Shown here: piece after piece, positions 1 through 64,000 of the stretch
Position numbering within the stretch: position 1 is the first letter of the stretch
Layout of the letters: every line of letters begins with the position of its first letter
DNA from: a virus
Length of the DNA: 64,000 nucleotides
Direction: 5' to 3' (one strand)
IMG/VR virus record: IMGVR_UViG_3300045988_179268
Location: 192,001 to 256,000 of that record
Position numbers and translations under genes: made by a program
The notes under the pieces: model-generated
The model's input: the letters and a program-made list of their open reading frames with translations, nothing else
The model's database searches: none
What the model was told of the DNA's origin: nothing

Positions 1-2
1 AC

Positions 3-500
3 GCATCGGCTCACAACGAGTATGCCAAGCGCCACCTGACGCATTGCGCCGTGGAAGCCATTAAGCGCGGCGAATACACGCTTTCACCACATCCCAGTGA
101 AGAGATTCACCTTACAAGCGCAGAGCCTCTAAGCATTACCTGGCCCCCTGAGACGCTAGAACCGACACTCACACTAGAAACAACATGGGAAGGGTATTGG
201 TGGGTAAGCGACACGATGAGAGCAATCGGCGCAGTTGTCACCACCCTCAATGTTACGATGCATTCACTTTCCGACTGTAGCCCCATAGAGGATGTAAGTC
301 AGCGTACTTACATTGTGGGAAGGTATGACTCTATCGCCATGTCAGGAGAGATTCGAAGTAACTTTATGGACAGAGTGTACCGGGGCGCGTCGAAGGCTCC
401 ATCAGGGGAAAGTTTTCAGCGTTCCCAATGTTCAAAAAATGAGCCACGCATAGGCGAGAGCATCCTCACGTTTAAACCTATGGAAATTGAAATTTCATAA
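3..500 (+). CDS. hypothetical protein, 5' end outside window
   Basis: frame open from nt 3 to TAA 498-500; track ORF 51..500 is the in-window part. Confidence 0.5.
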   Translation, partial: ASAHNEYAKRHLTHCAVEAIKRGEYTLSPHPSEEIHLTSAEPLSITWPPETLEPTLTLETTWEGYWWVSDTMRAIGAVVTTLNVTMHSLSDCSPIEDVSQRTYIVGRYDSIAMSGEIRSNFMDRVYRGASKAPSGESFQRSQCSKNEPRIGESILTFKPMEIEIS

Positions 501-575
501 TCATACCTGTGCTAACATGGTAATACCCCCATGTGCATGGGGCGCATTGCTCTAACCTGAAAGGAGAATTTAGTT

Positions 576-843
576 ATGCCTATTCTCAGCATCTTCATCT
601 CTGGAATATGCTGAGCCACACTCATTTTTATTAGTGTACAGTTCTTCCGCCTCGGCGGTTCGCTTAATCCCATGAGGAATGATGCGACGCAGAATTATGT
701 GCTAATAGCCATGATTAACCTATGCGTTTCGTATCCTGACGCTATTCCTAAACCCAATTGTTATGCTCATCATTTACGCCGTATCAATTATGGTTTCGGT
801 GGGTGTGATTATCGCTTCCCTGGTTGCCACTAACCGCCTATAA
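576..843 (+). pseudogene. disrupted member of small LNPxxN membrane-protein family
   Basis: ATG 576 after GAAAGGAG. In-frame TGA at 612-614, then FFRLGGSLNPMRND aligns with FLFKLGASLNPRKNN of 951..1280. The hydrophobic C-terminal half (PIVMLIIYAVSIMVSVGVIIASLVA) is readable only after a +1 shift near 709-720. Confidence 0.5.
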
Positions 844-950
844 GCACCCCTACGCACTGTAATTGTCATTGATATTAAACAGCATCACTAGCCAACTTTT
901 GAAGCGTTCAATATGGCGCTTCAACTATTTCATTGAAGGACTTTTTAATC

Positions 951-1280
951 ATGTCCACTAACGCGATATTCGCTTCTGGTTTTGCCTTTATTATTGTTAT
1001 CCTCGCGACTGTTTTTCTGTTTAAGTTGGGTGCTTCGCTAAACCCCCGAAAGAACAACGCACTGATTAACATTTTTGAGTTTGGTACAGTAAACCTTTTT
1101 ATTTGTGCTTTGCTCCCTATCGTGTCTCTCTGCTTTGGCAATGCTGTTGCGGCGGCTGTTCAGGTTGCAACTCTTATTGGCTCCGCTGTACTTCTTGCGT
1201 CTCTGCTGGTGTGGTGGAAACGTACCGAGCCTGAGATGGGCTTGCTTGCGGCAATGGATAAGCACCTATACGGCAACTAA
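951..1280 (+). CDS. small membrane protein (LNPRKNN family)
   Basis: ATG 951 after GAAGGA (track start TTG 933); hydrophobic segments; GASLNPRKNN shared with 1315..1752 and 576..843. Confidence 0.6.
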   Translation: MSTNAIFASGFAFIIVILATVFLFKLGASLNPRKNNALINIFEFGTVNLFICALLPIVSLCFGNAVAAAVQVATLIGSAVLLASLLVWWKRTEPEMGLLAAMDKHLYGN

Positions 1281-1314
1281 ACACTATTTTCGTTCTACCT
1301 GGAGGTTTTTAATA

Positions 1315-1752
1315 ATGACTGACACTTTACCACCCGTCTTGACCCCGTTTGAAGCTGGCTTTTCTGTAGCCCTGCTGGTTATTTCCTTGGGTTGCTTTAT
1401 CGCGTTAAAAGGCTCATTGAACCCGCGTAAAAATAACTTCAGACTCAACGTTCTTCTACTGGCTGTTGTAACTAACGGTTTTACCCTAGCGAAGCCTTGG
1501 ATAGCTGACACTTTTGGCATGGACACGTATGGGGTTGTTTCGGGCGCGGTGACTGTTGTTGCCATTATTGGTCTTATGCTGATTATCTTTCATCTTGCAG
1601 GGTTTGCGGTTGGCTCTAATGATGGCGACTGTATTGCGGAGTGTGATAGCCATCATGTATGCATGGCGAGCGGCAGGTGTGCCCATGCCACGAAGGATTC
1701 TGGGACCAACAAGGGTGCTGTTATCCAGCCTGATAAGGATGCGGGGGTATAG
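1315..1752 (+). CDS. small membrane protein (LNPRKNN family), Cys/His-rich tail
   Basis: ATG 1315 after GGAGG; track ORF 1105.. overlaps the previous gene; KGSLNPRKNN motif. Confidence 0.65.
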   Translation: MTDTLPPVLTPFEAGFSVALLVISLGCFIALKGSLNPRKNNFRLNVLLLAVVTNGFTLAKPWIADTFGMDTYGVVSGAVTVVAIIGLMLIIFHLAGFAVGSNDGDCIAECDSHHVCMASGRCAHATKDSGTNKGAVIQPDKDAGV

Positions 1753-1754
1753 GC

Positions 1755-2120
1755 GTGGAGGCTCAGAATGTCTCTCAAGCTATTAGTATTATCCTCCCGA
1801 CAGCTCTTCTAGCGCTTTATGTTTTTGCTATTGGGTTGCCCCGTAAGAAGGCTGGGTTTTATCGTAAGCAAGCTGGTGTTTCTGGACGTGCGCGGCGCGG
1901 TAGGATTCTGAATTTTTGGGGTTTCTTTGCGTTAGGTGCAATTGTGTTGGCTAGTAATATCGTGTTTATGACCGGCTTACTTGCATCTGACGTGATTGCC
2001 GTGTATTCTGTAGCCATTGGCAGTTTCTTACTACTGGTCATGCTCGGTCACGCTATCTATGTGTGGCTGGCTGATGGTAAAGAGACTACGAGTGTAGACG
2101 ACTGTTGCCAACTTTATTGA
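1755..2120 (+). CDS. membrane protein
   Basis: GTG start abutting the previous stop; hydrophobic segments; one of only three TGA stops seen. Confidence 0.5.
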   Translation: MEAQNVSQAISIILPTALLALYVFAIGLPRKKAGFYRKQAGVSGRARRGRILNFWGFFALGAIVLASNIVFMTGLLASDVIAVYSVAIGSFLLLVMLGHAIYVWLADGKETTSVDDCCQLY

Positions 2121-2193
2121 TATTGCGTTCATGGGCTAATATTGATAGCATTAGATACATTAGCCGTAGTCCAAGGATACCAGATGGGAGGGT

Positions 2194-3750
2194 GTGTTGG
2201 CGAAAAATCAGACGTACAGAGCTTTTACCGTGCGCCCGATGCATATTCTAGACCTGAACGGCGAACTAATGGACAGTGCATCTGTCATGTCCCAGCTTGC
2301 CGCTGAGGTTCGAGACATTTCAGCGTATGCCACTTACGTGGTTCGTAATGACACGAAGCTTGCGGCTGACCTGGCTCAGGTTACTGCTGTTCAGCCAGCG
2401 GTTGCGGGTCGTCGGGCGGGTGTGACCATGCCTAACTTCCTTGCGACAGGCAAGTCGGGTAGGTCGCGTAAAGAGTTTCTGGTTCAGCATAACGTAGTTA
2501 CAGCTTTCCGGTCATGGCAGGAACGCATTAAAGCCATCGAGGGCACCTCTTCCAAGTACGTTTCCCAGGGGTGGAGGCGTACTGTGGATACATCTGCACC
2601 CACGTATGGGGATGCTGATTTCATCAACTTGGGCGCTGTAGATAAGCAGTATGCGGTCATCGAGAATAACCCTGTCGCGGATGGCAAAATTGTCCTCAGG
2701 ATGGTAATTTGCGGTCAGTGGTATCGTCTGATTTTCCCCTTTGATAACTCACGGTTCCCTGAGGGTAAAGTAACTCTACCTGTCATTAAAGTTGAAAATA
2801 ATCAACCTGTTTTCATCTTCACGGTCGTTACTGATAACCCTATCATTCAGTTTTCGGGTGACTACACTATCGGTGTAGACGTTGGCATCAATGACTATGC
2901 TACTGTCGTTGTTCGCAACAGTGCTACAGGGCAGATAACCCGGAAAACCACGCTCTCTCAGCGTGTTCATTCGCTCTGGAACAGTGTTCGTGCGTCTGAA
3001 CGGCAGGTTCGCGCGCTTAATAATAAAGCAGATAAGCTTATCTATGACCGTCAGGCTCACATGTCTGCGTTTGATGAGGCTCAGTTTCATCGCGAGGCGG
3101 CTTCTCGTAAGAAACGTGAGTTGGCGATTCTTGTGGCGCAGGAAATTGCCTACCTATCTCACCGTTGGAATAACGCTGTTGTGGTGGTTGAAGACTTGGG
3201 GTGGATTCGCAATACCATGAGTAACGGCAGGTGGAATCGCGGTGCTTTCGTACAGTGGCTCACTCACTATGTCACCCAGAATGGTGGCTGGGTTGTCGCC
3301 GTGAATGCGTCTAATACATCCCAGGTATGCCATGTGTGCGGTGAAAAGGTCACCCATCCTGAGTACAAGGTTTCCATCTGCCCCGAGCACGGTGACATGG
3401 ATAGGGACGTTAATGCCGCCGCAAATATTGCCTCTAGAGCTGTCCCGAAGGTGGATAAAGCTCGTAAGACTCGCGCTAAGAACCGCAAGCTACAGCCACA
3501 GGCGGCTCTTAAGACTCCGCCTGCCCGCGAAACTCTAAAGTATCCCGGCAGGGATAGGACTAAAAATGTTCCTACTCCGAAGAGGAAGAACCGCATTTCT
3601 GAGGAGGTGAATCTCCCCTTTAGCCCCGCTAGGGTGAATATGACTACGGTACTAGCGGACTGCGACACATACGGTGCCGTGGAGACCTCTAAGGCGGCTA
3701 TCAATCAGGGTAATGTAACTCGCGAATATGGGTTATGTAGCCTAAATTGA
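2194..3750 (+). CDS. tnpB: TnpB/Cas12-like RNA-guided endonuclease family protein (518 aa)
   Basis: RuvC-I GVDVGIND, RuvC-II VVVEDL, zinc ribbon CHVCG..CPEHG, RuvC-III DRDVNAAANI; GGGAGGG RBS; basic C-terminal tail; no tnpA nearby. Confidence 0.8.
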   Translation: MLAKNQTYRAFTVRPMHILDLNGELMDSASVMSQLAAEVRDISAYATYVVRNDTKLAADLAQVTAVQPAVAGRRAGVTMPNFLATGKSGRSRKEFLVQHNVVTAFRSWQERIKAIEGTSSKYVSQGWRRTVDTSAPTYGDADFINLGAVDKQYAVIENNPVADGKIVLRMVICGQWYRLIFPFDNSRFPEGKVTLPVIKVENNQPVFIFTVVTDNPIIQFSGDYTIGVDVGINDYATVVVRNSATGQITRKTTLSQRVHSLWNSVRASERQVRALNNKADKLIYDRQAHMSAFDEAQFHREAASRKKRELAILVAQEIAYLSHRWNNAVVVVEDLGWIRNTMSNGRWNRGAFVQWLTHYVTQNGGWVVAVNASNTSQVCHVCGEKVTHPEYKVSICPEHGDMDRDVNAAANIASRAVPKVDKARKTRAKNRKLQPQAALKTPPARETLKYPGRDRTKNVPTPKRKNRISEEVNLPFSPARVNMTTVLADCDTYGAVETSKAAINQGNVTREYGLCSLN

Positions 3751-3809
3751 TACTGTAATTGTTGCTGAGCTTGACCGATTGAGGGCCGAGCAGGCGACCT
3801 GGAAACAGG

Positions 3810-4256
3810 ATGCAAAAGATTTGGAAGGAAACTCTGATGTTTAACTTTATTACCCATGATATTTACGGCTACGGATTCGCGTTTATTGGTTTTTCTGCAA
3901 TGTTCGTTGGCTTTGTCCTTAAGTATATTGTTGGAATGTTGGATAAGCGCAAGGGAACCGATATTGCCAACATGAAGGAAGCAACCTTTTTGTCGCCTAG
4001 TTGGTTCACGTACTGGAGTCTGGCTATCGCCTTTGGTGTGACTGCTGTAGGTGCTTTCCTTGGCGGTAATGGTCTACTTGATGATACCGCCAAGCAGACG
4101 CTTGTCATTATCACGTTCTTCGTTATGGTGACTGGAATCATCTCTGTGCTGGTAGACATCTTTAAGTCATGGGGTAAGAAGGATGACGATGGCGATAAGG
4201 GTGCGGATGCTAAGCGTGAGATTGAGGCATCTGTGGATAAGGTCGCTGGTAAGTAA
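3810..4256 (+). CDS. membrane protein
   Basis: several hydrophobic segments and a charged tail; start could be ATG 3837; strong terminator follows. Confidence 0.6.
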   Translation: MQKIWKETLMFNFITHDIYGYGFAFIGFSAMFVGFVLKYIVGMLDKRKGTDIANMKEATFLSPSWFTYWSLAIAFGVTAVGAFLGGNGLLDDTAKQTLVIITFFVMVTGIISVLVDIFKSWGKKDDDGDKGADAKREIEASVDKVAGK

Positions 4257-4272
4257 AAGGTACCTCTCGCAG

Positions 4273-4314
4273 GGGGTTTGGTCTATGTGGTGTATAGACC
4301 AAACCCCTTTTTTT
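4273..4314 (+). terminator. intrinsic terminator
   Basis: GGGGTTTGGTCTAT/ATAGACCAAACCCC stem followed by T7. Confidence 0.8.
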
Positions 4315-4353
4315 GTACCCCTGGACTTGTGTCACACCTCACCACCATTAGAC

Positions 4354-4383
4354 TTGCATGATATTTTAAATCTGTGATACGAT
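4354..4383 (+). promoter_or_regulatory. promoter
   Basis: TTGCAT, 18-nt spacer, TGTGATACGAT. Confidence 0.6.
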
Positions 4384-4457
4384 AGGTTTATCAGCAAGAG
4401 GTGAGACGAAATGCTCACCCATACAACAAAACATCCCTCGATTGAAAGGTGACCAAC

Positions 4458-4829
4458 ATGGCACATCTCGACCCGACCCTCTACGCAGTAGCAACCGGCG
4501 AACACCTCGACGGTGTAACCCCTTACGCAACCGCCGGTCAGCGCCTAGATGTGGACTCCTTCGACCTTCACGAAGAACTCGACCCCCTGGAAGAGCTAGA
4601 AGTTCGCGTTGCAGACGAAGAAGAAGGCGGCGTTTACACCCTCCAGCTCTTCGCATATGGCGAACCCCTGGTGGGCTATACCCCCGAAGGCGCGCAGTAT
4701 CACGTCTACGCAACCGTGTACACCCTCCAGTCGGATGTGCGCCTTGTACACGCTTTCCAGTCCCACGTAGGCACGGACGCACTTCTCGCAACGACCTACG
4801 TAGACTCTGAACTGTACTTCCAGTCCTAA
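4458..4829 (+). CDS. acidic hypothetical protein
   Basis: ATG 4458 after GAAAGG (track GTG 4449); promoter at 4354-4383. Confidence 0.6.
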   Translation: MAHLDPTLYAVATGEHLDGVTPYATAGQRLDVDSFDLHEELDPLEELEVRVADEEEGGVYTLQLFAYGEPLVGYTPEGAQYHVYATVYTLQSDVRLVHAFQSHVGTDALLATTYVDSELYFQS

Positions 4830-4867
4830 ACCCAATCGTTTAACCACTTTAAGGAGAGCATCTAACT

Positions 4868-5398
4868 ATGCAGACCCGTATTACTGTTACCCCGGAAACC
4901 CTGGTCAAGGCTCACGAACAGGCACGCAAGATTATGGAACTGACCGGCGGGAAGGCTAATGCAACTTTCACCACCCGCTTGGGCGCACGCATTAAGCCTG
5001 ATGCCCTTAACGAAGTCCTGGGTGCCCTCGTGGAAACCCTGGCAGACGGCAACGCCACCTCCATCTCCATCTACCGAACCGAAGTTTCCCCCATCGAAGC
5101 GGCACAGATGCTTGGTACCGACCGCCCGACCATTATGGCACTCATTCGCGGCGGTGACCTCAACGCTGTATCGAGTGGAAAGTACTACTCCATCAAGGTT
5201 ACCGACCTTGAGAAGGTTGCAGGTAAGGTCGAGTCCATGCGACAGCAGAAGGCTTCGCCTGTAGTGGTCAAGGTTGAGGAACCTCAGGCGGCTAATGAGT
5301 CGATTCAGAAGATTAAGAACGCTGTTTCTGTAATCCGAACCAGTGAAACTTTTGAAAAGGTTCAGCGCGCCACCCTCAAGCACTTCTTCCACGTGTAA
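4868..5398 (+). CDS. putative HTH DNA-binding protein
   Basis: AAGGAG RBS; IEAAQMLGTDRPTIMALIRGGDL resembles an excisionase/MerR-type helix-turn-helix. Confidence 0.6.
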   Translation: MQTRITVTPETLVKAHEQARKIMELTGGKANATFTTRLGARIKPDALNEVLGALVETLADGNATSISIYRTEVSPIEAAQMLGTDRPTIMALIRGGDLNAVSSGKYYSIKVTDLEKVAGKVESMRQQKASPVVVKVEEPQAANESIQKIKNAVSVIRTSETFEKVQRATLKHFFHV

Positions 5399-5415
5399 AG
5401 TTGCAGTGCATTAAA

Positions 5416-5465
5416 CCCCCTAGATATTCATCTTCTCGTGAGTATCTAGGGGGTTTGTTTGTTTT
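5416..5465 (+). terminator. intrinsic terminator
   Basis: CCCCCTAGATA/TATCTAGGGGG stem followed by a T-rich tail. Confidence 0.7.
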
Positions 5466-5567
5466 CTATTATGCGACACGGCGTGAGTAGCCGCCCTTGG
5501 AGTCGCTATCTAATCGCGCCTGAGTAAAAAAGAAGCCTGGTAGGAGGGAAAGGGCTTCCTGAGGCGG

Positions 5568-7001
5568 TTAGTAGGCGTACATCATAGCCAACGAGCCTCG
5601 ATGCGACATATAGAACCTCAAGGTGACCAATGTATTATCACTCACACCAGTCACGGCGTTCATCCTCTGAGGGTGGTACGACCCCCACGCCCATGCGGAA
5701 TCATAATTCATGCCCGCAACACGAATGTTTGGGTTATCGAGAGTTGGCTCGCTCATTCCATGAGGCGCGTCAATAGTTAGCTTCTCACGAGTGCCACTAA
5801 CGCCATTATAGACAACGCAATTCTTACCAACTGTGATGCGGTTCTTAACGGTTGTAATGATGCCGCCAGCCACCTGCGCCCCATCGCCAAGCTCAAGGGT
5901 AGCTCCGCCCCTCAGCGCAATCCGACCATCCACAAAAGAATTAGCAGGGATAACGAGCCGCTTATGGGCAGGCACCTCAATATCTCCAACCACAAAAGAA
6001 TCCCTCCATAGCTGGACAGTCTTATTGCGGTGAAGCAGGTAGCCAACATTCCTACCATAGTAAGGCTGGACATAGTAGTGCCCCTTATCGGCAGGGTCAT
6101 TTGAGAGGTAAGAACCTCCATTGGGCATACAACGGCTCTTCTGATACCCATCATTAACAGGTACGTAGTCAAATTTATTATCCCATGCCTTTGTCCAGGC
6201 TTCGTTGGATTTACGCCAATCTCGACGCTGACCACCCTGCAAATAGTAACGCTCACCAAACATGCTAGGCGTATCGCCAGACTCTCCAGCAGTGAAGCGC
6301 GCCCCTAGCGGAGAATAGGGGACGACACGACCCAAAAGGCTGTGAGCATCCAGGTAAGTTAAACCGTGAGGAGGTAGCCCGGTGCCTTTATCGTAAACCT
6401 GACCGTAAACCTTAGCACCCTCAGAAACCTTCACGCTTCCATCAAGCGAAATAATGCTACCAAAGATATGCGCATCCTCTGCGATAGTGATGTCACCCTT
6501 GGCTAGAATCGCCACCGAACACCACAATGGTAACGGTAACTTGTCATAGTCTACGCGGTTCGGGTTGCCCACAAATGCGTTGGAACCCACTAGTACGCCG
6601 CCACCGGCGCTAACACCACCCATAACCAGAGCGCCAGACTTAACGGCTGTAGTCGCGCTTGATAGCATTGAGCCAGTAACTACGCTGTTTACGCCTGCTT
6701 CTAGTCGCCCGTTTGCGGAGTGCATATCGCCTATGACAAAAAGGTTCTCTGGCAGAGCGAAGCTTCGCGGCGTATTGATTGAAGAAAATCCGTAAAGGTC
6801 ATTATTGAGGTAGAGTCGAGCGGCATTATCACAGGTACTTTCCAGGGCGGCATACTCTTTGCGGCTCAACATAGGGGTGACATTCTCACCCTCCCATCGA
6901 ATATTGGAGGGCACAACGTTTTTAGGGGCGTGACTTGTTGCGAATCGCCACCCGCCCAGAGTAGTCTCAGTAGTGACGTTGCCTTTCAGTGGCATAAACA
7001 A
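5568..7001 (-). CDS. beta-helix-like repeat protein, function unknown
   Basis: 477-aa ORF with its own minus-strand promoter copy at 7041-7056; repeated G/V/I-rich segments resembling bactofilin/LbH turns. Confidence 0.6.
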   Translation of the reverse strand: MFMPLKGNVTTETTLGGWRFATSHAPKNVVPSNIRWEGENVTPMLSRKEYAALESTCDNAARLYLNNDLYGFSSINTPRSFALPENLFVIGDMHSANGRLEAGVNSVVTGSMLSSATTAVKSGALVMGGVSAGGGVLVGSNAFVGNPNRVDYDKLPLPLWCSVAILAKGDITIAEDAHIFGSIISLDGSVKVSEGAKVYGQVYDKGTGLPPHGLTYLDAHSLLGRVVPYSPLGARFTAGESGDTPSMFGERYYLQGGQRRDWRKSNEAWTKAWDNKFDYVPVNDGYQKSRCMPNGGSYLSNDPADKGHYYVQPYYGRNVGYLLHRNKTVQLWRDSFVVGDIEVPAHKRLVIPANSFVDGRIALRGGATLELGDGAQVAGGIITTVKNRITVGKNCVVYNGVSGTREKLTIDAPHGMSEPTLDNPNIRVAGMNYDSAWAWGSYHPQRMNAVTGVSDNTLVTLRFYMSHRGSLAMMYAY

Positions 7002-7040
7002 ACCTTTCCGTAGTGAGTAACTAGCATTAAGTGATTATCT

Positions 7041-7056
7041 ATTAGTATACCACAAA
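7041..7056 (-). promoter_or_regulatory. promoter motif (minus strand) for 5568..7001
   Basis: reverse complement reads TTTGTGGTATACTAAT. Confidence 0.6.
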
Positions 7057-7093
7057 TAAAAAATCACCCAAGAGTTGCACACTCTCAAATATC

Positions 7094-7104
7094 TGTGGTA
7101 GACT
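7094..7104 (+). promoter_or_regulatory. promoter motif
   Basis: TGTGGTAGACT. Confidence 0.6.
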
Positions 7105-7145
7105 ATTTATATAAGTTAAGTTTTCCCTACGGAAAGGCATCAGCC

Positions 7146-7475
7146 TTGTACATCACCGCAAACCACGCAATCAACACCACCGCGAACATCACCGCACAGC
7201 AGGTCTTCGACACCCTCACCGAAAACACCGCTAACCTTGGTATCACCAAGATTACCACCCTCGATGTAGACCCCAACACTGCATACCTCGTAGAAAGCAT
7301 TAACGGCGCATACATGGTCACCTATGCCCCCGGCGAAAACGCTACTATCTACATCAGCCCCGTAAGCGGCATGGAAGACCTCGACCCCAACACTCCTGAG
7401 GGCGAACTGGCAGACGGCTTCGAAGGCTCCACCACCCACAAGGGCATCATCAGCCTCCTCGAAAACCTCGCCTAA
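7146..7475 (+). CDS. hypothetical protein
   Basis: TTG 7146 lies 8 nt after GAAAGG; track start 7095 lies inside the -10 element, so it is unlikely. Confidence 0.5.
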   Translation: MYITANHAINTTANITAQQVFDTLTENTANLGITKITTLDVDPNTAYLVESINGAYMVTYAPGENATIYISPVSGMEDLDPNTPEGELADGFEGSTTHKGIISLLENLA

Positions 7476-7526
7476 CCTCAAAGCTTCCCCACAACCAACC
7501 ATCAACCAACAAAAGGAGACATCCTA

Positions 7527-7856
7527 ATGATGAAGATTAAGATTACCGACATGAACTTCCACATCGAAGGCGACACCCTCAACAATATCAACACCTCCAA
7601 CTATGCAGAAACGGGTGAAGGAATCACCATCCCTGACGCACGATTCGAAGTGAACCCCAGCTACGGCGAAAGCTACGAGGTCGAATATCTCGACGGAACC
7701 GTAACCGTCGGAGATTCAACCCACAACATCACTATCGACCCTGGACATGAAATGGGTATGCTTGTCTTCGACATCGCCAACGAAAACGACATGAAGCTCC
7801 TCTATCGAAACGGCAAGTTCTACATCCACATTGACGAACTCAACACCCGCATCTAA
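7527..7856 (+). CDS. hypothetical protein
   Basis: ATG after AAAGGAG; TAA stop. Confidence 0.6.
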   Translation: MMKIKITDMNFHIEGDTLNNINTSNYAETGEGITIPDARFEVNPSYGESYEVEYLDGTVTVGDSTHNITIDPGHEMGMLVFDIANENDMKLLYRNGKFYIHIDELNTRI

Positions 7857-7874
7857 CACAAGAAAGGCGCACTC

Positions 7875-8255
7875 ATGGATGACATGTTCTACAACAACAT
7901 CCCCGCATCAGCGGTACCACTCCACACCTATAATGACTTCACCGTCCCCCTGCAAGTAACACCCTTCAACGGTTGCTCCATCGAGGAAACTGTAGAGTTT
8001 TTCAAGCGAACCATCTTCGATGCAATCCTCACCATCGACACCACCAACAAGCGCTACCTCATTGAGTTTTACCAAGGCAACACCAAGCTAGGGGAAACCG
8101 CCTACAGCCTCCCCAACCCACCCCACTACCACCACCTCGCACTAACAGAAGAACTCTTCGGAGAAATCACCATCCCATACCCCACCCTAGAAGCAGGCTC
8201 AGAAACAGAAGGGGCTAACGCAGAACTTAAAATTCACGCCATCGACATTAGCTAA
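7875..8255 (+). CDS. hypothetical protein
   Basis: ATG after GAAAGG; TAA stop. Confidence 0.6.
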   Translation: MDDMFYNNIPASAVPLHTYNDFTVPLQVTPFNGCSIEETVEFFKRTIFDAILTIDTTNKRYLIEFYQGNTKLGETAYSLPNPPHYHHLALTEELFGEITIPYPTLEAGSETEGANAELKIHAIDIS

Positions 8256-8289
8256 ATCACAGGCTTACGGCAACAGCTGACGCGAATCT

Positions 8290-8300
8290 TGTGATACTAT
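8290..8300 (+). promoter_or_regulatory. promoter motif (drives E0 and gene 8430)
   Basis: TGTGATACTAT. Confidence 0.55.
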
Positions 8301-8307
8301 ATTCACA

Positions 8308-8390
8308 GCACCTCATCTGCAAAAACAGGAGGGGTGCCGTGAAACAAACTGTCGAGGAAACCCCCGACCCGCCCTGCACGTGGACGACTC
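8308..8390 (+). ncRNA. E-module E0 (internally deleted copy)
   Basis: starts about 8 nt after the -10 at 8290-8300; P1-like hairpin GCACCTC..GAGGGGTGC, GTGAAACA loop remnant, then CCCGCCCTGCACGTGGACGACTC, which resembles the terminal repeat-like hairpin. Confidence 0.4.
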
Positions 8391-8429
8391 TAACTCATCC
8401 CGGCATATTATTTAGGAGAAATCATAACC

Positions 8430-8987
8430 ATGCCCCTTTCTACTACTGCAACTTCCATTACTGGTAAGCTTTCTACCACTTTCACCGAACTTCTTGCATC
8501 CAAGGCTTCCTCCCCTGCCTCCCGAAAGGCGAAGATGGATACCGCGACCCGCAATTTTGTCGATACTCTCTTGGACGCTGGCGAGAAGGGTCGCACTCTT
8601 TCACGCCTCGCCTACGATGAAGGCATGTCTGATTCTAAGTGGCTGAGCGAGATGCTGGAGGCTAAGCGCCAGCGTATCGGTAAGCCGGACGAACCGCTCA
8701 CCGGGGTCGAGAACGCCCGCACTAAAGCCATTCTCGCAATCAACACTAAGAAGCGTCGCAAGGCTCTAGGTATCGTCTTCGCCGCCAATTCAATCATGGC
8801 GGCATCCCTGGAAGACGACTTCATCGCCCTGCTTGAGATTGAGGACGACTCCACCTGGATTGAATACGCCCTCACTCGCGGCACTCTTTCACTAATGACG
8901 AACCTTGCTAAGTTTGGCAACTATCTGGCTGACAAGAATATCGCCAAGCTAAAGCGTGAACAGGCAGAACGCGGCGGCAGTCTGTAG
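8430..8987 (+). CDS. hypothetical protein
   Basis: ATG after AGGAGA; its 5' UTR carries truncated E-module E0. Confidence 0.6.
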   Translation: MPLSTTATSITGKLSTTFTELLASKASSPASRKAKMDTATRNFVDTLLDAGEKGRTLSRLAYDEGMSDSKWLSEMLEAKRQRIGKPDEPLTGVENARTKAILAINTKKRRKALGIVFAANSIMAASLEDDFIALLEIEDDSTWIEYALTRGTLSLMTNLAKFGNYLADKNIAKLKREQAERGGSL

Positions 8988-8999
8988 GGAACAGTCAAT

Positions 9000-9707
9000 A
9001 TGACCACTCGAAAGCTATTGCCTACTAAACGCATTTATGGGTATGTTCGTGTCAGTACCGCCGGGCAGAATCCTGACCGGCAGGTGTACAACATTCACGA
9101 ATGGGTCAAGGAGAACTATGGTGAAGACGTTTACCACAGCTTAACTCTTGACGGCGCAGATTTTGTCACGGCTGATAAGGTTAGTGGCGCTACCTCAGCT
9201 AATGAGCGTGACGGGCTATCCTATATCCTCGACAATATCCAGCCGCACGATGTGCTTATCACACCTACGGTTGAGAGGTTGGGGCGTGACTCAAAGCATG
9301 TCACAGAGGTGAGGGATATGCTTGAGAAGCGTAAGGTCATCGTTATTTATAGTGACGAGTTGCCGCTTCTTAGCACCCTTGCTACGGAGTCCGGTGAGTA
9401 TCCGCCGGAAAGCTCACTTGAAGCTAACCTTACGCATAAGCTTATCTCGGGTGTAATTTTCGATATTCTGGCGCGTGTTGCCGCATACGAGTACGAAAAC
9501 AGCCGCAAAAGACAGCGCCAAGGCATCGAACGAGCTAAGGCGCGCGGCGCGTACAAGAAACCTAAGTCTCTTACTAACGACAAGCTAGAGGATGCGCGCC
9601 GCAAGATTGACATGGGTATCCCAAAGGCTGAGGTAGCACGTCAGCTTAAGATTAGCCGCGCCACTTTGCGCCGCTACCTTGATGGAATCAGCGTTCCCGA
9701 CGAATAA
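9000..9707 (+). CDS. serine recombinase (resolvase/invertase family)
   Basis: N-terminal YGYVRVSTAGQNPDRQ catalytic-serine motif; C-terminal HTH EVARQLKISRATLRRYL. Confidence 0.85.
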   Translation: MTTRKLLPTKRIYGYVRVSTAGQNPDRQVYNIHEWVKENYGEDVYHSLTLDGADFVTADKVSGATSANERDGLSYILDNIQPHDVLITPTVERLGRDSKHVTEVRDMLEKRKVIVIYSDELPLLSTLATESGEYPPESSLEANLTHKLISGVIFDILARVAAYEYENSRKRQRQGIERAKARGAYKKPKSLTNDKLEDARRKIDMGIPKAEVARQLKISRATLRRYLDGISVPDE

Positions 9708-9711
9708 TTAC

Positions 9712-9757
9712 AATTCACCCCTCTATGACTAAGCTTCATAGAGGGGTGAATTGTTTC
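9712..9757 (+). terminator. hairpin terminator
   Basis: perfect 17-bp stem AATTCACCCCTCTATGA/TCATAGAGGGGTGAATT. Confidence 0.6.
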
Positions 9758-9773
9758 CATACACTCGCTAATC

Positions 9774-9784
9774 TGTGGTACAAT
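9774..9784 (+). promoter_or_regulatory. promoter motif
   Basis: TGTGGTACAAT. Confidence 0.65.
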
Positions 9785-9824
9785 TATTTCTGTAAGGAAT
9801 TTTAGGCAACAGAAAGGCATAGTC

Positions 9825-10763
9825 ATGGAACTTTCCCACGAGGAAATCGCAGACGCTATGCACGACCACTACCGTGAACTCACGCGACTTGAGTATAGTC
9901 TCGTCAGCGTAAGCCTTGAAGCAAGTAAGGCACTCAAGCACTACACGGCAATTATTACCAAATCCATCAACCTCATGGGGTCAGGTCAGTGGTACCCCTG
10001 GCAGGAAGACCGCCACCTACGCATGGTCTGGGCAGTAGTGAAGCAAACTCTCTACAAGACCGACCACTACATCCACCACCTACACAACGACATGAGTGAA
10101 ATGCTCACTAACTGGCATGAAAACTCCAACTGCGTTGAAACGTGCCAGCTTCTACTAGAAGAAGCTGAACAGTATGCGACCACTCGCTTCATTAAAAACG
10201 CTAAGCAGGTCATCCACCGCTGGAAAAACGTTTCACCCATCATTGACGAGATTCTATCCCAGGAGCGTGTACAGCCAGCCGAATACCCACTAGAGGTTCA
10301 CTGCGACGACTACATCACAATGATTAAGGGGTACCTGGAAGCAATGGATGCGGCTACCGACGGAATGATTCAAGCCATGAACATTGTCCGGCGCACAAAG
10401 ACCGTGTACGACCTATGGGATGCTGAGACAATCAACATGAGCACCGGGAAGCCATACCGCAACCGGCAGTACATCCACGACTTCCTCAAGCTTTTCAATT
10501 ATGCGGCAAATGATTCATACCATGAGTACCTGAACGCCCACCATGAGATTCTTTTCTGTTCCGAGACATACAGTCTAGGCGGTGGCTGGGCTGACAACCC
10601 GGAAGGGTTCGCCGGTCGCCTGGAACGCATCACTAAATGGCAGAACGAAAGCCCTGCCATCACTGTAGAAAGTGCAACTAAGGACTTGCGACGCTACAAG
10701 GAATGGTACCCTGACATGCTTAATCTGGTGAATGAAATCGCGGAGAATAATGGGTTTTATTAG
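9825..10763 (+). CDS. hypothetical protein
   Basis: ATG after GAAAGG, promoter at 9774-9784; a diverged copy of its last 59 nt lies at 10981-11039. Confidence 0.65.
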   Translation: MELSHEEIADAMHDHYRELTRLEYSLVSVSLEASKALKHYTAIITKSINLMGSGQWYPWQEDRHLRMVWAVVKQTLYKTDHYIHHLHNDMSEMLTNWHENSNCVETCQLLLEEAEQYATTRFIKNAKQVIHRWKNVSPIIDEILSQERVQPAEYPLEVHCDDYITMIKGYLEAMDAATDGMIQAMNIVRRTKTVYDLWDAETINMSTGKPYRNRQYIHDFLKLFNYAANDSYHEYLNAHHEILFCSETYSLGGGWADNPEGFAGRLERITKWQNESPAITVESATKDLRRYKEWYPDMLNLVNEIAENNGFY

Positions 10764-10789
10764 GGAAATAAACTAAAACCATTAAAATC

Positions 10790-10800
10790 TGTGATATTAT
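10790..10800 (+). promoter_or_regulatory. promoter motif (drives E1)
   Basis: TGTGATATTAT, 9 nt upstream of E1 P1. Confidence 0.6.
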
Positions 10801-10809
10801 ATTCGATAA

Positions 10810-10979
10810 CACCTCGCCCGTGAGAGACAGGAGAGGTGGATAATCTAAACGGGTAGGTAGCTTCGGTTGCCTGTCAAGACCAGGAAAGTTAGCCCTCTTG
10901 GGTTAGCTGGAGGGTCACCGTCAGGGCGAAGCCCTGGCTCATCCCCTGGGTGGCTCTCCCTTACACACGGGGATGACTC
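10810..10979 (+). ncRNA. E-module E1 (stand-alone transcription unit)
   Basis: own promoter at 10790-10800. P1 CACCTCGCCCGT/ACAGGAGAGGTG, AAACGG, AAGACCAGGA, GGAGGGTCACCGTC, P4 CAGGGC-GAA-GCCCTG. Ends CTCATCCCCTGGGTGGCTC plus TCCCTTACACACGGGGATGACTC. Bidirectional terminator at 11071-11125. Confidence 0.7.
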
Positions 10980-10980
10980 A

Positions 10981-11039
10981 GGTATGCCGACTTGCTAAAT
11001 CTAGTGAATGAAATAGCCGAAAATAACGGGCTTTAATCA
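10981..11039 (+). repeat. orphan diverged copy of the last 59 nt of gene 9825..10763
   Basis: ungapped alignment to 10705-10763 gives 45/59 identical. 8 of 14 differences are synonymous third positions. It reads YADLLNLVNEIAENNGL-stop against YPDMLNLVNEIAENNGFY-stop. Confidence 0.75.
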
Positions 11040-11070
11040 CCCGACCATATACTACACTCTCCGGCAGTGC

Positions 11071-11125
11071 ATAATAAATGGGAAAACCAATCAATGTAAT
11101 TTTGATTGGTTTTCCCATTTATTAT
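11071..11125. terminator. bidirectional hairpin between convergent units
   Basis: stem of about 24 bp, ATAATAAATGGGAAAACCAATCAA/TTGATTGGTTTTCCCATTTATTAT. Confidence 0.65.
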
Positions 11126-11141
11126 AGGCTAGTCGCCTACT

Positions 11142-11612
11142 CTAGAAAAGAGTGGGTTCATAGTCATTAATGAGGTTTCCTAGTGCTGGGCGTTTACGCA
11201 CACCCATGTACTCATCGTGGGTCACGCCTTCTAGTAGACCTAGTTCATAGTATTTAGCTTCGGTTGCAATAATTGCTGATACCATTAGCCTGATGCGTGA
11301 TACGCTGGCGCGCAACATTGAGTCGGATTTGTGGAAGCGAACATATTTAGGGTGTTCCATGCATTCTTCATGTATCCGTGCGTCCGTGTAGGCGTATCCC
11401 TCTGCGTCGCTACTGAGAGGAGATAGTCTTAAATCACCGACAGGGGGTAGGAGTACGCCTTGCCGGGCGGCTTTTAGGTACGACTCAGTGGCATATCTGC
11501 GATTGGTTGTGGCGCATTTTTCCAACGCCATCGCTAATTTAGTATCATTTGACACCCGGAGGGCACCCCCTTCAACATTAGGACTGTGGCTTATCCACCT
11601 GGGCGAAAGCAT
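11142..11612 (-). CDS. hypothetical protein (start uncertain)
   Basis: track ORF; overlaps the end of 11578..11958, so an internal start is possible. Confidence 0.5.
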   Translation of the reverse strand: MLSPRWISHSPNVEGGALRVSNDTKLAMALEKCATTNRRYATESYLKAARQGVLLPPVGDLRLSPLSSDAEGYAYTDARIHEECMEHPKYVRFHKSDSMLRASVSRIRLMVSAIIATEAKYYELGLLEGVTHDEYMGVRKRPALGNLINDYEPTLF

Positions 11613-11958
11613 CAGCGTCTACACGTAGGCGAGTTAGATGCTTGTATGGCTGGCAGTAAATGTTTGTGGCGTGGATATTGTTCGCCTTCATGACATCTAG
11701 TGCTTCGAGTACGTCCGGGTCGGTGGATACAACTTCGCCTGTGACATAAGGGGTTTTAATCTTGCGGTGAACCAAGGGTTTGCCGTCACTGTCATAGAAT
11801 CGAACAATATACTTTTCAGGGTTGTGTGGGTCACGTTCTGCACCGAAACTCTTGGCGTTGGCGCAGATGAACTCCATGAGGGAGCGTCGCTCAAGCGTAG
11901 TGTCTAGCTCTAGGTGAACTTCCAGAGGGTCATCGGCGGTATAAATCTTACTGGTCAT
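11578..11958 (-). CDS. hypothetical protein
   Basis: track ORF, ATG start, TAA stop. Confidence 0.6.
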   Translation of the reverse strand: MTSKIYTADDPLEVHLELDTTLERRSLMEFICANAKSFGAERDPHNPEKYIVRFYDSDGKPLVHRKIKTPYVTGEVVSTDPDVLEALDVMKANNIHATNIYCQPYKHLTRLRVDADAFAQVDKPQS

Positions 11959-12084
11959 GAGGTGTTTCTTCTCTGAGTTGTTTATTGTGCATGTAGTCCC
12001 AGCCTATTGGCTGATGGCTTTATGTATATTATTTTAGCATAGGAGGTTTACCTAAAAACTTTATTCATGCACTAACAGGAAAAA

Positions 12085-12945
12085 GTGCCACAAAACACAT
12101 CATTTAGGAACAACAGATTTGACTGGAATGAAGCTATACTAATGGGGTTACAGCCCCTACAGTACGTAAAGGTAAACGGGTACATGTCAGTTAAATATAT
12201 GCAGAGCATCAAAGGCACCTCCGAAGAGAACGAAGATGCTGTCGGCTATCAGGGCAACTATTATTGGGTTATTGATGGCGCAACCGCCCTATTCGAAAAC
12301 CCTATCTACCCACCCTTCACAGTAGCAGACATTGCGAACGACCTGAATGACACGCTACCAGAAAGCATTGACGACAATAAGTCACTAACCGAAATCCTGC
12401 ATGATGCGATTCAGACGGTCGCCCGATACCGCCTCTACACATCAGAGAACACGACCAGCCGCGAACAGTACGCAAAGTTACCGACGTTCGCCATTATGCT
12501 TATCAGAGTTGTGGGCGACACGCTGGAATACCTCTCGCTAGGCGACTGCTACCTTTCTGTCAATGGGAAAACGTTTACAGATAAACGCATTGAACCATTC
12601 GTTGCGAAGAATCGCGCCCTAATCCAGCAACTCATTAACGAAAACGGCTCCATTACGACAGAGCAACGCACACATATCTTCCAGGAGACACGACTCAAAG
12701 CTAACGCACCTAATGGATACCCCATCGGTAGTCTTGACCCGCACAGCGCATACGGTGCAAAAACGGGCACCATCAGCCTCCACAATATGAACGCCACCAT
12801 TATTCTATACTCAGACGGCTTTATGCCTTGCTATAATCCAGAGGAGCCTATCGAGAGTTCCCTAAAGAGCCTCGCATACTCAAATTGCACAGATAAAATT
12901 TATGGAAAGCGCGACGACGCTTCCGTCCTAGTAGTAGAGGTATAA
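12085..12945 (+). CDS. PP2C-like protein phosphatase
   Basis: NEDAVG, WVIDGATA, YSDGF and terminal DDASVLVV resemble PP2C/SpoIIE motifs; GTG start. Confidence 0.55.
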   Translation: MPQNTSFRNNRFDWNEAILMGLQPLQYVKVNGYMSVKYMQSIKGTSEENEDAVGYQGNYYWVIDGATALFENPIYPPFTVADIANDLNDTLPESIDDNKSLTEILHDAIQTVARYRLYTSENTTSREQYAKLPTFAIMLIRVVGDTLEYLSLGDCYLSVNGKTFTDKRIEPFVAKNRALIQQLINENGSITTEQRTHIFQETRLKANAPNGYPIGSLDPHSAYGAKTGTISLHNMNATIILYSDGFMPCYNPEEPIESSLKSLAYSNCTDKIYGKRDDASVLVVEV

Positions 12946-12950
12946 ACCCT

Positions 12951-13733
12951 ATGACTCAGTATGTTCCCCTTGACGGCTACACTGTAACTGCAACCACCGC
13001 CACCTCCAGGCTGAATATGCCATTCACCTCTGATGAGGTAGCTGAGCTTGCCCGCGTTGTCGGTGGCGAGAATGTGGTTAATGCGCCGGTTGCTCGACTG
13101 GAGGAGTTGCGTTTAGACGATGAGGCGAAGGTTGCTGAATTAGCGCTTTCTGAGTCTGACTTCTATAGCTTCCTGGCAACGAACATCCTCTATGGCGCGC
13201 CGGTTACTGTAGTCTCTCAGATTGAAGATGAGGCTCTGCGTGAGAAGGCGCTACTATTTAAGGACACTATGGTACCTGTGGGTGTTGTGACGACTCACGA
13301 TGTTCGCCTCGCTAACGCCCTGGCAACTAGCCTCATTATTGAGGATTCTGACAGCAATATTGTTCTGACTGAGCGTGTGGCTGGTCTGCCTGTGGGTGCT
13401 GGGCTGTATGGTGTCTCTGCAACAAGCGGTGTCAGCATTGATGATGTCCTTGATGGGGCACCTGTTGTGGGCGCAGTCGCACGTGAGGCACGCAAGAGCC
13501 TTGGCGTAGACATTGATGCAGGCGATATTGTTATTCAGGGTATCGGTTTCGGTAAGACGAAGCATCAGCCTGCTATTCTCTGCCATGTGAAGCTGTCTCA
13601 CCCTCTGTCTGTCGAGGATATTCAGGTGGGCGACAAGAATAAGCGTGCTCTTCTTGTGGCGAAGGATGACCAGGAGTTCTTCGATAGTGTGCAGATGAGT
13701 GAAATTGCGCGCCTGCACTTAAGCAAGATTTAA
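12951..13733 (+). CDS. hypothetical protein
   Basis: track ORF, tightly coupled to the previous gene. Confidence 0.6.
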   Translation: MTQYVPLDGYTVTATTATSRLNMPFTSDEVAELARVVGGENVVNAPVARLEELRLDDEAKVAELALSESDFYSFLATNILYGAPVTVVSQIEDEALREKALLFKDTMVPVGVVTTHDVRLANALATSLIIEDSDSNIVLTERVAGLPVGAGLYGVSATSGVSIDDVLDGAPVVGAVAREARKSLGVDIDAGDIVIQGIGFGKTKHQPAILCHVKLSHPLSVEDIQVGDKNKRALLVAKDDQEFFDSVQMSEIARLHLSKI

Positions 13734-13828
13734 GTAACAGTATAGAGATGATGCCCCTTCCAGGATGGTGAAAACCTAAATCTGGGAGGGGCATCACTAT
13801 GCCGCAAACACGCCATTCATCAAGTATT

Positions 13829-13839
13829 TGTGGTACACT
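13829..13839 (+). promoter_or_regulatory. promoter motif
   Basis: TGTGGTACACT. Confidence 0.65.
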
Positions 13840-13890
13840 ATTCATGTAAATTAATTATTTCCAATTCCTCTCAACTCAAGGAGTGAACAC

Positions 13891-14736
13891 ATGACCGCTT
13901 ACGCAGACATCGACCTTGCCGTCAAGGAAGAAGTCATGAAGCGTCTTCGCAAGCAGAACAAGACCCTTCACCAGGACGCTTGCGAAGCATTTAAGACCCG
14001 CCGCCTCGACATGACCAGCATTATTGCGCAGACATTCGACTTCTCTGAGGGGCTATGCTCATATATCCCCAAGAACATTAGCGATAGCGAATTTGAGAAC
14101 ATCATCTCTCGAAGCATTGTAGACGCAGATAACGCTGAACCTGTCGCTCGACTGTACTATGACCCCATTGAAGAGGATGTTAAGCGTTCCGAACTTACCC
14201 TGTATCGAGACGTTCTGCCTGAGTGGGAGAAGGACGAAGACCTTATCCGAGTACTGACTATGGACATCAGTATCCCCGACTGTAAGTATGATTGCACTTT
14301 CAACGTTGAGGAAGCCGCCCACATCAACCCCACTATGGAGGCACTGCTTCGCGTTGCCATTCTTGGCGACGAAGCACCTTCCCGCACTAAGATTTACGTG
14401 CTTATTTGGGGTTGCTATGCCTCTATCCGCGTCGCTCAGCTTCTCATCAACAAGTATCGTGGTTCTAGTGAGTCACCCGCATCGGATTGGGGCAAGCCTG
14501 ATTGGGAGGAGTTGTGTGATACTCACGCTCTAGCGTATTGCCTTGATACCGTTGATGACGCAGATATTGACCTTGATGCCTTGTATGCTATTGAGGATGA
14601 GGGTGAGAAGGAGCAGTTTGTGCGTGACTGGATTACTCATGAGTGGGCGGAGGCATATGCGGACTATGCGGAGTCCTTCTTGAGTGATTGGGCGAAGGAA
14701 GTTCAGGTTGAGATTGTGGACTACTCCCAAATGTAG
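13891..14736 (+). CDS. acidic hypothetical protein
   Basis: ATG after AAGGAG; promoter at 13829-13839. Confidence 0.65.
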   Translation: MTAYADIDLAVKEEVMKRLRKQNKTLHQDACEAFKTRRLDMTSIIAQTFDFSEGLCSYIPKNISDSEFENIISRSIVDADNAEPVARLYYDPIEEDVKRSELTLYRDVLPEWEKDEDLIRVLTMDISIPDCKYDCTFNVEEAAHINPTMEALLRVAILGDEAPSRTKIYVLIWGCYASIRVAQLLINKYRGSSESPASDWGKPDWEELCDTHALAYCLDTVDDADIDLDALYAIEDEGEKEQFVRDWITHEWAEAYADYAESFLSDWAKEVQVEIVDYSQM

Positions 14737-14820
14737 GTGCTTTGTCACTGAATTAGCATATTGCCCCCATGCGACCGTTACTTATGATGTCGCATGGGGG
14801 TAATATGCTATAGGTTCCAA

Positions 14821-14848
14821 TTGCATATTTCTGAATTTGTGGTACACT
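14821..14848 (+). promoter_or_regulatory. promoter
   Basis: TTGCAT, 16-nt spacer, TGTGGTACACT. Confidence 0.65.
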
Positions 14849-14892
14849 GATTTGTAGTTAGAAATTTTCCTACATCTAAGGAGCGACATTCA

Positions 14893-15300
14893 ATGTCCAC
14901 CCCTAAGCACCTCACCGAGGCAACCCTCATTACCTTCAAGCCGACCTGCACGAATCAGGCACCCTCTGCTATCGACCTTGCTCGCATTGCGGCGACTGCC
15001 GCCGGTTACGGCGTAAATAAGGATAAGAAGACCGGCTATTGGCGAGTTTCCCTCATCACCAACAACGGCTCTAACCTGATGGGACCCGGCAAGGTAGGCA
15101 TGATTCAGGGCGAGGTTACGTCGGTAACCGTCGGTCAGAACACCACCAAGGAAGAAGTGCTCGAATATCTCGACAATGAGATGATGTTCGCAGTCCTCAC
15201 CCCCGGCGACACCACCACCAACATTAACTACGACACCGGCGAAGTCACCTTTGCGTTCAAGGGTACCGAGGAAGACTTCAATATCTTCCTGATTGACTAG
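14893..15300 (+). CDS. hypothetical protein
   Basis: ATG after AAGGAG; promoter at 14821-14848. Confidence 0.65.
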   Translation: MSTPKHLTEATLITFKPTCTNQAPSAIDLARIAATAAGYGVNKDKKTGYWRVSLITNNGSNLMGPGKVGMIQGEVTSVTVGQNTTKEEVLEYLDNEMMFAVLTPGDTTTNINYDTGEVTFAFKGTEEDFNIFLID

Positions 15301-15315
15301 GCGGATATAGCCCAC

Positions 15316-15738
15316 ATGATGAAGAAGGAAACTGAAAAGATTGAGTTCTATCTAGAGGGCATCTGTGAGCTACCAGCATACCAGCGCCAGCTAGTGAACG
15401 ATGTAGTTAATCATGCAGACACTATCACTCTCCAGCCAGGGCGATACTTACCGTCAATACTGGAAGTCCTTGTGGGGCGCGCAGTATTCAGCAATAGCGC
15501 TACGGGTGAAACCATTATGCACCCAGAATCAGAGATTTACCACGCCGCCCCACAACCAGCAGTCTTCCCATACCTAGAGAAAGTGCTGGAACCTGGCATT
15601 GATTGGGGTGAGGATGAACACCCTCAGCCCAAGACTTTTCGCATCAAGAAGATTGAGCTACCCACCTTTAACAAGCAAACAAAACTGCATGACTATCTCA
15701 CAGTAACTCTTTTCACCACCCCTATTACCTCAAACTAA
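15316..15738 (+). CDS. hypothetical protein
   Basis: track ORF. Confidence 0.6.
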   Translation: MMKKETEKIEFYLEGICELPAYQRQLVNDVVNHADTITLQPGRYLPSILEVLVGRAVFSNSATGETIMHPESEIYHAAPQPAVFPYLEKVLEPGIDWGEDEHPQPKTFRIKKIELPTFNKQTKLHDYLTVTLFTTPITSN

Positions 15739-15756
15739 AAGGATAAGCTACCAATA

Positions 15757-16095
15757 ATGAGTAACACCACCTTTGAACTTCGATATGCCCGGATGCACAC
15801 CCGCAAGTACCTCAAGGGAAAAATGTCGCCCGCCTACGACAATAGGGACGTACACGATGCCTCCCTCAACACGAAGTACGACATGACCGTCACTATGAGC
15901 ATGGTTGAGCGCGACAGCTGGCGCTTACACAATGTGACTGTCCCTAGAGAGAATGTCACTGTTATTGGCGACCTTCGGAACGGGGAGCCTTACGTCATTG
16001 CTGATGATGATTTCAAGCGCTTTGAGGTGCATATTGACATGACCTTTGTTCACGGTGACATGATTAATTTTGTAGTCCCTGAGGTTAATTTCTAA
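15757..16095 (+). CDS. hypothetical protein
   Basis: track ORF, ATG after AAGGA. Confidence 0.6.
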   Translation: MSNTTFELRYARMHTRKYLKGKMSPAYDNRDVHDASLNTKYDMTVTMSMVERDSWRLHNVTVPRENVTVIGDLRNGEPYVIADDDFKRFEVHIDMTFVHGDMINFVVPEVNF

Positions 16096-16327
16096 CCGTA
16101 ACTGGGAATAACGAAAATCGCGAAACGATACTCGCTATTCCCAGGTTAATTTTAGGGTTTTTCAACCCAAGGTCTTACGGCTAACCTACTCCACATAAGC
16201 TCACCTGGTTTCAACTAAAGAGCCACACAACCAGACTTATCACTTACGCTTCTAAGGAGAACACTACCTTAAAGGGAGATGCGCCACTGCCTTGCGTGGC
16301 TACATCTGTATAAGGCTGTATGTAAGT

Positions 16328-17644
16328 TTATTTTACGCTATCTTTGTAGCCTTGTCCACGTCGCGCGATAACGTATGCGGCACCAACATGTGTGTTTAGT
16401 TTCATTGTTGGGCAGTAGAGTTGTTTCGCTAACCATGATGTCCACGCGGGGTTTACACGCCTCACAGATATAGCGCTCCTGTAGGCGCGTCGCTCGATTT
16501 TGTCTATAAACTGCCGATACGCAAGTGAGTGTAGCATCTCGTTGTACTTCCGCCCCTGTTTACGTAGGGTGCTTGCTTTTGCAGTCTTGAAGTTAAGGTC
16601 CTCAACGCAGATGTCCTTTCCTGTCGTTAGCGCGCGTTCCACAACCTTTGTCGCAATCAACTCTAAATCTGTGGACGTTCTATTTCCTGCCTTGAAACGA
16701 TAGGGTAGGAGTTGCGTGTCGGTTAGGTGTCCATACTGGTTCGTTTCCGCTAGGGTCACGAAGCCCTTGTTGAAGTCTAAGCCAATGGTTCCATGCGTGG
16801 AACGTGTCTGAAAGTCGCTCTTGTCCATCTGAATTTCAAAGGTGCAGTACAGGTAGAAACGTCCACGCTTTTTAATAATTTTGAAGCTCAAAGGGGTGTT
16901 GCGCTGGCGGAGCGCCTCTTTAATCCACCTTTTATGGTGGTTAAAATACACGCGACCGTAAACATACTTATCCTTAGCGTTCTTAAACCCGCCAATATCC
17001 TTGCGCAACCTCAGTTCAAACTGATTGTTCTTCGAGTTAAACCACAAATGCAAGATTTGGTTACCTGATGCTTCACTCTTCGAGCCAATAAACGACATAT
17101 GGGCGTCGCGTCTATCTATAAAAGCTTGGTAATCGGTTTGTAAGAGCCGCTTGCTACCAAAGCAGATTTCGTGCCGCCCAGATTCTATCTGGTAGCTCAA
17201 GTTTGCTGATTTTTGCTTCAGCTTATTGAGCTTACTTTTCTGAGCGACAAGCTTCCGTTTAAGGTTTCGGTACTTACCTAGACAGACAGGCAAACCTGTC
17301 TTTAGCGCGGACTTTCCAACCTCTAGGGCGTGGATATTGGCTTCTAGGACTTTGATTTTGTGGGCTAGTTGCTTTTGCTCATGAGCTTTCAGCTCTTTTA
17401 GTGCGTTGAGCTGACCTTGCGCATCGGCAATGATGGAGTTCGCTGTTCGTTTCAGAATTCCGTAAGTTTTTTGAAGATGGGTGTTGTAGCTAGATTTGTT
17501 AAAATCTGGACTGTTTCTGATAGCGTAGAAAGTTTTTCGCTGAGCCTGCGCGTAAGTCCCGCGAGCGCTCTCGAAATAATCGATAATGTCTTGGTTATTC
17601 TTTTCATGAAGCTGTGTCACAGTAGTGAACTTACGCTTAATCAC
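16328..17644 (-). CDS. TnpB-like protein, probably nuclease-degenerate
   Basis: RuvC-I GLDFNKG, RuvC-II CVEDLNF, NPAWTS. No CxxC zinc ribbon, and THVGAAYVIARRG stands where D-x-NAA-x-NI is expected. Long coiled-coil-like N-terminal half. Confidence 0.7.
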   Translation of the reverse strand: MIKRKFTTVTQLHEKNNQDIIDYFESARGTYAQAQRKTFYAIRNSPDFNKSSYNTHLQKTYGILKRTANSIIADAQGQLNALKELKAHEQKQLAHKIKVLEANIHALEVGKSALKTGLPVCLGKYRNLKRKLVAQKSKLNKLKQKSANLSYQIESGRHEICFGSKRLLQTDYQAFIDRRDAHMSFIGSKSEASGNQILHLWFNSKNNQFELRLRKDIGGFKNAKDKYVYGRVYFNHHKRWIKEALRQRNTPLSFKIIKKRGRFYLYCTFEIQMDKSDFQTRSTHGTIGLDFNKGFVTLAETNQYGHLTDTQLLPYRFKAGNRTSTDLELIATKVVERALTTGKDICVEDLNFKTAKASTLRKQGRKYNEMLHSLAYRQFIDKIERRAYRSAISVRRVNPAWTSWLAKQLYCPTMKLNTHVGAAYVIARRGQGYKDSVK

Positions 17645-17831
17645 GCTTCTCCCCTTACATCTTGTAACTTAAACCCATTAGCAAGTTCCTCAGTACTCAC
17701 ATAATACCATACACCCAATGAATACAAAGCACGAAAAATAGGAATAATTTCATTGTTTTTCTACATTATCTGAAACTGCTGATTTACCCCCTCTCCTATT
17801 TCTACCCAAGCATTGTCGAAGCCCTTAAATA

Positions 17832-17842
17832 TGTGGTACAAT
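17832..17842 (+). promoter_or_regulatory. promoter motif
   Basis: TGTGGTACAAT. Confidence 0.65.
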
Positions 17843-17877
17843 TTAACTAAGTATTTTTCTAAATAGAAGGAACTATT

Positions 17878-19059
17878 ATGCACATCTATGATAAGCATGG
17901 AAACACCCTGCATTCCCTCAAGGCAGGCGAAGAAGTCATCATCTTCAAGAAGGGAATTATTGCACCCAGGGCAGAACACACCTTTGGCAACCCCAATGTA
18001 ATTTTGGGCAACATCCTTGCCGCAACCAACACATCCGCCCTATTTATGCAGTGGAACACATCAGCCCCTACCCACCGCATCCCTGTAGGTAACGCTAAGA
18101 CTAACGCTCGAACCCTTCTCTACCCCCTCACTGACCAGGAACGACCTTACGGTATTGAAAGTATCCAGACTTGCGGTAAGAACCACCGCTACCGCGACAT
18201 TATGGAAGCTTACGCCTGGGCTAAGCACTACCTCACCACAAGCCCTGTTTACAGTTCCGCGCAGATGCAGAAGAAGCTGTCTGACGGCGCATACAAGAGC
18301 GACCTCAACTTCTCCGCCGAAGAACAGTTGAAAGAAAGCCTCTGCAACACGCTAGCGTCAGTCATTACGCTCACCACCTCCCTATTCCAGGCGGCGAAGT
18401 CCGAAGCGCTAGAAGCTAACGCTAAGGCGCTGAACGCGGTCAATAACCGCTACACCGTCGCCATGCACAACTTCACTGCGCTAGAGGCTGACACGGAGCG
18501 ACACTTCCTGCACGAACGTCTCCTAGTGGCAACTGGTGACATCCTGCGCCTCCATCTGCCCGGCGGAATTGTCCACTACGCGCAGGTGACAGGATTCACG
18601 AAGAAGGGCGATGGCGTGTACCAGGTTCATCTAATGTATGGCAACGGTAATGCTGGTAGCGTCATGCATACTCGCGACCGTGTAATGAATGGTTACATTT
18701 TGGAGGGTGTAGATGCGGCTATCACCGCTGAGAGCATTGACGTTCTCCCTCTTAAATCTATTCAGCAGGCGGAAAGTTGGGCAAGTAAAGCAGAATGGCG
18801 TAAGGTAGGCGAGAATAGCCGCGAAAGCATTATTGCCGCATACGAGAACAATGCCGCAACCCCTGAGGTATTTAAAGCTCCCCTGCGAGAAATTCACCTG
18901 TACCCCAACCCCTATGAAGTAGACCGTCACTATGACATGGAGGACATGCTTGAAGAAGTTCTACTTGAAAACTTCTACACCGAAGGTGAAGGCTACCAGG
19001 CATACCGCAAGGCAGTAGAAGCCCTCACTAATATTATTGCTCACATCAAAACCTGCTAA
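17878..19059 (+). CDS. hypothetical protein
   Basis: ATG after GAAGGA; promoter at 17832-17842. Confidence 0.65.
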   Translation: MHIYDKHGNTLHSLKAGEEVIIFKKGIIAPRAEHTFGNPNVILGNILAATNTSALFMQWNTSAPTHRIPVGNAKTNARTLLYPLTDQERPYGIESIQTCGKNHRYRDIMEAYAWAKHYLTTSPVYSSAQMQKKLSDGAYKSDLNFSAEEQLKESLCNTLASVITLTTSLFQAAKSEALEANAKALNAVNNRYTVAMHNFTALEADTERHFLHERLLVATGDILRLHLPGGIVHYAQVTGFTKKGDGVYQVHLMYGNGNAGSVMHTRDRVMNGYILEGVDAAITAESIDVLPLKSIQQAESWASKAEWRKVGENSRESIIAAYENNAATPEVFKAPLREIHLYPNPYEVDRHYDMEDMLEEVLLENFYTEGEGYQAYRKAVEALTNIIAHIKTC

Positions 19060-19076
19060 AAGGAGTTTAACCTCAT

Positions 19077-19829
19077 ATGATTAAGACTGATAGTCGAGAG
19101 TTAATGACTGACCAGCAGAGGTGGGTTATGGACAATCTGCTAGGCGAAACGGTAACTAGCACCCAATATGAGGTAGCTAACCTTCCCGCCTATGGTATCC
19201 GTGGTTCACGAAGCTACCAGCCATACATCATTGCGACGAACCAGCTGGGCATGAAAATCTACGAGCCTGTTTCTAGGCTTATCAATAAGTCGTCTATCGA
19301 CAGCCAGGGGTATCTCACAGCCCTTCTAAAGCAGGTGGGCGAGGATGATGACGCTACCTTGCGTCTCATTGAACATTTCTGTGTACTATCCACTAATGTT
19401 GATAGTGGTTCGCACTGGGTGCCAGTGAAGCGTGACCGCAAGGCGGGACATGTGGGTAAGTCCTACCGCCTTATGCCCATTGGAAGGGACTATGTGGTGC
19501 TTCGCCTATGGAACCAGACAGCGGAATTGGCGAACGTGGGTGAGTTCCTGCCGTTTTCCGCATGGCAGACCATCAGTTCCTCGGAGTGGGCGGAGATTGC
19601 GCCACGTCAGCGAGGGGTTATCCCTCATGCCTCCCTGGGTAATGGTGACGACAAGTCGGCTCTTGCCTTGGTTGCGCAGTGGAAGAGCGGTTCTGTAGCG
19701 ATTAGCGATGTGGAGGTGAATCCAGGTAGGGTTTCCCTCGACTTCACTGCCGCAACATACGCTTTCACAGCAGATTCTCATAACATTAAATATGCCGACT
19801 TCATTATCCCCCTAGAGGAGCTTGCGTAA
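19077..19829 (+). CDS. hypothetical protein
   Basis: ATG after AAGGAG. Confidence 0.65.
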   Translation: MIKTDSRELMTDQQRWVMDNLLGETVTSTQYEVANLPAYGIRGSRSYQPYIIATNQLGMKIYEPVSRLINKSSIDSQGYLTALLKQVGEDDDATLRLIEHFCVLSTNVDSGSHWVPVKRDRKAGHVGKSYRLMPIGRDYVVLRLWNQTAELANVGEFLPFSAWQTISSSEWAEIAPRQRGVIPHASLGNGDDKSALALVAQWKSGSVAISDVEVNPGRVSLDFTAATYAFTADSHNIKYADFIIPLEELA

Positions 19830-19889
19830 TCTGGAGGTCGTTTACCGTTGCTGGTGGTAAAATTATTTCTGTGCCACTCGCAACGGTAG

Positions 19890-19919
19890 TTGCGCAACCT
19901 TCAAAATATGTGGTATAGT
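19890..19919 (+). promoter_or_regulatory. promoter
   Basis: TTGCGC, 18-nt spacer, TGTGGTATAGT. Confidence 0.6.
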
Positions 19920-20032
19920 TTAGGTAGATTGAAATTTGAGGTGGCTACAGGGAGGAAACCTGAAAGCACCTACAAACCAACCACAGCTCAAAGAATACCT
20001 GTGGCGACCGCTACCCCCTAAGGAGAGACGCA

Positions 20033-20998
20033 ATGACTTCAAGTAACCCACAAGTCAAGAACGCAATCAACATCATCAACAACACCCTAGAGAGCATGAA
20101 GAAGCCATCCCAGTATGGCACGGAACTCACTAAGGACAAGCTGGATAAAATTGCAACCCCTGAACTGGGGTATCTGCTGAACATTATGCATCAGCAGTGG
20201 GAAATCATTAAGACCGTAGGTGTCACTACCAACAGTGGTGAAAAGCGACGCAATTACGAGCGTGCAACCAATATCCTGCGCGAAACGCTCATCACCATCC
20301 TGGACGAAGGTCATAAGACCAACTCCCGCAAGCAGGAAGTCCGCAAGGAATACTACACTAAGCTTGCACGTCACGCCGGTAAGCTCAACGCAATCTGGCA
20401 CAGCATCACCCCTATCGGAACCCCTCGAAAGACCCCTAACGCACCCTACACGGAGGAATACATGGAACGCCGCAACACTCTTAACGCCGACAAGGAACTG
20501 AACACCCTGCGCGGAATCAACGCCGCAAACATCATCACCCTCTGGGAAGCTGAACTGCGTAAGTCCGTAGCGAAGGCTAACAAGAACGCCCTCGATGAAA
20601 GCATCCGAACCATCTACGCAAGTGGCAGTAAGGACACTGAGGCGAAGGGTGTAGCAAGCCGCGCGGCAACCGGCGCTAACTACATCAAGAACACCGTTAT
20701 GCGTAACCTTGACTCCGCAATGGAACAGCTTAACACCATCATCGACTCCACTAGCGACCTCATTATCAAGCGTGAGAACCAGCTGACCAGTGAAGCACTT
20801 AGTGACAGTGGTGAAAACATCCTGCACCTCATCAAGACCCCTAAGAAGGGTTCTGCTGACGGCAAGGAAGTGAAGCGTAAGGCTGAACAGGTTAGCCAGC
20901 ACCTCAAGGCGTACAGTGAAATCACCAGCGAAGATAAGAAGTTTGAAGATATTGACGCTGACATGTACATTGACCAGTTGCTCAAGGACGGTGAATAG
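20033..20998 (+). CDS. hypothetical K/E-rich protein
   Basis: ATG after AAGGAGAG; the antisense ORF 20087..20902 is judged a shadow. Confidence 0.65.
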   Translation: MTSSNPQVKNAINIINNTLESMKKPSQYGTELTKDKLDKIATPELGYLLNIMHQQWEIIKTVGVTTNSGEKRRNYERATNILRETLITILDEGHKTNSRKQEVRKEYYTKLARHAGKLNAIWHSITPIGTPRKTPNAPYTEEYMERRNTLNADKELNTLRGINAANIITLWEAELRKSVAKANKNALDESIRTIYASGSKDTEAKGVASRAATGANYIKNTVMRNLDSAMEQLNTIIDSTSDLIIKRENQLTSEALSDSGENILHLIKTPKKGSADGKEVKRKAEQVSQHLKAYSEITSEDKKFEDIDADMYIDQLLKDGE

Positions 20999-21000
20999 CC

Positions 21001-21597
21001 ATGCGTGCAGACAAGACGCTCACCCGCATCAATGAACTGGAAGCCGCCCTCTGGGATGAAATCACCAGCGAGTCCACTTTGTGCGACCAGTACGGTCTTA
21101 TCCCTAATCCCACCCGCGTCGAACAGCTGAACAGCACCGCTAAGGTAAGCCGTGAAGTGGCACAGGCGCAAGGATTCGACGTATTGGGTGAAAATGTGGC
21201 AGGCGTGCTACTCTGGTTCCTCGGCAGTATCATTGCCCCCATTGCAACCCTACTACTTATCCTCGTGTCACCCTATTCGCTCATCCCGGTAGTTCTTATT
21301 CATGTTTGGGCGCGATATGTCCACAAGGTAGTGAACGCAAGCTCACTCATGGGCGCTATCCTGTTCGTGCGCGGCACCACCGAAGAAGATAAAGACATCG
21401 ACAAGATGTTTATCGGCGGCATTTGCGCCGCATTTGCCCTCCACGTCGTCACGGCGCTTTTCTTCATTGGCTGGAGTCCGGTAATCAGTACCGCACATAT
21501 GCTCCTGTGGTTGTCTGTGCCGCTACTGGTACTGGAAATCATTGGTTTGATTGGTGCTAAGGTAATGGCTGTTCGTGACCGTAAGGCAACCGACTAG
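21001..21597 (+). CDS. membrane protein
   Basis: translationally coupled to the previous gene; several hydrophobic segments. Confidence 0.65.
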   Translation: MRADKTLTRINELEAALWDEITSESTLCDQYGLIPNPTRVEQLNSTAKVSREVAQAQGFDVLGENVAGVLLWFLGSIIAPIATLLLILVSPYSLIPVVLIHVWARYVHKVVNASSLMGAILFVRGTTEEDKDIDKMFIGGICAAFALHVVTALFFIGWSPVISTAHMLLWLSVPLLVLEIIGLIGAKVMAVRDRKATD

Positions 21598-21620
21598 TCA
21601 CGTAGTGACATGCCCTTAAC

Positions 21621-21690
21621 AAAAAGTTAGGTTGAAAGTGTTCCTCTTCCGATATGGGAGAAATAACACTTTCAACCTAACTTTTTTCTT
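21621..21690 (+). terminator. intrinsic terminator
   Basis: 21-bp stem AAAAGTTAGGTTGAAAGTGTT/AACACTTTCAACCTAACTTTT followed by T-rich sequence. Confidence 0.7.
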
Positions 21691-21753
21691 TTATTGAGGG
21701 GCATATGGGCGCTACTGACGTTATTGTTCAGATTCTAGGTCTTGGCGTAAGCG

Positions 21754-22278
21754 TTGGGCTTTGCTTCATGGGGTATGTTGGCAGGGGGGGGGGTGAGGTA
21801 TATTTCTGTCTATACGGCGACCCTTACTGCTATCCAGTCAATTCTTCTAAATCAGCCCGCCGTACTAGCAATGAACCTTGTGAATTTGCTCTACTACACG
21901 GCTACTCTCTTTGAAGGTAAATTCCCTTTTCTTGAAAAGGCGGGTTACCGGGTTGCCGCAATTTCAATATCTTTAGGAACGGCGGCATACGTCCAGTATG
22001 TTGTTTTGGGGTGGGGCTTCTTCTCACCTGGTACTTTAGCGATTCTTGGGGGCGCTACGGGGTTGTTGATGGTTATCGCGCATAGTTTCGCCGCACTTAA
22101 GACATATACGGTTCTGAATGTTATCTGCTGGTCGTCATACTGTATTGTTGTTGGTAGTTTTGGGAATCTGGTAGGCAACGCATTTGTCCTTATTGGAGTA
22201 GCTATTTCGGTTTGGAAACACGTTAAAGCGAGACGTTGCGCCACAGAATCGAGAACCAGCATGTCAGAACAGCTTTAA
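21754..22278 (+). CDS. multi-pass membrane protein (probably begins at ATG 21705, frame broken at the G10 tract)
   Basis: long ORF starts at TTG 21754 with no RBS. ATG 21705 has a GAGGGG RBS and a TM-like N-terminus but is in another frame. The frames meet at G10, 21784-21793. Confidence 0.55.
   Translation: MGFASWGMLAGGGVRYISVYTATLTAIQSILLNQPAVLAMNLVNLLYYTATLFEGKFPFLEKAGYRVAAISISLGTAAYVQYVVLGWGFFSPGTLAILGGATGLLMVIAHSFAALKTYTVLNVICWSSYCIVVGSFGNLVGNAFVLIGVAISVWKHVKARRCATESRTSMSEQL
21784..21793 (+). repeat. G10 homopolymer at the junction of two reading frames
   Basis: 10 consecutive G; loss of one G fuses ATG 21705 to the 21754..22278 frame. Confidence 0.9.
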
Positions 22279-22281
22279 ACC

Positions 22282-22292
22282 TGTGGTATAAT
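22282..22292 (+). promoter_or_regulatory. promoter motif
   Basis: TGTGGTATAAT. Confidence 0.65.
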
Positions 22293-22330
22293 ATTCATAT
22301 ATATTGACAATCAACTTTGGAGGATGCCTC

Positions 22331-22657
22331 ATGGCAACTATTGATATTGATTCACTATTCGGAGTGGTAGACATTGACAATGTGGCTATCCGGGTTTTTG
22401 AAGAACCTGCCCAGGAGCCTGAGATGTGGGGTAAGCAGACCTTGCATCACTACCACATCGAAGTTATTAACAACGCTACTGGAGAGCCTATTGGTGGTGA
22501 AATCTCTACCGTAATGCCGCTGACAGCTTCTCTAGCGACCTGTTCTGATGATACTGTACGCTGGCTCGTCGGTGAGCAGATTAGCCTCCTAGAGGGCGGT
22601 CTGACGGATGACAGCATCGACGCTCTTGTTGGCGGACTCGACGTAGTTCGAGAATAA
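22331..22657 (+). CDS. acidic hypothetical protein
   Basis: ATG 22331 after GGAGGA; promoter at 22282-22292. Confidence 0.6.
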   Translation: MATIDIDSLFGVVDIDNVAIRVFEEPAQEPEMWGKQTLHHYHIEVINNATGEPIGGEISTVMPLTASLATCSDDTVRWLVGEQISLLEGGLTDDSIDALVGGLDVVRE

Positions 22658-22740
22658 AACATTAAGTGAGTCACAATATAAATAATATTGCGGCTCACTT
22701 TTTCTTTACGTTCAACACAACAAAACGGAGTTTTTAGAAA

Positions 22741-23271
22741 ATGCACCCAGAGGAACTACAAAGTCGCATCTCAACCCCAACTCTCGCTATCGGAGACGGA
22801 TTACTCCTCTTCCTACACGTATCAAGAAACACCCTAAAACCGCAACTATACAGAATCAGTGAAATAACAACGGGCGACAGATTCAAAGCAACGGCGGCAG
22901 ATAATAGCGACACTACTATTACTGGAACTTTGAGAAATGGCGACATAAAAGACATTGCAGGAGACGTAGACCCCTTATCTGTCCAGTATGCGCTGAATGT
23001 TGGCGGCAAGGTCAGCCAAACAGCCCTAGAGCCATACACTCCAGATGGAGAAGAGACGGTTCTACACCTATACCGACTGGGCGACACCTACACCCCACCT
23101 GACGGCAAACCCACAAGGATTAAAGCAATTTACGACTATGGACTTATCGCCTTAGATGACGGGGAGTTAGTTATGGATGAAGAACTACGCGAAGACGTAG
23201 AACACGACATTAACCTAAATACTATTGCCCCGCAAGAAATTTTAATGCCCCGATTGGCTGGGAACATATAA
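22741..23271 (+). CDS. hypothetical protein
   Basis: track ORF. Confidence 0.6.
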   Translation: MHPEELQSRISTPTLAIGDGLLLFLHVSRNTLKPQLYRISEITTGDRFKATAADNSDTTITGTLRNGDIKDIAGDVDPLSVQYALNVGGKVSQTALEPYTPDGEETVLHLYRLGDTYTPPDGKPTRIKAIYDYGLIALDDGELVMDEELREDVEHDINLNTIAPQEILMPRLAGNI

Positions 23272-23339
23272 ACACATGGTACTATAGAAGTGACAGCGCA
23301 GAAACACTGCGACATACAACTAAAAGGAAAATAAATCCG

Positions 23340-24278
23340 ATGACTATTCAGCCTGGCGACGGACTGCTCGCCATCTACGAACTCGATAAGAGTGACCAGC
23401 CTGATACTCCTACTATCGACGGCGACCTTGTAGATTTGCAAGAGGTGCTTGACCGCCTCGAAACTCACAAAGCAACACTTCTTAAGGTTACCGACGTTCA
23501 TAAAGAGGGTTGGGGAGCAAAGACCATTGCTGTAAGCGACAATGATAAAATTGTCACCTATGCCTACAATAATGGTGAGAACAAGCTTGTTGCAGTGGAC
23601 GGCGAACCAGCGCTAGAAGGCACCGTTGGTGAACCTGTTACCCTAATCCATTTAGGTCCCCCACTCCCTTTCCACACCCCACTCTCTGAGGAGCTGTACC
23701 TGCCTGAGGTGCTTGTGCGTTGGTGGAGTCCCGACGCTAAGCCTGGTAACACTCAGACTGCGCCCATCACCAATGCTTATAAGGATGTTTGCACTGTCTC
23801 CGGCGTGCCGGGGATTCTTGCCTCTGGTCCGCTTCGCGAGTTTATTTACGGAATTATTGGCAATGACACTCATGTTGTGAATCTGAATGCGCGAAGCCGA
23901 TATATCCCTATTCCTGGAAGTTCAGCTGTGGCTCTTGATGCGGTGGAACAGGCGGATGGATGGCGTGACCTACTTAATCTAGTCATGGATGTGCGCGACA
24001 TCTCCTATGAGGATGATTACTCTTTCCTGTTAGATGACTTCTATGCGGCTCACAGCAATGTGGAAGGCGCACCTTATGGCAGGCTTGAGGCAGAAATCGT
24101 TGCAGGATACCTTGACAATGTTCGCGTATCCCTTGAGGCACTATCAGAGAAATTGCCCCAACTTGTTTCTGTAATCAATGAGCAGGTTAAGTATCTCGAA
24201 CACACCCATAAGTTCAACCTTAATGATGACTCTGTAGAGGTTGAGGGAAATGAAGATGCCGAAGAGGTCAGTCGGTAA
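23340..24278 (+). CDS. hypothetical protein
   Basis: track ORF. Confidence 0.65.
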   Translation: MTIQPGDGLLAIYELDKSDQPDTPTIDGDLVDLQEVLDRLETHKATLLKVTDVHKEGWGAKTIAVSDNDKIVTYAYNNGENKLVAVDGEPALEGTVGEPVTLIHLGPPLPFHTPLSEELYLPEVLVRWWSPDAKPGNTQTAPITNAYKDVCTVSGVPGILASGPLREFIYGIIGNDTHVVNLNARSRYIPIPGSSAVALDAVEQADGWRDLLNLVMDVRDISYEDDYSFLLDDFYAAHSNVEGAPYGRLEAEIVAGYLDNVRVSLEALSEKLPQLVSVINEQVKYLEHTHKFNLNDDSVEVEGNEDAEEVSR

Positions 24279-24366
24279 TTAAATTAAGCGTTCGATGTGG
24301 CGGTTTGTTATGAATGTGGTTTCATGACAAACCGCCACTGTCTTGTATTATGCGATGCTTTAAAAA

Positions 24367-24377
24367 TGTGGTACAAT
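24367..24377 (+). promoter_or_regulatory. promoter motif
   Basis: TGTGGTACAAT. Confidence 0.65.
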
Positions 24378-24412
24378 TTATTAGTTAAGATTTTCCTATT
24401 GAAAGGCAAGAC

Positions 24413-25981
24413 ATGCGACACATGTACTTCCTCACAGGGGCACCTGGTTCTGGTAAGAGTACTTACGTCAAGAATGTAATTAAGCGACACAAACTGGGTC
24501 GCGTCATCTCCTGGGATGACTACCGCAATCGTTTCCGTGACCCTCACAATGATGAAACCTACGACATCCCCGTATATGCCGAAGAAGACGGGGTTGCTGT
24601 AGAAACCAGTGTGAAGCCACTCACCAAGGCGCAAGAAAAGATGGCAATCGACATCTCCTATATGGAAACTGAAATGCATGTACGCAACGGTGAAACCATC
24701 TTCATTGATAACACCAACACCAAGGTTCGCAATATGCGCGGCTTCCTCGACCTTGCGGAACGGTACGCCTACAAGGTATGGTTCATCGACATTCAGGGCG
24801 ACCAGACCCTAGAGCAGATTCTTGAACAGAACGCTTACCGCACCGGATACAAGCGAGTCTCTGATGAAATTGTGTCCAACATGCACGCACAGAACATTGA
24901 GCTACGTGCGAACTGGCGCAACATCTTCCAGGACAAGGATAACGTCAAGGGGTATATTGCCCCTGATGCCCTCATTGATAATCTCAAATCCTACGTGAAC
25001 TTCCAGAAGCCTGTTCGTTCACTCACTATGGGCACAGACTTTGGCAGGCAATACGAGCGAGTATGCATCTTTGGCGACGTTCAGGGAATGGGCGACACTC
25101 TAGAAGCCGCAATCCATAGCCTTTCACCTGACAAGGGGCTACACGACATGAGCACCCTTTGGATTTTCATTGGCGACCTGTTCGACCGAGGCAACAACCC
25201 CGTCAAGGTGGCAGAACTTGTACTACCTCACCTGCTTAACAACGCCCGCAACGTGAAGCTCATCAACGGCAACCACGAGTCGCAGGTACTTAACGCATAC
25301 GCAGGCGCTAACACCAATAAAGACACCCTGGACACTATTCGGGCACTTAGGGCGGCTGGGTATGGAGATGCCTGGGTCAAGACGGCTTTAACTGAGGCAC
25401 TACCCGCCGCCGAGCTTCGCCTCGACAGTGTAGATGAAGACGGTAGTATCTACAGCAAGTACCTGTACCTAACCCACGCGGGCGCACACCCGAAACTACA
25501 CGTCGATTCACTACACATCAAGGAGAATGGTTCCGGTAGGGGCAACCCCTACGGTAGCATCTACCGCTTACCTCTCAAGTATTGGGAAACCGGCTATAGT
25601 GACATTGAAGACTTCCGATACGGGTACAGCACCTACAAAGGTTGGGCTGAACCCCTCAACGACCTCTATGCTAAGGCGACCCGCCTGCACGTAGAGAACG
25701 GTGGGCACCCCAAGAGTGAACTTGTCGCAGTGTGTGGGCACCGTGGCGGATACGGCGACCCTGCACAGTACTCGAACCTTATTCCCCTGGAGTCCGAGGT
25801 AGAGTACGAGGGTGGCTCCCTTAGCGTTGCGGTATTTACCGCCCGCAAGGTGAAGCCTGTCACCTTTGGCTATCGGAAGACTTTTAAGCATGTTTGGGAT
25901 TATGAGCGACGCGAATACCCAGGCAATAGTGATGCTGAAAGGTTCTGGGTTTCCACTTCGGAGAAGCGCCAGAGCAAATAG
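24413..25981 (+). CDS. polynucleotide kinase / metallophosphoesterase (Pnkp-like RNA-repair enzyme)
   Basis: P-loop GAPGSGKST N-terminal domain; calcineurin-like motifs GDVQG, GDLFDRG, GNHE in the C-terminal half. Confidence 0.75.
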   Translation: MRHMYFLTGAPGSGKSTYVKNVIKRHKLGRVISWDDYRNRFRDPHNDETYDIPVYAEEDGVAVETSVKPLTKAQEKMAIDISYMETEMHVRNGETIFIDNTNTKVRNMRGFLDLAERYAYKVWFIDIQGDQTLEQILEQNAYRTGYKRVSDEIVSNMHAQNIELRANWRNIFQDKDNVKGYIAPDALIDNLKSYVNFQKPVRSLTMGTDFGRQYERVCIFGDVQGMGDTLEAAIHSLSPDKGLHDMSTLWIFIGDLFDRGNNPVKVAELVLPHLLNNARNVKLINGNHESQVLNAYAGANTNKDTLDTIRALRAAGYGDAWVKTALTEALPAAELRLDSVDEDGSIYSKYLYLTHAGAHPKLHVDSLHIKENGSGRGNPYGSIYRLPLKYWETGYSDIEDFRYGYSTYKGWAEPLNDLYAKATRLHVENGGHPKSELVAVCGHRGGYGDPAQYSNLIPLESEVEYEGGSLSVAVFTARKVKPVTFGYRKTFKHVWDYERREYPGNSDAERFWVSTSEKRQSK

Positions 25982-26112
25982 GTGTATGTGCGGTGCTTGC
26001 CGCCTCGAAATGTTGTGCTAATCACAATATGGTAAGCACCCGCATTACACCATCAGCACTTAGATGTGATACACTTGATAATGACCAGCCAGCACTACGA
26101 AAGGAAACCCCT

Positions 26113-27183
26113 TTGGCTACTGTAAAGACTTATGAACTGACCGTCCAGCACGAGCGTGTCGATGGCAACCCTAAGGCAAATCACACCTTCACCTATGAGG
26201 GTACCCTCCAGCAGATTGCAGACCAGATTCGTGAAGACGTGAACCGCGTCTCCAGCGTAGACGATGTACCCGCTATTACCGAACCGCTGGATAAGACCGA
26301 CAATATCCACATGACCAACAACTACATCAACCTGGAAACTCAGGTTGTGGCGCATAACAGCGAACTACATGTCTGGTTTACCGATGTTGCGGACATTAAT
26401 CCTGACCTGCTGACCTCCAAGACTCGAACCCTTATGGAGAAGATTCCTTCCAGCATCTTCCAGCCTTACGATATTTGGAACCTTATTGATTCTGAGCGTC
26501 GTGGCGATTCCAAGGTTCCCGGCGAGTCCATTCGCAAGATGGCAGAAGTTGTCGCCGCCGCCGCAACCGTTGTTACACATGCTGAGGCGATGCCGCTGAC
26601 CCCGAAGAACCTTGTTAGCTACGCTCAGGTGATGTATGATGAGTACTTCTTTGACGCGGCAGGGCGCGGTATCACGACTGCATCTATCGAGTTCCTGGGT
26701 AAGGAAAAGGTGAAGAAGGAAGCGTCTAATGATGCTGAGGAAGAAGCTCCTTCTCACGATATTGCAGATGAGATGCTTGAAGACTTCCTACTTGGCTCTC
26801 TGGGCAACCTCTTCTCTTCCTTGCTGGACGACAAGGACTCCGAGGAAGGTGACTCTGAATGCGGCGATTGCGACTGTGGCGAGGTGCCGGACTTCATTTT
26901 CTCCAAGATTGCAGAATTTGCTAAGCAGTTCGGTGGTTCTGTTGATGGTGAAGACTGTGACTGTGAGTCCGAGGAAGACTGCCGCCCGGACGTGAAGTCT
27001 TTCCTGGACGCAATGTTTGCTACTGAGGAAGACGAGGAGCCTTGTAACGAGTGCCCTGCCAAGGAGTCAGGTTGCGAAAAGGGCTCTGAGGATACTGAGC
27101 ACCGCTATGTTGTGGTTGGCTCCTGCGACTCCCTTAAGAACTTGGACAACCTGGCAGATGCCCTGGATAAGCTTGACATCTAG
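26113..27183 (+). CDS. acidic Cys-rich hypothetical protein
   Basis: TTG 26113 lies 7 nt after GAAAGGA (track GTG 25993); C-terminal CGDCDCG, CDCESEEDC and CNECP clusters. Confidence 0.55.
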   Translation: MATVKTYELTVQHERVDGNPKANHTFTYEGTLQQIADQIREDVNRVSSVDDVPAITEPLDKTDNIHMTNNYINLETQVVAHNSELHVWFTDVADINPDLLTSKTRTLMEKIPSSIFQPYDIWNLIDSERRGDSKVPGESIRKMAEVVAAAATVVTHAEAMPLTPKNLVSYAQVMYDEYFFDAAGRGITTASIEFLGKEKVKKEASNDAEEEAPSHDIADEMLEDFLLGSLGNLFSSLLDDKDSEEGDSECGDCDCGEVPDFIFSKIAEFAKQFGGSVDGEDCDCESEEDCRPDVKSFLDAMFATEEDEEPCNECPAKESGCEKGSEDTEHRYVVVGSCDSLKNLDNLADALDKLDI

Positions 27184-27195
27184 AGTTGAGTCGTA

Positions 27196-27245
27196 GCGAA
27201 GGCGCTGTAGCGAGTAACATCTTCGCTACAGCGCCTTTCTTTACC
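27196..27245 (+). terminator. hairpin terminator
   Basis: GCGAAGGCGCTGTAGCGA/TCGCTACAGCGCCTT stem. Confidence 0.6.
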
Positions 27246-27254
27246 CCTCAAATA

Positions 27255-27265
27255 TGTGGTACACT
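27255..27265 (+). promoter_or_regulatory. promoter motif
   Basis: TGTGGTACACT. Confidence 0.65.
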
Positions 27266-27310
27266 ATTTACAGATAATTGTTAGTTTGCCTCAACCTGAA
27301 GGAGTAAGCC

Positions 27311-28438
27311 ATGAACGCATGGTCAGCAGAAGACATTAAGGCTGGCGACGTAATCCTCGCCATCAGGAACCACGATGTATACATTCACGGTGGCGGCGTA
27401 AGCAACACGCTACTCATGGCTGAAAAATTCAACAGCGAGAAGGGTGCAATCGACTGCCTCAAAGGTAGCTGGGCACTCACCAAACGCGAATGCCTCAACG
27501 ACCTCAAATCCTATGAATATGTAGGCAACGGCGATAACGTGTACGCAGAATACGTAGAACGCATTGAGCTGGCTAAGAAACTGGACAAGCTGTCCGTATG
27601 GAGCCACACCCACTATGGACGCTACTTCACCTACGCTGACCGCTCCCTCAACATTACCGACAAAGCACAGGCGGAAGCACTCAAGGCGCACCTGGCAAAA
27701 ATCAAGACCGAACTTAAAAAGGTTCGCAACTACATCCAGGAACACTACTACGCCCTCTATGTCGGAACCCTACGCGAGTGGAAGCACATAAACATTCTGG
27801 ACACTACCGGCTTCACTGGACGCATCTACGCAAGTGGTAACGCCTTCACTGAGGCAGGTATCACCGCCGGAACCATCCTAAACATCTACACCAGTAATGG
27901 TCAGTTTGAGGAGCACTTCAATATTGTTGCCCGCGTCAAATCTGCAACCAAGAAGATGCTGACCCTCACCTTTGCAAACGGATTGACCGGCACCCTCAAG
28001 GCAGGAAAGAACCTAGAGCTCACTATCGACGGTAGCCGAATGCACTTTGCCCGTGTCTACGTTGCCGGATGCGGCACCGAAAAGCAGATGCAACAGTATA
28101 TTGACGCTCTTGCCGCCGACAAGGATAATGCACTCAACGCAATCAGCCTGTATCAGAACTTCTTCCTCAGCAAGGACACCTTTATGCAGAGGTGCGTTTT
28201 TGACTATGTTGCCAGGAGCACTAAGATTAACCATGACCACAGGTGGTTGCTTGGCTTGAGTGAATACTGGCGAAAGGGTAATCTATGGGATGACTACAAC
28301 GTCGCCCACATCAACGAAATCCTAGCTGTCACCCAGGAAGTCATGGATGATGCCATGTCTAACCTAGACCGCCTAAATGCCTCCGTAAGCGAAGGATACA
28401 AGCTAATCAATAAAGTGTACGCCTTGGAGGAAAACTAA
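27311..28438 (+). CDS. GDV-motif paralog 1 of 6
   Basis: N-terminal KAGDVILA and central LTIDG motifs shared with five downstream genes. Confidence 0.7.
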   Translation: MNAWSAEDIKAGDVILAIRNHDVYIHGGGVSNTLLMAEKFNSEKGAIDCLKGSWALTKRECLNDLKSYEYVGNGDNVYAEYVERIELAKKLDKLSVWSHTHYGRYFTYADRSLNITDKAQAEALKAHLAKIKTELKKVRNYIQEHYYALYVGTLREWKHINILDTTGFTGRIYASGNAFTEAGITAGTILNIYTSNGQFEEHFNIVARVKSATKKMLTLTFANGLTGTLKAGKNLELTIDGSRMHFARVYVAGCGTEKQMQQYIDALAADKDNALNAISLYQNFFLSKDTFMQRCVFDYVARSTKINHDHRWLLGLSEYWRKGNLWDDYNVAHINEILAVTQEVMDDAMSNLDRLNASVSEGYKLINKVYALEEN

Positions 28439-28537
28439 CGTCACAGTGGCGTGTAGGGGTGATTGAGTGGCATAAAACCTGCAATCACCCCTATGCGCAG
28501 AAACACACCTGCATATTCCACGGAAGAAGGCTCACAT

Positions 28538-29671
28538 ATGACCACCAAAGACATCCGAAACGTTACCACTGGTGACGTAATCCTCGCCACCAACAAGCTT
28601 CACGGAATGTGGTGGAACCCAGACGACGAAGTGTACTATGTTCTACGTCCCGAAGAACCCCACGACACCCGCTACAAAGGAGGTGTCACTGTAAGTGGTG
28701 AAACCGCCTACCTCTCAAACTTACCCCTCGTCAAGCTTGACGCTTGCGACGCAGAAATTGTTGGTCATGGGTATAAGGACTACGCGCATAAAGCGTTAGA
28801 GCTAAATCTGCACGAACTGCAAAAGAGCATGAACTACTCACCTAGCAACTACACTTACCCTGTGAGTAGCGTCAGAACGGAAGCTGACGTGGATAACATT
28901 GTGAACACAATGCGGAGCGACCTGAAAACCCTAGAGGGAACCCGTCAGTATCTCAACGAGAAAATGTACCCCTTCATTGAAAAGGTGGAAGCAAGTCAAG
29001 TCACATACCCTAAGCATCATGAGTTGATGAGTCTAGCCATTACACGTCTTACCGACCTAGCGGCAGAGGTGTACGAGGGCGATGTAATCATCCTCTCTGA
29101 GAAGAACCAGGAAGTTAGCCCCTACCACTCAGTAATTGTTCGCGTAGAAAGCAAGACTAATAGAACCTTTAAAGTAGCCACCCCTGACGGTATCGAAGGA
29201 ACCATTAGAAAGGGAACGGTGAACACTGTTAATGGCAGACTTCTAGATGTGACTATTGACGGCGTTACCATGCCCTGCAACTATGCGGTAATCGTCCGAC
29301 TCATCAAGCCCACTACCGAAAAAATGCAGGCGTACATTGACGCTAAGCATCAAGAGCACGCCAACATTCAGAAGCTTATCGCCGCATACCGAGACATCTT
29401 CTTCCACGAAGACACGCCTCAGTTCATTAAAGACACTTTCCAGGAATACGCCCAAGATAAGTATAGTTACACCTCGCACCAATGGACTGTAAGCCCTACT
29501 CTTAACTACCGAGCATGGGACCTTGCGGACACAAACCCCATGTTTGACATCCTCAACAGTGCGCTAAAGATTTGGGCTACCATCCTTACAGCAATCACAA
29601 ACACGGCGAGACGAATCGAATCAGCTACGGACTTTCTAAGTTATGAAGGTCAGCGGCTAATCTCCGAATAA
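28538..29671 (+). CDS. GDV-motif paralog 2 of 6
   Basis: ATG 28538 after GGAAGAAGG; TTGDVILA, VTIDG. Confidence 0.7.
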   Translation: MTTKDIRNVTTGDVILATNKLHGMWWNPDDEVYYVLRPEEPHDTRYKGGVTVSGETAYLSNLPLVKLDACDAEIVGHGYKDYAHKALELNLHELQKSMNYSPSNYTYPVSSVRTEADVDNIVNTMRSDLKTLEGTRQYLNEKMYPFIEKVEASQVTYPKHHELMSLAITRLTDLAAEVYEGDVIILSEKNQEVSPYHSVIVRVESKTNRTFKVATPDGIEGTIRKGTVNTVNGRLLDVTIDGVTMPCNYAVIVRLIKPTTEKMQAYIDAKHQEHANIQKLIAAYRDIFFHEDTPQFIKDTFQEYAQDKYSYTSHQWTVSPTLNYRAWDLADTNPMFDILNSALKIWATILTAITNTARRIESATDFLSYEGQRLISE

Positions 29672-29746
29672 ACCCCTGTATGGTGGCGCTAACCCTAAAT
29701 CTAGGTAAGAGTTAGTGCCACCATACGCGACACACCAAAGGAAACC

Positions 29747-30832
29747 ATGAGCCACATCAGCAACATTGCTAACCTCAAGGCAGGTGACGTACTCTATGCG
29801 CCTAACCTCACCTATCCAACCTTCGTAAATGGCTCCATCAAGCGTAACGTCATGATGGTAGAGGCGACAGACCCAGAAAGTGACAGTATCAACCTCATTC
29901 GCGCCGATGGGGTGGTCATTAGTGCAAACCTAGCCGACAGTGAGCTACACGCCGCTGGTCATGGCTACCAGAGGTTTGCAGAACTTATCTATGCCCACTA
30001 TCAGCCAGACGGTTCTATCCGCCCATTAGGAACCGGGCTTGGCATCATGCGCCTTAGGGGGCAAATATCGGATGACACGCTGGAATGCCTATGGGACAAA
30101 GCTACCGACGCAATGAAGATGGCAGAGGATATGATGCAGAATGTTGCTCTCTGGAAGGGGATTCTCCCCTCAGAAATTAGCACCCTCGCTTCCACTGGCT
30201 ACCCTTTTATGGATAGGTCTTCACCCCATCTTCACCTCTATCCGGTAGCGGCTTTTCAGCGCCATTTTTCGGAAGGAGCGACGTTCGTCATATCTACAAG
30301 TAGTGCCGCTTCGCCGGAAACGTCTTTCATTGTGACTGTCACCAGCCGTAAGGGTAAAGTAGCGCAAATTGCCACCATTCAGGGTGCGACAGGAACGGCG
30401 ACTTATTCCCCTATGTCCTCAAAAGAACTACGTGTAGTCATTGACGGAATTAAGGTACCTGTCACTTCCATCTATCAGGTAACCCTTAAAGATGGAAGTC
30501 AGCTAGAGGAGTATGTGGAAGCATATAACCTGGAGCACGACAGGAAGCGTCAGGCGATGCAACTATGCCAAAGCGTATTCGGGGAGGAAATTAATCTTGA
30601 ACCCCTATTTAAAGGTACAAGGGGCTGGTACAATAGCAACTGGGAGACAGGTACACGCACTTATGACTACATCCAACCACACATGGGCAACCGAAGTATA
30701 ATTCCGCACATTCTTTCCATCTCAATGATGCTTCTCAAAACTGCAATCGACTACGCCGAAAGGACAATCAGCGAAGCACATGAAACTCTAACCCTTCTCC
30801 AACAAGAACACCCAGACCTATTCCAATACTAG
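29747..30832 (+). CDS. GDV-motif paralog 3 of 6
   Basis: KAGDVLYA, VVIDG. Confidence 0.7.
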   Translation: MSHISNIANLKAGDVLYAPNLTYPTFVNGSIKRNVMMVEATDPESDSINLIRADGVVISANLADSELHAAGHGYQRFAELIYAHYQPDGSIRPLGTGLGIMRLRGQISDDTLECLWDKATDAMKMAEDMMQNVALWKGILPSEISTLASTGYPFMDRSSPHLHLYPVAAFQRHFSEGATFVISTSSAASPETSFIVTVTSRKGKVAQIATIQGATGTATYSPMSSKELRVVIDGIKVPVTSIYQVTLKDGSQLEEYVEAYNLEHDRKRQAMQLCQSVFGEEINLEPLFKGTRGWYNSNWETGTRTYDYIQPHMGNRSIIPHILSISMMLLKTAIDYAERTISEAHETLTLLQQEHPDLFQY

Positions 30833-30858
30833 CCCCCATACGAAAGGCATCCATTGCA

Positions 30859-31971
30859 ATGTTTGACGCAAAGACCAATAGTATCTACGGTAGTCACATC
30901 AAGTACACCCCCAAAGAAGACCTTAAGCCCGGTGACGTATTCTACCTGCCTGGCAGGGATTGCCCAGAGTATGTAGAAGACCTTACCACTCTCAAGGAGG
31001 ACTTCGGAGTCTTTGTCGGTACTTCGGGACATTACGGCTGTAGCGAACTAGCGAATGTAGATAAGGTTGAAGTGGCTGGCAACGGGCTTGAGGTGTTGGC
31101 TAATAAATGGGTTAAGTATCGCCTCGATAATTGGTATCGTTGCGTGTGCCCCACTGTGCCGCCAACAGATATTGCGGAACAGCTAGAAAATGCTCGAAAG
31201 CAGTACCTAGAACTTAAAGCCGTCATGAAAAAGGCTGACAACCTTAAGAAGCATGTCAAGGGCAACCTGTCTGCATTTGCGCAACAGGCAGAGCTACTTA
31301 AACCGAATTACCCCGCAGGGTCTTTGCGTCACCACAGACCTATCAGGCACTTTCACTACCTAAACAGTGTTGCTGTGGGAGAGATGCTTGTTATGAACTC
31401 TACACCAGCTAATGAAGAGGGGCTTGAATCAGCACGTAATGTTGCCATCATGGTTACTAAGAAGCGCAAGCGGAGCGTCGAGTTTATGACACTCACGGGT
31501 GTTAAGGGGTTGCATGGGGAAATTAAGCATACGCAGAAGACTGAGAAGCACGGAGTTTTGAAAGTAACCCTTGATAATGTGAGTATGTTTTGCAGGAGCA
31601 TCTACACTACGGGTATTGTGAATCGCCATGCCATCAAAGAGTACATCGACATCCTCTTGAATGAAGAAGAGCGGACTCAAAACATGCTGGATGCATACTG
31701 GAGCATGTTCCTTGATGATTCCATGCGTGACCTTGCGGCTGAGTTTATTCAGTACTGCGAGGAGAAAGAAGTTGATAACCCCTGGAAGTATCGCGAGGGT
31801 GCTAGTTTCCGACTTGCACCTGACTTTGTTGATGATGAAGAGGTCGTTTTCCATATCCTGCATGGCGCATGTGAGATGGCGACTGACATTTTCGACTGGG
31901 CATCAAAAATGCACAGAGGCGCGGAATATGCCATTGAGCGACTATTTATCCACTATCCCTCTTTGAAGTAA
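30859..31971 (+). CDS. GDV-motif paralog 4 of 6
   Basis: KPGDVFYL, VTLDN. Confidence 0.7.
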   Translation: MFDAKTNSIYGSHIKYTPKEDLKPGDVFYLPGRDCPEYVEDLTTLKEDFGVFVGTSGHYGCSELANVDKVEVAGNGLEVLANKWVKYRLDNWYRCVCPTVPPTDIAEQLENARKQYLELKAVMKKADNLKKHVKGNLSAFAQQAELLKPNYPAGSLRHHRPIRHFHYLNSVAVGEMLVMNSTPANEEGLESARNVAIMVTKKRKRSVEFMTLTGVKGLHGEIKHTQKTEKHGVLKVTLDNVSMFCRSIYTTGIVNRHAIKEYIDILLNEEERTQNMLDAYWSMFLDDSMRDLAAEFIQYCEEKEVDNPWKYREGASFRLAPDFVDDEEVVFHILHGACEMATDIFDWASKMHRGAEYAIERLFIHYPSLK

Positions 31972-32095
31972 GCCGTATAAGCAAAGAGCTTTACAGTGTA
32001 CCCCAGATTGTGTACAATAGATACATAATCTGGGGTACACTTATGTGACACCCCTACAGTTCACTTATTGCAACCGTACACAAAGGAGGAGTTTC

Positions 32096-33277
32096 ATGGA
32101 AGCCACCGAAAACCAATTCCCTAAAACTGGCGATGTCATCTACAACTACCGCAAGCGAGATAAGCCTACTAATAACGGCTTTAACCTATATGACGATATT
32201 CAAGTAATCTACGTCGAATCCGCTGACCCGGAAGGTCAAACAATCACCTACTTCGAGGAAGGTAGGTACTCTAACGAGTTTAGGACAGAAAAGCTTAACC
32301 TCTCCACCTACGACGGTTTTAGCTTCTCCAACCGTCACTCTTACTACACTGAGCATTATGTCGTTGCAGGTCACGGCGTGGACGACTACGCTAAGTACAC
32401 CAATCTTGCCACAAATGCAGGACTGATTACAGGCAGTAACTACTGGAATAACTCAGTGTATGGCTCTAGCGACTACATTGATGAGTATCGACCTGAGTTC
32501 AACATTCTTGATAAGAGTCAGTATCAGTTCTGTATCTCGAACTTCTCGAAGAAAATCTCTTGGGCTCGCGAATCACTGAAGGCTCTCAAAGATACCTATG
32601 AGAGTGAGTTCGTACCTTTCGTTAAGTCTCTTAGCTATGACCTGCCCAGGGTTTCAGAGCGTAAAGATTATCGAGCCAGGACATTTAATAAAATAGAGGT
32701 TGGCGACGTGCTAGTACTGACAATTCGTGACTTGGGCAACCGACCAGACATGATTGTGCAGGTCAAGGCATTCAACAAGGATTCAGCATCCATTGAGACA
32801 GTAGGTGGACTGGAAGGCGTATTGACGGAGTTAAAGCGTGGAGACAACGACTTCAAGGTTGAAATTGATGGTCTTACACTATATGCTGTGAGTGCCGAGG
32901 TTACTTCGGCGGCTTCCGTTGAAGATGCTGTATATAACGAGGCAATTAAGAAGCAGTACCAAGCAGACCTGGAGAGTGCAAGCGACTTCTTTAAGAAGCT
33001 GTTTAATTCCAGCGATGCCGACCCGAATGTTAGTGCCCTCTATAGGACAGCCGTAAATCATGACAATAGCCGTTATGAGTGGTGGAGATTTGGACGTGGT
33101 GGAGACGGCGTTGGGCTGTTTAATTACGGCAAGGGGTATGTTCCTGTTGGTCAGCATATACTGCGCCACACCACACGAATGATTGCCAGTATCGAAGATA
33201 CTGTTACAACCATCATTAATGGTACTGAGCAGATGATTGACAAGATGAACGCCGTGTATGGGTACACCTCGGCGTGA
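32096..33277 (+). CDS. GDV-motif paralog 5 of 6
   Basis: ATG 32096 after AAGGAGGA; KTGDVIYN, VEIDG; TGA stop. Confidence 0.7.
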   Translation: MEATENQFPKTGDVIYNYRKRDKPTNNGFNLYDDIQVIYVESADPEGQTITYFEEGRYSNEFRTEKLNLSTYDGFSFSNRHSYYTEHYVVAGHGVDDYAKYTNLATNAGLITGSNYWNNSVYGSSDYIDEYRPEFNILDKSQYQFCISNFSKKISWARESLKALKDTYESEFVPFVKSLSYDLPRVSERKDYRARTFNKIEVGDVLVLTIRDLGNRPDMIVQVKAFNKDSASIETVGGLEGVLTELKRGDNDFKVEIDGLTLYAVSAEVTSAASVEDAVYNEAIKKQYQADLESASDFFKKLFNSSDADPNVSALYRTAVNHDNSRYEWWRFGRGGDGVGLFNYGKGYVPVGQHILRHTTRMIASIEDTVTTIINGTEQMIDKMNAVYGYTSA

Positions 33278-33354
33278 TATAGCTGAGTGTTTTTGTGGCG
33301 GGCAACCCCCTTTCTCGCGGTGGAGTTGCCCGCCACAACTATGCACACAACATA

Positions 33355-33365
33355 TGTGGTACAGT
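33355..33365 (+). promoter_or_regulatory. promoter motif
   Basis: TGTGGTACAGT. Confidence 0.6.
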
Positions 33366-33415
33366 ATAATTGTATCCATGTTGGAGAAATATTCAGAGAA
33401 ATTAGAGGCAGGAAA

Positions 33416-34603
33416 TTGACCGAACACACCAAGTTCCATGCAGTAGAAGCCCACGAAGTTAAGCCAGGCGACATCCTCATTGAAGCACCTAGTGAAACAT
33501 GGTTGGGGAAGCATTTTCAAGCCGCCCACCTCGTCACCAAGATTACAGACGCTAACGAAATAGTGAGCATCAGCACCCATCAGCCACACGAACCCCTCAA
33601 CATTACAGAAACCCCTATAGCCATCATTAAGGAAGGCAGTGCCAACGGGAGCTGGGAACAGTACAGCAAAGCAGTTGGAGCAGTCGTTGAATATAGTGAA
33701 GAGTTATTCAATATTACTAGTAAGCTTGACTCACTCAAGAACCTCTTCCATGACATCAAATCATGGCGCGAGAAGTTCACCCCCAGTATCCCGCTAACCT
33801 ATGGTGAATACGAATCGCTGGTTGCAAGTCACACCCAGCTTCTAGACACCATAGAAACTGCCATCGAGTATGCCGACAAGCACTTCATTCCCACCATACA
33901 GCACCTATACTCAACTGAGCTTGACGGCATTTCAGAGCGCCAGCAGAAACAGTATACTCCGCCGGTAACTGTTGTGGGCGGAGGTATGACCAAGAACGAT
34001 AAGGTGGCTAAAGCTTTCGAGTCCCTAAAACATGGTAGCTACCTTGCCATCAAACTAGATAACACAGATGGAGAAACAGACTACTGTATTGCAAAATTTG
34101 AAGGCGTTAAGGGCAACATCCGAAAGTTTGCACACCTAAAGTTCCACAATGGAGAAATCGACGGCGACATAGCTTTTGGGCGCAAAAACCTCTACTCCTC
34201 ACGACGAACTCTACATGTAGACGGGCTAGAGAAGAAGGTGGGGGTAATTTTCCTTACTCCAACCAAATCCTACAAATCTGCGTTGGAATACGTGGAAGTC
34301 ATGGATGTACAAGTGAGACTTATGCATTCATTTGATAGCGCGATGCTCTTTTGCCCCAACTCTCTCTGGAAGGACTCTCTGAAAGCCGTAACGCACAACA
34401 AGGCACTCATGGAGCGAAAAGCACACGAAGATAACACTTATGATGGGTGGACATCTGACAGGTTCCTGTGCGCTATAACTGAGACATACGGTAAGCTAAC
34501 TGAAATTGCGGGCAAGCTACGAGCAGTAACACCCCTGCTAGAACAAATGAACCACGCAAACCACAAGTTGCAACCCGAACAGCGACAGCCAAGCATTGAG
34601 TAA
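33416..34603 (+). CDS. GDV-motif paralog 6 of 6
   Basis: TTG 33416 lies 7 nt after GAGG and downstream of promoter 33355-33365; KPGDILIE; track start 33287 lies inside the terminator and promoter. Confidence 0.6.
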   Translation: MTEHTKFHAVEAHEVKPGDILIEAPSETWLGKHFQAAHLVTKITDANEIVSISTHQPHEPLNITETPIAIIKEGSANGSWEQYSKAVGAVVEYSEELFNITSKLDSLKNLFHDIKSWREKFTPSIPLTYGEYESLVASHTQLLDTIETAIEYADKHFIPTIQHLYSTELDGISERQQKQYTPPVTVVGGGMTKNDKVAKAFESLKHGSYLAIKLDNTDGETDYCIAKFEGVKGNIRKFAHLKFHNGEIDGDIAFGRKNLYSSRRTLHVDGLEKKVGVIFLTPTKSYKSALEYVEVMDVQVRLMHSFDSAMLFCPNSLWKDSLKAVTHNKALMERKAHEDNTYDGWTSDRFLCAITETYGKLTEIAGKLRAVTPLLEQMNHANHKLQPEQRQPSIE

Positions 34604-34775
34604 GGGGCAATGCTGTTGCATCCATCTACTCAGCCATTACCAGAGCGAGGGGTGGGTGTTTGTGAGGTTGCGTGTGTAATACTTCCTTTGCTTGGCGCGA
34701 AGCATTAAATGGGAAATGTGCTGAGGCGAAAGAATAAACTTCTTTTGCCTCAGCACATTTAAAATCGCATCAATA

Positions 34776-34786
34776 TGTGGTACACT
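34776..34786 (+). promoter_or_regulatory. promoter motif
   Basis: TGTGGTACACT. Confidence 0.65.
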
Positions 34787-34858
34787 GTATATAGATTGTT
34801 AGTAAGTGGGTGAAACTCACGCCCCCACAACCAAACCAACAAAAAAGGAAGTTCAAGA

Positions 34859-36061
34859 ATGAACCTACTAGAGCATTACCGCGACAACTACAGCCATGTT
34901 GTTCGCCTCAATAAGCATGAGGCAACCGGGCTAACCTGCGTCAAGTACAAGCCTGACGTTTATGACTTTACTGACCCTTACGTCCGAATGGCGCGAGGTC
35001 TAGTCCTCAACGACCAGGGCGACATTATCCTGCGAGGATTCAATAAGTTCTTCAACTGGAAGCAGTACGACCTCAAGACCACGGTAGACCGTAAGTTCAA
35101 GGAAGAGTTTACCCACATGGGGTCATTTGCGCCTGACGAGAAGGTCACCTTCTATGAGAAGCTAGACGGAACCTGCATCATTGTTGGACTCTACGAAGGC
35201 GAATACCTGTTTGCTACTCCCGGCGCTGTTGAAACCCCTAAGTATCAGGAGCCGGTACATCGACTACTAAACGAAGCTCCGCAAGTTAAGGCATGGCTGG
35301 AAGAAAACCCGGACATGTGCCTCATCTTCGAGTACACTTCCCCCTACAACATCATTAACGTGCTGTACGAGGAGGAGAACCTTACTCTCATTGGTCTGGC
35401 AAGTAAGACTTACGGCGACCGTAGCCCCCTGGAAATGCTCGAAGTAGCCGAGAAGCTAAACCTCCCCGCACCGAAGGTCTACCACATGACCATTCCCGAA
35501 GTGTCACAGGTTCAGGAAGAAACCAAGGGCATTGAAGGATTCATTGCTGTAAACCAGTATGGGCACCTCTTGAAGTTCAAGACCGAGGACTGGTTCATGC
35601 ACAGCAACGACTTCCTCCACCCCTATGTGAACAAGTCGTCACGTCCCGCCGTCCGCCGAATCATCCAGGCAGTCGCAAACGGAACGATTGACGACATGCT
35701 GGCACGCCAGGCAACCCTATCCGAGAAGGATATTGAGGATAAGATTTCCGTTGTTGTTGAATGTGTTGAAGAGCTTCTAGCTGAGGGGCAGGAGAAGTAC
35801 CTCCAGCTCAAGCAGGCGCTTGACTCTGCGCCGACCGAGGAAGCTAAGTATGAGGCTCGTGTAAAGTTCTTCGACCCGAAGAGCAAGAGTGCAACGAACC
35901 CTCAGATGGCACTAGTGACCACTCACCTGCGAGGCAAGACGTTCTCCCAGCTTATCGAAGAACACCCGGCACGCCTCAAGTCCTTCACCCAGGACATCAT
36001 GGAGCGACTTATCGCCCGAGGGGTCAGCGTGACCATCGAAAAGCCGCGCCCCAAGCAGTAA
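34859..36061 (+). CDS. RNA ligase
   Basis: nucleotidyltransferase motifs EKLDGT (KxDG), IFEY, EGFIAV, LKFK. Confidence 0.8.
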   Translation: MNLLEHYRDNYSHVVRLNKHEATGLTCVKYKPDVYDFTDPYVRMARGLVLNDQGDIILRGFNKFFNWKQYDLKTTVDRKFKEEFTHMGSFAPDEKVTFYEKLDGTCIIVGLYEGEYLFATPGAVETPKYQEPVHRLLNEAPQVKAWLEENPDMCLIFEYTSPYNIINVLYEEENLTLIGLASKTYGDRSPLEMLEVAEKLNLPAPKVYHMTIPEVSQVQEETKGIEGFIAVNQYGHLLKFKTEDWFMHSNDFLHPYVNKSSRPAVRRIIQAVANGTIDDMLARQATLSEKDIEDKISVVVECVEELLAEGQEKYLQLKQALDSAPTEEAKYEARVKFFDPKSKSATNPQMALVTTHLRGKTFSQLIEEHPARLKSFTQDIMERLIARGVSVTIEKPRPKQ

Positions 36062-36241
36062 GTGACGCAATAGGGGTAGATAGGAAAGCCTGAAACATAC
36101 GATGAGTGGTTGGAACGGATGGAAGACCTTACCGGCGTAAACCCCGCCACATACCTACCTCTCTAATTTAGGTGCCCATCAAGTACCTCATTCGATATGG
36201 GAGATGTGATAAACTGACCTTGTAACGAGTGAGGTACTTTT

Positions 36242-37444
36242 ATGCCCACTGAAATTTCTGATTCCTACTTGGAGGGAATAATGGCTCTAGCTGACAGCAT
36301 TGGCATGGTTAAAGGAAGCAGGCGTAATGTGAGGGCTTCCTTACCTAAGCGCGTCTCTGACGCTGTGATTGCTAATACTTACGGTATTGACTCCCAGATT
36401 GCGATGTGTGCGGTTGCTACCCGTAAGGCGGAGACTCACATCATGGAGTTGGGCGGACGTTACGCCACGGTAGAAGAATACAACGAATGGCTTGAAACCT
36501 ACCTTAAGCTGGGTGGGACAATTGATGTCTACCATGATTACCCGATGCCACTGAACGCCTTTTTCTTCTTCGCTAACCCATCATGGCTAGACCTTCATAC
36601 AGCATTTGAGTATTCGTTACCTATTAATGTGCTTGCAAGCCCTAACTACAACCTTAAAAGCCACCCCTTCAAAGGCTCCAATAATATTGATTGCATGGTC
36701 AGCTTCTTCGGGTGGGCTCCCACTAGTGAAGGTGACCTCTCCCCGGCGATTAGCGGCAACAACACAGTGCATGTTTGGAGTGACACGGTGGATAGGGTTC
36801 TCATGCGTGAGGATGCCGAAGATGCCGCTCTGTCTGCCCGGCTGAGGACTATGTATGATGAGTGGCATGACGACTCTACCCTTGGGAATATTGATGGGCA
36901 GATGCGTGCCCATCACATGTCAGGGGCAGGCTCGCCGCTTGTGCAGGCGTTGCGTGAATCTGTTGGTACGGTATTTAGTGAACCTGCAACGAGTAGCGAT
37001 TATGCTGAGTGGTTGCAGGAGTATGTGAACTATCTGGACAGCACGGGTGGCAAGCCAAGTGACTCACAGTATGGGAATCTGGTACATTCTGAACCTTACG
37101 CCACCTTAGCGTATATGAACGGTTTCAATCTTGATGCGAGGGCTTTTGTTCGTGTTTACAAGTTTGCTTTGCCGTTCTCTGTGCTACCGTGGGCATACGA
37201 TACTGAATGCTTCCTCTTATTGGATAAGGGCATTGATGCTGTTGAGTATGCAGACAATATTGCCCGGATGCAGGCAAGGTATGGTTTTGACAACCCTCAC
37301 ATCGTTGTTTTTGGATGGAATGCCGAAGGTGTCCCTGTTGTAATTAACGGTATAGCCCCTATTTATCGTGAGTGTCTTGACGCCCCCTCTAGGGCTATTA
37401 TCATGACTGCTTTCGATAAGGATGTTTGGGCATCCTATAGCTAG
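36242..37444 (+). CDS. hypothetical protein
   Basis: track ORF. Confidence 0.65.
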   Translation: MPTEISDSYLEGIMALADSIGMVKGSRRNVRASLPKRVSDAVIANTYGIDSQIAMCAVATRKAETHIMELGGRYATVEEYNEWLETYLKLGGTIDVYHDYPMPLNAFFFFANPSWLDLHTAFEYSLPINVLASPNYNLKSHPFKGSNNIDCMVSFFGWAPTSEGDLSPAISGNNTVHVWSDTVDRVLMREDAEDAALSARLRTMYDEWHDDSTLGNIDGQMRAHHMSGAGSPLVQALRESVGTVFSEPATSSDYAEWLQEYVNYLDSTGGKPSDSQYGNLVHSEPYATLAYMNGFNLDARAFVRVYKFALPFSVLPWAYDTECFLLLDKGIDAVEYADNIARMQARYGFDNPHIVVFGWNAEGVPVVINGIAPIYRECLDAPSRAIIMTAFDKDVWASYS

Positions 37445-37466
37445 AGTGAAGTTTCCTCGTTTTTAG

Positions 37467-37513
37467 AAAGTTCCCCTTTGCGTGACTGCACATAAGGGGA
37501 ACTTTCTTCTTTG
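37467..37513 (+). terminator. intrinsic terminator
   Basis: GAAAGTTCCCCTT/AAGGGGAACTTTC stem followed by TTCTTT. Confidence 0.7.
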
Positions 37514-37567
37514 TATGGTGGGCATAGCCGGAGCCGCATGTCTTAGATTTGTTTCAATACGCAAATC

Positions 37568-37578
37568 TGTGGTACGCT
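37568..37578 (+). promoter_or_regulatory. promoter motif
   Basis: TGTGGTACGCT. Confidence 0.6.
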
Positions 37579-37610
37579 TATCCTGTAAGGCAATGACGAA
37601 AGGATTCGCA

Positions 37611-38087
37611 ATGCAGAAAAAGAACCAACCCCTCAGTGGCGATGAAATCTTTTCATACGTGGCGTTGGCGTTTATGCTAACTCTCATGGTAGTAGGCATC
37701 GGGTATGCCGCATGGATTAACCGACCCACCCCTACCATTGACACTAACCACAACTTTCAGGTTACTCGCATCGAAACCCGGAACTTCAAAGAAGGTGAAT
37801 GGCATCGCTACAGCCACTTCGGAGATTGCCGAAACATCGACGGAAGCACTTACACCTGCATCGTAGATGACGACTACTGGGTAGGTGACACCTTTGAATG
37901 GCGCGAAGCTGACAAGTACGAAAACGCCGACGAAGGCTGGGTTAAGGTTGAAAGCGACGTAAAACCAACCGACACCGAATATGCATACCGCAAGGTATCC
38001 GACTGGGACGTTGTGCGAGATGCCCCCGGTGACAGCCGCAACGGTCAGGTAGTCAAGCATGTACACCTTGACGAGTTCTACCTCTAA
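37611..38087 (+). CDS. membrane-anchored hypothetical protein
   Basis: ATG 37611 after GAAAGGA and downstream of promoter 37568-37578; one N-terminal TM segment. Confidence 0.6.
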   Translation: MQKKNQPLSGDEIFSYVALAFMLTLMVVGIGYAAWINRPTPTIDTNHNFQVTRIETRNFKEGEWHRYSHFGDCRNIDGSTYTCIVDDDYWVGDTFEWREADKYENADEGWVKVESDVKPTDTEYAYRKVSDWDVVRDAPGDSRNGQVVKHVHLDEFYL

Positions 38088-38229
38088 AGCGCCCAAATAA
38101 GCGGCGGACTATGTGTTAATCCGCCGCTTATAGTAATATTTGGAATATGCAACGAACGTTCCTCGAAGAAGAACCTTCTTGCACAACAGAAACACCCATA
38201 ACCAGTAACAAGAAAGGGATAACTACAAC

Positions 38230-39384
38230 ATGCCGTCCAAGGAACTTCCTGTAAAGGTAGGCAAGCTTAAAGTCTACGTTCATCTCAAAGTAAATGACCG
38301 CAAGGTGCAAGACTCCATGCTGGAGTACTACAACGCATACATTAAAGTATGCAACCTAGCCAGCAAAGTCGCATACACCCTCAACACGGTAAGCGTGAAC
38401 CGAATCCACGCCCGCGTAAAGAGCGACGCGCGATTCTACGAAGAACAGCACCCTGGAGTACTAGACCGCGCCATTGACGCAGTAACCAAAGACTACGCAA
38501 ATCACGTGGCAGGCGTGAATAAATTCCCCGAAGCACGCACATACAGCGTCCACGACATCCCTGTATGTCAGGACACTGATTACGACTTCATTCCGCTGGG
38601 CAATAATCGACATGGCGTGGAACTCTACCTTGCTAACCGTAGTAGCGGATTCCCTATCACCGTACAGTTCTTGGCGGAATGGCTAAACCTACCCAATGGT
38701 CACGCATACTCCACAACCGCCTCTACCGCCGAACTGTCGTTCGACCACAAGCTAGGTTGGCTCCTTAAGTACGACATGTACACTGTACAGAATACCGTAG
38801 TGGGCATTGACCTGGGCACACGTTTCCTTGCCGTCACCTACGACGGTAAGGAAACTAAGTTCTATCGTGGCGGTGACACCCCCCTCCGGCATGAGATGGC
38901 GACGTATAGCCGCCGCCGCCTAAGTCTCAAGGAGAAGGGTACTCGTAGCGCCCGTAAGCGACTCAAAGCCCTCTCAGACGACTGGCATAAGCATCTGGAA
39001 GCAAATATTAAGAAGACTGTCAAGGAAATTCTTAAGGGTGCTGAGCCTCATACTGTGTTCGCTCTAGAAGATATTGCCGCATCTCCAGAATTGCGAGAGC
39101 GATTCGCCAAAGAAGACGTGGGTAAGCTACCGACCGTCATCTTTGACATGTTCATCCGAACCCTCCGAGATGAGGCGCAGAAACGTGGACATATTTTTAT
39201 TACCGTTTCTAAGGCAAAAACTAGCACAAGGTGCCCCGCATGTGGTATGATTATTAAAAGCAACAGGAAGCAGGGCAAACACATCTACGGATGCTCCTGT
39301 GGTTTCAGGTCTAACGACGACCGTGTAGCCGCAATTAATATCCGTGAACGTGGCATTGTTCGGCTAACTGAACGCCTAGCATAA
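38230..39384 (+). CDS. tnpB: TnpB-family RNA-guided endonuclease (384 aa)
   Basis: GIDLGTRF, ALEDI, zinc ribbon CPACG..CSCG, NDDRVAAINI. Confidence 0.85.
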   Translation: MPSKELPVKVGKLKVYVHLKVNDRKVQDSMLEYYNAYIKVCNLASKVAYTLNTVSVNRIHARVKSDARFYEEQHPGVLDRAIDAVTKDYANHVAGVNKFPEARTYSVHDIPVCQDTDYDFIPLGNNRHGVELYLANRSSGFPITVQFLAEWLNLPNGHAYSTTASTAELSFDHKLGWLLKYDMYTVQNTVVGIDLGTRFLAVTYDGKETKFYRGGDTPLRHEMATYSRRRLSLKEKGTRSARKRLKALSDDWHKHLEANIKKTVKEILKGAEPHTVFALEDIAASPELRERFAKEDVGKLPTVIFDMFIRTLRDEAQKRGHIFITVSKAKTSTRCPACGMIIKSNRKQGKHIYGCSCGFRSNDDRVAAINIRERGIVRLTERLA

Positions 39385-40416
39385 GCGCCAGGGAACATGT
39401 TTCCTGACGTGGGGTGAGATGCTACCACCCCACCAGGCTTAGGGTAGTAGGTTAAGCGGTAAAACGCTTAACCTCAGCAAACACCCTTTAGGGCACATAA
39501 AACATAAGTGCATGATGATAGGTGACGGTAGTCAAGGGTCGAACCGCTTTTATCTGGTAGAGAGGCAAAACTCTCCAGAGCCACTTCTCGGAAGGGGGAT
39601 GCGGCGCGGGAGTCTTGAACGCTTAACTCTATCGGATTGTGTTTATGTTTTCGCCAGCCTGACGAAGTTCCACTCACGCGGGAACCTGATGACTCATGCT
39701 TGCTAGTATGACGAGGGTACCTGCGGCGCGTGTTTGTACACATAAGCGTATAGTAGAAGGGACAAGCTGACCCGCAACTAGCGCCACCGTTAGCTTCATT
39801 GATAGTGCAATAGGCTAATAGCGGCAAAAGGACGCAGGTCAATACAGCAGAATAGCGACATTCGCACAATGCATGTGCAGGGAACACACTTTATAACTTC
39901 CACATGTTCACAACCTGCCCTGTATTTAACGGATGTTAGAGACACCCCAACGGACGTTTGGGTAAGTGGACGGTAAAGCTGAATCAAAGCCCCAATAAGG
40001 CATGACGAAGCATTATCACACCAGAAGCGTGTCACTGTGCAACTATGTTGCCCGCCAGTAAATGAGCAAAGCTGGCATTATCGGGCACCGCCAATAGTTG
40101 CCGGCTGTTTGCCCAGCCACACAGTATTTCATGGGCACACTGGATGTGACAAAAATACCAGCCACTTACAAATGCTCAAACCAACGTCACCACCAGAAGG
40201 TTCAATATAACGAGCCTCACAGTGGTTTGAGGAACGACGACCTACCCCTCTTGCAGGAGGGTGAAGTCGGGCCAACAGTTGAACGCAACACAACGCAGGA
40301 AACTGATTCGTTACTTATCGTTGCGGGTGTCTCTCTTTTTATGTGCAAAAATAGCCTCTCACCTATGGGGGAAACCTCAAACAATTACATCGCAAAGACT
40401 CGCACGAATTAAAATT

Positions 40417-40427
40417 TGTGGTACAAT
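40417..40427 (+). promoter_or_regulatory. promoter motif
   Basis: TGTGGTACAAT. Confidence 0.65.
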
Positions 40428-40506
40428 TAAATTGAAATAAGATTCATGGAATATAGTTACGGTTCCATGCACAACTAACGCACCTACACGGAAAGGCAAA
40501 AACGCA

Positions 40507-41460
40507 ATGACCTGCAACTACTTCATCGAAGCCGGAGAACTACTAGTACTCCCTGCCGACCCCAATGAAAACCCCGGACGACTATACGACACCTACCTTT
40601 GCATCCGAGGTGAAGACGGAATGCCGGGACGTGTCGCATCCCTCAACCCAGAAGACATGGGGAAAGAATGGGACGTCACGAAAGACAAATTCAAGCTGGA
40701 GGAAAGCACGAAGCTCACGCTCTGGTGTACCAAACCTGGTCACGGCTTGTACGCTAACACGCTACACCCGCACAAGAAGGTCTACCCCTGCCGCCCCATG
40801 AGGTTCGATTACTACAAAGCATATGAATGGGTGGAAGCGGGCAATAAAGTTTATGACATGCTAACTAATAAGGATACCCAGCCTTACAATGCTGACCCCG
40901 AAATTAGCTTCTACTTCGACGCGCTTCGTAAACTCATCCTCCAGAACCATAAATATCGAGAGTTCGTTGGGTCTGTAGGCATGGAAAACGGGGCGGTTGA
41001 AACCCTCACCAGTTTCATTACCACTAGCATGAATAATGTGAAATCATTACTACGCGCAGATGCAGGTGCTCTGGAACGTGCCGCTATGAAAACCCAACAC
41101 GCCCTCACCTACGCCCATGATGAGGAAAAGAGTGAACGGGTCACAGATGCACTCAACACCCTCAAGTCAATCCGTAACAAGGGGGCGCTAAACACTTCCA
41201 TTAGCGCCGCCGCTATCGAGAAGGCTTTGGCTTGGGTGGAAGAAGCGGCAGAAATCCACAAGAACACCGACGCACTGTTCCCCAACGATTATATGCCTCT
41301 CACCCTTGCCACCAAGGAACTGCGAAAAGTAGGCACTTCACTTCTTGCACCTGTAGAAGAATGGCATAACACCATTAGCAAGCTCATCACCATTCAGAGC
41401 CCAGAGTACGACGAAGCACGCAAGAAGTACCTCAACAAGCCTTCCAATAGCATCTGGTAG
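40507..41460 (+). CDS. hypothetical protein
   Basis: ATG after GAAAGG; promoter at 40417-40427. Confidence 0.65.
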   Translation: MTCNYFIEAGELLVLPADPNENPGRLYDTYLCIRGEDGMPGRVASLNPEDMGKEWDVTKDKFKLEESTKLTLWCTKPGHGLYANTLHPHKKVYPCRPMRFDYYKAYEWVEAGNKVYDMLTNKDTQPYNADPEISFYFDALRKLILQNHKYREFVGSVGMENGAVETLTSFITTSMNNVKSLLRADAGALERAAMKTQHALTYAHDEEKSERVTDALNTLKSIRNKGALNTSISAAAIEKALAWVEEAAEIHKNTDALFPNDYMPLTLATKELRKVGTSLLAPVEEWHNTISKLITIQSPEYDEARKKYLNKPSNSIW

Positions 41461-41802
41461 CTAAACCTTGTAGTTTCGTTACACTGGGTGTCGCCAACCA
41501 AAAAAGAATAATCAACGCAAGTAACCCAAAGTCAGCTTCACTGCCAGGTAGCCACAATCATAACCAGCAGTGAACAAAGAAGAGGTGTAGTTGTAGCACA
41601 CTCGCTGTTAAAAACCAGTTGAAGTGTCGCAACTACACCTCAAACTATTTATCAACAAAACCGTTAAAGATAAAAGCCGACTATTGTCCACATCTGGGCG
41701 ATGAACATTCAACCAGAACATGAGTAAGCACTCAATGTGAGCAGTCTCTCACCATGAAAACCAATAAATGCATCCAATGCACTAACACAGCTGGGAAGCA
41801 CC

Positions 41803-41813
41803 TGTGATATACT
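41803..41813 (+). promoter_or_regulatory. promoter motif
   Basis: TGTGATATACT. Confidence 0.55.
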
Positions 41814-42112
41814 TTTTGCAAGCGGGATGAACACGCCGCCTGCACCACGGCACCCAAACTATAGGGTGACTATGATATAGTGCGCAAACCTAACCTTAAC
41901 GGGTAGAAGTGTACCCAGAGAATGCCTACAAGCACCTCCGGTACATGGTGGCAGGCGACAAAACCGCATAATAGGCACACTAATGAGGCACCATTCCCCG
42001 GCAGACAACCCGCCAAACGCCAAACCCAGGCAACACGCCTAAAAAGGTGTGGGGAAGCCTCAATGAAAAGCCTGACAACAAACCATAACTAACATGGACA
42101 TAGGAGAGACAC

Positions 42113-43960
42113 TTGTCTACTACCCCCAACGAAACCCCAGCAACCTTCGCCAGCGCAAAGCGTAAGGTGGCAGGCGCAGTCATGCTGTCCGTTCTCACCC
42201 TTGGTGGTGGCTTCGGTGGCGCGGCAATGCTCAACGTAGCACACGCCGCCGAGGTAGCATCCGCTACCGCAACCACCCAGGCACGCACTGAAAGCACCGT
42301 AAACCTCACCACTAAGGATTTCACTGGCGAGGCACCCAAGGAAACTATTCAGAACTACGTGAACTGGGTTGTTAATCAGGATAAGGTTTCCCCTTTCTCC
42401 GCCGACAACACCACCACCTATAAGGTTAATGTGGCTGACCTTGTTGGCAAGGGGCTCACCATCAAGCCTGGTACACTACAGCTTGGCATTGGTGCTTACG
42501 GTGGTGCAGAGACTAGCTTCGACCTGCCCCTCTATGGCGAGCAGGATACTGCAATCCCCCGCGCTACCACCCTCCAGTATGGTTACGGTGACGGCGCGCC
42601 AATCACCGTAACTGCTAACGCTGATGGAACCATCAGCATCCCCCGCCCGGACGATGCAAAGATGGACATTAACGTCCTCTACTCCGTCGAGGTAGAAGGC
42701 GGTAAGACTGTCACGCAGATGATTACCATTAAGGCACCAAAACCTACTGTTGAGGCAGGTACATTTAGCGCCTCCACCACTCTTGGTGAGCTTGGCACAA
42801 CCAAGGACGCACCTACCGAAGTTAAGGCGAACGAGTCCGGTAAGGTAACTTTCACCTACACTAACAACTCGAAGCTGACTGCAACCACCGCAACGGGTAG
42901 CCCGAAGGATGACCAGAAGATTCATCTGACTATTGCGCGCGACGGTAACAACATTGAGCTTCCTGTAGTTGAGATTGCGCCCGGCGAAACGAAGACCTTC
43001 TCTGTCGAGAATATTGCCGCTTCCAGCAAGTCGGGCGAGGTGACGGGAGCTGACTTCAAGCTAACTGAGGCTTTGCCCCAGAACATTGAGTACATCTCCG
43101 CACGCCCCTGTGACCACCTTGCGGCTTCACCTATCATTGCTCCGTCCACAACAGCAGACTTCTTGAAGCTGTTCACCAGCGGCAATCATGAGCGAGTCGC
43201 ACCTATCCTCCCTGATGGTGCTACCGTGAACCTTCACGACGCTAAGGCTCCCGCAGACTATATCGGAACTTACAAGCTTGGTGGCGCATGTGGCGATGAC
43301 ACCTATGAGAGCTACATTAACCCTTATGATGGTCAAGTGGGCATTGGCTTCGGTGGCAGGGGCGCGTCCAACTACTACGGCTGGAACGACGTTAAGCAGA
43401 ACGTAACCGATTACAGCGTCTACGTTAAGCCTGTCGAGGTTGCAGAGCCTACTCCTGAGCCTACTCCTACGACAACCCCGACTCCTGAGGTAACCCCGGA
43501 ACCCACCCCGTCTGAGACTCCTATCGAGACTCCGGCACCTACTCCCAGCGAGTCTGCTACCCCGCCTGCTCCTACTGTAGAGCCTTCGCCGTCTACTCCG
43601 GCTGAGTCTCCTACCCCTGAGCCGGTTCCGACTAGCCCGACTGCCGTTCCTTCGGTAGACCCGACACCGACCGCTACCACTCCGGTCCCTTCGGCAAGCC
43701 CGTCTGAACCTGCTATTGAGAAGCCTTCGGAGCCTGGCGTGAAGCCGAGTGAGCCTGCTAAGCCTGTTGAGGCTAAAACTGGTCACGAGTTCGACTCTGC
43801 TAAGCCGGTTCTTGGCGGCATCCTTGGTGCCCTGGCTCTTGGCGCTGTAGCTGGTCTTTGGATTTTCGGCAGGAAGAAGAAGGGCGAGGCTGTGAAGCCT
43901 GAGGCTACCACTTCCGAGACTGATACTGAGGCTACTACTGAGGGAACTGACTCTAAGTAG
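42113..43960 (+). CDS. secreted/surface protein with PT-rich linker and C-terminal membrane anchor
   Basis: TTG after AGGAGAG; signal-like N-terminus ending AHA; long P/T/E/S linker; C-terminal hydrophobic segment followed by RKKKGE. Confidence 0.7.
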   Translation: MSTTPNETPATFASAKRKVAGAVMLSVLTLGGGFGGAAMLNVAHAAEVASATATTQARTESTVNLTTKDFTGEAPKETIQNYVNWVVNQDKVSPFSADNTTTYKVNVADLVGKGLTIKPGTLQLGIGAYGGAETSFDLPLYGEQDTAIPRATTLQYGYGDGAPITVTANADGTISIPRPDDAKMDINVLYSVEVEGGKTVTQMITIKAPKPTVEAGTFSASTTLGELGTTKDAPTEVKANESGKVTFTYTNNSKLTATTATGSPKDDQKIHLTIARDGNNIELPVVEIAPGETKTFSVENIAASSKSGEVTGADFKLTEALPQNIEYISARPCDHLAASPIIAPSTTADFLKLFTSGNHERVAPILPDGATVNLHDAKAPADYIGTYKLGGACGDDTYESYINPYDGQVGIGFGGRGASNYYGWNDVKQNVTDYSVYVKPVEVAEPTPEPTPTTTPTPEVTPEPTPSETPIETPAPTPSESATPPAPTVEPSPSTPAESPTPEPVPTSPTAVPSVDPTPTATTPVPSASPSEPAIEKPSEPGVKPSEPAKPVEAKTGHEFDSAKPVLGGILGALALGAVAGLWIFGRKKKGEAVKPEATTSETDTEATTEGTDSK

Positions 43961-44173
43961 TAAGTGAAGGGCGACCTTCATTTGTCCACCTGCTGTTGCC
44001 GGGTGGCGGTTAGGTTAGATTTCCGCCCAGTGTCGCGGCGCTAGTTCTGCCTGGTCGCCACCTGGCGTAGGTGGCGGGTGTTGCGGTCTACATTGTAGGT
44101 TGGCTTTAGTAACTTACCTACGTTGCGACGATTTGTGTAGACCGCATGTGCATAATTTCATAAGACACCGTTC

Positions 44174-44247
44174 ATAGGGGCTGAGTGTAATGTTAGGTTC
44201 TCACTGTTTATTGATTATCTAACACATACACTCAGCCCCTATTTTTG
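44174..44247 (+). terminator. intrinsic terminator
   Basis: ATAGGGGCTGAGTGTA/TACACTCAGCCCCTAT stem followed by TTTTT. Confidence 0.7.
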
Positions 44248-44450
44248 TGCGCACAATATATATCCAGGTGTATTAAACATGTGTGATAGAGATAACATGA
44301 CCGCACCTTCTAGATGGGTGTTTGTCCTGCATGGAGGGCGTATAATGAAAACGCCTGTGAGTATGCTGAAATTATGTATCTCCGCGCATTTTTGAGGTAC
44401 AATATACCTGGAACATCATTTATTTTCCGTCTATAGAAAGGAAGTGTCTT

Positions 44451-45437
44451 ATGGTGCGTAAGAAAAAGGAACAGTCGCAAGAAGATACCCTGCATGTTGA
44501 GCTTACCCCCGCCCGTAAGCTCAGGCAAGAAATCGCACAAAGCAACGCCTTACTGATTTATTCCCGACTAGGTTGGGGTGGTATTGGTCTACCCAAAAAC
44601 AATACGCCGCCTGTAGGTTCGCTAACCTTACAAAACGCCATCGTCCAGTACTACAACACTGTCACCAGTGCAACGACCTTAACGGACATAGAGCGAGCCT
44701 ACGCAGACCTACACCGTGAAACTGAGAACGCACTATATGAGCATTATCAGCACAGCGGCGTAACGAAAGAGGAACTGGCAAGCATCGCATCTGGAGAGAG
44801 GATTCTACAAATCATGACCGCTATCGACAAGAACGTAGGTTCTGACCCGACCATCAGTGAAGCTTTAGACACTGTTATTACCATGCGCAAAGCATTAGGT
44901 AACAGCGCCCTACCCATTATGGCGACCATCACTGACGCTAAACTCCTAGAAGCTGACATTAAGAACCTCAGTGACCGTATCGACTCCAACCTACGTGAAG
45001 AGAAGAGGCTCACCAATAAGGCGACGCTCAGTAACGAAGAGAAGAATCAGCTTGAGGTAATCCGCAAGACACTAACCCTTGACGCAATGCAAATCCGCGA
45101 TAAGGAACACCGCCTCAAGAACAACATCTCCATTCAAGACGGTTACCGTAACCTTATTGACGCGAAATCTGAACTCATCGACAAGGAAGAAGCCGCCCTC
45201 CTAAGCCTGCAAACCTATAAGCAGTACGAAAGCGACCAGGAACAGCTACAGCGAATCAGCCTCGCCCTGAACATGGGTGACAACACTGTAGACGGGCTAG
45301 ACTCGGCTGTGAACGCCGCAAGAGCAAGACTGCAAGCATGGGACGAGGTACGCAACAGCAGTATTGACGAAGCGAACAAAGAGTTTGCCATGATTGAAGC
45401 TGGTAACTACCTAGACGAACGCCGCCGCAACCTCTAA
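44451..45437 (+). CDS. coiled-coil hypothetical protein
   Basis: track ORF, ATG after GAAAGGAAG. Confidence 0.65.
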   Translation: MVRKKKEQSQEDTLHVELTPARKLRQEIAQSNALLIYSRLGWGGIGLPKNNTPPVGSLTLQNAIVQYYNTVTSATTLTDIERAYADLHRETENALYEHYQHSGVTKEELASIASGERILQIMTAIDKNVGSDPTISEALDTVITMRKALGNSALPIMATITDAKLLEADIKNLSDRIDSNLREEKRLTNKATLSNEEKNQLEVIRKTLTLDAMQIRDKEHRLKNNISIQDGYRNLIDAKSELIDKEEAALLSLQTYKQYESDQEQLQRISLALNMGDNTVDGLDSAVNAARARLQAWDEVRNSSIDEANKEFAMIEAGNYLDERRRNL

Positions 45438-45525
45438 ACAACCAAACCTACTGGTGGGTGCCCGCACATACTTATATGATATGCGGGTGCCCACCACACA
45501 AACAGCCGCATGAAAGGTGGTGACA

Positions 45526-46287
45526 ATGACCAACGAAGAACCAAAAATTACCTTTGAAAGCATCCTGCAAAACTGGAACGCACATTATAACCCTATCGCT
45601 AAGGCGCAGACACAACAGCCCATTAAGGCATTAGAGTTAAGCGCCACCATGCGTAACCCCCAAACACCGGCAGGCACATACCCCGCGTTCGAAACCTACC
45701 TTGGTGTTGATGTACTCGAAAAGAAATGTCAGCTTAGACAAGAGAAGCGGCGAAAGCGTAAGGAAATCAGAGGGAAACTCTTTGACTTCCTGAAAGTTGT
45801 CATCACTATACTGCTTGTAGGTGGCGCAATCATCGGCGGTTTCATGTTCTTCAAGCCCAGCACCCCACAGAACACTAGCAATGGTGATATTCAAAACGTC
45901 CCTCAGGCGGCAGAAACCATTACAATAGCATCACCGACCACCACCACCTCGGCGGCACCCACCCCGACAGCGGTACCCGAAGGAACCGTAACGCCCACAG
46001 CGGACGCCACACCAGAACAGAAACACTGCCTTACCACCCCAACCAAATCTCCATTCTTGGACGGTAACGGTGCGTTACACTATGGAAAAGGCACTGGACA
46101 TGATTCATACTATGTTCCCGCCAATGAGGACTGTGGTGTGCGATACACGGCAGAGGACGGAAGTAGCTACCATGAAGAGGACGACAACTCAGTAGGTAAA
46201 GAGATTGCCAAAGCTATCCTCCTCATTGTGAGTGTAGCTATAGGCATGATTCTTCTCGTGATGTTCATTGCCATCCTCGCCATCTAG
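45526..46287 (+). CDS. membrane protein, paralog of 46396..47106
   Basis: ATG after GAAAGGTGG; shared NPxTPxGTYPAFE and YYVPxNEDCGVRYT motifs, central TM, PT-rich stretch, C-terminal TM. Confidence 0.6.
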   Translation: MTNEEPKITFESILQNWNAHYNPIAKAQTQQPIKALELSATMRNPQTPAGTYPAFETYLGVDVLEKKCQLRQEKRRKRKEIRGKLFDFLKVVITILLVGGAIIGGFMFFKPSTPQNTSNGDIQNVPQAAETITIASPTTTTSAAPTPTAVPEGTVTPTADATPEQKHCLTTPTKSPFLDGNGALHYGKGTGHDSYYVPANEDCGVRYTAEDGSSYHEEDDNSVGKEIAKAILLIVSVAIGMILLVMFIAILAI

Positions 46288-46310
46288 ACGACCTCCAAAA
46301 AGAAACCCAT

Positions 46311-46361
46311 ATTGCGACTGGGTGCCTAGCACTATAAGTAGTGCAGGTACCCAGTCGCAAT
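46311..46361 (+). terminator. hairpin terminator
   Basis: ATTGCGACTGGGTGCC/GGTACCCAGTCGCAAT stem. Confidence 0.55.
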
Positions 46362-46395
46362 AACCTACAAGAAAGAAAGGTAGGACAAGAAACCA

Positions 46396-47106
46396 ATGCC
46401 CAGTAAGAGCAATAAGCGACTAGCCGGTGATACCACTAAAAGCTGTATCAGCCACGGTAACACCAAATCGTTAAACGCCGCTACCCGCAACCCTGCAACT
46501 CCGACAGGAACATACCCAGCATTTGAGAGTCACCTCGGGGTTACTGCGCTTGAAAAGAAACATGAACACAAACAAGCTAAACAGCATAAGTGGGTAGCCC
46601 GCAAAGAAAGCATCTCACTACTCCTCAAAACCGTAGTGCCCGTATTCCTTGTAACCGGGGTACTACTTGGTGGCATTATGCTCTTCGCTGGCAACACTCC
46701 ACGAACCAACACTGATAATCAAGCCACTGTTAGTGCCCAGATGACCGCAACACCTCAACCTACCGCCACTCCCACCCCCGAAGCAACAGCAAAGCCAACC
46801 CCAACAAAAACATCTACCGCCTTTATTCAGAAATTGTGTTCCACCACCCCCACGGCAACCCCTTACAGGGACAGCAACGGAGTTATGCAACACCCGGCGG
46901 GTTCAGGAAGAGACGCATACTATGTTCCCTTCAACGAGGACTGTGGCGTGCGATATACGCAAGCGAAGACTGATAAGCCTGCCTCCTCATCAAGCCTGGG
47001 TGACTACCCTATCCTCTTCATCCCTCTCGTTATCGCAATAATGCTAATCGGTGGCGGCGGAATCGCCATAATGGTTGAGAAAACCATGCAAAATTTAACT
47101 AGCTAA
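46396..47106 (+). CDS. membrane protein, paralog of 45526..46287
   Basis: same motifs and architecture as its neighbour. Confidence 0.6.
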   Translation: MPSKSNKRLAGDTTKSCISHGNTKSLNAATRNPATPTGTYPAFESHLGVTALEKKHEHKQAKQHKWVARKESISLLLKTVVPVFLVTGVLLGGIMLFAGNTPRTNTDNQATVSAQMTATPQPTATPTPEATAKPTPTKTSTAFIQKLCSTTPTATPYRDSNGVMQHPAGSGRDAYYVPFNEDCGVRYTQAKTDKPASSSSLGDYPILFIPLVIAIMLIGGGGIAIMVEKTMQNLTS

Positions 47107-47136
47107 CCCCACTCTTGAAGCAAAGGAGAAGTTACT

Positions 47137-47346
47137 ATGAACATGAACGACCTTAAAGAAAAGCTTCCCGATGGAATTTTAGGCAAGTTGCTGTGGCTTG
47201 CCACCATGCTTGTCATTGTCGTTATCGCTTTCCAGCTTGTAAAGGTATTGGCGTACATTCTGAGTATCGTGTTATTGGGTGCGTCTGCTTATCTTCTCTA
47301 CGATTCATGCCGCAAGCTCAAGAAAATGAACTCAGACAAGCATTAG
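47137..47346 (+). CDS. small membrane protein
   Basis: ATG after AAGGAGAAG; two hydrophobic segments. Confidence 0.5.
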   Translation: MNMNDLKEKLPDGILGKLLWLATMLVIVVIAFQLVKVLAYILSIVLLGASAYLLYDSCRKLKKMNSDKH

Positions 47347-47490
47347 CTTCCAATGGAGCCAGGTTAGCACCCATAATTGGGTGGCTAAGTGAAGAATCAA
47401 CATGGGAAAGACATACTCATTAAGGTTCTTTACTTAGTCACCCTTCTTAATACCTTATGCGGCATGTGTGACATGTCACAAAAACTAGGC

Positions 47491-47520
47491 TTGTGCAGTA
47501 GTAAAAATATGTGGTACACT
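47491..47520 (+). promoter_or_regulatory. promoter
   Basis: TTGTGC, 18-nt spacer, TGTGGTACACT. Confidence 0.65.
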
Positions 47521-47585
47521 TTTTGTAGCAAGTGAAGGGAAAGCCTTCACAGAGAATCAATGCAATCTACCGAAAGGTGCCCACA

Positions 47586-47996
47586 ATGACCAAGCAGACC
47601 ACCGAAACCCCCAAGGTAATCAAGCTCACCGACGAATGGGGCGACCCTCTCATCGACGGAGACGGAAACCTCCTCGTACCCAAGGAAATTAAGGTAGGCG
47701 CAACCATCAAATTCGACACTTTCCGCAACGATGGTACCCGCGTAACCTCAACCCGCTTCATCACCGGCGGCAACAGTACCCGCCTCACCATTAAGGATTA
47801 CACCGGAAAGCCCGACGGCACCCTCAACGTAATCCAGTGCAACCGCGAATGCTTCACCTGCTGGGAAGACACTGACGACGAACTCCACAGCGAAGAAAAC
47901 TGCACCGGAGCCGTAACCTTCGACGGACTCGAATACATCAACGGTCAGGACATGAACTTCGGACAGGCACTCAATATCACTGTAACCAACCCCTAA
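47586..47996 (+). CDS. hypothetical protein
   Basis: ATG 47586 after GAAAGG; promoter at 47491-47520. Confidence 0.6.
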   Translation: MTKQTTETPKVIKLTDEWGDPLIDGDGNLLVPKEIKVGATIKFDTFRNDGTRVTSTRFITGGNSTRLTIKDYTGKPDGTLNVIQCNRECFTCWEDTDDELHSEENCTGAVTFDGLEYINGQDMNFGQALNITVTNP

Positions 47997-48025
47997 ATAC
48001 AGGGACTTTGCTTACACGTAAGATG

Positions 48026-48036
48026 TGTGCTACACT
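48026..48036 (+). promoter_or_regulatory. promoter motif (drives E2/E3)
   Basis: TGTGCTACACT. Confidence 0.55.
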
Positions 48037-48046
48037 AAAAATATCA

Positions 48047-48189
48047 CACCTCGCCTGTGAGAGACGGGAGAGGTGGATAATCTAAACGGATAGGTGGCAT
48101 CGGTTACCTGTCAAGACCAGGATAACTGGCATCAGACAGTTTGAGGGTCACCGTTAAGGAAAATCCTTAACTCATCTACCGAATGACTC
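48047..48189 (+). ncRNA. E-module E2
   Basis: begins 11 nt after the -10 at 48026-48036; P1, TCTAAACGG, TCAAGACCAGGA, TTGAGGGTCACCGT, P4 GTTAAGGA-AAA-TCCTTAAC; ends CTCATCTACCGAATGACTC. Confidence 0.7.
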
Positions 48190-48231
48190 TGGGTAATACG
48201 GATTAGCGGGGTAATCACCCTTGCCAGGAAG

Positions 48232-48333
48232 CGTATTCTCCGTACACGCGGGGATGACTCCGGTTTCTGCCCCGTAAATGGGTTAGCCTCATGGCACGCC
48301 GCATCGTATTCTCCGTACACGCGGGGATGACTC
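48232..48333 (+). CRISPR. two identical type I-E-like repeats, non-canonical 44-nt interval
   Basis: CGTATTCTCCGTACACGCGGGGATGACTC at 48232-48260 and 48305-48333 (29/29 identical); the interval itself contains a degenerate repeat, TTTCTGCCCCGTAAATGGGTTAGCCTC. Confidence 0.5.
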
Positions 48334-48447
48334 TATAAACGGGTGGGCAACATTCGTGTCGCACGTCAAGACCAGGAGAGTTAGGTAACTAGCTTGAGGG
48401 TCACCGCCTAGTGAAACACTAGACCCACCCCGCGCAGGGGATGGCTC
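48334..48447 (+). ncRNA. E-module E3 (lacks P1; a full repeat sits in its place)
   Basis: TATAAACGG, GTCAAGACCAGGA, TTGAGGGTCACCG, CTAGTG-AAA-CACTAG; ends CCCACCCCGCGCAGGGGATGGCTC. Confidence 0.65.
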
Positions 48448-48568
48448 CCCGAGTCAGCAACAGGCAACCCAGACATCTTAACCGCGTTCCCTATATACGC
48501 GGGATGACTCACAGGCTCACCCTCACATACTCGCTGGGTGGATTCTCCAACATACGTAGGGCTGGCTC
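48419..48568 (+). CRISPR. mini-array: E3 terminal repeat plus two degenerate repeats
   Basis: repeat ends at 48447, 48510 and 48568 (periods 63 and 58 nt); repeats CGCGTTCCCTATATACGCGGGATGACTC and GGATTCTCCAACATACGTAGGGCTGGCTC. Confidence 0.45.
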
Positions 48569-48604
48569 ATACCAGGTGTGTGACACAGATAACACAAAAT
48601 CAGG

Positions 48605-48634
48605 TTGCGTACCATGAAAAACATGTGGTACACT
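48605..48634 (+). promoter_or_regulatory. tRNA/E operon promoter
   Basis: TTGCGT, 18-nt spacer, TGTGGTACACT; upstream palindrome TGTGTGACACA. Confidence 0.7.
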
Positions 48635-48718
48635 TGATATATAAGGCGCGGGGGTTTGAGAAAGCCGCCAATGCAAAGCTCATTGATAACTATATAGGGT
48701 AAAAACTATTGAACATAA

Positions 48719-48802
48719 GCCGCAGTGCCTGAGTTTGGAAAAAGGGGCTGACTGTAAATTAGCTGTCGTTCGACTACGGGGGTTCAAATCCCTCCTGCGG
48801 CA
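48719..48802 (+). tRNA. tRNA-Tyr(GTA)
   Basis: acceptor GCCGCAG/CTGCGGC, anticodon arm GCTGA-CTGTAAA-TTAGC, long variable arm, T-loop TTCAAAT; no encoded CCA. Confidence 0.85.
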
Positions 48803-48831
48803 CGCAACACATCATTAAGATGTGTTCTATA

Positions 48832-48990
48832 TACCTCGCCTGTTGGTGAGATGGGAGAGGTAGTAAAAATAAACGGGTAGGCAACAGTGTTTGTCACGCC
48901 AAAACCTGAAAAGCAGGTTATAGCCACAGGGCAATCTGGGCGCTCCTTGACCGTGCAACAAGGGGTCACCAAAAATCAAAGCACGGGTAT
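48832..48990 (+). ncRNA. E-module E4 (divergent variant)
   Basis: P1 TACCTCGCC..GGGAGAGGTA and AATAAACGGG are conserved; the central part is replaced by other hairpins; GGGGTCACC is retained; 3' end unclear. Confidence 0.4.
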
Positions 48991-49020
48991 GTTCAACACG
49001 TCAGCATAATTGAGTGCTGT

Positions 49021-49174
49021 GACCTCGACCTGCGAGGGGCGGGGAGGTCGAAAAAATAAATGGGCAGGCGGCTACCAGCTATCCTGTCAAGACCAGGAAG
49101 GCTGACGACAGTCAGCTGGAGGGTTACCGTCTAGTGAAACGCTAGACCCAACTCATATAGAGGAAATCCGGCTC
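49021..49174 (+). ncRNA. E-module E5
   Basis: P1 GACCTCGACCTGC/GCGGGGAGGTC (compensatory changes), TCAAGACCAGGA, GGAGGGTTACCGTC, P4; terminal hairpin CTC-ATATA-GAG covaries with CCC..GGG in other copies. Confidence 0.7.
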
Positions 49175-49260
49175 AGTATATATCAGGGGTCACTTTCCCA
49201 TACACGCGAGGATGGCTCCATAGCGGGATGGTTGAAACCTCCCTACATGCGGGATGGCTC
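49146..49260 (+). CRISPR. degenerate repeat cluster after E5 (13-15-nt intervals)
   Basis: repeat-like units end at 49174, 49218 and 49260; ..CCCATACACGCGAGGATGGCTC and ..CCCTACATGCGGGATGGCTC. Confidence 0.35.
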
Positions 49261-49287
49261 CCGCAACAAAATAATACGAAACCAGGC

Positions 49288-49316
49288 TTGCAAACCACAA
49301 AAACATGTGGTACACT
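49288..49316 (+). promoter_or_regulatory. tRNA/E operon promoter
   Basis: TTGCAA, 17-nt spacer, TGTGGTACACT. Confidence 0.7.
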
Positions 49317-49327
49317 GGTTTACATAG

Positions 49328-49398
49328 GCCCATCTAGCTTAATGTAAAGCAACAGTCTTCAAAACTGTGAGATGTCGGTTCAAGTCCGGCGGTGGGTG
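49328..49398 (+). tRNA. tRNA with UCA anticodon (UGA-reading; suppressor or Trp-like)
   Basis: acceptor GCCCATC/GGTGGGT, D arm GCTT/AAGC, anticodon arm ACAGT-CTTCAAA-ACTGT, T arm GTCGG-TTCAAGT-CCGGC, discriminator G. Confidence 0.8.
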
Positions 49399-49447
49399 CT
49401 TGCAAGTAACAAAACCGGAGTTCTAGCCGAAAGTGGCGTAACTTGCG

Positions 49448-49529
49448 GCGTGTAATGACCACGAAGGCAAGTGGCGAGCCCAGTTAGAATGGGCACGTAA
49501 TAGTAGGGGTCGGTTCCCTTCTACACGCT
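49448..49529 (+). tRNA. non-canonical tRNA-like element, possible pseudo-tRNA
   Basis: perfect 7-bp terminal stem GCGTGTA/TACACGC and an anticodon-like arm GCCCA-GTTAGAA-TGGGC (TAG), but the D and T arms do not fold canonically. Confidence 0.3.
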
Positions 49530-49534
49530 CTACA

Positions 49535-49674
49535 CTCCTCGTCTGCGAGAGATTGGGAGAGGAGGATAATAAAAACGGGCGCTAACCGCGTCAAGACCAG
49601 GAAAGCCAACGATAGTCAGCTTGAGGGTCACCGTCTAGTGAAACACTAGACCCAGCCCACGTAAGGGGCGGCTC
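49535..49674 (+). ncRNA. E-module E6
   Basis: P1 CTCCTC../..GAGGAG (compensatory changes), AAAAACGGG, TCAAGACCAGGA, TTGAGGGTCACCGTC, P4; ends CCCAGCCCACGTAAGGGGCGGCTC. Confidence 0.7.
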
Positions 49675-49728
49675 AAGAGCAGTGCTTTTACACAGCAAAG
49701 GTCGTGGGTTCAAATCCCTCACGAACCA
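49675..49728 (+). pseudogene. 3' fragment of a Tyr-type tRNA abutting E6
   Basis: GTCGTGGGTTCAAATCCCTCACGAACCA matches the T arm and acceptor 3' strand pattern of the Tyr tRNAs, but no complementary 5' acceptor strand lies upstream. Confidence 0.5.
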
Positions 49729-49756
49729 CACTTGGTACCCTTTTATAGGGCATCAA

Positions 49757-49829
49757 GTCTCTTTAGCTCAGATAGTAGAGCGCCCGCCTGAAGAGCGGGA
49801 GGTCGCCAGTGCAAGCCTGGCAGGAGACA
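49757..49829 (+). tRNA. tRNA-Phe(GAA)
   Basis: acceptor GTCTCTT/AGGAGAC, anticodon arm CCCGC-CTGAAGA-GCGGG, T arm GCCAG-TGCAAGC-CTGGC. Confidence 0.85.
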
Positions 49830-49861
49830 CGTAAGCCCACCTATTTTTTCGGTGGTGCATT

Positions 49862-50004
49862 ACCTCTCGCCTGTGAGAGACGGGAGAGAGTGAAAACGGA
49901 CGGGCGGCTTCGGTTGCCTGTCAAGACCAGGAGAATTAACTTCGGTTAATTTGAGGGTTACCGTCTAGTAAAATACTTAGACCCACCCATGTATGGGAAG
50001 GCTC
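49862..50004 (+). ncRNA. E-module E7
   Basis: all conserved blocks present; P3 AATTAAC-TTCG-GTTAATT; ends CCCACCCATGTATGGGAAGGCTC. Confidence 0.7.
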
Positions 50005-50064
50005 ATCCAGTCTACAGCTAAGAAAGCGCGCGGTGCAGTATTTCTTATATACACGGGATGGCTC
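49976..50064 (+). CRISPR. one-spacer unit after E7
   Basis: terminal repeat ends at 50004, 33-nt spacer 50005-50037, repeat GTATTTCTTATATACACGGGATGGCTC at 50038-50064. Confidence 0.45.
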
Positions 50065-50202
50065 TCTTACAGTCTGGTTCCTTTTTTGCGCCCATGTGGG
50101 CTGACTGGGAATTACTTATATGAAGAAAGAAGAGATGTGGCATCACTAACATGCACTGCTTTATCTCTGTTTTTTCAGTGACACAGATAACACAAAATCG
50201 AG

Positions 50203-50232
50203 TTGCAAACCACGAAAAACATGTGGTACACT
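50203..50232 (+). promoter_or_regulatory. tRNA/E operon promoter
   Basis: TTGCAA, 18-nt spacer, TGTGGTACACT. Confidence 0.7.
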
Positions 50233-50314
50233 TTATATATGAGACGTGAGGGCTTGAAAGAGTCCCCGACGCAAAAGCTCATTGAAAACCTTATAGAGTA
50301 AACTATTTAATCAA

Positions 50315-50398
50315 GCCGTTGTATCCAAGTGGTCAAAGGAAACTGTCTGTAAAACAGTCGCTATCGAAGCTTCGTGGGTTCGACTCCCTCCGGCGGCA
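50315..50398 (+). tRNA. tRNA-Tyr(GTA), second copy
   Basis: acceptor GCCGTTG/CGGCGGC, anticodon arm ACTGT-CTGTAAA-ACAGT, long variable arm, T-loop TTCGACT. Confidence 0.85.
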
Positions 50399-50469
50399 CG
50401 AGACACATTACTAGAATGTGTTTAGCTACATCATCTATACGTGCTATAGTTGTTGCAGTAAATATTTTT

Positions 50470-50540
50470 GGCGTACTAGTTTAGTGGTAAAACCTCAGTC
50501 TTCCAAACTGATGATACGGGTTCGATTCCCGTGTACGCCT
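50470..50540 (+). tRNA. tRNA-Gly(TCC)
   Basis: acceptor GGCGTAC/GTACGCC, anticodon arm TCAGT-CTTCCAA-ACTGA, T arm ACGGG-TTCGATT-CCCGT, discriminator T. Confidence 0.85.
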
Positions 50541-50544
50541 CTAT

Positions 50545-50683
50545 GCTCCTCGCCTGTGAGAGACGGGAGAGGAGCTAAATCTAAACGGACACTCACGTGT
50601 CAAGACCAGGAGAGTTGGGCAACCTACTCAAGGGTTACCGTCAAAGTAAAGCTTTGGCACGCTCCGCATAAGGTCGATGACTT
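50545..50683 (+). ncRNA. E-module E8
   Basis: starts 5 nt after tRNA-Gly; P1 GCTCCTCGCCTGT/ACGGGAGAGGAGC, TCTAAACGG, TCAAGACCAGGA, AAGGGTTACCGTC; degenerate end ..GGTCGATGACTT. Confidence 0.65.
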
Positions 50684-50818
50684 AGAGTAAGTATCTACAT
50701 GTTCTAAGTCATCGTGCGGGATTCGCGTCTCACTAAATCCTGCGTGTCTAAGGATTCTCCTTCTCATTAGAGAGACTATAGATGCGTTTTACATAATCTG
50801 AAATAACTAACACTTTAA

Positions 50819-50900
50819 GCGCTTGTGGCGGAATTGGCAGACGCGGCAGACTTAGAATCTGTTGTCAGCAGACGTGTGGGTTCGAGTCCCACCAGGCGCA
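50819..50900 (+). tRNA. tRNA-Leu(TAG)
   Basis: acceptor GCGCTTG/CAGGCGC, anticodon arm GCAGA-CTTAGAA-TCTGT, long variable arm, T arm GTGGG-TTCGAGT-CCCAC. Confidence 0.85.
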
Positions 50901-50930
50901 CTTGGTGTCCACAAGTGCATGTGGGTGCCC

Positions 50931-51052
50931 GCTTCCGTATCCAAGCTAGGTTAAGGGGAGCGTCTTTCATGAGCCTTCTGCACATAACGGCTATGGGAGC
51001 GCTTGCGGTGCATGAGAGTGCCCGCGCGCCGGTTCAAATCCGGTCGGAAGCA
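50931..51052 (+). tRNA. over-long (122 nt) tRNA-like element, anticodon not assignable
   Basis: acceptor GCTTCCG/CGGAAGC and T arm GCCGG-TTCAAAT-CCGGT are canonical, with a plausible D arm; about 35 extra nt lie in the anticodon/variable region. Confidence 0.35.
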
Positions 51053-51084
51053 CGTAACGCCACCTACTATGGTGGCTTGTTACT

Positions 51085-51227
51085 CACCTCGCCTATGAGA
51101 GATGGGAGAGGTGAATAATCTAAACGGACACTAACCATGTCAAGACCAGGAGAACTAGCTTACGCTGGTTAGAGGGTCACCGTCTAACAAAATGTTTAGA
51201 CCCGCCTCGTATTTATGGGGTAGGCTT
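51085..51227 (+). ncRNA. E-module E9
   Basis: P1 CACCTCGCCTAT/ATGGGAGAGGTG (G-C to A-T compensation); all blocks present; ends CCCGCCTCGTATTTATGGGGTAGGCTT. Confidence 0.7.
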
Positions 51228-51309
51228 TCAGCCTCATTAGGTAACCTATTGAGGCACCCTTATTGCAATAGGGGAGCCTTCGGGCTTCTGGCTTTTATCA
51301 CTCATTCTT

Positions 51310-51339
51310 TTGCGAGATTGAGTGTTGGTGTGGTATACT
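51310..51339 (+). promoter_or_regulatory. tRNA operon promoter
   Basis: TTGCGA, 18-nt spacer, TGTGGTATACT. Confidence 0.65.
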
Positions 51340-51358
51340 TATCATGCTTACTCTTTAG

Positions 51359-51438
51359 GCGCTTGTGGCGGAACTGGCAGACGCGGCGGACTTAAAATCC
51401 GCTTCTTCGGAGTGTGGGTTCGAGTCCCACCTGGCGCA
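51359..51438 (+). tRNA. tRNA-Leu(TAA)
   Basis: anticodon arm GCGGA-CTTAAAA-TCCGC, long variable arm, T arm GTGGG-TTCGAGT-CCCAC. Confidence 0.85.
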
Positions 51439-51468
51439 CGCAACCACCCTTAACTGGGAGGTTTATAT

Positions 51469-51542
51469 TCCCTTGTAGCTCAATTGGCAGATGCGCCCGA
51501 CTGTTAATCGGGAGGTTACTGGTTCGAGTCCAGTCTGGGGAG
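51469..51542 (+). tRNA. tRNA-Asn(GTT)
   Basis: acceptor TCCCTTG/CTGGGGA, anticodon arm CCCGA-CTGTTAA-TCGGG, T arm ACTGG-TTCGAGT-CCAGT. Confidence 0.8.
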
Positions 51543-51594
51543 CTTACGTCACTTATGCGTGGCGTTGATACCTTAGCTTTTTTGTTAAGGTTCT

Positions 51595-51670
51595 GGTCTG
51601 TTAGCTCAGTGTTGGTTAGAGCACCGCCCTGTCACGGCGGAGGCCGCGGGTTCGAGCCCCGTACAGACCG
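51595..51670 (+). tRNA. tRNA-Asp(GTC)
   Basis: acceptor GGTCTGT/ACAGACC, anticodon arm CCGCC-CTGTCAC-GGCGG, T-loop TTCGAGC. Confidence 0.85.
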
Positions 51671-51692
51671 CGTATAGTTTTTTTGGCTATGC

Positions 51693-51831
51693 CTCTCGCC
51701 TGTGAGAGACGGGAGAGAGTAAAAACGGACAGGTAGCTTCGGTTACCTGTCAAGACCAGGATAGCGGGGTAACCTGCTTGAGGGTCACCGTCTGACAAAA
51801 TGTTAGACCCAGCCCACGTAGGGGATGGCTC
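51693..51831 (+). ncRNA. E-module E10
   Basis: follows tRNA-Asp; all blocks present; ends CCCAGCCCACGTAGGGGATGGCTC; followed by a 32-nt spacer and a full repeat. Confidence 0.75.
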
Positions 51832-51892
51832 CTTGGACTCGAAGTTTTGACGAATAGGGAGTCCGTTTTCCCAGCACACGCGGGAGTGGCTC
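51803..51892 (+). CRISPR. one-spacer unit with exact 29+32 nt geometry after E10
   Basis: terminal repeat ends at 51831, spacer 51832-51863 (32 nt), repeat CGTTTTCCCAGCACACGCGGGAGTGGCTC at 51864-51892; period 61 nt. Confidence 0.6.
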
Positions 51893-51932
51893 ACCGTGAC
51901 CTCCTGTGTGATACAGGTAACATAAAAACGGC

Positions 51933-51962
51933 TTGCATACCATAGAAACTATATGGTACACT
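51933..51962 (+). promoter_or_regulatory. tRNA operon promoter
   Basis: TTGCAT, 18-nt spacer, TATGGTACACT; upstream palindrome CCTGTGTGATACAGG. Confidence 0.65.
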
Positions 51963-52029
51963 TGCTATATATGGTTCGGGGAAACCTGAAAGACCGATAC
52001 GCTATTTCTTAATTGAATGAATTTTTTTT

Positions 52030-52103
52030 GCCTCCTTAGCTCAGTTGGTTAGAGCATCTGTCTTGTAAACAGAGGGTCGCCGGTTCGACTCCGGCAGGAG
52101 GCT
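52030..52103 (+). tRNA. tRNA-Thr(TGT)
   Basis: acceptor GCCTCCT/AGGAGGC, anticodon arm TCTGT-CTTGTAA-ACAGA, T arm GCCGG-TTCGACT-CCGGC. Confidence 0.9.
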
Positions 52104-52139
52104 CGCTAAAGTAGATAGTTTTACTGTTTGCTTTTATGA

Positions 52140-52212
<73 letters not shown>

Positions 52213-52242
52213 CTCACACGCCTGTTGCAGGTTGTGTGTTAA

Positions 52243-52315
52243 GCGCCTTTAGCTCAGTCGGTAGAGCAGTGGACTTTTAATCCTCGGGTCGCGGGTTCGA
52301 GCCCCGCAGGGCGCA
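52243..52315 (+). tRNA. tRNA-Lys(TTT)
   Basis: acceptor GCGCCTT/AGGGCGC, anticodon loop CTTTTAA, T arm GCGGG-TTCGAGC-CCCGC. Confidence 0.85.
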
Positions 52316-52552
52316 CGTAGCATGAAGGGATGTAGCTAATCCTTTCGTAATACACCGGATAAACACTATTCAGAAGGTCGTAGGTTAAAATCCTGCCACG
52401 TGCCACATTGCACGTGTAGCTCGGTGTTATAAGAGCGTCTGGACGGTGCCGGTTTAAGCCATACACAGGGGAAGTGACCTACACACTTCCATAGGGGTAG
52501 CGCCCCGGCTGTCTTGTAGGATAAGGGTACCTCTTAGCGGGGGTGCTCTCAT

Positions 52553-52628
52553 GGTCTGTTAGCTCAGTGTTGGTTAGAGCACCGCCCTGTCACGGCGGAG
52601 GTCGCGGGTTCAAGTCCCGTACAGACCG
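52553..52628 (+). tRNA. tRNA-Asp(GTC), second copy
   Basis: near-identical to 51595-51670; T-loop TTCAAGT. Confidence 0.85.
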
Positions 52629-52666
52629 CTTATATGGCGCACTGACCGCCTAAATAGTCAGTCTAA

Positions 52667-52740
52667 GCCCTTGTAACTCAGCTGGTTAGAGTGCCGCTCT
52701 GATAAGGCGGATGCCGGTGGTTCAAGTCCACCCAAGGGCA
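52667..52740 (+). tRNA. tRNA-Ile(GAT)
   Basis: acceptor GCCCTTG/CAAGGGC, anticodon arm CCGCT-CTGATAA-GGCGG, T arm GGTGG-TTCAAGT-CCACC. Confidence 0.9.
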
Positions 52741-52742
52741 CT

Positions 52743-52814
52743 GTGTGTGAAGCCGGATAGCGAGGCGCTTGCTTGTGGCGCAAGTAGTAGCGGGTGCGAT
52801 TCCCGTCACACACC
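52743..52814 (+). tRNA. tRNA-His(GTG)
   Basis: acceptor GTGTGTG/CACACAC, anticodon arm CTTGC-TTGTGGC-GCAAG, T arm GCGGG-TGCGATT-CCCGT, discriminator C. Confidence 0.85.
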
Positions 52815-52816
52815 CC

Positions 52817-52891
52817 GCTCCCCTAGTTCAGTCTGGATAGAACGCCGTGCTACGAACGCGGAGGTGGCAGGTTCAAATCCTGCGGGGAGCA
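52817..52891 (+). tRNA. tRNA-Arg(ACG)
   Basis: acceptor GCTCCCC/GGGGAGC, anticodon arm CCGTG-CTACGAA-CGCGG, T arm GCAGG-TTCAAAT-CCTGC. Confidence 0.9.
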
Positions 52892-52924
52892 CGTAACAGC
52901 ACCTATTATGGTAGTGTGTTATAT

Positions 52925-53070
52925 ACCTCGCCTGTGAGAGACGGGAGAGGTGGTAAATCTAAACGGATAGGTGGCATCGGCTACCTGTCAAGACCAGGAT
53001 GGCGGGGCAACCTGCTTGAGGGTCACCGTCTAGTGAAACACTCAGACCCAACCCACATAAGGGAAAACGT
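52925..53070 (+). ncRNA. E-module E11
   Basis: follows tRNA-Arg(ACG); all blocks present; degenerate end CCCACATAAGGGAAAACGT. Confidence 0.65.
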
Positions 53071-53120
53071 AAGGTGAATCTATTTTGCGGCTTGACCCGG
53101 TATTAAGCCTAGTCAGGAAG

Positions 53121-53205
53121 ATTTTTCCCTACGCATGTGAGGCTGGCTCTACTCAGCCTAACATGCGTAGGCGACGTTTTCTCCGTACACGCGAGGGGAT
53201 GGCTC
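53121..53205 (+). CRISPR. two degenerate repeats after E11
   Basis: ATTTTTCCCTACGCATGTGAGGCTGGCTC at 53121-53149 and GTTTTCTCCGTACACGCGAGGGGATGGCTC at 53176-53205; 26-nt interval; the first repeat and the interval form a long inverted repeat. Confidence 0.4.
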
Positions 53206-53288
53206 CGGCTAGGATACGCCCTTCAAGGCGGCGCTACTTTCTTTACATACATAGAAAGTCAGCTTTTATCAATATGCTCACAACATAT

Positions 53289-53361
53289 GCCCCCATCGTC
53301 TAGATGGTTAGGATACTACCCTTTCAAGGTAGAGATGCGGGTTCGAGTCCCGTTGGGGGTA
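53289..53361 (+). tRNA. tRNA-Glu(TTC)
   Basis: acceptor GCCCCCA/TGGGGGT, anticodon arm CTACC-CTTTCAA-GGTAG, T arm GCGGG-TTCGAGT-CCCGT. Confidence 0.85.
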
Positions 53362-53496
53362 CGCAAGCTTCAAGAGTTATATTTGTAGCTTTTGGAAGCT
53401 GGCATGGGGTCATGCTGTTTTTATAGTTATGGTCACAATTTAACCTTTCGTTACATCGAGTAGCGGCTCGCCGTCTTGTTGGTTGCCGCTATTCTT

Positions 53497-53570
53497 ATCC
53501 CAGTAGCTCAGTGGATAGAGCGCCCGCCTCCTAAGCGGGGTCGTCACAGGTTCGACTCCTGTCTGGGATA
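53497..53570 (+). tRNA. tRNA-Arg(CCT)
   Basis: acceptor ATCCCAG/CTGGGAT, anticodon arm CCCGC-CTCCTAA-GCGGG, T arm ACAGG-TTCGACT-CCTGT. Confidence 0.85.
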
Positions 53571-53604
53571 CTTTTAGGTAAACCTGTTTTTTAGGTTTAC
53601 CGTT

Positions 53605-53677
53605 GCCTCCTTAGCTCAGCGGATAGAGTACCCGATTCCGAGTCGGGTGGTCACAGGTTCGATTCCTGTAGGAGGCG
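53605..53677 (+). tRNA. tRNA-Arg(CCG)
   Basis: acceptor GCCTCCT/AGGAGGC, anticodon arm CCCGA-TTCCGAG-TCGGG, T arm ACAGG-TTCGATT-CCTGT. Confidence 0.85.
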
Positions 53678-53678
53678 C

Positions 53679-53750
53679 GTCCCCGTGGTCTAATCGGGAG
53701 GATGCCGCTCTCTCAAGGCGGCGATGCGGGTTCGAGTCCCGTCGGGGGTA
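53679..53750 (+). tRNA. tRNA-Glu(CTC)
   Basis: acceptor GTCCCCG/CGGGGGT, anticodon arm CCGCT-CTCTCAA-GGCGG, T arm GCGGG-TTCGAGT-CCCGT. Confidence 0.8.
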
Positions 53751-53874
53751 CGCTCATGCGCGGCTTTTTGTTGCGTGTGTTGTGGTGACTTTCGGTAGTT
53801 ACCTTTTTTGTACGGCTTGGGCTGGGTTTGGTTTTTCCTCACTTTTGCCTTACTCAGGTTTCTGGTCGTGTTTC

Positions 53875-53947
53875 GCGCTTTTAGCTCAGTTGGTAGAGCA
53901 AGGGACTCTTAATCCCTGGGTCGCGGGTTCGAGCCCCGCAGGGCGCA
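53875..53947 (+). tRNA. tRNA-Lys(CTT)
   Basis: acceptor GCGCTTT/AGGGCGC, anticodon arm AGGGA-CTCTTAA-TCCCT, T arm GCGGG-TTCGAGC-CCCGC. Confidence 0.85.
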
Positions 53948-53977
53948 CGTAGCACATTCCTTTTGGGTGTGTTTACT

Positions 53978-54128
53978 CACCTCGCCTGTGAGGGACTGGG
54001 AGAGGTGGCTAATCTAAACGGATGGGTAGCTTTGATTGCCTGTCAAGACCAGGAGAATCTGCCTTTGGTGGGTTTGAGGGTCACCGTCTAATAAAATATT
54101 AGACCCAACCCTGTGCAGGGGATGGCTC
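53978..54128 (+). ncRNA. E-module E12
   Basis: follows tRNA-Lys(CTT); all blocks present; ends CCCAACCCTGTGCAGGGGATGGCTC. Confidence 0.7.
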
Positions 54129-54175
54129 GACAAAAAAGTCAGGCGGTGTTTTCCCTGTATACGCGGGGATGACTC
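54100..54175 (+). CRISPR. E12 terminal repeat plus one repeat, 18-nt interval
   Basis: repeat TGTTTTCCCTGTATACGCGGGGATGACTC at 54147-54175. Confidence 0.4.
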
Positions 54176-54206
54176 ACCGCTAATATGTACAATTCCATAC
54201 CTTTTT

Positions 54207-54279
54207 GCCCTAGTAGCTCAGGGGATAGAGCAGTCGCCTTCTAAGCGATTGGTCGCAGGTTCGAATCCTGCCTGGGGCA
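54207..54279 (+). tRNA. tRNA-Arg(TCT)
   Basis: acceptor GCCCTAG/CTGGGGC, anticodon arm GTCGC-CTTCTAA-GCGAT, T arm GCAGG-TTCGAAT-CCTGC. Confidence 0.85.
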
Positions 54280-54306
54280 CGCTATATGCCTCAAGGTGTG
54301 TCGCAA

Positions 54307-54459
54307 CACCTCGCCTGTGAGGGACTGGGAGAGGTGGTTAATCTAAACGGGTGGGTGGCTTTGGTTGCCTGCCAAGACCAGGAAAGCTGGCTTCGGTCAG
54401 TTTGAGGGTCACCGTCAAAGTAAAACTTTGGCTCATCTACCGCATAAAGTGAATGGGAA
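54307..54459 (+). ncRNA. E-module E13
   Basis: follows tRNA-Arg(TCT); all blocks present; end of the E2 type, CTCATCTACCGCATAAAGTGAATGGGA. Confidence 0.7.
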
Positions 54460-54495
54460 ATGTGGGTTGGCGAGGTGTTTATCCTTGTCAATAAG

Positions 54496-54638
54496 GATTT
54501 TCCCCGTACACGCGGGGATGGCTCCTGGACCCTCAAACTTGCTAGAGTAGAGCACGTATTTTCCCCGTACACGCGGGGATGGCTCTAACGTCAAGCCTAT
54601 TAGCGTTTACGTTTTCCCTTGTATGCGTGGGGTGACTC
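54496..54638 (+). CRISPR. three-repeat, two-spacer type I-E-like mini-array
   Basis: R1 54496-54524 and R2 54557-54585 are 28/29 identical (ATTTTCCCCGTACACGCGGGGATGGCTC). Spacer 1 is 32 nt (period 61). Degenerate terminal repeat at 54610-54638 after a 24-nt spacer. Confidence 0.65.
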
Positions 54639-54669
54639 ACAATAACCCTTTTATATATTCACAACATAT

Positions 54670-54743
54670 GCCCCCGTGGTCTAATTGGTCAGGATGCCAC
54701 TTTCTCAAGGTGGGTGGTACGGGTTCGAGTCCCGTCGGGGGTA
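54670..54743 (+). tRNA. tRNA-Glu(CTC), second copy
   Basis: acceptor GCCCCCG/CGGGGGT, anticodon arm CCACT-TTCTCAA-GGTGG. Confidence 0.8.
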
Positions 54744-54775
54744 CGTTCATGCGCGGTTTTTGTTGCGTGTGTTTT

Positions 54776-54848
54776 GCGCTTTTAGCTCAGTTGGTAGAGC
54801 AACGGACTCTTAATCCGTGGGTCGCCGGTTCGAGTCCGGCAGGGCGCA
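54776..54848 (+). tRNA. tRNA-Lys(CTT), second copy
   Basis: anticodon arm ACGGA-CTCTTAA-TCCGT, T arm GCCGG-TTCGAGT-CCGGC. Confidence 0.85.
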
Positions 54849-54878
54849 CGTAGCACATTCCTTTTGGGTGTGTTTACT

Positions 54879-55029
54879 CACCTCGCCTGTGAGGGACTGG
54901 GAGAGGTGGCTAATCTAAACGGATGGGTAGCCTTTGGGTTGCCTGTCAAGACCAGGAAAATTAGCTTAGGCTGATTCGAGGGTCACCGTCTGGCAAAATG
55001 GCAGACCCACCCTTTGTAGGGGGCGGCTC
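54879..55029 (+). ncRNA. E-module E14
   Basis: follows the second tRNA-Lys(CTT); near-duplicate of E12; ends CCCACCCTTTGTAGGGGGCGGCTC. Confidence 0.7.
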
Positions 55030-55098
55030 AGTGTTTGAGAATGAGGGTTGCGCCCTCAGCGAGTATTTCCCGTAAATATAATTACTATTTCACATTGT

Positions 55099-55172
55099 TC
55101 CCTTGTAGCTCAATTGGCAGATGCGCCCGACTGTTAATCGGGAGGTTGTAGGTTCGAGTCCTTCCGGGGGAG
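55099..55172 (+). tRNA. tRNA-Asn(GTT), second copy
   Basis: 5' two-thirds identical to 51469-51542; acceptor TCCCTTG/CGGGGGA. Confidence 0.8.
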
Positions 55173-55188
55173 CTTTTAATATTGTGTT

Positions 55189-55225
55189 ACGCCCTTGCTG
55201 GTTTTTGCCGGTGAGGGCGTTTTTG
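55189..55225 (+). terminator. terminator closing the tRNA island
   Basis: ACGCCCT..AGGGCGT stem followed by TTTTT. Confidence 0.7.
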
Positions 55226-55236
55226 TTGTATAATTG

Positions 55237-55247
55237 GTGTACCACAT
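55237..55247 (-). promoter_or_regulatory. promoter motif on the minus strand facing the tRNA island
   Basis: reverse complement reads TGTGGTACACC; a plus-strand TATAAT at 55230-55235 overlaps the region. Confidence 0.4.
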
Positions 55248-55274
55248 ATTTTTTAGTTGAAAGGTTTTCATAGA

Positions 55275-56309
55275 ATGTTTGTTTGCGAGGATGTGTCCCC
55301 TGTTGGTTCTGGCAAGGTTCAGTCTATTTCTTTGGGGGAGTCATTTTTGCCTGGTGACGTGATGGATGTATTGAATCCGTCTATTCCGAGTGCGGCGGCG
55401 CGTATGGTATTGATTTATAAGCGTGATGTTGTCTCTGCTGGTGCGCAGTTGGTGGGCGTTTTCACTGTTTCTGCCGACCCTGCTACTTTTGCGGGTGGTG
55501 TTGATGGTCAGGGTATTATTCCAGGTGTTGCCTCTGGTTCGCTTGTTGAGCGTGTCGTTGAGAGTGTTCCTGTGCAGGGTGGTGATTACGCCTCACATGC
55601 GTTGAAGGTTGCGTCCTGGTTGTCTAATTCTGGTGTGCCGCTGGGTTATGGTGGTGATTTGCGCAATGGTTTTGCTTTTACTGCGTTTGAATCTGCTGAG
55701 GGCGCATGTGCTGTGCCTGATGCGTTTGAGTTTTTGGATGCGGCGGGTGTGTCTGTCCCTTGGTATAACGAGGGTAACTATTTCGGGTACACTGTTTCTG
55801 GTGTTAGTAAGATTAGTTCCCTTAAGGGTGTGGGTTCTGTGTTGGGCGACCTTGGTGACGTTGGTGTGGACTCCCGCGCGCTGAGTCAGGGGGTTGATGG
55901 TGCTGGCGACAATGCTTATGTCGCGTGGTTGCTGTGGGGTGTTGATGATGGTGGTCGTGTTGGGGATGTGCATCTTGTGGCTGGTGACCCGACGCTAAAT
56001 GGGTTCCCGACTGTGGGGTTGCCGTTTATTAAGGGCGCTCCTCAGCTTGTGGGTGTCCCGGTTGAGGAGTATGGTTATCGTTTGGTGACGAAAATGTTCA
56101 CTAATTTCACTTCTGTTTTTGTCACTATTAAGTCCCCTTTGTTTAATGCTAATCGTGTTTGTTATGATGCTGGTAAGGGTTTGTATTCTTTGCCTGTTGT
56201 GGTGACTTTGGGGTCTGAGTCGCCATTGTGGGTGCCTGGCGATTTGGGGGCGCGTATGCGCTATGTTAAGGCTGTTTTGGGGCGCGATGGGGCTTTAAAT
56301 ATCTTGTAA
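55275..56309 (+). CDS. G/V-rich paralog A in the GT-biased island
   Basis: ATG 55275 after GAAAGG (track TTG 55257); C-terminal YDAGKGLYSLPVVV matches the two downstream genes. Confidence 0.55.
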   Translation: MFVCEDVSPVGSGKVQSISLGESFLPGDVMDVLNPSIPSAAARMVLIYKRDVVSAGAQLVGVFTVSADPATFAGGVDGQGIIPGVASGSLVERVVESVPVQGGDYASHALKVASWLSNSGVPLGYGGDLRNGFAFTAFESAEGACAVPDAFEFLDAAGVSVPWYNEGNYFGYTVSGVSKISSLKGVGSVLGDLGDVGVDSRALSQGVDGAGDNAYVAWLLWGVDDGGRVGDVHLVAGDPTLNGFPTVGLPFIKGAPQLVGVPVEEYGYRLVTKMFTNFTSVFVTIKSPLFNANRVCYDAGKGLYSLPVVVTLGSESPLWVPGDLGARMRYVKAVLGRDGALNIL

Positions 56310-56388
56310 ATAGCCTTTTTGGGGAGCTTGTCATACTTTTGTGTGGCAGGCTCCTTTTTGTGTGTTTTCCGGGTTTTGGGCGGGTTGG

Positions 56389-56399
56389 TGTGGTAGACT
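56389..56399 (+). promoter_or_regulatory. promoter motif
   Basis: TGTGGTAGACT. Confidence 0.55.
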
Positions 56400-56462
56400 G
56401 GTGGTGGGGTTGCGTCGGGTCTTGACGTTGCCCCCTTTTTTCTATCTTTTTCTACTATTTTT

Positions 56463-57455
56463 TTGGAGGTTGTTGTGGCTTTTGATTGGTTGAGGGGCAT
56501 TTTTGGTGGTTCTGGTGATGGTGAGCCTGTTGAGGGTGGTGCTTTTAGGGAGTCGGGGGTTTCTGATGCTGATGTGATTGCTGAGTTGGAGGCTTCGTTG
56601 GGTGCGCCGTCTGGTGGTGTTGATGTTTCGCGTCTGGTTAGTTGTGAGTTTGGGTTGCCGGGGCATGTGTTGTTTTTGTTTAAGCCTGTGGGTGGTGGGT
56701 TTGTTTTGGATGGTGTGGTGTGTGTTGGTGTGAGTGGTCGTGGTGTTGGTGGTGTTGGTAATGGTCGTGGGGTGGTTTGTTTTGGGCAGGAGCCTGTGTT
56801 GGAGGTGTTGGGTGGTTCTAGGGTTTATTCTGTGGAGGATAATTTTAGTGAGGTTGGGCGTGGGTTGTATGGTGAGGTTTTGAGTGAGGGGTGTTTGTTT
56901 GTTGGGGTTGGTGAGTCTGGTGGTTTGGATTTGTTGAGGGTTGTTGAGTCGGATGGTGTTGATTTTATTTTGGGTGACCCGTCGTTGGTGGGTTTGGAGG
57001 TGGAGTCTTTTGATGGGGGTGAGTTTGTGTGTGTGATTGCGCATAATGTGCGTGTTGATTTGTCTGCTTCGGTTTCTGTTGGTGAGGCTGTTGGTTCTGT
57101 GGGTGATGTGGGTTCTGTGGCGCGTGAGTATGTTGGTGTTGAGGGTGCTATGGTCGGTTGGTTCTGTTGGTGGGCTTCGGCGGCTGGCGTTGAGTGGGGG
57201 TATGTTTTGGGTGACCCGCGTGGGGGTGGTTCGCCGGTGATGGATGTTCCGCTTGGCGGTATTTCGGGGTTGTTTAGTGGGCTTATTGCTGGTGTTGGCA
57301 GTATTGAGGATGTTGGTGTTAGGGTTGCTGGTTCGTTTAGGAATACTCGTTTCGGTAATGTTGAGTGGGTTGCTCCTTTGTATGATGATGGTCGTGCTTA
57401 TTATGATGAGGCGGCGCAGTTGTATGCGATGCCGGTGGTGACTGTTCTGCATTAG
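56463..57455 (+). CDS. G/V-rich paralog B in the GT-biased island (start uncertain, GTG 56475 possible)
   Basis: open frame in a stretch that is about 85 percent G+T; C-terminal YDDGRAYYDEAAQLYAMPVV. Confidence 0.5.
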   Translation: MEVVVAFDWLRGIFGGSGDGEPVEGGAFRESGVSDADVIAELEASLGAPSGGVDVSRLVSCEFGLPGHVLFLFKPVGGGFVLDGVVCVGVSGRGVGGVGNGRGVVCFGQEPVLEVLGGSRVYSVEDNFSEVGRGLYGEVLSEGCLFVGVGESGGLDLLRVVESDGVDFILGDPSLVGLEVESFDGGEFVCVIAHNVRVDLSASVSVGEAVGSVGDVGSVAREYVGVEGAMVGWFCWWASAAGVEWGYVLGDPRGGGSPVMDVPLGGISGLFSGLIAGVGSIEDVGVRVAGSFRNTRFGNVEWVAPLYDDGRAYYDEAAQLYAMPVVTVLH

Positions 57456-57577
57456 CGCCTTTACCCGCTTTCGGGGGTATGGGTTTTGCGCTGTGGGGTG
57501 TTAGAATAAGGTGTGTTGCTTGTCCCCTTTTTGGGGTTCGGTGATGCACCTTATTCTTTTTTGTTTTTGGGAGGTTT

Positions 57578-58585
57578 TTGTTGTCTTCGTCGTTCATGAA
57601 GGACCCGAATGTTGCTAGTTCGCCTGTTGATGGTCAGGTGTACAATATTGTTCCTTTGGAGGATTTGAATGAGTTTGACCGGGTGGATACGAGTCATTTC
57701 GTGTCTGAGCCTACGTTGGATTCGTTGGATGGGTTGGCTAATTTTGCGTTAGGTTCATCGTCTGAGTTCCTGTTCTTGTTTGAGGATTTGGACGGGGTTC
57801 CGGTTCTTTCTGGGATTGTGTTTGCGGTGACTACGCCTAACGGTGTTGGTCGAGCTATCTTGCCTGCGCATGACCGTATTGTGTCTAGCGTGTGGGATGA
57901 GGTTTGTAAGCGTTCCTCTTCAACTTCGCGTGAGCGTCTGTCTGTGGCGTGTGCCGAGGTACTGGTTGAGCGTGGCACAGCGTTCATGTCTGCTTATACT
58001 GATGCGTTGCCTATTGGTGTTGCTAGGAAGTTGCGTGGTAAGAATAATGGGCGTGAGGTGACAGCCCAGTATGTGTTGGATAACTATGGTTTGATGCCTC
58101 AAGATGCTGTGAAAGCACATGCTGTTGGGGTGTCTGCTGACTTCATGGTTTCGGATGCGGTGAAGGTTCTTTATCGGAAGGATTCTGAGGCTATTAACCC
58201 GGTGTCTGCGGGTCGTCCTGGGTGGGCGCATGTGGGTTGGTTGCAGTGGCGTATGAGTCCGACTACAGGTCTTGAGTTAGGATTGGGCTTTGGTGCTCCT
58301 TTTGGGGAGGCTGATTCTTTGCCTTACGTGCCGCTGGTTCCCGTCTTTAAAGACACCTTTAAGCGTATGGTTATGGCGTATTCTCCTTCTGAGGGTGCCG
58401 TCGGTGCTACATTTATGTCCATCATTCAGGATGGCACGTTTAAGGGTAACGGTGACGAGTTCACTATTGGTGGCGCACTTTATAATGACGGCAGGTACGC
58501 TTATGATTCCGCTTCGGGGGTTTATGCTATGCCTATTATTATTGAACAGCCGCGCGCCACGGCTAAGGTGTTCATGGTGAACTAG
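57578..58585 (+). CDS. paralog C in the GT-biased island (start uncertain)
   Basis: GGGAGG upstream; C-terminal YNDGRYAYDSASGVYAMPII. Confidence 0.55.
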   Translation: MLSSSFMKDPNVASSPVDGQVYNIVPLEDLNEFDRVDTSHFVSEPTLDSLDGLANFALGSSSEFLFLFEDLDGVPVLSGIVFAVTTPNGVGRAILPAHDRIVSSVWDEVCKRSSSTSRERLSVACAEVLVERGTAFMSAYTDALPIGVARKLRGKNNGREVTAQYVLDNYGLMPQDAVKAHAVGVSADFMVSDAVKVLYRKDSEAINPVSAGRPGWAHVGWLQWRMSPTTGLELGLGFGAPFGEADSLPYVPLVPVFKDTFKRMVMAYSPSEGAVGATFMSIIQDGTFKGNGDEFTIGGALYNDGRYAYDSASGVYAMPIIIEQPRATAKVFMVN

Positions 58586-58813
58586 TAGAAGTGCCAGTTA
58601 AGTGATATGTTTCACACTGGAAATGGTTGTTTTGAAGTGAAATAGCCTTTTGAGTGTGCTAGACTAGTGTTATCCACAAGTGGTGCGAGGATAAACGCCC
58701 TTCGTGCCACTGCTTAGGTGGTAAAAATTATTCATTTTAACCTACTATTTATGCATTGTGGATGACTGTATGCTGGGGAGGCTTTATAGTGCTCTTTTAA
58801 AGCCTCCCCTCTA

Positions 58814-58894
58814 GCGCTTGTGGCGGAATTGGCAGACGCGCCTGGCTCAAAATCAGGTTCCTTTGGAGTGTGGGTTCGAGTCCCACCTGGCGCA
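58814..58894 (+). tRNA. tRNA-Leu(CAA)
   Basis: acceptor GCGCTTG/CTGGCGC, anticodon arm CCTGG-CTCAAAA-TCAGG, long variable arm, T arm GTGGG-TTCGAGT-CCCAC. Confidence 0.85.
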
Positions 58895-59013
58895 CTCCTG
58901 TAACGGCGTAAAACCGTGTCCCAAGTCTTTCTGGGATGTGGGTATCAGAAGGGGTTTTTAAAGGTTTCACTCTTCTGTAAACAACATTCATGATTGATGA
59001 ATGCCTTTCTGTT

Positions 59014-59055
59014 GCATGACCCTCTTACCTTCGGGTGAGAGGGTCATGCTGTTTC
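59014..59055 (+). terminator. hairpin terminator after tRNA-Leu(CAA)
   Basis: GCATGACCCTCT/AGAGGGTCATGC stem with a TTCG-containing loop. Confidence 0.6.
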
Positions 59056-59059
59056 CATT

Positions 59060-59088
59060 TTGCAAGCCTGCTAGATATGTGGTACACT
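59060..59088 (+). promoter_or_regulatory. promoter
   Basis: TTGCAA, 17-nt spacer, TGTGGTACACT. Confidence 0.7.
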
Positions 59089-59141
59089 TGAGTTAATAGC
59101 TTATTTTGTTTATTAATCTACAAGAAGGAATTACAAACCTT

Positions 59142-59648
59142 ATGCGCCCCTACGCCCGTACCTCTTCCCCTCGCACTCAGCTCCAGTCTCTTAAGGCACC
59201 TGTGTATCGAGAGATGAATAAGGTTAAGAATCGTATTGCTACTGAGAATACCCGCAATAACAATATTCTCATTAATACTCTTACCCCCTTGCTGTTTAAT
59301 TACCCTGAGTCTGAGGAGCGAACTCAGAAGACTCGCCTTCTGTTGGATGCGTCCGGCATTCATACTGCTAATATTGCTGTTCTGAGTAAGAAGAATGAGA
59401 AGTTGATGACTCTCTATGGGCAGTTGGTGACTGCTGAGCATCGAGCTTTGGTTACTCAGGTTTTTGTGGATGGACTCAATGATGAGTTTCAGAAGATTTT
59501 GAAGATGGATGGTGATTTGCGTTCGCCGTCTGCTGAGCTTCGTCGGTCGGTTGAGGATGTGCGCGCGCTAGTTTCTCCCGCTAAGACCAAGTTTAACCTG
59601 CCGCCCGTTCGGGCTTATGTATTGCCGCGTGAGTCTGTTGCGGCGTAA
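59142..59648 (+). CDS. hypothetical protein
   Basis: ATG 59142 after GAAGGA; promoter at 59060-59088. Confidence 0.6.
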   Translation: MRPYARTSSPRTQLQSLKAPVYREMNKVKNRIATENTRNNNILINTLTPLLFNYPESEERTQKTRLLLDASGIHTANIAVLSKKNEKLMTLYGQLVTAEHRALVTQVFVDGLNDEFQKILKMDGDLRSPSAELRRSVEDVRALVSPAKTKFNLPPVRAYVLPRESVAA

Positions 59649-59670
59649 GGGCTTTACAGTACGCAAAATA

Positions 59671-59681
59671 TGTGATATACT
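59671..59681 (+). promoter_or_regulatory. promoter motif
   Basis: TGTGATATACT. Confidence 0.55.
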
Positions 59682-59765
59682 ATAAATAAATTTATTCTAC
59701 TAGGCTGACTACATTCCGCATATAGGGTACTGAGTCAGCCCGCCAAAACAAGGAGATATTAAAAT

Positions 59766-60986
59766 ATGGAAACCACTGTTAAGCGAACTCTCGAAACTCC
59801 GCTGGATGCAACCGTCCGAGGTAATATTATTGCCGCCCGTAAGAATCAGGAAACCGGCACCGAATTTTACAACCTGTCTGCATATTACAAGGAACTGCTT
59901 GGGTTCCCTTATGCTTTTTCTACCCCGTCGCCACAGCATGTCGTTATTGACGAGAATCATTACCGCACTACAACTCTTAGCCCCCTAGATAGTGCGACTG
60001 TAGAGCATCTGACCCTGACTGCTTCCGAGAAGACCCCTGTCATTATCGAGGGCGTAGCTATCACTGGTCAGTATGTTGTAGGTTCAACTGGTGCTGTTCA
60101 CAGTCTGGTTGATTTGGGTAGTGTGGATGAGAACTACCTTATTGGCACTGGTCGTAGCATCTTCTATGCGCCGGTTAAGACCAAGGTCTTCTATTCGGTT
60201 GGTAACCTTGCGGCGAAGTATGGTCACCTGGGGGGCGTTGCAATGATTAACACTCTTGTGACGATGTACCGCGACTCCCACCCTGGCTATAAGAACGCTA
60301 TTGAGAAGGGTGAGTTGGAGGATTTTATTAAGTTTGCGGAGGCTCAGCCTAAGGGTGCCCGCGCTTTGGCTCTAAATGCTCCTAAGAGTGATGAGCCGCC
60401 TGCCGATTTCACTCTAGTCCCTTCCCTTGATGGCGCTGTTGTTGATAACCCTGCCGTGGTTTACAGTAATGAGCTTCTTTGTCGCTCCCTGTACCTTTCT
60501 CCTGAGCGTCACCGCGCCCTGGGTGGTACTGGTAAGCTCCCCGTATTCCTTGCCGCTGATGTCCGCCCTCGCGTAGAGGTGCTATTGAAGGCGGCGGGCC
60601 GTTCGCTGACTTATGATTTTGCGTGGCGTAAGGGTGTGCCGACTTCTCCGCTGTACACGGCAGAGCAGTACACTATGATTCGCTCTTGGATTCGCGCTGA
60701 GGGCGACAAGAAAAAGCCGTCTGATGAGTGGGTTGAACAGGCACGCGAGGTTTTCCCTGCCACTAAGCCGACCACCATGTATGCTTTGAGCCGACCCTTG
60801 CGCACTATTGTCGTGAATCAGGGTGAGGATATTGTGGTTGATGCCATTAAGAAGCATAAGGCTGAGATGGTGAAGATTGTCCGATTCAATAGTAAGGGCG
60901 TGGAGCCTATTAAGCTCCCTAGCTTGCTGTACACCAAGGAAACCGCTGATGCTCTTATGGGGGAGCTGACAGGTAAGGGTATCTAG
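59766..60986 (+). CDS. hypothetical protein
   Basis: ATG after AAGGAGA; promoter at 59671-59681. Confidence 0.65.
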   Translation: METTVKRTLETPLDATVRGNIIAARKNQETGTEFYNLSAYYKELLGFPYAFSTPSPQHVVIDENHYRTTTLSPLDSATVEHLTLTASEKTPVIIEGVAITGQYVVGSTGAVHSLVDLGSVDENYLIGTGRSIFYAPVKTKVFYSVGNLAAKYGHLGGVAMINTLVTMYRDSHPGYKNAIEKGELEDFIKFAEAQPKGARALALNAPKSDEPPADFTLVPSLDGAVVDNPAVVYSNELLCRSLYLSPERHRALGGTGKLPVFLAADVRPRVEVLLKAAGRSLTYDFAWRKGVPTSPLYTAEQYTMIRSWIRAEGDKKKPSDEWVEQAREVFPATKPTTMYALSRPLRTIVVNQGEDIVVDAIKKHKAEMVKIVRFNSKGVEPIKLPSLLYTKETADALMGELTGKGI

Positions 60987-60993
60987 ATAGATT

Positions 60994-61032
60994 AAGTGGG
61001 GGTGTTAGGCGTATTACCTAACACCCCCACTT
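60994..61032 (+). terminator. hairpin terminator
   Basis: AAGTGGGGGTGTTAGG/CCTAACACCCCCACTT stem. Confidence 0.6.
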
Positions 61033-61059
61033 GTATCCCATTGCAATATGTGGTACACT
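61031..61059 (+). promoter_or_regulatory. promoter
   Basis: TTGTAT, 17-nt spacer, TGTGGTACACT. Confidence 0.65.
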
Positions 61060-61135
61060 TTAATTAATATGCAAGAAAGTTGGAGGCAATGAATACAGCC
61101 TTCCAGTAAAATAACTAACTTAAAGGAGAAACCTT

Positions 61136-61738
61136 ATGACCCCCACCCCGCTTATTATGGCAAAGACTGCGCCTAAGCCGCGCCCGCCAAAGAGTCGCCC
61201 TCAGTACGCGAATAAGACTTCTAAGAAGGAGCCTCGTGAACTGGGCGTAGAGGCAACCCTGGCATACCCTGACTGGTATGCAGGGCACAATATGCGTGAG
61301 TATTTCCGAGCCGTAGAAGCAACCCTCAAGGGAATTAAGGAAAAGGGTATTAAGGTAACCTATACGGCGGCATATAACGCATACAGTAACCGTTACACCA
61401 TTAGCTTGCGCCTTAAGAACAAGCGAAACAGCCTACTGACCACCAATGTACGGGGCGCATCATACCCGATTAAGTTCACCACCAACCCCTACACTGCTGT
61501 TGCCGACCACGGGCGCGAAGCACCTTACGAACTTTCCGCCTTTGCGGGTGTCCTAGATAAGGTTGCTCTAGCGAACCGAACCGAAGTGTCTCGCATTGAA
61601 ACACCTATTACCAGCAACAACCCTAGCGACAAGGCTCTTACTAACGGCGTGTACCGTCTGCACCTCAAGCTTCACCCTAAAAGTGGGGCTCAGCGTCGGG
61701 TAGAAAAGCTTAAGCGTGACGCACGTGAACAGGGGTAG
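61136..61738 (+). CDS. basic hypothetical protein
   Basis: ATG after AAGGAGAA; promoter at 61031-61059. Confidence 0.6.
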   Translation: MTPTPLIMAKTAPKPRPPKSRPQYANKTSKKEPRELGVEATLAYPDWYAGHNMREYFRAVEATLKGIKEKGIKVTYTAAYNAYSNRYTISLRLKNKRNSLLTTNVRGASYPIKFTTNPYTAVADHGREAPYELSAFAGVLDKVALANRTEVSRIETPITSNNPSDKALTNGVYRLHLKLHPKSGAQRRVEKLKRDAREQG

Positions 61739-62637
61739 TGGGCACGATGCTAGATTGGCTTAACAGTAATGGCACAACAACTGTTGTCAATACTGCGTTC
61801 ACTATCGTCCTCCTACTGATATTTCTTTTTCTTCTTATTCTGCACCTGCTAAGTAAGCGTGATAATGAAGGGGCGCTAGGTGCGCCTATCGACTTGACTG
61901 AGGTAGAGGAGGAAAGCGACCACGATTACGGAAGCTGGCTAGACCTCACCCCCGAGGAACCCATACTCGACACCGATGACACTAAAGACATCCCCCTTGA
62001 TTGGTCATACACTCCGATTCGTCGTGATGCAAGCGATTGGGCAAAGGAACTCGACTTAACTTTAGGTAGGCGCGCCACAACGTTCCGTACAGCCGGTTCA
62101 CAGCGGCGAACCTACACGAAGTACAACCCTCGTTCTGCACGACCGCAAGGCATTATTTATGCGCGAACTGAACAGGTCAGTGAGGCACGAAATATCAACC
62201 TGTATGTAGGCGTGGATACCTCAGCGTCTATGAATGAGTATGCACAGTCGCGTCGTGCCGCGCAAGCGCTTGATGAGATTATCCGTAAGGACAACTACCA
62301 CACGCTAGTGACATGCGTAGATACCGTTTTTAAGGGGTGGCAGAGCGGCAGTAAGGTTGAAGAGATTTTCGTATCCGGTGGCGGCGGAACCTACATGACT
62401 TCCTTCTTTGAAGAACTCGACAAGATTCGCTGTAACCCTAGCGAGAAACTTACCACCCCTGACGCGGCAGTACTGATTACCGACGGCGAGCTGAATGACT
62501 GCGACTGGGAGAACATTATTGGGCACACACAAACTTTCAGTAGGCAAGAAATGCCCGTATTCATTATCATCACTAACCCGAAGATTAATCCGCCGGAACC
62601 TTTAAAGAACTTCGCCTACGTTTACCACGCTGAATAA
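61738..62637 (+). CDS. VWA-domain protein with N-terminal TM
   Basis: MIDAS-like VDTSASM, later TDGELND; start GTG 61738 or ATG 61747. Confidence 0.65.
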   Translation: MGTMLDWLNSNGTTTVVNTAFTIVLLLIFLFLLILHLLSKRDNEGALGAPIDLTEVEEESDHDYGSWLDLTPEEPILDTDDTKDIPLDWSYTPIRRDASDWAKELDLTLGRRATTFRTAGSQRRTYTKYNPRSARPQGIIYARTEQVSEARNINLYVGVDTSASMNEYAQSRRAAQALDEIIRKDNYHTLVTCVDTVFKGWQSGSKVEEIFVSGGGGTYMTSFFEELDKIRCNPSEKLTTPDAAVLITDGELNDCDWENIIGHTQTFSRQEMPVFIIITNPKINPPEPLKNFAYVYHAE

Positions 62638-62664
62638 CTAGCTAACCAGAAAGAGTTAAACCTT

Positions 62665-64000
62665 ATGCTTGAAGTGCAGGATGTAAACCTTGCCGATGCA
62701 ATTGACATCATTGAAGATACCGCGTTTCCACAGTACGACGAAATCACTGGGGAATTTGTGGCACCTGGAGAGAACGTCTTCCTTATCGGTCCCGCCGGTG
62801 TAGGTAAGACACAGGCTATCAATGCCCTTGCCGAGAAGATGGGGTACGAACTTATCACCCTTATTACCTCACAGATGAACGCTGAACAATTCCAAGGCAT
62901 CCCGTCTGTAGGGTCTATCACCGCCACGAACAGTAAGGGTGAGAGCGTAAAGTACCCGTCGGTCGAGTACCTGCTTGACGCATGGCAGGCGAAAACATTC
63001 ACTCTAGCAGACAGCGGCAAGCCGGTCGTACTATTTTTTGACGAATTGCGTAACGCGCCACTGGATGTACTTGCCGCATCTCTTAACATCCTGGCAGACC
63101 GCAAGGTGAACGGCATTGACCTCCCCAAGGAAACGGTTATCATTGCCGCATCAAACTCTGGTAAGGATTCTGTGAATCCGTCTAGGTTTAGCACGCCCAT
63201 TCAGGGGCGCTTTACCTGGTATGCGGTTCGCCAGACTGTCGAAGATTGGTGTGCGGGCGCTGAAACTAATTGGGGCAAGCGACTCACCTATAAAGAAAGT
63301 ATTATCCGTACAGCAATTGTGGACGCGATTCGTGACGGCAAGGCTACGCTTATGGAGCCTACCGGAAACGGTGGTGCTCCCGCAAACCTAAGTGTTGGAG
63401 GCTCCAGCGTTGAGGCTCGTGAGGTGGCTGAGTTTGCGTGGCGTTCCCCACGAAGCTGGAACAGGCTTATTTCTCAGCTGAGCGCTATTCGCACTAAGGG
63501 TCGTTCAGCGGCTGTCTGGTCGCAACGTGCAACTACTGTTACTACTGGAACTGTTGGACTTTTGGGTTTTCGGGAGATTGAAGGCATCCTTAAGTCGCTT
63601 TCTGCTTCTGTGTGCGATATTCAGAAGCAGGTTGCTTCGGCTCAGGGACAGCGTGACTTAGCTAAGACGTTCGGTCAGAGAATCTATAATGAAGGTCGCT
63701 GTACCGCAACTTTAAGGAGCATGTTCCGTGAGTACAAGGGACTTCTTGGCTCATGGACGGCATTGCAGGACTTAACTGGTGCTGTTTCATCAGGTTTCCT
63801 GGAGCGTGTTAATGAGCGCTTGACTGACATGAATCTAAGCGATAATGACCATGCTAAGAAGCAGGTGGCTGATGAAATTTGGCGGGCTGTTTCTATCCTT
63901 AAGAATTTCCATGAAGACCTTGCATCTGAAAGTGAAAATAACTTTGATATTGACTTGATGGTTACTTCCGACATTACCACTAAGCTTGTTGAAGATTGGA
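62665..64000 (+). CDS. MoxR-like AAA+ ATPase, 3' end outside window
   Basis: Walker A GPAGVGKT, Walker B LFFDE, IIAASN; frame read codon by codon with no stop to nt 64000; absent from the track because it has no stop. Confidence 0.75.
   Translation, partial: MLEVQDVNLADAIDIIEDTAFPQYDEITGEFVAPGENVFLIGPAGVGKTQAINALAEKMGYELITLITSQMNAEQFQGIPSVGSITATNSKGESVKYPSVEYLLDAWQAKTFTLADSGKPVVLFFDELRNAPLDVLAASLNILADRKVNGIDLPKETVIIAASNSGKDSVNPSRFSTPIQGRFTWYAVRQTVEDWCAGAETNWGKRLTYKESIIRTAIVDAIRDGKATLMEPTGNGGAPANLSVGGSSVEAREVAEFAWRSPRSWNRLISQLSAIRTKGRSAAVWSQRATTVTTGTVGLLGFREIEGILKSLSASVCDIQKQVASAQGQRDLAKTFGQRIYNEGRCTATLRSMFREYKGLLGSWTALQDLTGAVSSGFLERVNERLTDMNLSDNDHAKKQVADEIWRAVSILKNFHEDLASESENNFDIDLMVTSDITTKLVEDW

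What the first reader, a model, noticed from the sequence alone, without database searches (positions are those of the whole stretch)
10705..11039. Stand-alone E-module flanked by a diverged allele of the neighbouring gene's 3' end (homing or cassette-transfer scar)
Gene 9825..10763 ends with allele A (10705-10763). It is followed by a promoter, E1, and, immediately after the repeat handle (..GGGGATGACTC, ending at 10979), allele B (10981-11039). B is 45/59 identical to A with no gaps. 8 of the 14 differences are synonymous third-position changes, and B keeps its own stop codon. B therefore evolved as coding sequence in a relative and is not a decayed local duplicate. B occupies the position a spacer or guide would hold. 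An RNA reading repeat-plus-B would match the uninterrupted B allele in competitor genomes. The resident A allele has 6 mismatches across the first 32 nt. This fits RNA-guided targeting of a rival allele followed by recombinational copying of the cassette, a gene-drive-like homing logic comparable to TnpB or homing-endonuclease behaviour.
Basis: partly seen in the sequence, partly recalled or inferred. Interest (0 to 1): 0.85.

Follow-up and report, generated by a model that had tools for sequence, protein, structure and literature searches.

The report
Phage guide-RNA gene aimed at rival allele
A 221-base, protein-free cassette in a jumbo phage encodes a Cas12n-type single-guide RNA whose guide position holds a displaced rival version of the neighbouring gene's end, an arrangement that could let the phage cut competing relatives and copy the cassette into them.

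Summary
A (10705-10763) and B (10981-11039) are 45/59 identical without gaps, and B matches nothing else in the window.

Four relatives lack the cassette. In them the gene ends in a B-type tail, and two of them also share the window's flank after the stop, so B is a real displaced allele.

The "E-module" is a homologue of the Cas12n (CRISPR type V-N) tracrRNA scaffold, fused to one CRISPR repeat. A covariance model of 29 modules hits Rothia chromosomal Cas12n loci at the 3' end of the gene, ahead of CRISPR arrays with near-identical repeats. Related phages place a Cas12n-like gene next to E-modules.

B starts exactly where the 20-nt guide starts. In empty alleles that position follows AAT, which fits the AAH PAM of RdCas12n. 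Two other scaffold-to-target junctions in relatives are also PAM-adjacent.

One filled/empty pair is identical over more than 1.1 kb except for a 278-nt indel.

Weak points: no Cas12n gene in the window, no perfectly matching target (best 2-3 mismatches), and gain cannot be told from loss. RNA-guided targeting of rival alleles is the best reading. Homing is plausible but unproven.

The parts
9825..10763 (+). Resident gene of 312 aa, function unknown. Its last codons, TAT TAG, are completed by the left end of the cassette.
   Evidence: The ORF was listed. Homologues at 62-100% identity were found. There was no Pfam or PHROG family match.
10702..10704 (+). AAT directly 5' of the tail segment. 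This is the PAM-like triplet, and it is present in all alleles.
   Evidence: RdCas12n accepts AAH as a PAM (PMC12216341).
10705..10759 (+). Copy A, the functional tail of the resident gene. It has 5 mismatches to the 20-nt guide, at positions 5, 6, 8, 12 and 17.
10760..10980 (+). The cassette proper (221 nt). It is absent from the empty alleles and contains no ORF of 50 aa or more.
   Evidence: The alignment with L001-L004 shows a clean gap. ORFs were listed. The cassette is 94-95% identical among three haplotypes whose flanks are only 68-90% identical.
10785..10800 (+). Phage-type promoter motif AAATCTGTGATATTAT, of extended -10 type.
   Evidence: The motif occurs 10 times against 0.02 expected, always on the + strand.
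10811..10948 (+). E1 scaffold core, stems 1-4, homologous to the Cas12n tracrRNA.
   Evidence: The covariance-model hit scores 134 bits, E 1e-34, over the full model. Covariation was seen in 18 of 31 pairs. The same model hits the 3' ends of Rothia Cas12n genes.
10939..10946 (+). Anti-repeat TCATCCCC, which pairs with GGGGATGA at 10969-10976 to form stem 5.
   Evidence: Fold. Rothia loci carry the same CTCATCCCC: GGGGATGAG logic.
10951..10980 (+). Single CRISPR-repeat homologue, TGGCTCTCCCTTACACACGGGGATGACTC plus the -1 base A. The CTC at 10977-10979 is the proposed pseudoknot partner of GAG in the stem-1 loop.
   Evidence: Repeat family D11. The pseudoknot is described in PMC12216341.
10981..11000 (+). 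The 20-nt guide position, GGTATGCCGACTTGCTAAAT.
   Evidence: The register follows from homology to RdCas12n crRNA. The nearest targets are 2-3 mismatches away, all preceded by AAT.
10981..11039 (+). Copy B, the displaced B-type gene tail with its TAA at 11034-11036. It runs on into the native downstream flank and would serve as the right homology arm.
11071..11125 (.). Long perfect hairpin between convergent genes. It is the probable bidirectional terminator that ends the E1 transcript.
   Evidence: The sequence is. The hairpin was picked up by miRNA-precursor models.
2194..3750 (+). Divergent TnpB-superfamily ORF of 518 aa. It is a possible, unproven effector and is not a Cas12n ortholog.
   Evidence: Pfam finds only a Cas12f1-like TNB domain. 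Only the TNB/RuvC-III region aligns with the Cas12n profile.
48043..55030 (+). Thirteen further E-modules with mini repeat-spacer arrays, interleaved with tRNA genes. They belong to the same RNA family as E1.

Best explanation
E1 is a promoter-driven natural single-guide RNA gene of the Cas12n (CRISPR type V-N) family. It consists of a tracrRNA-like scaffold (stems 1-4), an anti-repeat, one repeat, one -1 base, and then the guide.

The guide is the first 20 nt of a displaced B-type allele of the neighbouring gene's 3' end. In relatives the equivalent sequence follows an AAT PAM inside the functional gene.

The RNA would be loaded into a Cas12n nuclease supplied in trans. The source could be a phage copy elsewhere in the genome or, as with archaeal virus mini-arrays, the Rothia-type host. 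It would direct cleavage of co-infecting relatives whose tail allele matches. The resident A tail would escape through 5 mismatches, three of them in the seed.

The cassette is bracketed by the gene body plus A on the left and B plus native flank on the right. Repair of a cut rival from the resident genome would therefore copy A and the cassette into it.

Shown here:
- the anatomy and the RNA family;
- the guide register;
- PAM adjacency;
- the existence of B-type alleles;
- the filled/empty polymorphism.

Inferred, not shown:
- loading by a nuclease;
- cleavage;
- exclusion of rivals and allele conversion.
For: 1. **RNA family.** The covariance model R1, built from 29 modules, has 18 of 31 pairs with compensatory changes. 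It hits Rothia chromosomal Cas12n loci across the gene's stop codon, at E 8e-15 and 1e-12. That is where Cas12n tracrRNAs are reported to lie (PMC12216341). CRISPR arrays follow, and their repeat GTGTTCCCCGTATGCGCGGGGATGAGCCC resembles the phage handle.
2. **Effector link.** In related phages an E-module begins about 20-25 nt after the stop of a 520-aa protein. That protein matches RdCas12n (PDB 9J09) at E 4e-172.
3. **Register.** The three bases before -1 pair with the stem-1 loop. They read UUC:GAA in the R. dentocariosa type, GCC:GGC in the R. mucilaginosa type, and CUC:GAG in the phage. This puts guide base 1 at 10981.
4. **PAM.** AAT precedes the protospacer in all alleles.
5. **PAM-adjacent junctions.** Three independent scaffold-to-target junctions are PAM-adjacent in the rival allele.
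   - CTC-A|GGTA..., with AAT (window, L035).
   - CTC-T|AACGGATTCTAG, with AAT (L005/L036 against L012).
   - CTC-T|GGACATAG..., with AAA (L008/L009 against L007/L010, a single PAM-distal mismatch).
   - The local AAH frequency is 2.5-10%, so the joint chance is about 2e-4.
6. **Conservation.** The cassette is 94-95% conserved while its flanks are 68-90% identical, and the guides differ between haplotypes.
7. **Filled/empty pair.** L035 and L014 are identical over more than 1.1 kb apart from a 278-nt indel bounded by a 23-nt direct repeat.
8. **Expression.** E1 has its own promoter motif, and its scaffold score is the third highest of the 14 modules.
Against: - No Cas12n ortholog lies in the window. 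The syntenic place beside the tRNA array is occupied by another gene. The only TnpB-like ORF is very divergent.
- No sampled allele matches the guide exactly. The best are 2 mismatches (L012, L014, and the left tail of L035) and 3 (L001), each with at least one mismatch in the first 8 nt.
- The PAM of the phage enzyme is unknown. AAH is taken from the 54-58% identical Rothia enzyme.
- A fourth junction, E-module 49536-49674 fused to a tRNA-Val fragment, is not AAH-adjacent in L015, where the triplet is GGT.
- Nucleotide diversity at the target is raised (0.21 against a mean of 0.11) but ranks only 69th of 920 windows.
- Distant relatives already carry an E-module at the syntenic site. Empty alleles may therefore be deletions between A and B rather than naive targets.
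Confidence: 0.45

Rival explanations
1. Passive recombination scar. E1 is a working tracrRNA or sgRNA scaffold gene, but B is only the leftover native gene end. The cassette and the A tail were brought in, or shuffled, by ordinary homologous and illegitimate recombination among highly mosaic phages. The RNA's 3' extension has no targeting role.
For: - The region is strongly mosaic, and the nearest relative changes every 200-400 nt.
- The L014/L035 difference is explained most simply by deletion between 23-nt direct repeats.
- No exact target was found.
- B carries two changes seen in no other allele, at positions 23 and 51. Both lie outside the guide, which is consistent with decay.
Against: - It does not explain why three independent junctions fall exactly one base after the repeat and exactly 3' of an AAH triplet in the rival allele.
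- It does not explain why the two tail copies in L035 differ at 5 of the first 20 positions but at only 1 of the next 35.
Confidence: 0.25
2. RNA anti-CRISPR decoy. The phage lacks Cas12n and floods the cell with scaffold-plus-repeat RNAs, 14 copies in this window, that sequester the host's Cas12n in non-productive complexes. On this reading the sequence after the repeat is irrelevant.
For: - No Cas12n lies in the window.
- The host-type scaffold and repeat are recognisably similar.
- Virus-encoded single repeat units acting as RNA anti-CRISPRs are a known kind (review PMC11656645).
- There are many copies inside a highly expressed tRNA array.
Against: - Close relatives encode their own intact Cas12n-like gene among the same modules and keep repeat-spacer arrays.
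- The PAM-adjacent junctions and the near-perfect L008-guide/L007-target pair imply that the guide sequence matters.
Confidence: 0.15
3. Non-autonomous IS200/IS605-type mini-element. A-tail plus cassette is a mobile unit inserted 3' of a TAM (AAT) by a TnpA acting in trans, and the right flank becomes the guide, as for TnpB omega RNA.
For: - The geometry is that of TAM | element | guide-flank.
- Cas12n is an early TnpB derivative whose RNA overlaps the gene end (PMC12216341).
- An IS605-orfB-I RNA is present elsewhere in the window.
Against: - The serine recombinase next door is of the resolvase/invertase type. The ten neighbouring ORFs and ten large ORFs that were scanned gave no Y1-transposase match, but not every ORF in the window was scanned.
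- By eye, the left end of the cassette has no subterminal hairpin.
- The element would have to carry a copy of its own target.
- Gain and loss are seen to go through homologous repeats.
Confidence: 0.05
4. Decaying relic. E1 is the stranded edge of the large E-module/tRNA array after a genome rearrangement and is no longer used.
For: In the L007-type phages the resolvase, the 312-aa gene and the E-modules sit at the head of the array, beside Cas12n. In the window that block lies 37 kb away from the array.
Against: - The promoter is intact and the covariance-model score is the third highest of 14.
- The cassette is better conserved than the neighbouring coding sequence, with compensatory stem changes between haplotypes.
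Confidence: 0.05

Closest known systems
Type V-N CRISPR-Cas12n guide RNAs (RdCas12n of Rothia dentocariosa, PDB 9J09/9UDI; PMC12216341)
   Same: - The scaffold is homologous, with covariance-model hits at the 3' end of Rothia Cas12n genes.
- It has five stems and a 3'-end-to-stem-1 pseudoknot.
- The repeat has the same type.
- The guide lies 3' of the repeat.
- The 5' PAM is A-rich.
- Phage relatives encode a protein matching RdCas12n at E 4e-172.
   Different: - Here the tracr part and the repeat are fused naturally in one gene with its own promoter.
- There is a single repeat and no array.
- No cas gene lies nearby.
- The guide is not an acquired spacer but the contiguous native flank, a displaced allele of the neighbouring gene.
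TnpB/IscB omega-RNA homing in IS200/IS605 transposons (Meers et al. 2023; preprint PMC10055086; PMC10690162)
   Same: - The guide is whatever DNA abuts the 3' end of the scaffold.
- The empty site carries the TAM/PAM plus target.
- The cut is repaired from the filled copy, so the element is maintained or spread.
   Different: - The cassette contains no nuclease gene, no transposase and no transposon ends.
- It carries a substitute gene end (A), so that insertion inside a coding sequence is harmless.
- The arena would be co-infecting phage genomes rather than sister chromosomes.
Virus-borne mini-CRISPR arrays in interviral conflicts (SPV1/SPV2; Medvedeva et al. 2019, PMC6858448)
   Same: - These are promoter-driven guide units without cas genes in a virus, with host-like repeats.
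- The spacers are directed at close relatives.
- The targets lie close to the array.
- The carrier's own locus is protected by point mutations.
- Spacers turn over at a fixed position.
   Different: - This case is type V-N rather than type I/III, and the tracr scaffold is included.
- There is no leader-repeat-spacer-repeat unit.
- The guide is continuous with the flank and doubles as a homology arm.
- Only near matches (1-3 mismatches) have been found so far.
Free-standing phage homing endonuclease genes and marker exclusion (T-even seg/mob genes; from general knowledge, not checked here)
   Same: - An allele-specific cut in a co-infecting relative.
- Co-conversion of flanking markers.
- The resident allele is resistant through sequence differences.
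   Different: Recognition would be by RNA, and the cassette encodes no protein.
RNA anti-CRISPRs / solitary repeat units in phages (reviewed in PMC11656645)
   Same: A phage-encoded repeat-bearing RNA without a cas gene.
   Different: E1 contains the complete tracr scaffold plus a PAM-adjacent target-like 3' segment. A decoy needs neither.

Membership tests
Cas12n (type V-N) tracrRNA/sgRNA scaffold | Sequence and structure homology to the RNA encoded at or over the 3' end of Cas12n genes. | tested here: met
   Model R1 hits L050-L053 at 4011-4155 (gene ends 4129; E 8e-15). It hits L045-L049 at 4056-4215 (gene ends 4189; E 1e-12). E1 itself scores 134 bits.
Cas12n (type V-N) tracrRNA/sgRNA scaffold | Multi-stem architecture supported by covariation: five stems, with stem 5 formed by anti-repeat and repeat. 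| tested here: met
   In stems 1-4, 18 of 31 pairs show compensatory changes. Stem 5 is TCATCCCC:GGGGATGA in the fold, and Rothia loci show the same logic.
Cas12n (type V-N) tracrRNA/sgRNA scaffold | Pseudoknot between the bases just 5' of the guide (-4 to -2) and the stem-1 loop. | tested here: inconclusive
   Three matching variants were read by eye: UUC:GAA, GCC:GGC and CUC:GAG. Within the phage modules the bases are invariant. No formal test was run.
Cas12n (type V-N) tracrRNA/sgRNA scaffold | Cas12n effector encoded next to the RNA. | tested here: not met
   tblastn finds no ortholog in the window. The feature is met in relatives L007, L015, L043 and L054. The other 255 kb of the contig were not examined.
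Cas12n (type V-N) tracrRNA/sgRNA scaffold | Target flanked by a 5' A-rich PAM (AAH for RdCas12n). | tested here: met
   AAT precedes the protospacer in all eight distinct alleles. AAT and AAA occur at the two other junction types. The PAM of the phage enzyme itself is not known.
CRISPR mini-array (virus-borne) | Repeat-spacer-repeat unit with a spacer of defined length. | tested here: not met
   There is one repeat only. B runs without a break into the native flank. True repeat-spacer units do exist in the 48-55 kb array.
CRISPR mini-array (virus-borne) | Spacer matches related viruses, and the carrier's own locus is mutated. | tested here: inconclusive
   The nearest alleles are 2-3 mismatches away and the resident allele is 5 away. 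The L008 guide against the L007 target shows 1 mismatch with PAM AAA.
IS200/IS605 TnpB-omega RNA transposon | TnpB inside the element, and TnpA or LE/RE hairpin ends. | tested here: not met
   The 221-nt cassette has no ORF of 50 aa or more. By eye, the left end has no hairpin. The adjacent recombinase is a resolvase/invertase.
IS200/IS605 TnpB-omega RNA transposon | Insertion 3' of the TAM, with the right flank serving as guide. | tested here: met
   The geometry is AAT | A-tail + cassette | B. This shows how it works, not that it is a member.
Homing endonuclease gene / group I intron | Encodes an endonuclease, or is a self-splicing intron. | tested here: not met
   There is no ORF and no Rfam intron or ribozyme hit, even at E up to 10.
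Diversity-generating retroelement (TR/VR pair) | Differences confined to adenines of the template repeat, with a reverse transcriptase nearby. | tested here: not met
   The 14 differences involve all four bases. The scanned neighbours include no RT domain.

The most novel reading that the evidence does not exclude
E1 is a natural, protein-free CRISPR gene drive. It would be a stand-alone single-guide RNA gene carrying its own homology arms and a recoded, cut-resistant copy of the target. It would spread between co-infecting jumbo phages using a Cas12n supplied in trans by another phage locus or by the Rothia host. The sister modules embedded in the tRNA array would be natural tRNA-gRNA polycistrons aimed at rival alleles.
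Probability: 0.3. Interest if true: 0.9.

Novelty: new variant of a known kind. Interest (0 to 1): 0.72.

Why it matters
If the mechanism holds, this is the layout that engineers use for homing gene drives: guide, flanking homology arms, and a recoded resistant copy of the target gene. It would have arisen naturally, in a form that needs no nuclease gene of its own.

It would extend RNA-guided selfish inheritance, known for TnpB/IscB transposons, to recombination between viruses. It would also extend virus-borne mini-CRISPR warfare from archaeal viruses with type I/III systems to jumbo phages of the human oral microbiome with type V-N.

Three further points follow.
- It offers a mechanism for the proximity of mini-array spacers to their targets, which the authors of the SPV1/SPV2 work left unexplained.
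- These are naturally fused tracr-repeat single guides for a miniature Cas12 that is used in genome editing.
- The hypothesis is directly testable with purified RdCas12n or the phage enzyme.

Tried and rejected
**Searches that found nothing**
- Rfam gave no family for 10700-11150 even at E up to 10. Only the terminator hairpin matched, as spurious miRNA hits.
- GenBank phages (INPHARED) gave no blastn match for 9000-12000.
- IMG/VR had no allele of the tail.
- None of 13 spacers from the fetched Rothia arrays matches the phage.
- The other guides of the window's array have no convincing protospacer in the sequences I held.

**Ideas considered and rejected**
- A DGR template/variable repeat pair: the differences are not adenine-specific.
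- A group I intron, a ribozyme, or a site-specific integration scar: no supporting feature was found.
- A tail remnant after the first E-module of the distant relative L007: the local alignment is not significant, since 33 of 500 shuffles reach its score.

**Searches for the effector**
- tblastn of the phage Cas12n-like protein against the window found only the TNB region of ORF 2194-3750.
- Profile comparison confirmed that this ORF is not a Cas12n ortholog.
- Look-ups of P0034 and P0010 did not land on the window's contig.

**Weak or uninformative tests**
- The target window is more diverse than average but is not an outlier, ranking 69th of 920.
- The recombination-tract analysis gave a mosaic with no clean co-conversion tract.
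Full report
**Origin of the window**

The window is identical to JGI metagenome 3300053491, contig Ga0557493_018680. That contig is 319 kb, and window base 1 lies at about contig base 192,001. It is a jumbo phage with no relative in GenBank phages. The nearest cellular homologues of the associated nuclease family come from Rothia, an oral actinobacterium, and the related contigs come from human oral and gut metagenomes. Rothia as the host is an inference.

**The observation**

A (10705-10763) and B (10981-11039) are 45/59 identical without gaps. The next-best match to B in the window is 31/59, so B is not a dispersed repeat.

The gene 9825-10763 is conserved in seven protein clusters. A promoter-like motif recurs ten times on the + strand of the window against 0.02 expected. 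One copy lies at 10785-10800, just before the structured element.

**B is a real allele**

Four groups of relatives lack the cassette.
- In L001-L004 and L042 the gene runs straight through a B-type tail (YADLLNLVNEIAENNGF*) into the same flank that follows B in the window (TAATCACCCGACC...).
- L012/L013/L041 have a B-type tail with a different flank.
- L014 has a B-type tail with a third flank.

Relative to these, the window carries an extra 10760-10980 plus a second copy of the 55-nt tail. The resident gene's final TAT TAG is created at the left junction.

**What the E-module is**

Rfam has no family for it. The window holds 14 copies: E1, and 13 among the 26 tRNA genes at 48-55 kb.

An alignment of 29 copies from the window and relatives gives four stems, and 18 of 31 pairs show compensatory changes.

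In more distant relatives the same gene is followed by the following, in order:
- two to five modules;
- a short repeat-spacer array, with repeat GTTTTCCCCGCACATGTGGGGGTGGCTC;
- in L007, a 520-aa TnpB-like gene.

That protein matches RdCas12n, the type V-N effector of Rothia dentocariosa (PDB 9J09), at E 4e-172. The structure paper describes these features (PMC12216341):
- a 170-nt tracrRNA that overlaps the ORF;
- a 40-nt crRNA;
- five stems and a pseudoknot;
- a guide at the 3' end;
- a 5'-AAC (more broadly AAH) PAM.

The covariance model built from the phage modules hits Rothia chromosomal Cas12n loci exactly across the stop codon, at E 8e-15 and 1e-12. CRISPR arrays follow there, and their repeat GTGTTCCCCGTATGCGCGGGGATGAGCCC resembles the phage handle. 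In three phage contexts a module starts about 20-25 nt after the Cas12n-like stop codon.

E1 is therefore a tracr-type scaffold (10811-10948), an anti-repeat (10939-10946), one repeat (10951-10979), one -1 base (10980), and then the guide position. In other words it is a natural single-guide RNA gene.

**Guide register and PAM**

In RdCas12n, bases -4 to -2 pair with the stem-1 loop.
- The R. dentocariosa-type locus reads UUC with GAA.
- The R. mucilaginosa type reads GCC with GGC.
- The phage modules read CUC with GAG.

They were made by eye and not tested formally.

This places guide base 1 at 10981, the first base of B. In every allele the corresponding sequence follows AAT, which falls within AAH.

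The 20-nt guide GGTATGCCGACTTGCTAAAT differs from the sampled alleles as follows:
- L012 and L014, which are empty, and the functional left tail of cassette-bearing L035: 2 positions;
- L001 (empty): 3 positions;
- the resident A allele and the other cassette-bearing functional tail (L005/L036): 5 positions, including 5, 6 and 8.

No exact target was found.

**The architecture recurs**

*Third haplotype (L035).* It has the same junction, CTC-A|GGTA, but a different guide. Its two tail copies differ at 5 of the first 20 positions and at only 1 of the next 35.

*L005/L036.* The scaffold is joined instead to TAACGGATTCTAG, the last 13 nt of an L012-type tail. In L012 that sequence follows AAT.

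*A different locus (L008/L009).*
- A module upstream of the resolvase gene ends CTC-T. It is followed by GGACATAGTATGGCACTAAGGA, a diverged tandem duplicate of the resolvase start.
- The resident copy has two mismatches and no PAM.
- The rival haplotype L007/L010 has AAA followed by the same sequence, with one PAM-distal mismatch.

Local AAH frequencies are 2.5-10%, so three PAM-adjacent junctions by chance is about 2e-4. One counter-example exists. The module at 49536-49674 is fused to a tRNA-Val fragment, and the intact counterpart of that fragment in L015 is preceded by GGT.

**Population evidence**

- The cassette is 94-95% identical among the three haplotypes. The 300 nt of coding sequence to its left is 86-90% identical, and the 150 nt to its right is 68-82% identical.
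- The region is a fine-scale mosaic.
- L035 (filled) and L014 (empty) are identical over more than 1.1 kb apart from a 278-nt indel. That indel is bounded by the perfect 23-nt repeat ATTGCCGAAAATAACGGGTTTTA. Gain or loss is therefore recent and goes through the tail repeats. The data do not give the direction. A single deletion explains the pair, and so does double-strand-break-primed copying.
- Clusters ending in FY, the mark of the cassette junction, hold 162 member sequences. The clusters without it hold 7. This is only weak evidence.
- Diversity at the target is about twice the gene mean but ranks only 69th of 920 windows.

**Mechanism proposed**

The E1 RNA, loaded on a Cas12n supplied in trans, would cut relatives whose tail matches the guide. 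The resident A tail would be immune through seed mismatches. Repair from the resident genome would use the gene body as the left arm and B plus flank as the right arm. This would install A and the cassette in the rival.

The steps from nuclease loading onwards are inference.

**Main weaknesses**

- No Cas12n lies in the window.
- The syntenic position is occupied by another gene.
- The TnpB-like ORF 2194-3750 is not an ortholog.
- There is no perfect target.
- The PAM is borrowed from a 54-58% identical enzyme.

**Rival readings**

The rivals are a passive recombination scar, an RNA anti-CRISPR decoy against host Cas12n, a mini-IS, and a stranded relic of the array.

**Comparison with known systems**

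- The RNA is a member of the Cas12n guide-RNA family. Homology, structure and PAM context are met, and effector adjacency is not met in this window.
- It works like TnpB omega-RNA homing (PMC10055086, PMC10690162).
- It also works like the virus-borne mini-CRISPR arrays of SPV1/SPV2. Those authors noted that spacers target regions next to the array and that the carrier's own locus is mutated (PMC6858448).
- It is not a transposon, a canonical array or a homing endonuclease gene.

I rate it a new variant of a known kind.

Noticed in passing
window 48043-55030: Thirteen Cas12n-type scaffold modules are interleaved with 26 tRNA genes. Many are followed by 1-3 extra repeat units with 25-44 nt spacers. 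This looks like a natural tRNA-guide RNA polycistron. No targets were found for these spacers in the sequences I held.
   Followed up: partly
window 49536-49735; L015:6587-6660: One module is fused directly to the 3' two-thirds of a tRNA-Val(tac). That tRNA is intact in relative L015. This junction is not AAH-adjacent, since the triplet is GGT.
   Followed up: partly
L008:1894-2165, L009:1-260 against L007:2130-2165, L010:310-345: A module upstream of the resolvase gene carries as its guide a 22-nt tandem diverged duplicate of the resolvase start. The rival haplotype has the same sequence after AAA, with one PAM-distal mismatch. This is the best guide-target pair I found.
   Followed up: yes
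window 16092-17644 (-): A strong Rfam hit to IS605-orfB-I RNA (196 bits) lies at 16092-16316. It sits just downstream of a 438-aa ORF that has no Pfam, PHROG or PDB sequence match. The ORF may be a very divergent or degenerate TnpB.
   Followed up: partly
window 2194-3750 (+): In this 518-aa ORF only the TNB zinc-ribbon/RuvC-III region (DRDVNAAANI) is recognisable. No scaffold module or known omega RNA lies next to it.
   Followed up: partly
window 4368, 10785, 17827, 19904, 24362, 27250, 37563, 40412, 47505, 59666: The conserved promoter-like motif AAAWNTGTGRTAYNNT occurs ten times against 0.02 expected, always on the + strand. At least seven copies lie shortly upstream of an ORF start.
   Followed up: partly
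window 49328-49399: ARAGORN calls a tRNA with anticodon TCA, which reads UGA. The homologous gene in L015 (6188-6260) is tRNA-Trp(cca). This may be a suppressor or recoding tRNA.
   Followed up: no
window 9000-9707 (+), compared with L007/L008/L015: A resolvase/invertase-type serine recombinase lies next to the locus. In relatives the block of resolvase, 312-aa gene and modules sits at the head of the tRNA array beside Cas12n. In the window it lies 37 kb away, which suggests a large rearrangement and loss of the nuclease gene.
   Followed up: partly
L045:4270-4870, L050:4200-4420: The repeats of the Rothia chromosomal Cas12n arrays look to me like type I-E repeats. This resemblance is from memory and was not checked. 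They are close to the phage repeats, so host Cas proteins might be able to load phage guides.
   Followed up: no

Follow-up and report, generated by a model that had tools for sequence, protein, structure and literature searches.

What is the RNA that recurs between the tRNA genes of this ~319-kb giant phage, and what could it do there? In the 64,000-nucleotide stretch of DNA that we analysed (the window), a structured module of ~130 nt is interleaved with an island of tRNA genes, and a sequence-only reading had offered three functions for it, namely a carrier of crRNA-like units for a host type I-E system, an RNA anti-CRISPR decoy, and a guide scaffold for a phage nuclease. We weigh these below, together with readings that it did not consider.

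Copies of the module and where they begin

A covariance model made from 23 module copies (CM R1), the check that the sequence-only reading had proposed, found the module 14 times in the window and only on the + strand, 13 of these matches lying within the tRNA island and the other at 10.8 kb. They score from 143 to 45 bits (E 1e-36 to 1e-10), the next match standing at 9.5 bits, and an invariant 11-mer, CAAGACCAGGA, has 13 exact occurrences in the window, on a single strand only.

48046..48177, +: copy 1 (sequence; CM 143.2 bits), ~12 nt after the -10 element TACACT of a phage-type promoter
48308..48430, +: copy 2, atypical (CM 72.3 bits); core begins at TATAAACGG
48831..48947, +: degenerate module (CM 45.3 bits); P1 and P2 kept, core disrupted, repeat absent downstream
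49020..49153, +: copy (sequence; CM 111.1 bits) with terminal hairpin CTC/GAG instead of CCC/GGG
49534..49657, +: copy (CM 109.2 bits) followed only by a shortened repeat, then a tRNA 3′ fragment (Rfam partial tRNA, 49670-49720)
49862..49988, +: copy, short P1 form (CM 120.4 bits), after tRNA-Phe and a trailer hairpin
50545..50664, +: copy (CM 105.8 bits) beginning 4 nt past tRNA-Gly; terminal element degenerate (GATGACTT)
51084..51207, +: copy with short P2 (CM 116.6 bits)
51691..51814, +: copy of reference anatomy (CM 123.6 bits; consensus fold)
52923..53053, +: copy, long form (CM 130.3 bits; extension alignment)
53977..54110, +: copy (CM 127.5 bits), after tRNA-Lys and a trailer hairpin
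54306..54438, +: copy, long form (CM 134 bits); extension 54439-54496, then a three-repeat array
54878..55012, +: last copy of the island (CM 127.8 bits)
10809..10944, +: solitary module with its own promoter (sequence; CM 128.8 bits), directly 3′ of ORF 9825-10763
8300..8390, +: P1-like hairpin with a repeat-like end (…GTGGACGACTC; sequence), in the 5′ leader of ORF 8430-8987
48719..55173, +: 25 co-oriented tRNA genes interleaved with modules (ARAGORN, Rfam, island map)

The earlier count of about 15 copies holds for the 13 in the island and for the one at 10.8 kb, but not for the element at 8.3 kb, which lacks the core and is missed by the covariance model, and which we rejected as a module. 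In copy 48308 a full repeat (48306-48333) replaces P1, the sole P1-less case among 295 copies. Beyond the window, the covariance model gave 259 matches in 100 related loci; in all, the module occurs more than 300 times in a single lineage of jumbo phages, in about 100 loci from metagenomes. An Rfam search matched the module to no family, as had been supposed from its letters. The module is a previously undescribed structured RNA, whereas the mini-arrays that it leads are themselves of a known kind.

Module starts had been placed either after a promoter -10 element or after a tRNA 3′ end, and both placements are borne out. Promoter-proximal copies in the window start ~12 nt after the -10 element, and 153 of 299 modules start no more than 45 nt from the 3′ end of a co-oriented tRNA; several island tRNAs are followed by CGTARC and a small hairpin, then by P1. 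Modules share orientation with 533 of 535 tRNAs, and for 114 of the 299 a tRNA is absent within 3 kb upstream.

Fold and constraint

The anatomy can be read from the reference copy at 51691.

51694-51718, +: helix P1
51728-51751, +: helix P2
51763-51778, +: helix P3
51790-51808, +: helix P4
51754-51757 with 51783-51786, +: GACC paired with GGUC

Across 135 distinct sequences, 98.2% of the cells in these helices are paired, compared with 84.9% after shuffling and about 40% when the partners are slid, and double changes occur in 23 of 36 base pairs. The helix order and the covariation described in the sequence-only reading are therefore correct. P2, P3 and P4 covary strongly, and G-U/U-G pairs outnumber A-C/C-A pairs by 768 to 43, from which it follows that the module is an RNA whose sequence is that of the + strand. 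P1 and the GACC/GGTY helix are nearly invariant, and on these two covariation is thus neutral; the ACGG/CCGT pairing proposed earlier is invariant and competes with the base of P4. Fold z-scores are -4.1 for copy 51691 (minimum free energy) and -6.1 for the long-form copy 52923, and the long form is predicted to be folded throughout, up to a good full repeat.

Invariance across the family extends to about 40 positions, namely the P1 sequence (G-A mismatch and GAG loop included), the strands of the junction and the AA in the loop of P4, and the junction sequences GYCAAGACCAGGA and AGGGTYACCGT are nearly so. P2 and P3 are free to vary in sequence and length, some carrying stable tetraloops such as UUCG. 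Such freedom, and a position at the 5′ end of the unit directly after tRNA processing sites or transcription starts, would suit a passive stabiliser or insulator that has no partner, its compact fold guarding the transcript from 5′ exonucleases and preventing the first repeat from mispairing with tRNA sequences nearby. The ~40 invariant positions, however, far exceed the constraint needed for stability, and we consider this reading unlikely. Neither a passive leader nor a mere sponge for Cas6e would need the junction and P1 to be so nearly invariant, and the account therefore still lacks a specific partner or a catalytic role; the invariant junction nucleotides would presumably have something that they bind.

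The terminal repeat and the units downstream

On the 3′ side of all window copies bar the degenerate one lies either a shortened type I-E-like repeat, which we term R′ and which consists of a short hairpin followed by NNG(G/A)CT(C/T), or an extension leading into a full repeat; the fusion of a repeat hairpin to the module is fixed.

51806..51831, +: R′ of the reference copy, with GACCCA, hairpin CCC-ACGUA-GGG(G) and handle AUGGCUC
10936-10956, 48422-48447, 49145-49174, 49649-49674, 49980-50004, 50656-50683, 51199-51227, 54102-54128 and 55004-55029, +: R′ equivalents

A stem of at least 3 bp abuts the handle in 81% of R′ elements family-wide, as against 45% in shuffled sequences, and the stems change compensatorily. 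The module end had been likened to a CRISPR repeat, and this terminal hairpin and handle indeed belong to the same family as the adjoining full CRISPR-like repeats, which are 28 nt long and combine a GC hairpin with the handle ATGGCTC. The R′ stems measure just 3-6 bp, some (CCTCAT/ATGAGG, CTC/GAG) being without the CCCC/GGGG of full repeats, and at stems so weak Cas6e binding or cutting may fail. Copy 1 has a handle, ATGACTC, at 48183-48189, and a clear hairpin is absent there.

48233..48333, +: repeat 48233-48260, 45-nt spacer, repeat 48306-48333
48448..48568, +: spacer, repeat 48483-48510, spacer, degenerate repeat 48541-48568
49191..49260, +: two degenerate repeats (49191-49218, 49233-49260) with a short spacer between
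50005..50064, +: spacer of ~32 nt, repeat 50037-50064
51832..51864, +: 33-nt spacer between R′ and full repeat, 32/33 conserved in related phage L211
51865..51892, +: full type I-E-like repeat, 61 nt past the R′ handle
53054-53121, +: two-hairpin extension of copy 52923, into a full repeat (extension alignment)
53122..53205, +: repeat 53122-53149, 28-nt spacer, repeat 53178-53205
54129..54175, +: 19-nt spacer, repeat 54148-54175
54497..54638, +: best-preserved array, repeats 54497-54524, 54558-54585 and 54611-54638, spacers 33 nt then 25 nt
10952..11034, +: full repeat 10952-10979 and a 55-nt guide-like segment

Most module copies are followed by spacer and full-repeat units at ~61-nt spacing (54497/54558, the period between the first two repeats of the best-preserved array, and 51825/51886), 33 nt being the most frequent spacer length, and a module lies within 500 nt upstream of 318 of the 343 repeat-like elements (93%). 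The 55-nt segment behind the solitary copy is 78% identical to the neighbouring ORF's own 3′ end, and it shares 89% identity with the corresponding end of the orthologue in related phage locus L157.

The full repeats and spacers after the modules, with their targets in related phages, are absent from the sequence-only reading.

It is conceivable that the module itself is a new self-cleaving ribozyme which cuts at the 3′ base of the terminal hairpin and so makes the crRNA 5′ handle without Cas6e. Cas6e cleavage leaves a 5′-OH, the same chemistry as that proposed for the ribozyme. Small ribozymes typically pair an invariant multi-helix junction with peripheral helices that vary; here the place just upstream of the handle is also fixed, and GGCTC is retained after the hairpin even where there is no spacer. 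We nevertheless regard this as very improbable, since no Rfam ribozyme family is similar even at E up to 10, a pseudoknot or a contact to the presumed cleavage site is without covariation support, and the long-form hairpin is followed by different sequence, with the handle absent.

Spacer targets, host machinery and RNA anti-CRISPRs

In related phages, the spacers agree with genes of rival relatives at 33/33, 32/33 and 29/30 positions, and AA stands at protospacer positions -2/-1 in 7 of 8 spacer families, against a background of 6.3%. In the self matches, found for four spacer families, the carrier's own copy is the more mismatched and the PAM-adjacent base is altered in two; the carriers' own protospacer copies have PAM or seed mismatches. 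Judged from these matches, the spacers of related phages appear to behave as working guides against rival phages; for the window's own spacers, a target was found for none. The ~61-nt spacing, the modal 33-nt spacer and the AA PAM beside protospacers link the units to type I-E. The nearest genomic repeats, agreeing at up to 24 of 28 positions, come from Actinomycetota (Spirillospora, Streptomyces, Nocardia), and an array with a 61-nt period is seen in Streptoalloteichus. Type I cas genes were found neither among the 60 window ORFs nor among 150 cluster representatives from ~1 Mb sampled from related loci.

The AA PAM and the 33-nt spacers, in fitting type I-E, argue against a guide scaffold for an RNA-guided nuclease of the phage, such as a TnpB- or Cas12f-like enzyme. 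TnpB-like genes do occur in the window and in related loci, and variable sequence does follow the conserved scaffold, but TnpB-like enzymes are the only nucleases of this kind found, none of their genes adjoins a module, and one adjoins a separate omega RNA recognised by Rfam (16092-16316); moreover, the scaffold runs into a repeat-like hairpin with its handle and not into a free guide. This third suggestion of the sequence-only reading is thus unsupported, and we give it almost no credence.

Canonical-length spacers beside a PAM imply that an adaptation machinery once acquired them, and the module occupies the position of a CRISPR leader, so that it could act as DNA, either as a Cas1-Cas2 integration leader or as a recombination site. 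A serine recombinase is flanked by modules in many related phages, in divergent phages modules lie on either side of the cassette made up of ORF 8430, the recombinase and ORF 9825, and the solitary copy is flanked by a 55-nt duplication. However, the compensatory changes, with G-U so far ahead of A-C, indicate that selection has acted on a single-stranded transcript with the + strand sequence; the repeat adjoining the module is degenerate and unlike the next one, which leader-proximal duplication would not leave; and all copies are direct repeats, so that the island would be lost if a resolvase acted on them. A DNA-level role therefore seems highly unlikely.

We propose instead, with about even confidence, that the module is the 5′ leader domain of type I-E-like mini-CRISPR units without nearby cas genes, cut by Cas6e and serving as a decoy by-product. 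The island would be transcribed from phage promoters as tRNA-module-repeat-spacer polycistrons, in which the module 5′ end, capped by the P1 hairpin, would be fixed either where transcription begins or where the preceding tRNA is trimmed at its 3′ end, and the 3′ end would be R′ or, in the long form, two further hairpins and a full repeat. Host Cas6e, on whose supply together with other host Cas proteins the units would depend, would bind the terminal hairpin, R′ included, and cut at its 3′ base, giving the downstream RNA an 8-nt 5′ handle and so making it the first viral crRNA; crRNAs of this kind would, in related phages, target rival relatives via host Cascade-Cas3. The released module would be compact and probably nuclease-resistant, keeping Cas6e on its 3′ hairpin, and, with about 14 gene copies in a region of high expression, it would draw Cas6e off host pre-crRNA as a built-in decoy. 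Of the functions suggested earlier, that of a crRNA carrier for a host I-E system appears closest to the evidence, given the module-led repeats and guide-like spacers.

Alternatively, the module could be a decoy and nothing else, trapping Cas6e, and perhaps another Cascade subunit via its core, with the spacers secondary. A high copy number with diversified stems suits a dose-dependent competitor, R′ stands alone without a full repeat in four window copies (49534, 50545, 51084, 54878), which also weighs against the leader reading since these copies have no crRNA to lead, the predicted folding of the long form reaches right up to its good full repeat, and type I cas genes were not found nearby. 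Against this, 93% of repeat-like elements lie 3′ of a module and many canonical 33-nt spacer units match rival phages, so that working crRNA production has apparently been selected; in addition, the hairpin fused to the module is mostly a weak R′ and not the strongest Cas6e-like site. We think a pure decoy improbable.

As leader or as decoy, the module points to a new RNA component in the phage hijacking or jamming of host CRISPR. The described RNA anti-CRISPRs (Racrs) consist of a promoter, an upstream RNA and then a repeat, and the upstream RNA of RacrIF1 is inferred to be coated by Cas7f (PMC10651486). The Racr-like decoy of the sequence-only reading is compatible with our data on layout, since the module likewise follows the order of promoter, upstream RNA and (solitary) repeat hairpin; where it departs from RacrIF1 is in the RNA itself, which is predicted to be fully folded rather than coated by Cas7f.

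A large family of folded RNAs

The module, a folded RNA of about 130 nt with hairpins P1 to P4, constitutes a genuine RNA family with many members. An alignment of 23 copies (A1, from the window and two IMG/VR contigs) yields an RNAalifold consensus consisting of the P1 hairpin, the P2 hairpin, a four-pair GACC/GGTY helix that encloses an internal loop and hairpin P3, and the P4 hairpin. The covariance model built from these copies, R1, recognizes 14 modules in the window. They all lie on the + strand and score between 143 and 45 bits; the next match down reaches 9.5 bits.

Module copies matched by R1 in the window
tRNA island, + strand: 13 copies
10809-10944, + strand: one solitary copy at 10.8 kb, after the ORF at 9825-10763

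The sequence-only reading had described about 15 copies of a repeated module, a description that these matches and the covariation bear out and extend. The copy it placed at 8.3 kb must be given up: the core is absent there, and the element, a P1-like hairpin with a repeat-like end in the leader of the ORF at 8430-8987, is not a module.

That the helices covary between copies, as the same reading had claimed, is upheld by 135 distinct sequences, in which standard pairs occupy 98.2% of cells, as against 84.9% after column shuffling and about 40% with the partners slid. Both sides have changed in 23 of the 36 pairs, and the covariation score (0.463 versus 0.219) was reached by none of 500 shuffles. 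The covariation resides in P2, P3 and P4, with P1 and the GACC/GGTY helix nearly constant. G-U and U-G pairs number 768 versus 43 for A-C and C-A, which argues for selection on the + strand transcript, and the folds of individual copies, tails included, have z-scores of -4.1 and -6.1. No pseudoknot supported by covariation emerged from mutual information over the 135 sequences.

Some 40 module positions are invariant across the family, among them the P1 sequence including its internal G-A mismatch, the GAG of the P1 loop, the segments AAAYGG, GYCAAGACCAGGA and AGGGTYACCGT, and two A's in the P4 loop. P1 is missing in only one of 295 modules, window copy 48308, in which a full repeat takes its place; in IMG/VR the exact P1 motif occurs on the same two contigs only and is always accompanied by the core, so that P1 does not occur as an element of its own. 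The near-invariant junction and P1 suggest a specific partner or activity, and such a partner might be identifiable. A passive stabiliser, with stems that diverge and still pair on one side and this near-invariance on the other, we therefore regard as unlikely.

Several more specific readings of the fold were rejected. A long-range helix (AAAUCU/AGAUUU) seen in one minimum-free-energy fold is not conserved in other copies, the outer pairs of P1 covary away from the sequence that a Shine-Dalgarno or anti-Shine-Dalgarno mimic would need, and the loop-closing positions of P4, which recalls lambda boxB, covary as a Watson-Crick pair. A CsrA sponge acting through GGA motifs was dismissed because titrating RsmA, which reportedly represses cas expression, would raise CRISPR activity, and an ancestral repeat-core-repeat “pseudo-crRNA” architecture is present in one of 295 copies only. 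An antisense sigma-70-like promoter (TTGACA-17 nt-GATTAT/TATTAT; 51143-51115 and 49594-49566, - strand) has the correct spacing in short-P2 copies only and was judged coincidental.

The search for a known family that would explain the module found none: at Rfam gathering thresholds no match in the whole window overlaps it, and with the cutoff relaxed to E 10 for 47900-55300, the sole overlap is a match of 14 bits (E 7.5), none rising above chance. Rfam families of tRNA-like elements, riboswitches and omega RNAs give nothing at or near the gathering threshold over the modules, nor does any Rfam model of the known self-cleaving ribozyme classes match. A new ribozyme is in our estimation very unlikely. 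We likewise found no relatives in GenBank phages (near and distant modes) or plasmids, and no description of the module in the literature.

The family is widespread within one lineage, phages of roughly 160-360 kb. A pattern scan of IMG/VR yielded two contigs with the module (307 and 361 kb), and a metagenome scan located it in at least 115 loci, many of them on contigs of 160-360 kb; R1 matches 259 copies in 100 of the metagenome loci listed. More than 300 copies have been found altogether, placed among the phage tRNA genes, the best-sampled genomes containing at least a dozen each. The window is included in a 319-kb contig (JGI 3300053491), and its genes are also present in run ERR589699, whose accession series is that of a Chinese cohort with dental plaque, saliva and stool samples, which suggests that the phage is human-associated.

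The tRNA island and the neighbouring genes

Modules and tRNA genes alternate in the island, and across the family 533 of 535 tRNAs are co-oriented with the modules, of which 153 of 299 begin within 45 nt of a tRNA end.

tRNA genes and candidate promoters
48.7-55.2 kb, co-oriented: 25 tRNA genes (ARAGORN and Rfam)
58.8 kb: one further tRNA gene
27254, 34775, 47509, 48623, 49305, 50221, 51951 (as ATATGGTACACT), 59077 and 61048, + strand: nine occurrences of the motif ATGTGGTACACT, upstream of genes or tRNA units

ATGTGGTACACT is probably the phage's own promoter consensus. Promoter-like -10 elements lie upstream of the copies at 48046 and 10809, and the first island copy starts about 12 nt downstream of a TACACT -10. 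With some 14 genes dispersed among tRNA genes, and with stems that have diverged and still pair, dosage is suggested to matter.

The island has further peculiarities. One unit, made up of a promoter, a conserved leader of about 80 nt and tRNA-Tyr, is present twice (48605-48803 and 50203-50399, + strand), and a 72-nt tRNA with anticodon UCA (49328-49399, + strand; SeC in the ARAGORN call) looks like an opal suppressor, which would point to UGA recoding in part of the phage genome. On the same strand, a 122-nt tRNA match at 50931-51052 is found by Rfam only (35.7 bits) and is absent from the ARAGORN calls, a tRNA 3' fragment at 49670-49720 directly follows a module, and a non-coding stretch of 236 nt at 52317-52552 carries a weak YrlA-like match (28 bits).

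The third function proposed by the sequence-only reading is a guide scaffold for a phage nuclease.

Nuclease-related and RNA ligase features
2194-3750, + strand: TnpB/Cas12f-like ORF, 517 aa, TNB domain
38230-39381, + strand: TnpB/Cas12f-like ORF, 384 aa, TNB and OrfB_IS605 domains
16092-16316, - strand: IS605-orfB-I omega RNA, 196 bits in Rfam
16328-17644, - strand: 438-aa ORF adjoining the omega RNA, no Pfam TnpB match
24413-25981 and 34859-36061, + strand: two RNA ligase genes

TnpB-like ORFs do exist, and the nuclease finds in the 60 ORFs of the window and 150 cluster representatives (from related loci totalling about 1 Mb) are TnpB/Cas12f-like proteins only. Neither these ORFs nor the omega RNA adjoins a module, so that a scaffold of this kind does not fit the evidence and we regard it as hardly credible. 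The same two ORF sets yielded no type I cas genes.

For the ORFs that do lie beside modules, those at 8430 and 9825 among them, searches of Pfam, PADLOC, PHROGs and PDB sequences returned nothing informative. In divergent related phages (metagenomic loci L138, L171, L198 and L238), modules flank a cassette, located at 8430-10763 in the window, that comprises the 185-aa ORF at 8430, a small serine recombinase (Resolvase and HTH_7 domains) and often the 312-aa ORF at 9825. The 55 nt that follow the repeat of the solitary copy (10980-11034) duplicate, with divergence, the 3' end of the latter ORF (10704-10758). Their identity is 89% with the corresponding end of the orthologue in a related phage and 78% with the window's own gene; this may be a guide-like segment or an insertion scar. 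Elsewhere, the RNA ligases together with AAA_33 and metallophosphatase domains look like an RNA or tRNA repair set, and about ten consecutive ORFs of 360-440 aa (25993-39381, + strand), including one RNA ligase and one TnpB-like ORF, are mostly devoid of a family match.

Repeats, spacers and targets

Every window copy except the degenerate one at 48831 leads into a repeat-like element, and conversely 318 of 343 repeat-like elements have a module within 500 nt upstream. The short form continues after P4 with GACCCA, a small hairpin (in most cases CCC-loop-GGG) and NNGGCTC; this shortened repeat hairpin with handle we call R'. A stem of at least 3 bp abuts the handle in 81% of 100 R' tails versus 45% of shuffled ones, and the stems compensate (CCC/GGG, CCCA/TGGG, CCTCAT/ATGAGG, CCGY/RCGG). 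The long form, an RNA of about 230 nt with predicted structure over its whole length, adds two further hairpins, AGGAAG and a full repeat after the small hairpin.

Example of a full repeat
54497-54524, + strand: ATTTTCCCCGTACACGCGGGGATGGCTC, I-E-like hairpin and handle

Full repeats such as this one, whose consensus is GTTTTCCCCGTACACGCGGGGATGGCTC, have the form of type I-E repeats, which are 28-29 nt long, with a GC-rich hairpin of 6-7 bp, a tetraloop and a handle of 7-8 nt. As in type I-E, units recur every 61 nt or so and have 32-33-nt spacers, though many of them deviate: handle-to-handle spacing is exactly 61 nt twice in the window (54524 to 54585 and 51831 to 51892) and 42-73 nt in the others, and spacer lengths across the family range from 19 to 45 nt, with a mode of 33 nt (31 of 80) and a second group of 19-25 nt. 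Arrays are short, with one to three spacers, and in five copies (49534, 50545, 51084, 54878 and 10809) R' is the last element or is followed by a single repeat.

Repeats are rarely identical (170 distinct among 209), and since no type I cas genes turned up in the window or in about 1 Mb of related loci either, these are orphan, degenerate arrays and not a complete CRISPR-Cas locus. Rfam CRISPR-DR models give only a chance-level match of 20 bits, and a stricter repeat pattern has no match in IMG/VR. A scan of genomes with a loose pattern returned, among the matches listed, mostly chance or REP-like sequences, the closest being from Actinomycetota (up to 24 of 28 positions); no cas genes lie within 8 kb of two actinobacterial loci with related repeats.

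Among the spacers of related phages, matched against every fetched locus, eight families proved to have protospacers outside arrays, with homology ending at the repeat borders, and AA stands at -2/-1 in seven of the eight versus a background of 6.3%. The best matches (33/33, 32/33 and 29/30) are in contigs of related phages, and the targets include homologues of the window ORFs at 57578-58585 and 59766-60986. A further target has its counterpart in the window: 52336-52367, in the non-coding stretch, is a 30/33 protospacer of a spacer carried by the related phage at locus L203. Where the gene is present in the carrier, the carrier's own copy differs from the spacer, the clearest self case having GAG in place of GAA as its PAM-adjacent bases and mismatches at positions 3 and 5. 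Targets of the window's own spacers were found neither in the fetched loci nor in GenBank phages. The repeats we take to be of subtype I-E from what is known of canonical I-E systems and their repeats, and the 28-nt repeat, the 33-nt spacer and the 5' AA PAM together fit a type I-E-like system.

A possible mode of action and its relation to known systems

The two other functions suggested from the sequence, a carrier of crRNA-like units and an RNA decoy, both fit the evidence, together with the proposed link to type I-E, and the model that we favor, with moderate confidence, combines them. The module would be the leader domain of mini-CRISPR units, its 5' end arising at a phage promoter or through processing of the preceding tRNA and its 3' end formed by a predicted Cas6e-type hairpin. 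A cut by host Cas6e at this hairpin could have two consequences. First, the downstream RNA would gain the 5' handle required of a crRNA. Second, a compact module RNA with bound Cas6e would be released, a layout that matches the active product of an RNA anti-CRISPR (PMC10651486). We infer the processing by Cas6e, the reliance on the host and the effect as a decoy.

Our confidence goes no further because the junction and P1 are near-invariant, because R' looks weak as a Cas6e site and because several copies are without a downstream spacer. Such spacerless copies are what a pure decoy would look like, and most copies continue into spacer-repeat units; a decoy and nothing else seems improbable to us. 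A more tentative possibility, which we rank below the combined model, is a new counter-defence RNA with an activity of its own, either anchored to Cas6e by its terminal hairpin and using its invariant three-way-junction core to bind and poison or re-route a second Cascade component, or independent of Cas6e and acting as a self-cleaving ribozyme that makes crRNA 5' handles. If this were true, the phage would control which RNA is loaded into the host type I-E effector.

This phage lineage couples repeat units to a conserved, covarying RNA fold, implying a previously undescribed RNA-level step in CRISPR hijacking or inhibition. It also offers a test case for orphan degenerate repeats that stay functional and for related phages that fight through host immunity. 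A module that stabilizes or loads crRNAs could lend itself to multiplexed guide expression, and one that blocks Cascade assembly would represent a new type of RNA anti-CRISPR.

CRISPR leaders are AT-rich elements that act at the DNA level in transcription and spacer integration. Like them, the module directly precedes the first repeat and either contains a promoter or lies downstream of one; unlike them, it is GC-balanced and selected as an RNA fold, and a DNA-level role seems to us highly improbable. In engineered polycistronic tRNA-gRNA arrays, tRNAs and guide units alternate in one transcript and tRNA enzymes free the neighbouring RNAs. The arrangement here is a natural parallel, except that the guide ends would come from a Cas6-type cut at the repeats and that an additional structured RNA lies between tRNA and guide. 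Species 1 and 2 of the T4 tRNA cluster are also structured non-tRNA RNAs (about 120-140 nt) co-transcribed and processed with tRNAs; they differ in being single-copy and in having no CRISPR repeat, and no likeness in sequence or structure is to be expected.

The module shares with Racr (PMC10651486) a promoter, an upstream RNA (70-76 nt and inferred to be Cas7f-coated in RacrIF1) and a single repeat-like hairpin with no cas genes alongside, and a solitary hairpin after a promoter does occur here. In both, the active product would be the segment 5' of the Cas6 cut site, and high expression would matter. The module differs in being a conserved, covarying fold of 130-230 nt, in that the hairpin fused to it is usually a shortened repeat, and in that most copies continue into spacer-repeat units. 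Cracr arrays, which are phage crRNA-like regulatory RNAs (bioRxiv 10.1101/2024.10.29.618823), resemble our units in their degenerate repeat-like sequences, in some spacer-like segments of 19-25 nt and in being multiplexed; here, however, the commonest spacer has the canonical 33 nt, protospacers lie in phages and a structured leader is present, which Cracrs do not have.

The units conform to what is established for viral mini-arrays, which turn borrowed Cas proteins of the host against related viruses (PMC11656645, summarising Medvedeva et al. 2019 and Faure et al. 2019) and are also carried by huge phages (PMC7162821). As in those, one to three virus-borne spacers are found here without cas genes in the sampled phage DNA, the spacers of related phages match related phages, and carrier copies escape through PAM or seed mismatches. 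Whereas the repeats of described mini-arrays are identical to the host's, almost every repeat here differs, a dozen or more arrays per genome are interleaved with tRNAs, and a conserved structured RNA heads each of them. Phage-borne mini-arrays and solitary-repeat anti-CRISPR RNAs are known in the form of bare repeats, and a structured leader is not described for mini-arrays. Taken together, the mini-arrays are a known kind of system, and the structured leader RNA is new and widespread within this phage lineage.

Follow-up and report, generated by a model that had tools for sequence, protein, structure and literature searches.

CRISPR-like repeats with irregular intervals raise the question of whether they are decoys, decayed arrays, or guide cassettes that still work. 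We addressed it in a window of 64,000 nt (positions 192,001 to 256,000 of IMG/VR virus record IMGVR_UViG_3300045988_179268), in which the initial annotation had flagged the cluster at 48171-48568. The cluster and the cassettes described here all lie on the plus strand. The geometry claimed for the cluster was recovered: two 29/29-identical repeats CGTATTCTCCGTACACGCGGGGATGACTC at 48232-48260 and 48305-48333 are separated by a gap of 44 nt (48261-48304), a degenerate repeat GGTTTCTGCCCCGTAAATGGGTTAGCCTC (48262-48290) lies at the start of that gap and abuts the first repeat, and a repeat takes the P1 position of the element E3, with a covariance model of E aligning 48309-48432 full-length at 71 bits. 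The further short intervals were found as well, of 13 nt (49219-49231), 18 nt (54129-54146) and 25-26 nt (53150-53175).

The cluster begins with E2 (48047-48179), a complete copy of a structured RNA, E, with hairpins P1-P4, a score of 143 bits with covariance model R1 and covariation. It is followed by an extension X (48180-48232), which runs from the E core to the first full repeat, ends in CCAGGAAGC and has the position of an array leader; extensions homologous to X, ending in AGTCAGGAAG, precede the first repeat in many E copies. Repeat R1 (48233-48260) is an intact 28-nt type I-E-like repeat, GTATTCTCCGTACACGCGGGGATGACTC, with a hairpin of -11.6 kcal/mol (z -3.9). R1' (48262-48290) follows R1 without a spacer and is degenerate, with a weak hairpin (-7.8 kcal/mol, z -1.3), and R2 (48306-48333) is intact, 28/28 identical to R1, with its handle abutting a 5'-truncated E3. 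The E3 core (48334-48432, the part of the 71-bit alignment without P1) occupies the spacer position after R2, and its junction is that of GGATAA and TCTAAACGG in complete E copies, i.e., directly 3' of AA. Fused to the 3' end of E3 is P5 (48428-48447), a short hairpin CCCCGCGCAGGGG with the handle ATGGCTC, the 3' half of a repeat. Next come a spacer-like interval (48448-48482; handle-to-handle unit 63 nt), for which no target was found in the related loci searched; R3 (48483-48510), a degenerate repeat with the handle kept and the stem weakened; and R4 (48541-48568), in which the GGCTC handle is kept and the hairpin is lost (-1.9 kcal/mol, z +0.9). The units of this cluster measure 73, 114, 63 and 58 nt, and the 61-nt period is not found there. 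On the best reading, the cluster is a rearranged, partly decayed example of a family of E-R cassettes (E plus repeat): an E2-X-R1 cassette in which R1 would have been duplicated (R1', then R2), R2 joined to E3, a truncated E, at an AA site, and two decaying repeat units left after it. The repeat would stand in the P1 place of E3 because the junction of repeat and target falls at an AA site inside an E element.

E is an RNA of about 130 nt that occurs 14 times in the window and 96 times in a clade of phage contigs of 160-360 kb. Its pair cells are 96.9% canonical (slid controls 33-45%), compensatory changes occur in 27 of 36 pairs, and its UUCG and GNRA loops and G-U pairs identify it as an RNA of the plus strand. 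A hairpin followed by RTGGCTC comes after nearly every copy, and this architecture of E, hairpin and handle is kept in about 96 copies from diverged phages. Every repeat cluster is physically coupled to E, a coupling absent from the initial annotation. Rfam 15 was searched at three sensitivities (gathering score, E<=1 over 8.1 kb, E<=10 over 311 nt) and gave no match for E and no known family for E, X or R. Resemblances of E to a tRNA-like RNA, a ribozyme or a T-box found no support from models and were dropped. E represents a structured RNA family that is new and abundant and is linked to CRISPR repeats. Our best guess is that it acts in cis as a 5' module for guide expression, stability or loading, and its function could reveal how foreign guides are fed into host Cascade. 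The conserved junctions of E read GTCAAGACCAGGA and GAGGGTCACCG.

With a 25-nt repeat pattern and at most 3 mismatches, the window gave 6 matches and 100 shuffles gave none; the repeats are therefore not a product of chance. Forty-nine distinct 28-mers yielded the consensus GTTTTCCCCGTACACGCGGGGATGGCTC, with base pairing at the stem positions in 78-94% of copies; the hairpins of intact copies have folding energies of -11.6 to -12.8 kcal/mol. The architecture combines 28-nt repeats, each with a G/C hairpin of 6 bp and a handle of 7 nt, with spacers of 33 nt and a period of 61 nt. The handle is the most conserved part of the repeat and nearly invariant, and the 5' part of the repeat varies. In hairpin and handle the repeats are type I-E-like. 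Their consensus agrees at about 22/28 positions with the type I-E repeat of CRISPR4 in S. thermophilus and at about 20/29 with that of E. coli. The 3' part of the repeat reads CGGGGATGGCTC. As for spacing, 21 of the 43 distinct repeat-to-repeat units across the phage clade are exactly 61 nt long and 27 of 43 fall within 60-63 nt; a second class has 46-51 nt (spacers of about 18-23 nt). The window itself holds two 61-nt handle-to-handle units (51825 to 51886 and 54518 to 54579) besides units of 60, 63, 58 and 56 nt. The irregular intervals are real, and those of 13, 18 and 25 nt in the window are too short for standard Cascade. Since 21 of 43 clade units are 61 nt and the window has canonical units too, the irregular spacing is the tail of a canonical distribution and not the rule.

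The remaining cassettes of the tRNA cluster cover the range from canonical to decayed. At 48832-49260 a degenerate E (48832-48949) and a second E (49021-49155) are followed by two degenerate repeats (49191-49218 and 49233-49260) only 13 nt apart. The cassette at 49535-49734 consists of E (49535-49659) and P5 with its handle (ending at 49674), abutting a 5'-truncated tRNA remnant that gives a partial tRNA match at 49670-49720. At 49863-50064, E and P5 (handle 49998-50004) are followed by a 33-nt interval and a repeat (50038-50064), a unit of 60 nt. Two copies of E end in degenerate hairpins and handles: the one at 50546-50682 starts 5 nt past tRNA-Gly and ends in GGTCGATGACT, and the one at 51085-51232 ends in GGGGTAGGCTT. 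The canonical 61-nt unit is seen at 51692-51892, where E and P5 (handle 51825-51831) precede a 33-nt spacer (51832-51864) and a repeat (51865-51892); relative L237 has kept this spacer with 5 changes. Next, E and X at 52924-53205 precede a repeat with a lost hairpin (53122-53149) and another at 53176-53205 (unit 56 nt), and at 53978-54175 E and P5 (handle 54122-54128) are separated by 18 nt from an intact repeat (54148-54175). The fullest array (54307-54638) has E, X and three repeats (54497-54524, 54558-54585, 54611-54638), with a first spacer of 33 nt (61-nt unit) and a second of 25 nt. The last cassette (54879-55097) has E, P5 (handle ending at 55029), a 32-nt spacer and a decayed repeat upstream of tRNA-Asn; in L208 and L174 its homologues abut a truncated downstream gene or the T-arm of tRNA-Asn.

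Decay is frequent, with many window repeats degenerate and the hairpin lost at 48541, 49191 and 53122. One may ask whether all these units are neutral relics, decaying remnants of host arrays that were gained by recombination and have no function today. Such a history would account for the lost hairpins, for R1' lying directly on R1 with its spacer absent, and for the result that the relatives searched hold no orthologue of 48180-48568 beyond the E parts. We regard it as very improbable: R1 and R2 are 28/28 identical, the handle is near-invariant while the 5' part of the repeat varies, E, hairpin and handle persist in about 96 copies, and intact 61-nt units occur together with turnover of spacers. 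The turnover is seen in L134 and L003, which share E, X and the repeat at two loci and carry different 32-33-nt spacers.

We then turn to what the guides match. Matches were found in tRNA-Gly, tRNA-Asp (minus strand), tRNA-Leu, E elements and protein genes of related phages. The guide-target pairs come mostly from relatives, with only two in the window; the internal spacers of the window have no target in about 1 Mb of related loci, and IMG/VR gave no match to the canonical spacer 54525-54557, not even when every sixth base was allowed to vary. In 13 of 16 independent guide-target pairs AA lies immediately 5' of the target, compared with a background of 6.8% (p~3e-13). The type I-E system of E. 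coli uses the PAM AAG, that of S. thermophilus the PAM AA. Judged by sequence, the AA-flanked targets carry a type I-E 5' PAM.

One or two spacers between repeats, in a viral genome with no nearby cas genes, characterize the cassettes. Virus-borne mini-arrays that target adjacent genes of related viruses have been described (PMC6858448; Medvedeva et al. 2019), and those of phages have been reviewed (PMC11656645). The cassettes resemble them in the small number of spacers and lack of nearby cas genes, in spacer turnover between close relatives, and in spacers that match related viruses, often in the gene adjacent to the array, with the virus's own locus mismatched. They differ in that a dozen arrays occur per genome and within a tRNA cluster, a conserved structured RNA takes the place of a host-like leader before each array, truncated target genes are joined to the terminal repeats, and many spacers are shortened or repeats degenerate.

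Our preferred reading, to which we give a probability of about one half, is that the clusters are mini-CRISPR guide cassettes carried by the phage, which rely on a host type I-E system to attack related phages and which spread or rearrange by recombination between spacer and protospacer. An E-R cassette would be a transcription unit or a segment of a tRNA operon, with E (sometimes with an X of about 60 nt) followed by one to three type I-E-like repeats. A Cas6e-type enzyme would cut the transcripts at the base of each repeat hairpin, and the pieces that begin with the handle ATGGCTC would enter a type I-E Cascade. This Cascade is most likely that of the host, because no type I cas gene was found by PADLOC and Pfam among the 62 ORFs of the window (64 kb of a genome of about 320 kb). 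The loaded guides would then act on alleles of related phages with an AA PAM, a form of inter-phage competition. Since the guides are homologous to DNA of co-infecting relatives, often to the adjacent gene, spacer-protospacer recombination would fuse the repeat end to a 5'-truncated target, and such fusions may carry the cassette into new genomic backgrounds in a homing-like manner and scramble the arrays. If this is true, huge phages turn many CRISPR guide cassettes, built into tRNA operons, on their own relatives at the same time, and the cassettes are mobile units that remodel phage genomes at the ends of repeats.

This reading must be weighed against that of the initial annotation, which took the clusters for decoys or decayed arrays and not for working ones. 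Part of that claim stands. The repeats are type I-E-like, several units are degenerate, and they lie in a highly expressed tRNA/ncRNA region that has no type I cas genes nearby; for these reasons the dilution of host crRNAs or competition with them for Cas6e, Cas5e or Cas7e is possible, as is partial decay. The other part is opposed by the 61-nt mode, the spacer turnover, the AA-flanked targets (13/16) and the handle being the most conserved part. The decoy view points to RNA anti-CRISPRs (Racr), solitary CRISPR repeat units that need no matching spacer (Camara-Wilpert et al. 2023, PMC10651486). Like Racr, the cassettes are phage-encoded repeat mimics without cas genes that would give small RNAs, and here too competition for Cas6 and Cas7 may occur. 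As RNA anti-CRISPR decoys of this kind, the units would tie up Cas6e, Cas5e or Cas7e in aberrant complexes and thereby shield the phage from host type I-E immunity, whatever the spacer. The many repeat units in an ncRNA region without cas, the irregular spacing in the window, and the conservation of the handle and G-run even in degenerate copies would suit such a role; Racrs act as inhibitors of types I-F, I-E and V-A, and interference is lowered by a non-targeting crRNA as well (PMC10651486). In addition, the one E-hairpin product per cassette could hold Cas6e without forming Cascade. We nevertheless consider pure decoys unlikely. The units are not solitary but clustered, provided with spacers and coupled to E; their modal length is the canonical 61 nt; spacers turn over among close relatives; and AA-flanked guide matches in related phages are needless for a pure decoy, which also leaves the conserved 130-nt E and the junctions of repeats with truncated genes unexplained. 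Canonical-length spacers, AA-flanked targets and constant coupling to E also set the cassettes apart from Racr. They look more like weapons against rival phages, and perhaps like selfish mobile elements, than like plain decoys. The unit-length mode, the PAM at targets and handle conservation may serve as practical rules to tell a working mini-array from a decoy.

The short units invite a different comparison. In viral crRNA-like regulators (Cracr or crlRNA), units with spacers of about 18-25 nt and degenerate repeats would guide Cascade to repress host promoters (cas, toxin) without cleavage. Small phage arrays with degenerate repeats around pseudo-spacers of 21-24 nt, type I-E examples among them, have been described (10.1101/2024.10.29.618823), and the class of 46-51-nt units in this family, the window intervals of 18, 25 and 25-26 nt, and the conservation of some short spacers resemble them; one such spacer, TACAGCCTAGACG[C/G]TCAAGC, is conserved between relatives L208 and L174. 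Cracr spacers, however, match the promoters of host cas or toxin genes at 9 or more PAM-proximal positions, whereas the guide-target pairs found here are phage genes, and the 13-nt interval is below even the Cracr size. We find this explanation rather improbable.

The clusters might instead serve a nuclease of the phage itself, with E and the repeat as guide-RNA scaffold for a TnpB/Cas12-like protein or a phage Cas set and the flanking DNA as guide, after the manner of omega-RNAs in IS200/605 elements. Three TnpB/Cas12f-like ORFs lie in the window (2194..3750, 16328..17644 on the minus strand, and 38230..39384), a structured RNA of about 130 nt stands 5' of a guide that consists of the DNA next to the element's right end, and solitary cassettes need no downstream repeat. 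We judge such a scaffold highly improbable. An omega-RNA scaffold is encoded within an IS element, where it lies at the 3' end of the nuclease gene or overlaps that end. One TnpB already has its own omega-RNA of the IS605-orfB-I family (RF03065 at 16092-16316), and no E copy overlaps or adjoins a tnpB gene, on which ground E was rejected as the omega-RNA of the TnpB-like genes of the window. The 28-nt repeat, 33-nt spacer, 61-nt period and two-base AA fit type I-E and not TnpB or Cas12. A long array with this repeat was found in neither of the two IMG/VR relatives. A single extra IMG/VR match to the repeat, L007, belongs to an unrelated high-GC array, and a scan of genome contigs with the permissive pattern CCCCGN6CGGGGATGRCTC gave, among the matches listed, mostly chance hairpins and unrelated high-GC actinomycete arrays. 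INPHARED yielded no near relative, with tRNA matches only and no E; in this search the RNA ligase/Pnkp showed only 24-27% protein identity to those of Firmicutes phages.

The preferred reading, guide cassettes that spread by recombination, can be followed most closely at a solitary cassette (10706-10980) inserted in the 3' end of ORF 9825..10763. Copy A (10706-10763), a recoded gene end, is followed by a promoter-like stretch, E (10810-10946), a short P5-type hairpin with GGCTC, and a repeat (10952-10979). Copy B (10980-11039), the displaced 3' end of the gene, stands right after the handle in the guide position. Guide B differs at 3 of 33 positions from the cassette-free allele of L252, where the target is preceded by GAA, and at 6, PAM-proximal positions included, from the phage's own copy A. 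A match to a related virus with a mismatched own locus was observed for this cassette (10706-11039) and about 12 pairs in relatives. The cassette is missing from L248-L254 and from L259, alleles that run collinear with copy B through the end of the gene and the sequence downstream of it; L259 may have reverted by recombination between copies A and B and need not be a naive allele. In L255 the same gene has a second, different junction, after GAAAA. Homologues of this gene were not found by the related-locus search in IMG/VR and were recovered through a protein database; the samples concerned were human-associated, from the HMP and other human-microbiome work. Analogous junctions between a repeat and a truncated gene occur in L006/L178, L129, L174 and L208; a copy of the adjacent gene, truncated at its 5' end, often follows directly on the last repeat, and cassette-free alleles exist.

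A tentative extension of the preferred reading, which we think possible but less likely than not, goes further. The E-R cassettes may be selfish CRISPR homing elements that encode a guide RNA but no nuclease, with E as cofactor. Host type I-E machinery would cut the cassette-free allele (AA plus protospacer) in co-infecting phages, and the cassette-bearing genome would act as repair template, so that the cassette is copied in. Since insertion places the repeat at the PAM site and brings a recoded gene end, carriers would be immune. E might load or stabilise the guide, or recruit recombination or nuclease proteins to it. Transposon retention by TnpB and IscB, guided by omega-RNA, is reportedly what Meers et al. 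found (Nature, in 2023). The likeness lies in a structured RNA at the right end of the element with flanking DNA as guide, and in an insertion that splits the PAM/TAM side from the target and leaves only the empty site cleavable; unlike those transposons, the E-R element has no nuclease gene, no LE/RE hairpins and no TnpA, its repeat and PAM are of the type I-E kind, and it carries a recoded end of the target gene. T4 SegB, a free-standing homing endonuclease in a phage tRNA region (PMC2330249), offers another parallel. Here too a selfish cassette in the tRNA cluster would cleave the corresponding allele in a co-infecting relative, sequence differences would spare the cassette's own genome, and the cassette would be passed on preferentially together with flanking markers. 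The E-R cassettes would differ in that a guide RNA, with a nuclease borrowed from the host, sets the specificity in place of an encoded protein. If homing is true, the cassettes are a natural RNA-guided gene drive without its own nuclease gene, which would link mini-arrays, omega-RNA-guided transposon retention and homing endonucleases.

The mismatches between guide B and L248 fall in a 6-nt register (positions 5, 11, 17, 23). We set this aside as uninformative, because these are also third codon positions and the chance probability is about 0.24. The register depends on whether the handle is counted as 7 or 8 nt. Solitary cassettes have no downstream repeat, and the guide therefore would lack the 3' hairpin normally held by Cas6e. 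A generic scan for sigma-70 promoters and terminators gave no excess over shuffles. The solitary cassettes have a promoter-like -10 box, E and the guide, and a repeated TTGC..N17..TACACT motif may be a phage-specific promoter.

No close relative of the window (G+C about 50%) was found among isolated phages. It is a piece of a huge phage, because identical or related proteins are encoded on metagenomic contigs 150-320 kb long, a number of which stem from studies of the human microbiome. Most window proteins lack a known match; exceptions include a polynucleotide kinase/RNA ligase, a serine resolvase and three TnpB-like ORFs. On the + strand, 25 tRNA genes cluster from 47.4 to 55.2 kb, and two further repeat kinds are scattered among them: a ~130-nt element, termed E, and CRISPR-like repeats of 28-29 nt. 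Two anchor sequences, GTCAAGACCAGGA and GAGGGTYACCGTC, both conserved, located 13 window copies of E, including one at 10.8 kb that is far from the tRNAs. The same pattern retrieved two related contigs of 307 and 361 kb from IMG/VR, ~80-90% identical across the ncRNA region, and also matches many metagenomic contigs.

From 23 E copies RNAalifold predicted a structure of five helices and 36 pairs, with compensatory changes at 22 pairs. A covariance model detected 14 copies in the window and 96 in the window plus related loci at E<=1e-10; when these 96 are aligned, canonical pairs fill 96.9% of pair cells, and both sides have changed in 27/36 pairs. Shuffled sequences never reached the observed values, and slid registers gave 33-45% pairing. 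We conclude that E is a genuine structured RNA and a new one, with no matching Rfam family at any threshold. UUCG or GNRA loops close its variable hairpins and G-U pairs are frequent, and therefore the + strand is the one from which this RNA is read. Its junctions hardly vary in sequence, which suggests a ribozyme or a core that binds a protein or ligand. A 166-nt segment carrying tRNA-Lys-CTT, a trailer hairpin and the 5' half of E is present twice at 96% identity (53868-54033 and 54769-54934), which shows that tRNA-E units have recently undergone tandem duplication or gene conversion.

Almost every E copy is followed 3' by a hairpin and then RTGGCTC, the conserved 3' end (handle) of the repeat. 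The coupling takes two forms: a short hairpin P5 fused to the end of E (e.g., CCCACGTAGGGG ATGGCTC), or a ~60-nt extension X ending in ..AGTCAGGAAG and then a full 28-nt repeat. Spacers and more repeats come after P5 or the first full repeat. E occupies the position of a leader. Solitary cassettes have no 3' repeat, the usual anchor for Cas6e; they carry a -10-like box 8-10 nt upstream of E, with E beginning at the likely transcription start. Candidate roles for E would include guide expression/antitermination, stability, preferential loading and partner recruitment. The repeat family comprises 49 distinct sequences (consensus GTTTTCCCCGTACACGCGGGGATGGCTC) with a 6-bp stem and an ACAC loop; the 7-nt handle is the best-conserved part, and intact repeats fold strongly. 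By length, hairpin and handle position the repeat is of type I-E, the closest known one presumably being the 28-nt repeat of Streptococcus thermophilus CRISPR4. That system combines spacers of 33 nt with a 7-nt 5' handle and uses an AA PAM. Of the 43 distinct repeat-to-repeat units in the clade, 21 measure exactly 61 nt; a second class of 46-51 nt resembles Cracr units (10.1101/2024.10.29.618823). Spacers of ~18-23 nt recur in the stretch that separates the E-fused hairpin from the first full repeat (loci L208 776 and L174 5044; L134 1993 and L003 2570; window 54129-54146), some kept between relatives with one change, and this class may serve regulation, in the manner of crlRNAs, instead of guiding interference.

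L134 and L003 have near-identical E, X and repeats at two loci, with unrelated 32-33-nt spacers. When post-handle sequences were searched against the window and related loci, dropping matches themselves preceded by a handle, guides matched tRNA-Gly, tRNA-Asp (opposite strand), tRNA-Leu, E elements and several protein genes, the pairs coming mostly from relatives. AA lies immediately 5' of the target, measured from the position aligned to the first nt after the handle, in 13 of 16 independent events (background 6.8%; binomial p ~3e-13); the 16 include two junctions read by eye, E3 and L255 (see below). Position -3 is not conserved. No target was found for the window's internal spacers in related loci, or in IMG/VR for spacer 54525-54557. 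Spacer turnover, AA-flanked targets and intact hairpins together are what one expects if a type I-E system that reads an AA PAM acquires and uses the spacers.

The initial annotation had pointed to an irregular cluster at 48171-48568, and its description is borne out by the sequence. E copy E2 (48047-48179, +), with extension X, runs into repeat R1 (48232-48260), and an identical repeat R2 (48305-48333) follows after a 44-nt gap. The gap opens with a degenerate repeat R1' (48262-48290), a decayed R1 copy abutting R1 without a spacer, and R2 lies 15 nt further, where the following E copy (E3) should have its hairpin P1. The reported intervals of 13, 18 and 25-26 nt at other clusters are also present, and the repeat is far beyond chance (6 matches in the window versus 0 in shuffles). 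The R2 handle directly joins E starting at TATAAACGG; complete E copies read GGATAA followed by TCTAAACGG at this point, and thus the R2/E3 junction again lies directly 3' of AA. For this reason E3 is a truncated target in spacer position, like the truncated genes at other repeat ends; a comparable junction falls within P4 of an E in L167. Two further units, of 63 and 58 nt, follow the hairpin and handle of E3; the repeats in them have kept the handle, but the stem is weak or lost. This arrangement has no orthologue among the related loci compared. It had been proposed that such clusters may be decoys rather than working arrays. Several flagged repeats are indeed degenerate, but the 61-nt units, spacer turnover and AA-flanked targets speak against the proposal. 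Canonical 61-nt units occur in the window as well (handle to handle, 51825 to 51886 and 54518 to 54579), besides units of 60, 63, 58 and 56 nt. The evidence argues that the repeat clusters are, or derive from, working arrays.

The cassette at 10.8 kb sits just past ORF 9825..10763, and its repeat handle (..GGGGATGACTC) ends at 10979. Directly after the handle lies copy B, a diverged second copy of the last 58 nt of the ORF, in frame through the stop codon. Homologues of the ORF were taken from the protein database and their contigs compared. Alleles ending in ..ENNGF* (L248-L254, L259) have no E by covariance model, and from the gene end onward they are collinear with copy B and what follows it in the window. 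The cassette is present in alleles ending in ..GFY* (window, L227, L255/L256). What was inserted is therefore a block made up of copy A (a recoded gene end), a stretch resembling a promoter, E and the repeat. It may be that L259 is not a naive allele but a revertant. The start of copy B, in guide position, has 3/33 mismatches to allele L252 and 6, PAM-proximal ones included, to the phage's own copy A; its target is preceded by GAA. In L227, all differences between copies A and B fall in the 32 nt that follow the handle, a stretch of spacer length. In L255 the same cassette joins the gene elsewhere (GAAAA followed by TAACGGATTCTAG), an independent junction. Other repeats abut a 5'-truncated neighbour in the same way: a different protein gene (L006/L178), tRNA-Leu(TAA) in L129, where the guide matches the window tRNA-Leu with one or two mismatches, tRNA-Asn at its T-arm (L174), and the inside of a homologue of window gene 55257.. 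(L208). Repeat ends are thus rearrangement and mobility breakpoints. A serine resolvase gene (9000-9707, +; Pfam Resolvase + HTH_7) lies directly upstream of ORF 9825-10763 (+). The pair is syntenic in all alleles compared (L248-L259), with the resolvase broken up in L255/L256, and might itself be a mobile unit.

Our reading starts from the observed anatomy, RNA structure, unit lengths, spacer turnover, AA-flanked targets, presence/absence polymorphism and lack of type I cas genes among the window ORFs (about a fifth of the genome), and takes its biochemical steps from established type I-E knowledge. A Cas6e-type enzyme would cleave the 3' base of each hairpin, releasing an E product that ends in the repeat hairpin; Cas5e and Cas7e would bind RNAs starting with the handle, and complexes with canonical or 6-nt-shortened spacers would be able to bind AA-flanked targets. 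Phage guides would thus arm the host Cascade against related phages, a core of mini-arrays and inter-phage competition to which we assign even odds (roughly 0.5). Arming of this kind has been proposed for virus-borne mini-arrays (PMC6858448, PMC11656645). A Racr-like benefit, in which phage RNAs flooding Cascade would dilute host crRNAs (PMC10651486), is compatible with the mini-array reading. The host and cognate CRISPR array were not found among the matches listed in a permissive-pattern scan of IMG/VR and genome contigs. Since each guide has homology, 33 bp long, to the DNA of relatives infecting the same cell, recombination inside that stretch yields exactly the observed repeat-target fusions. 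Recombination can also move the cassette and recoded target copy into a relative's background, a homing-like outcome for which omega-RNA-guided transposon retention is presumably an analogue; SegB in the T4 tRNA region is likewise analogous (PMC2330249). True guide-driven homing we consider less likely.

Several other features of the region were recorded. A ~46-nt conserved motif (..TTGC.TACC....AAAA.ATGTGGTACACT), probably a phage-specific promoter, precedes an ORF and tRNA/E blocks in five + strand copies (47475-47520, 48589-48634, 49271-49316, 50187-50232, 51917-51962), all missed by a generic sigma-70 scan. The tRNA cluster (+) includes a 72-nt tRNA with anticodon TCA at 49328-49399, labelled "SeC" by ARAGORN and more likely an opal suppressor, a hint that UGA may be recoded in late infection; code 11 reads the window ORFs normally. 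A 122-nt tRNA-like sequence at 50931-51052 scores 35.7 bits over the full Rfam tRNA model length and therefore contains a large insertion, and 52352-52458 weakly resembles YrlA/Y-RNA, its 28 bits falling short of the threshold. A fused polynucleotide kinase/phosphatase/RNA ligase-like protein (24413-25981, +; PHROG RNA ligase; Pfam AAA_33, Metallophos, RNA_lig_T4_1) is a tRNA-repair type enzyme, and the phage has 26 tRNA genes as well. Tandem paralogues without assigned function occur at 27311-31971 (+; four ORFs of ~360-400 aa, 19-25% identical) and 45517-47106 (+; two ORFs of ~240-256 aa, 37% identical). Just 3' of the tRNA/E cluster, three ORFs of ~330-350 aa (55257-58585, +) have no Pfam matches and lie in a region of extreme strand composition (GC skew 0.46 and AT skew -0.55 at 56-58 kb) with TGGTGTTGGTGG-like repeats. 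The three TnpB/Cas12f-like ORFs are at 2194-3750 (+), 16328-17644 (-) and 38230-39384 (+), the second with a strong IS605-orfB-I omega-RNA (RF03065, 196 bits) at its 3' end (16092-16316, -).
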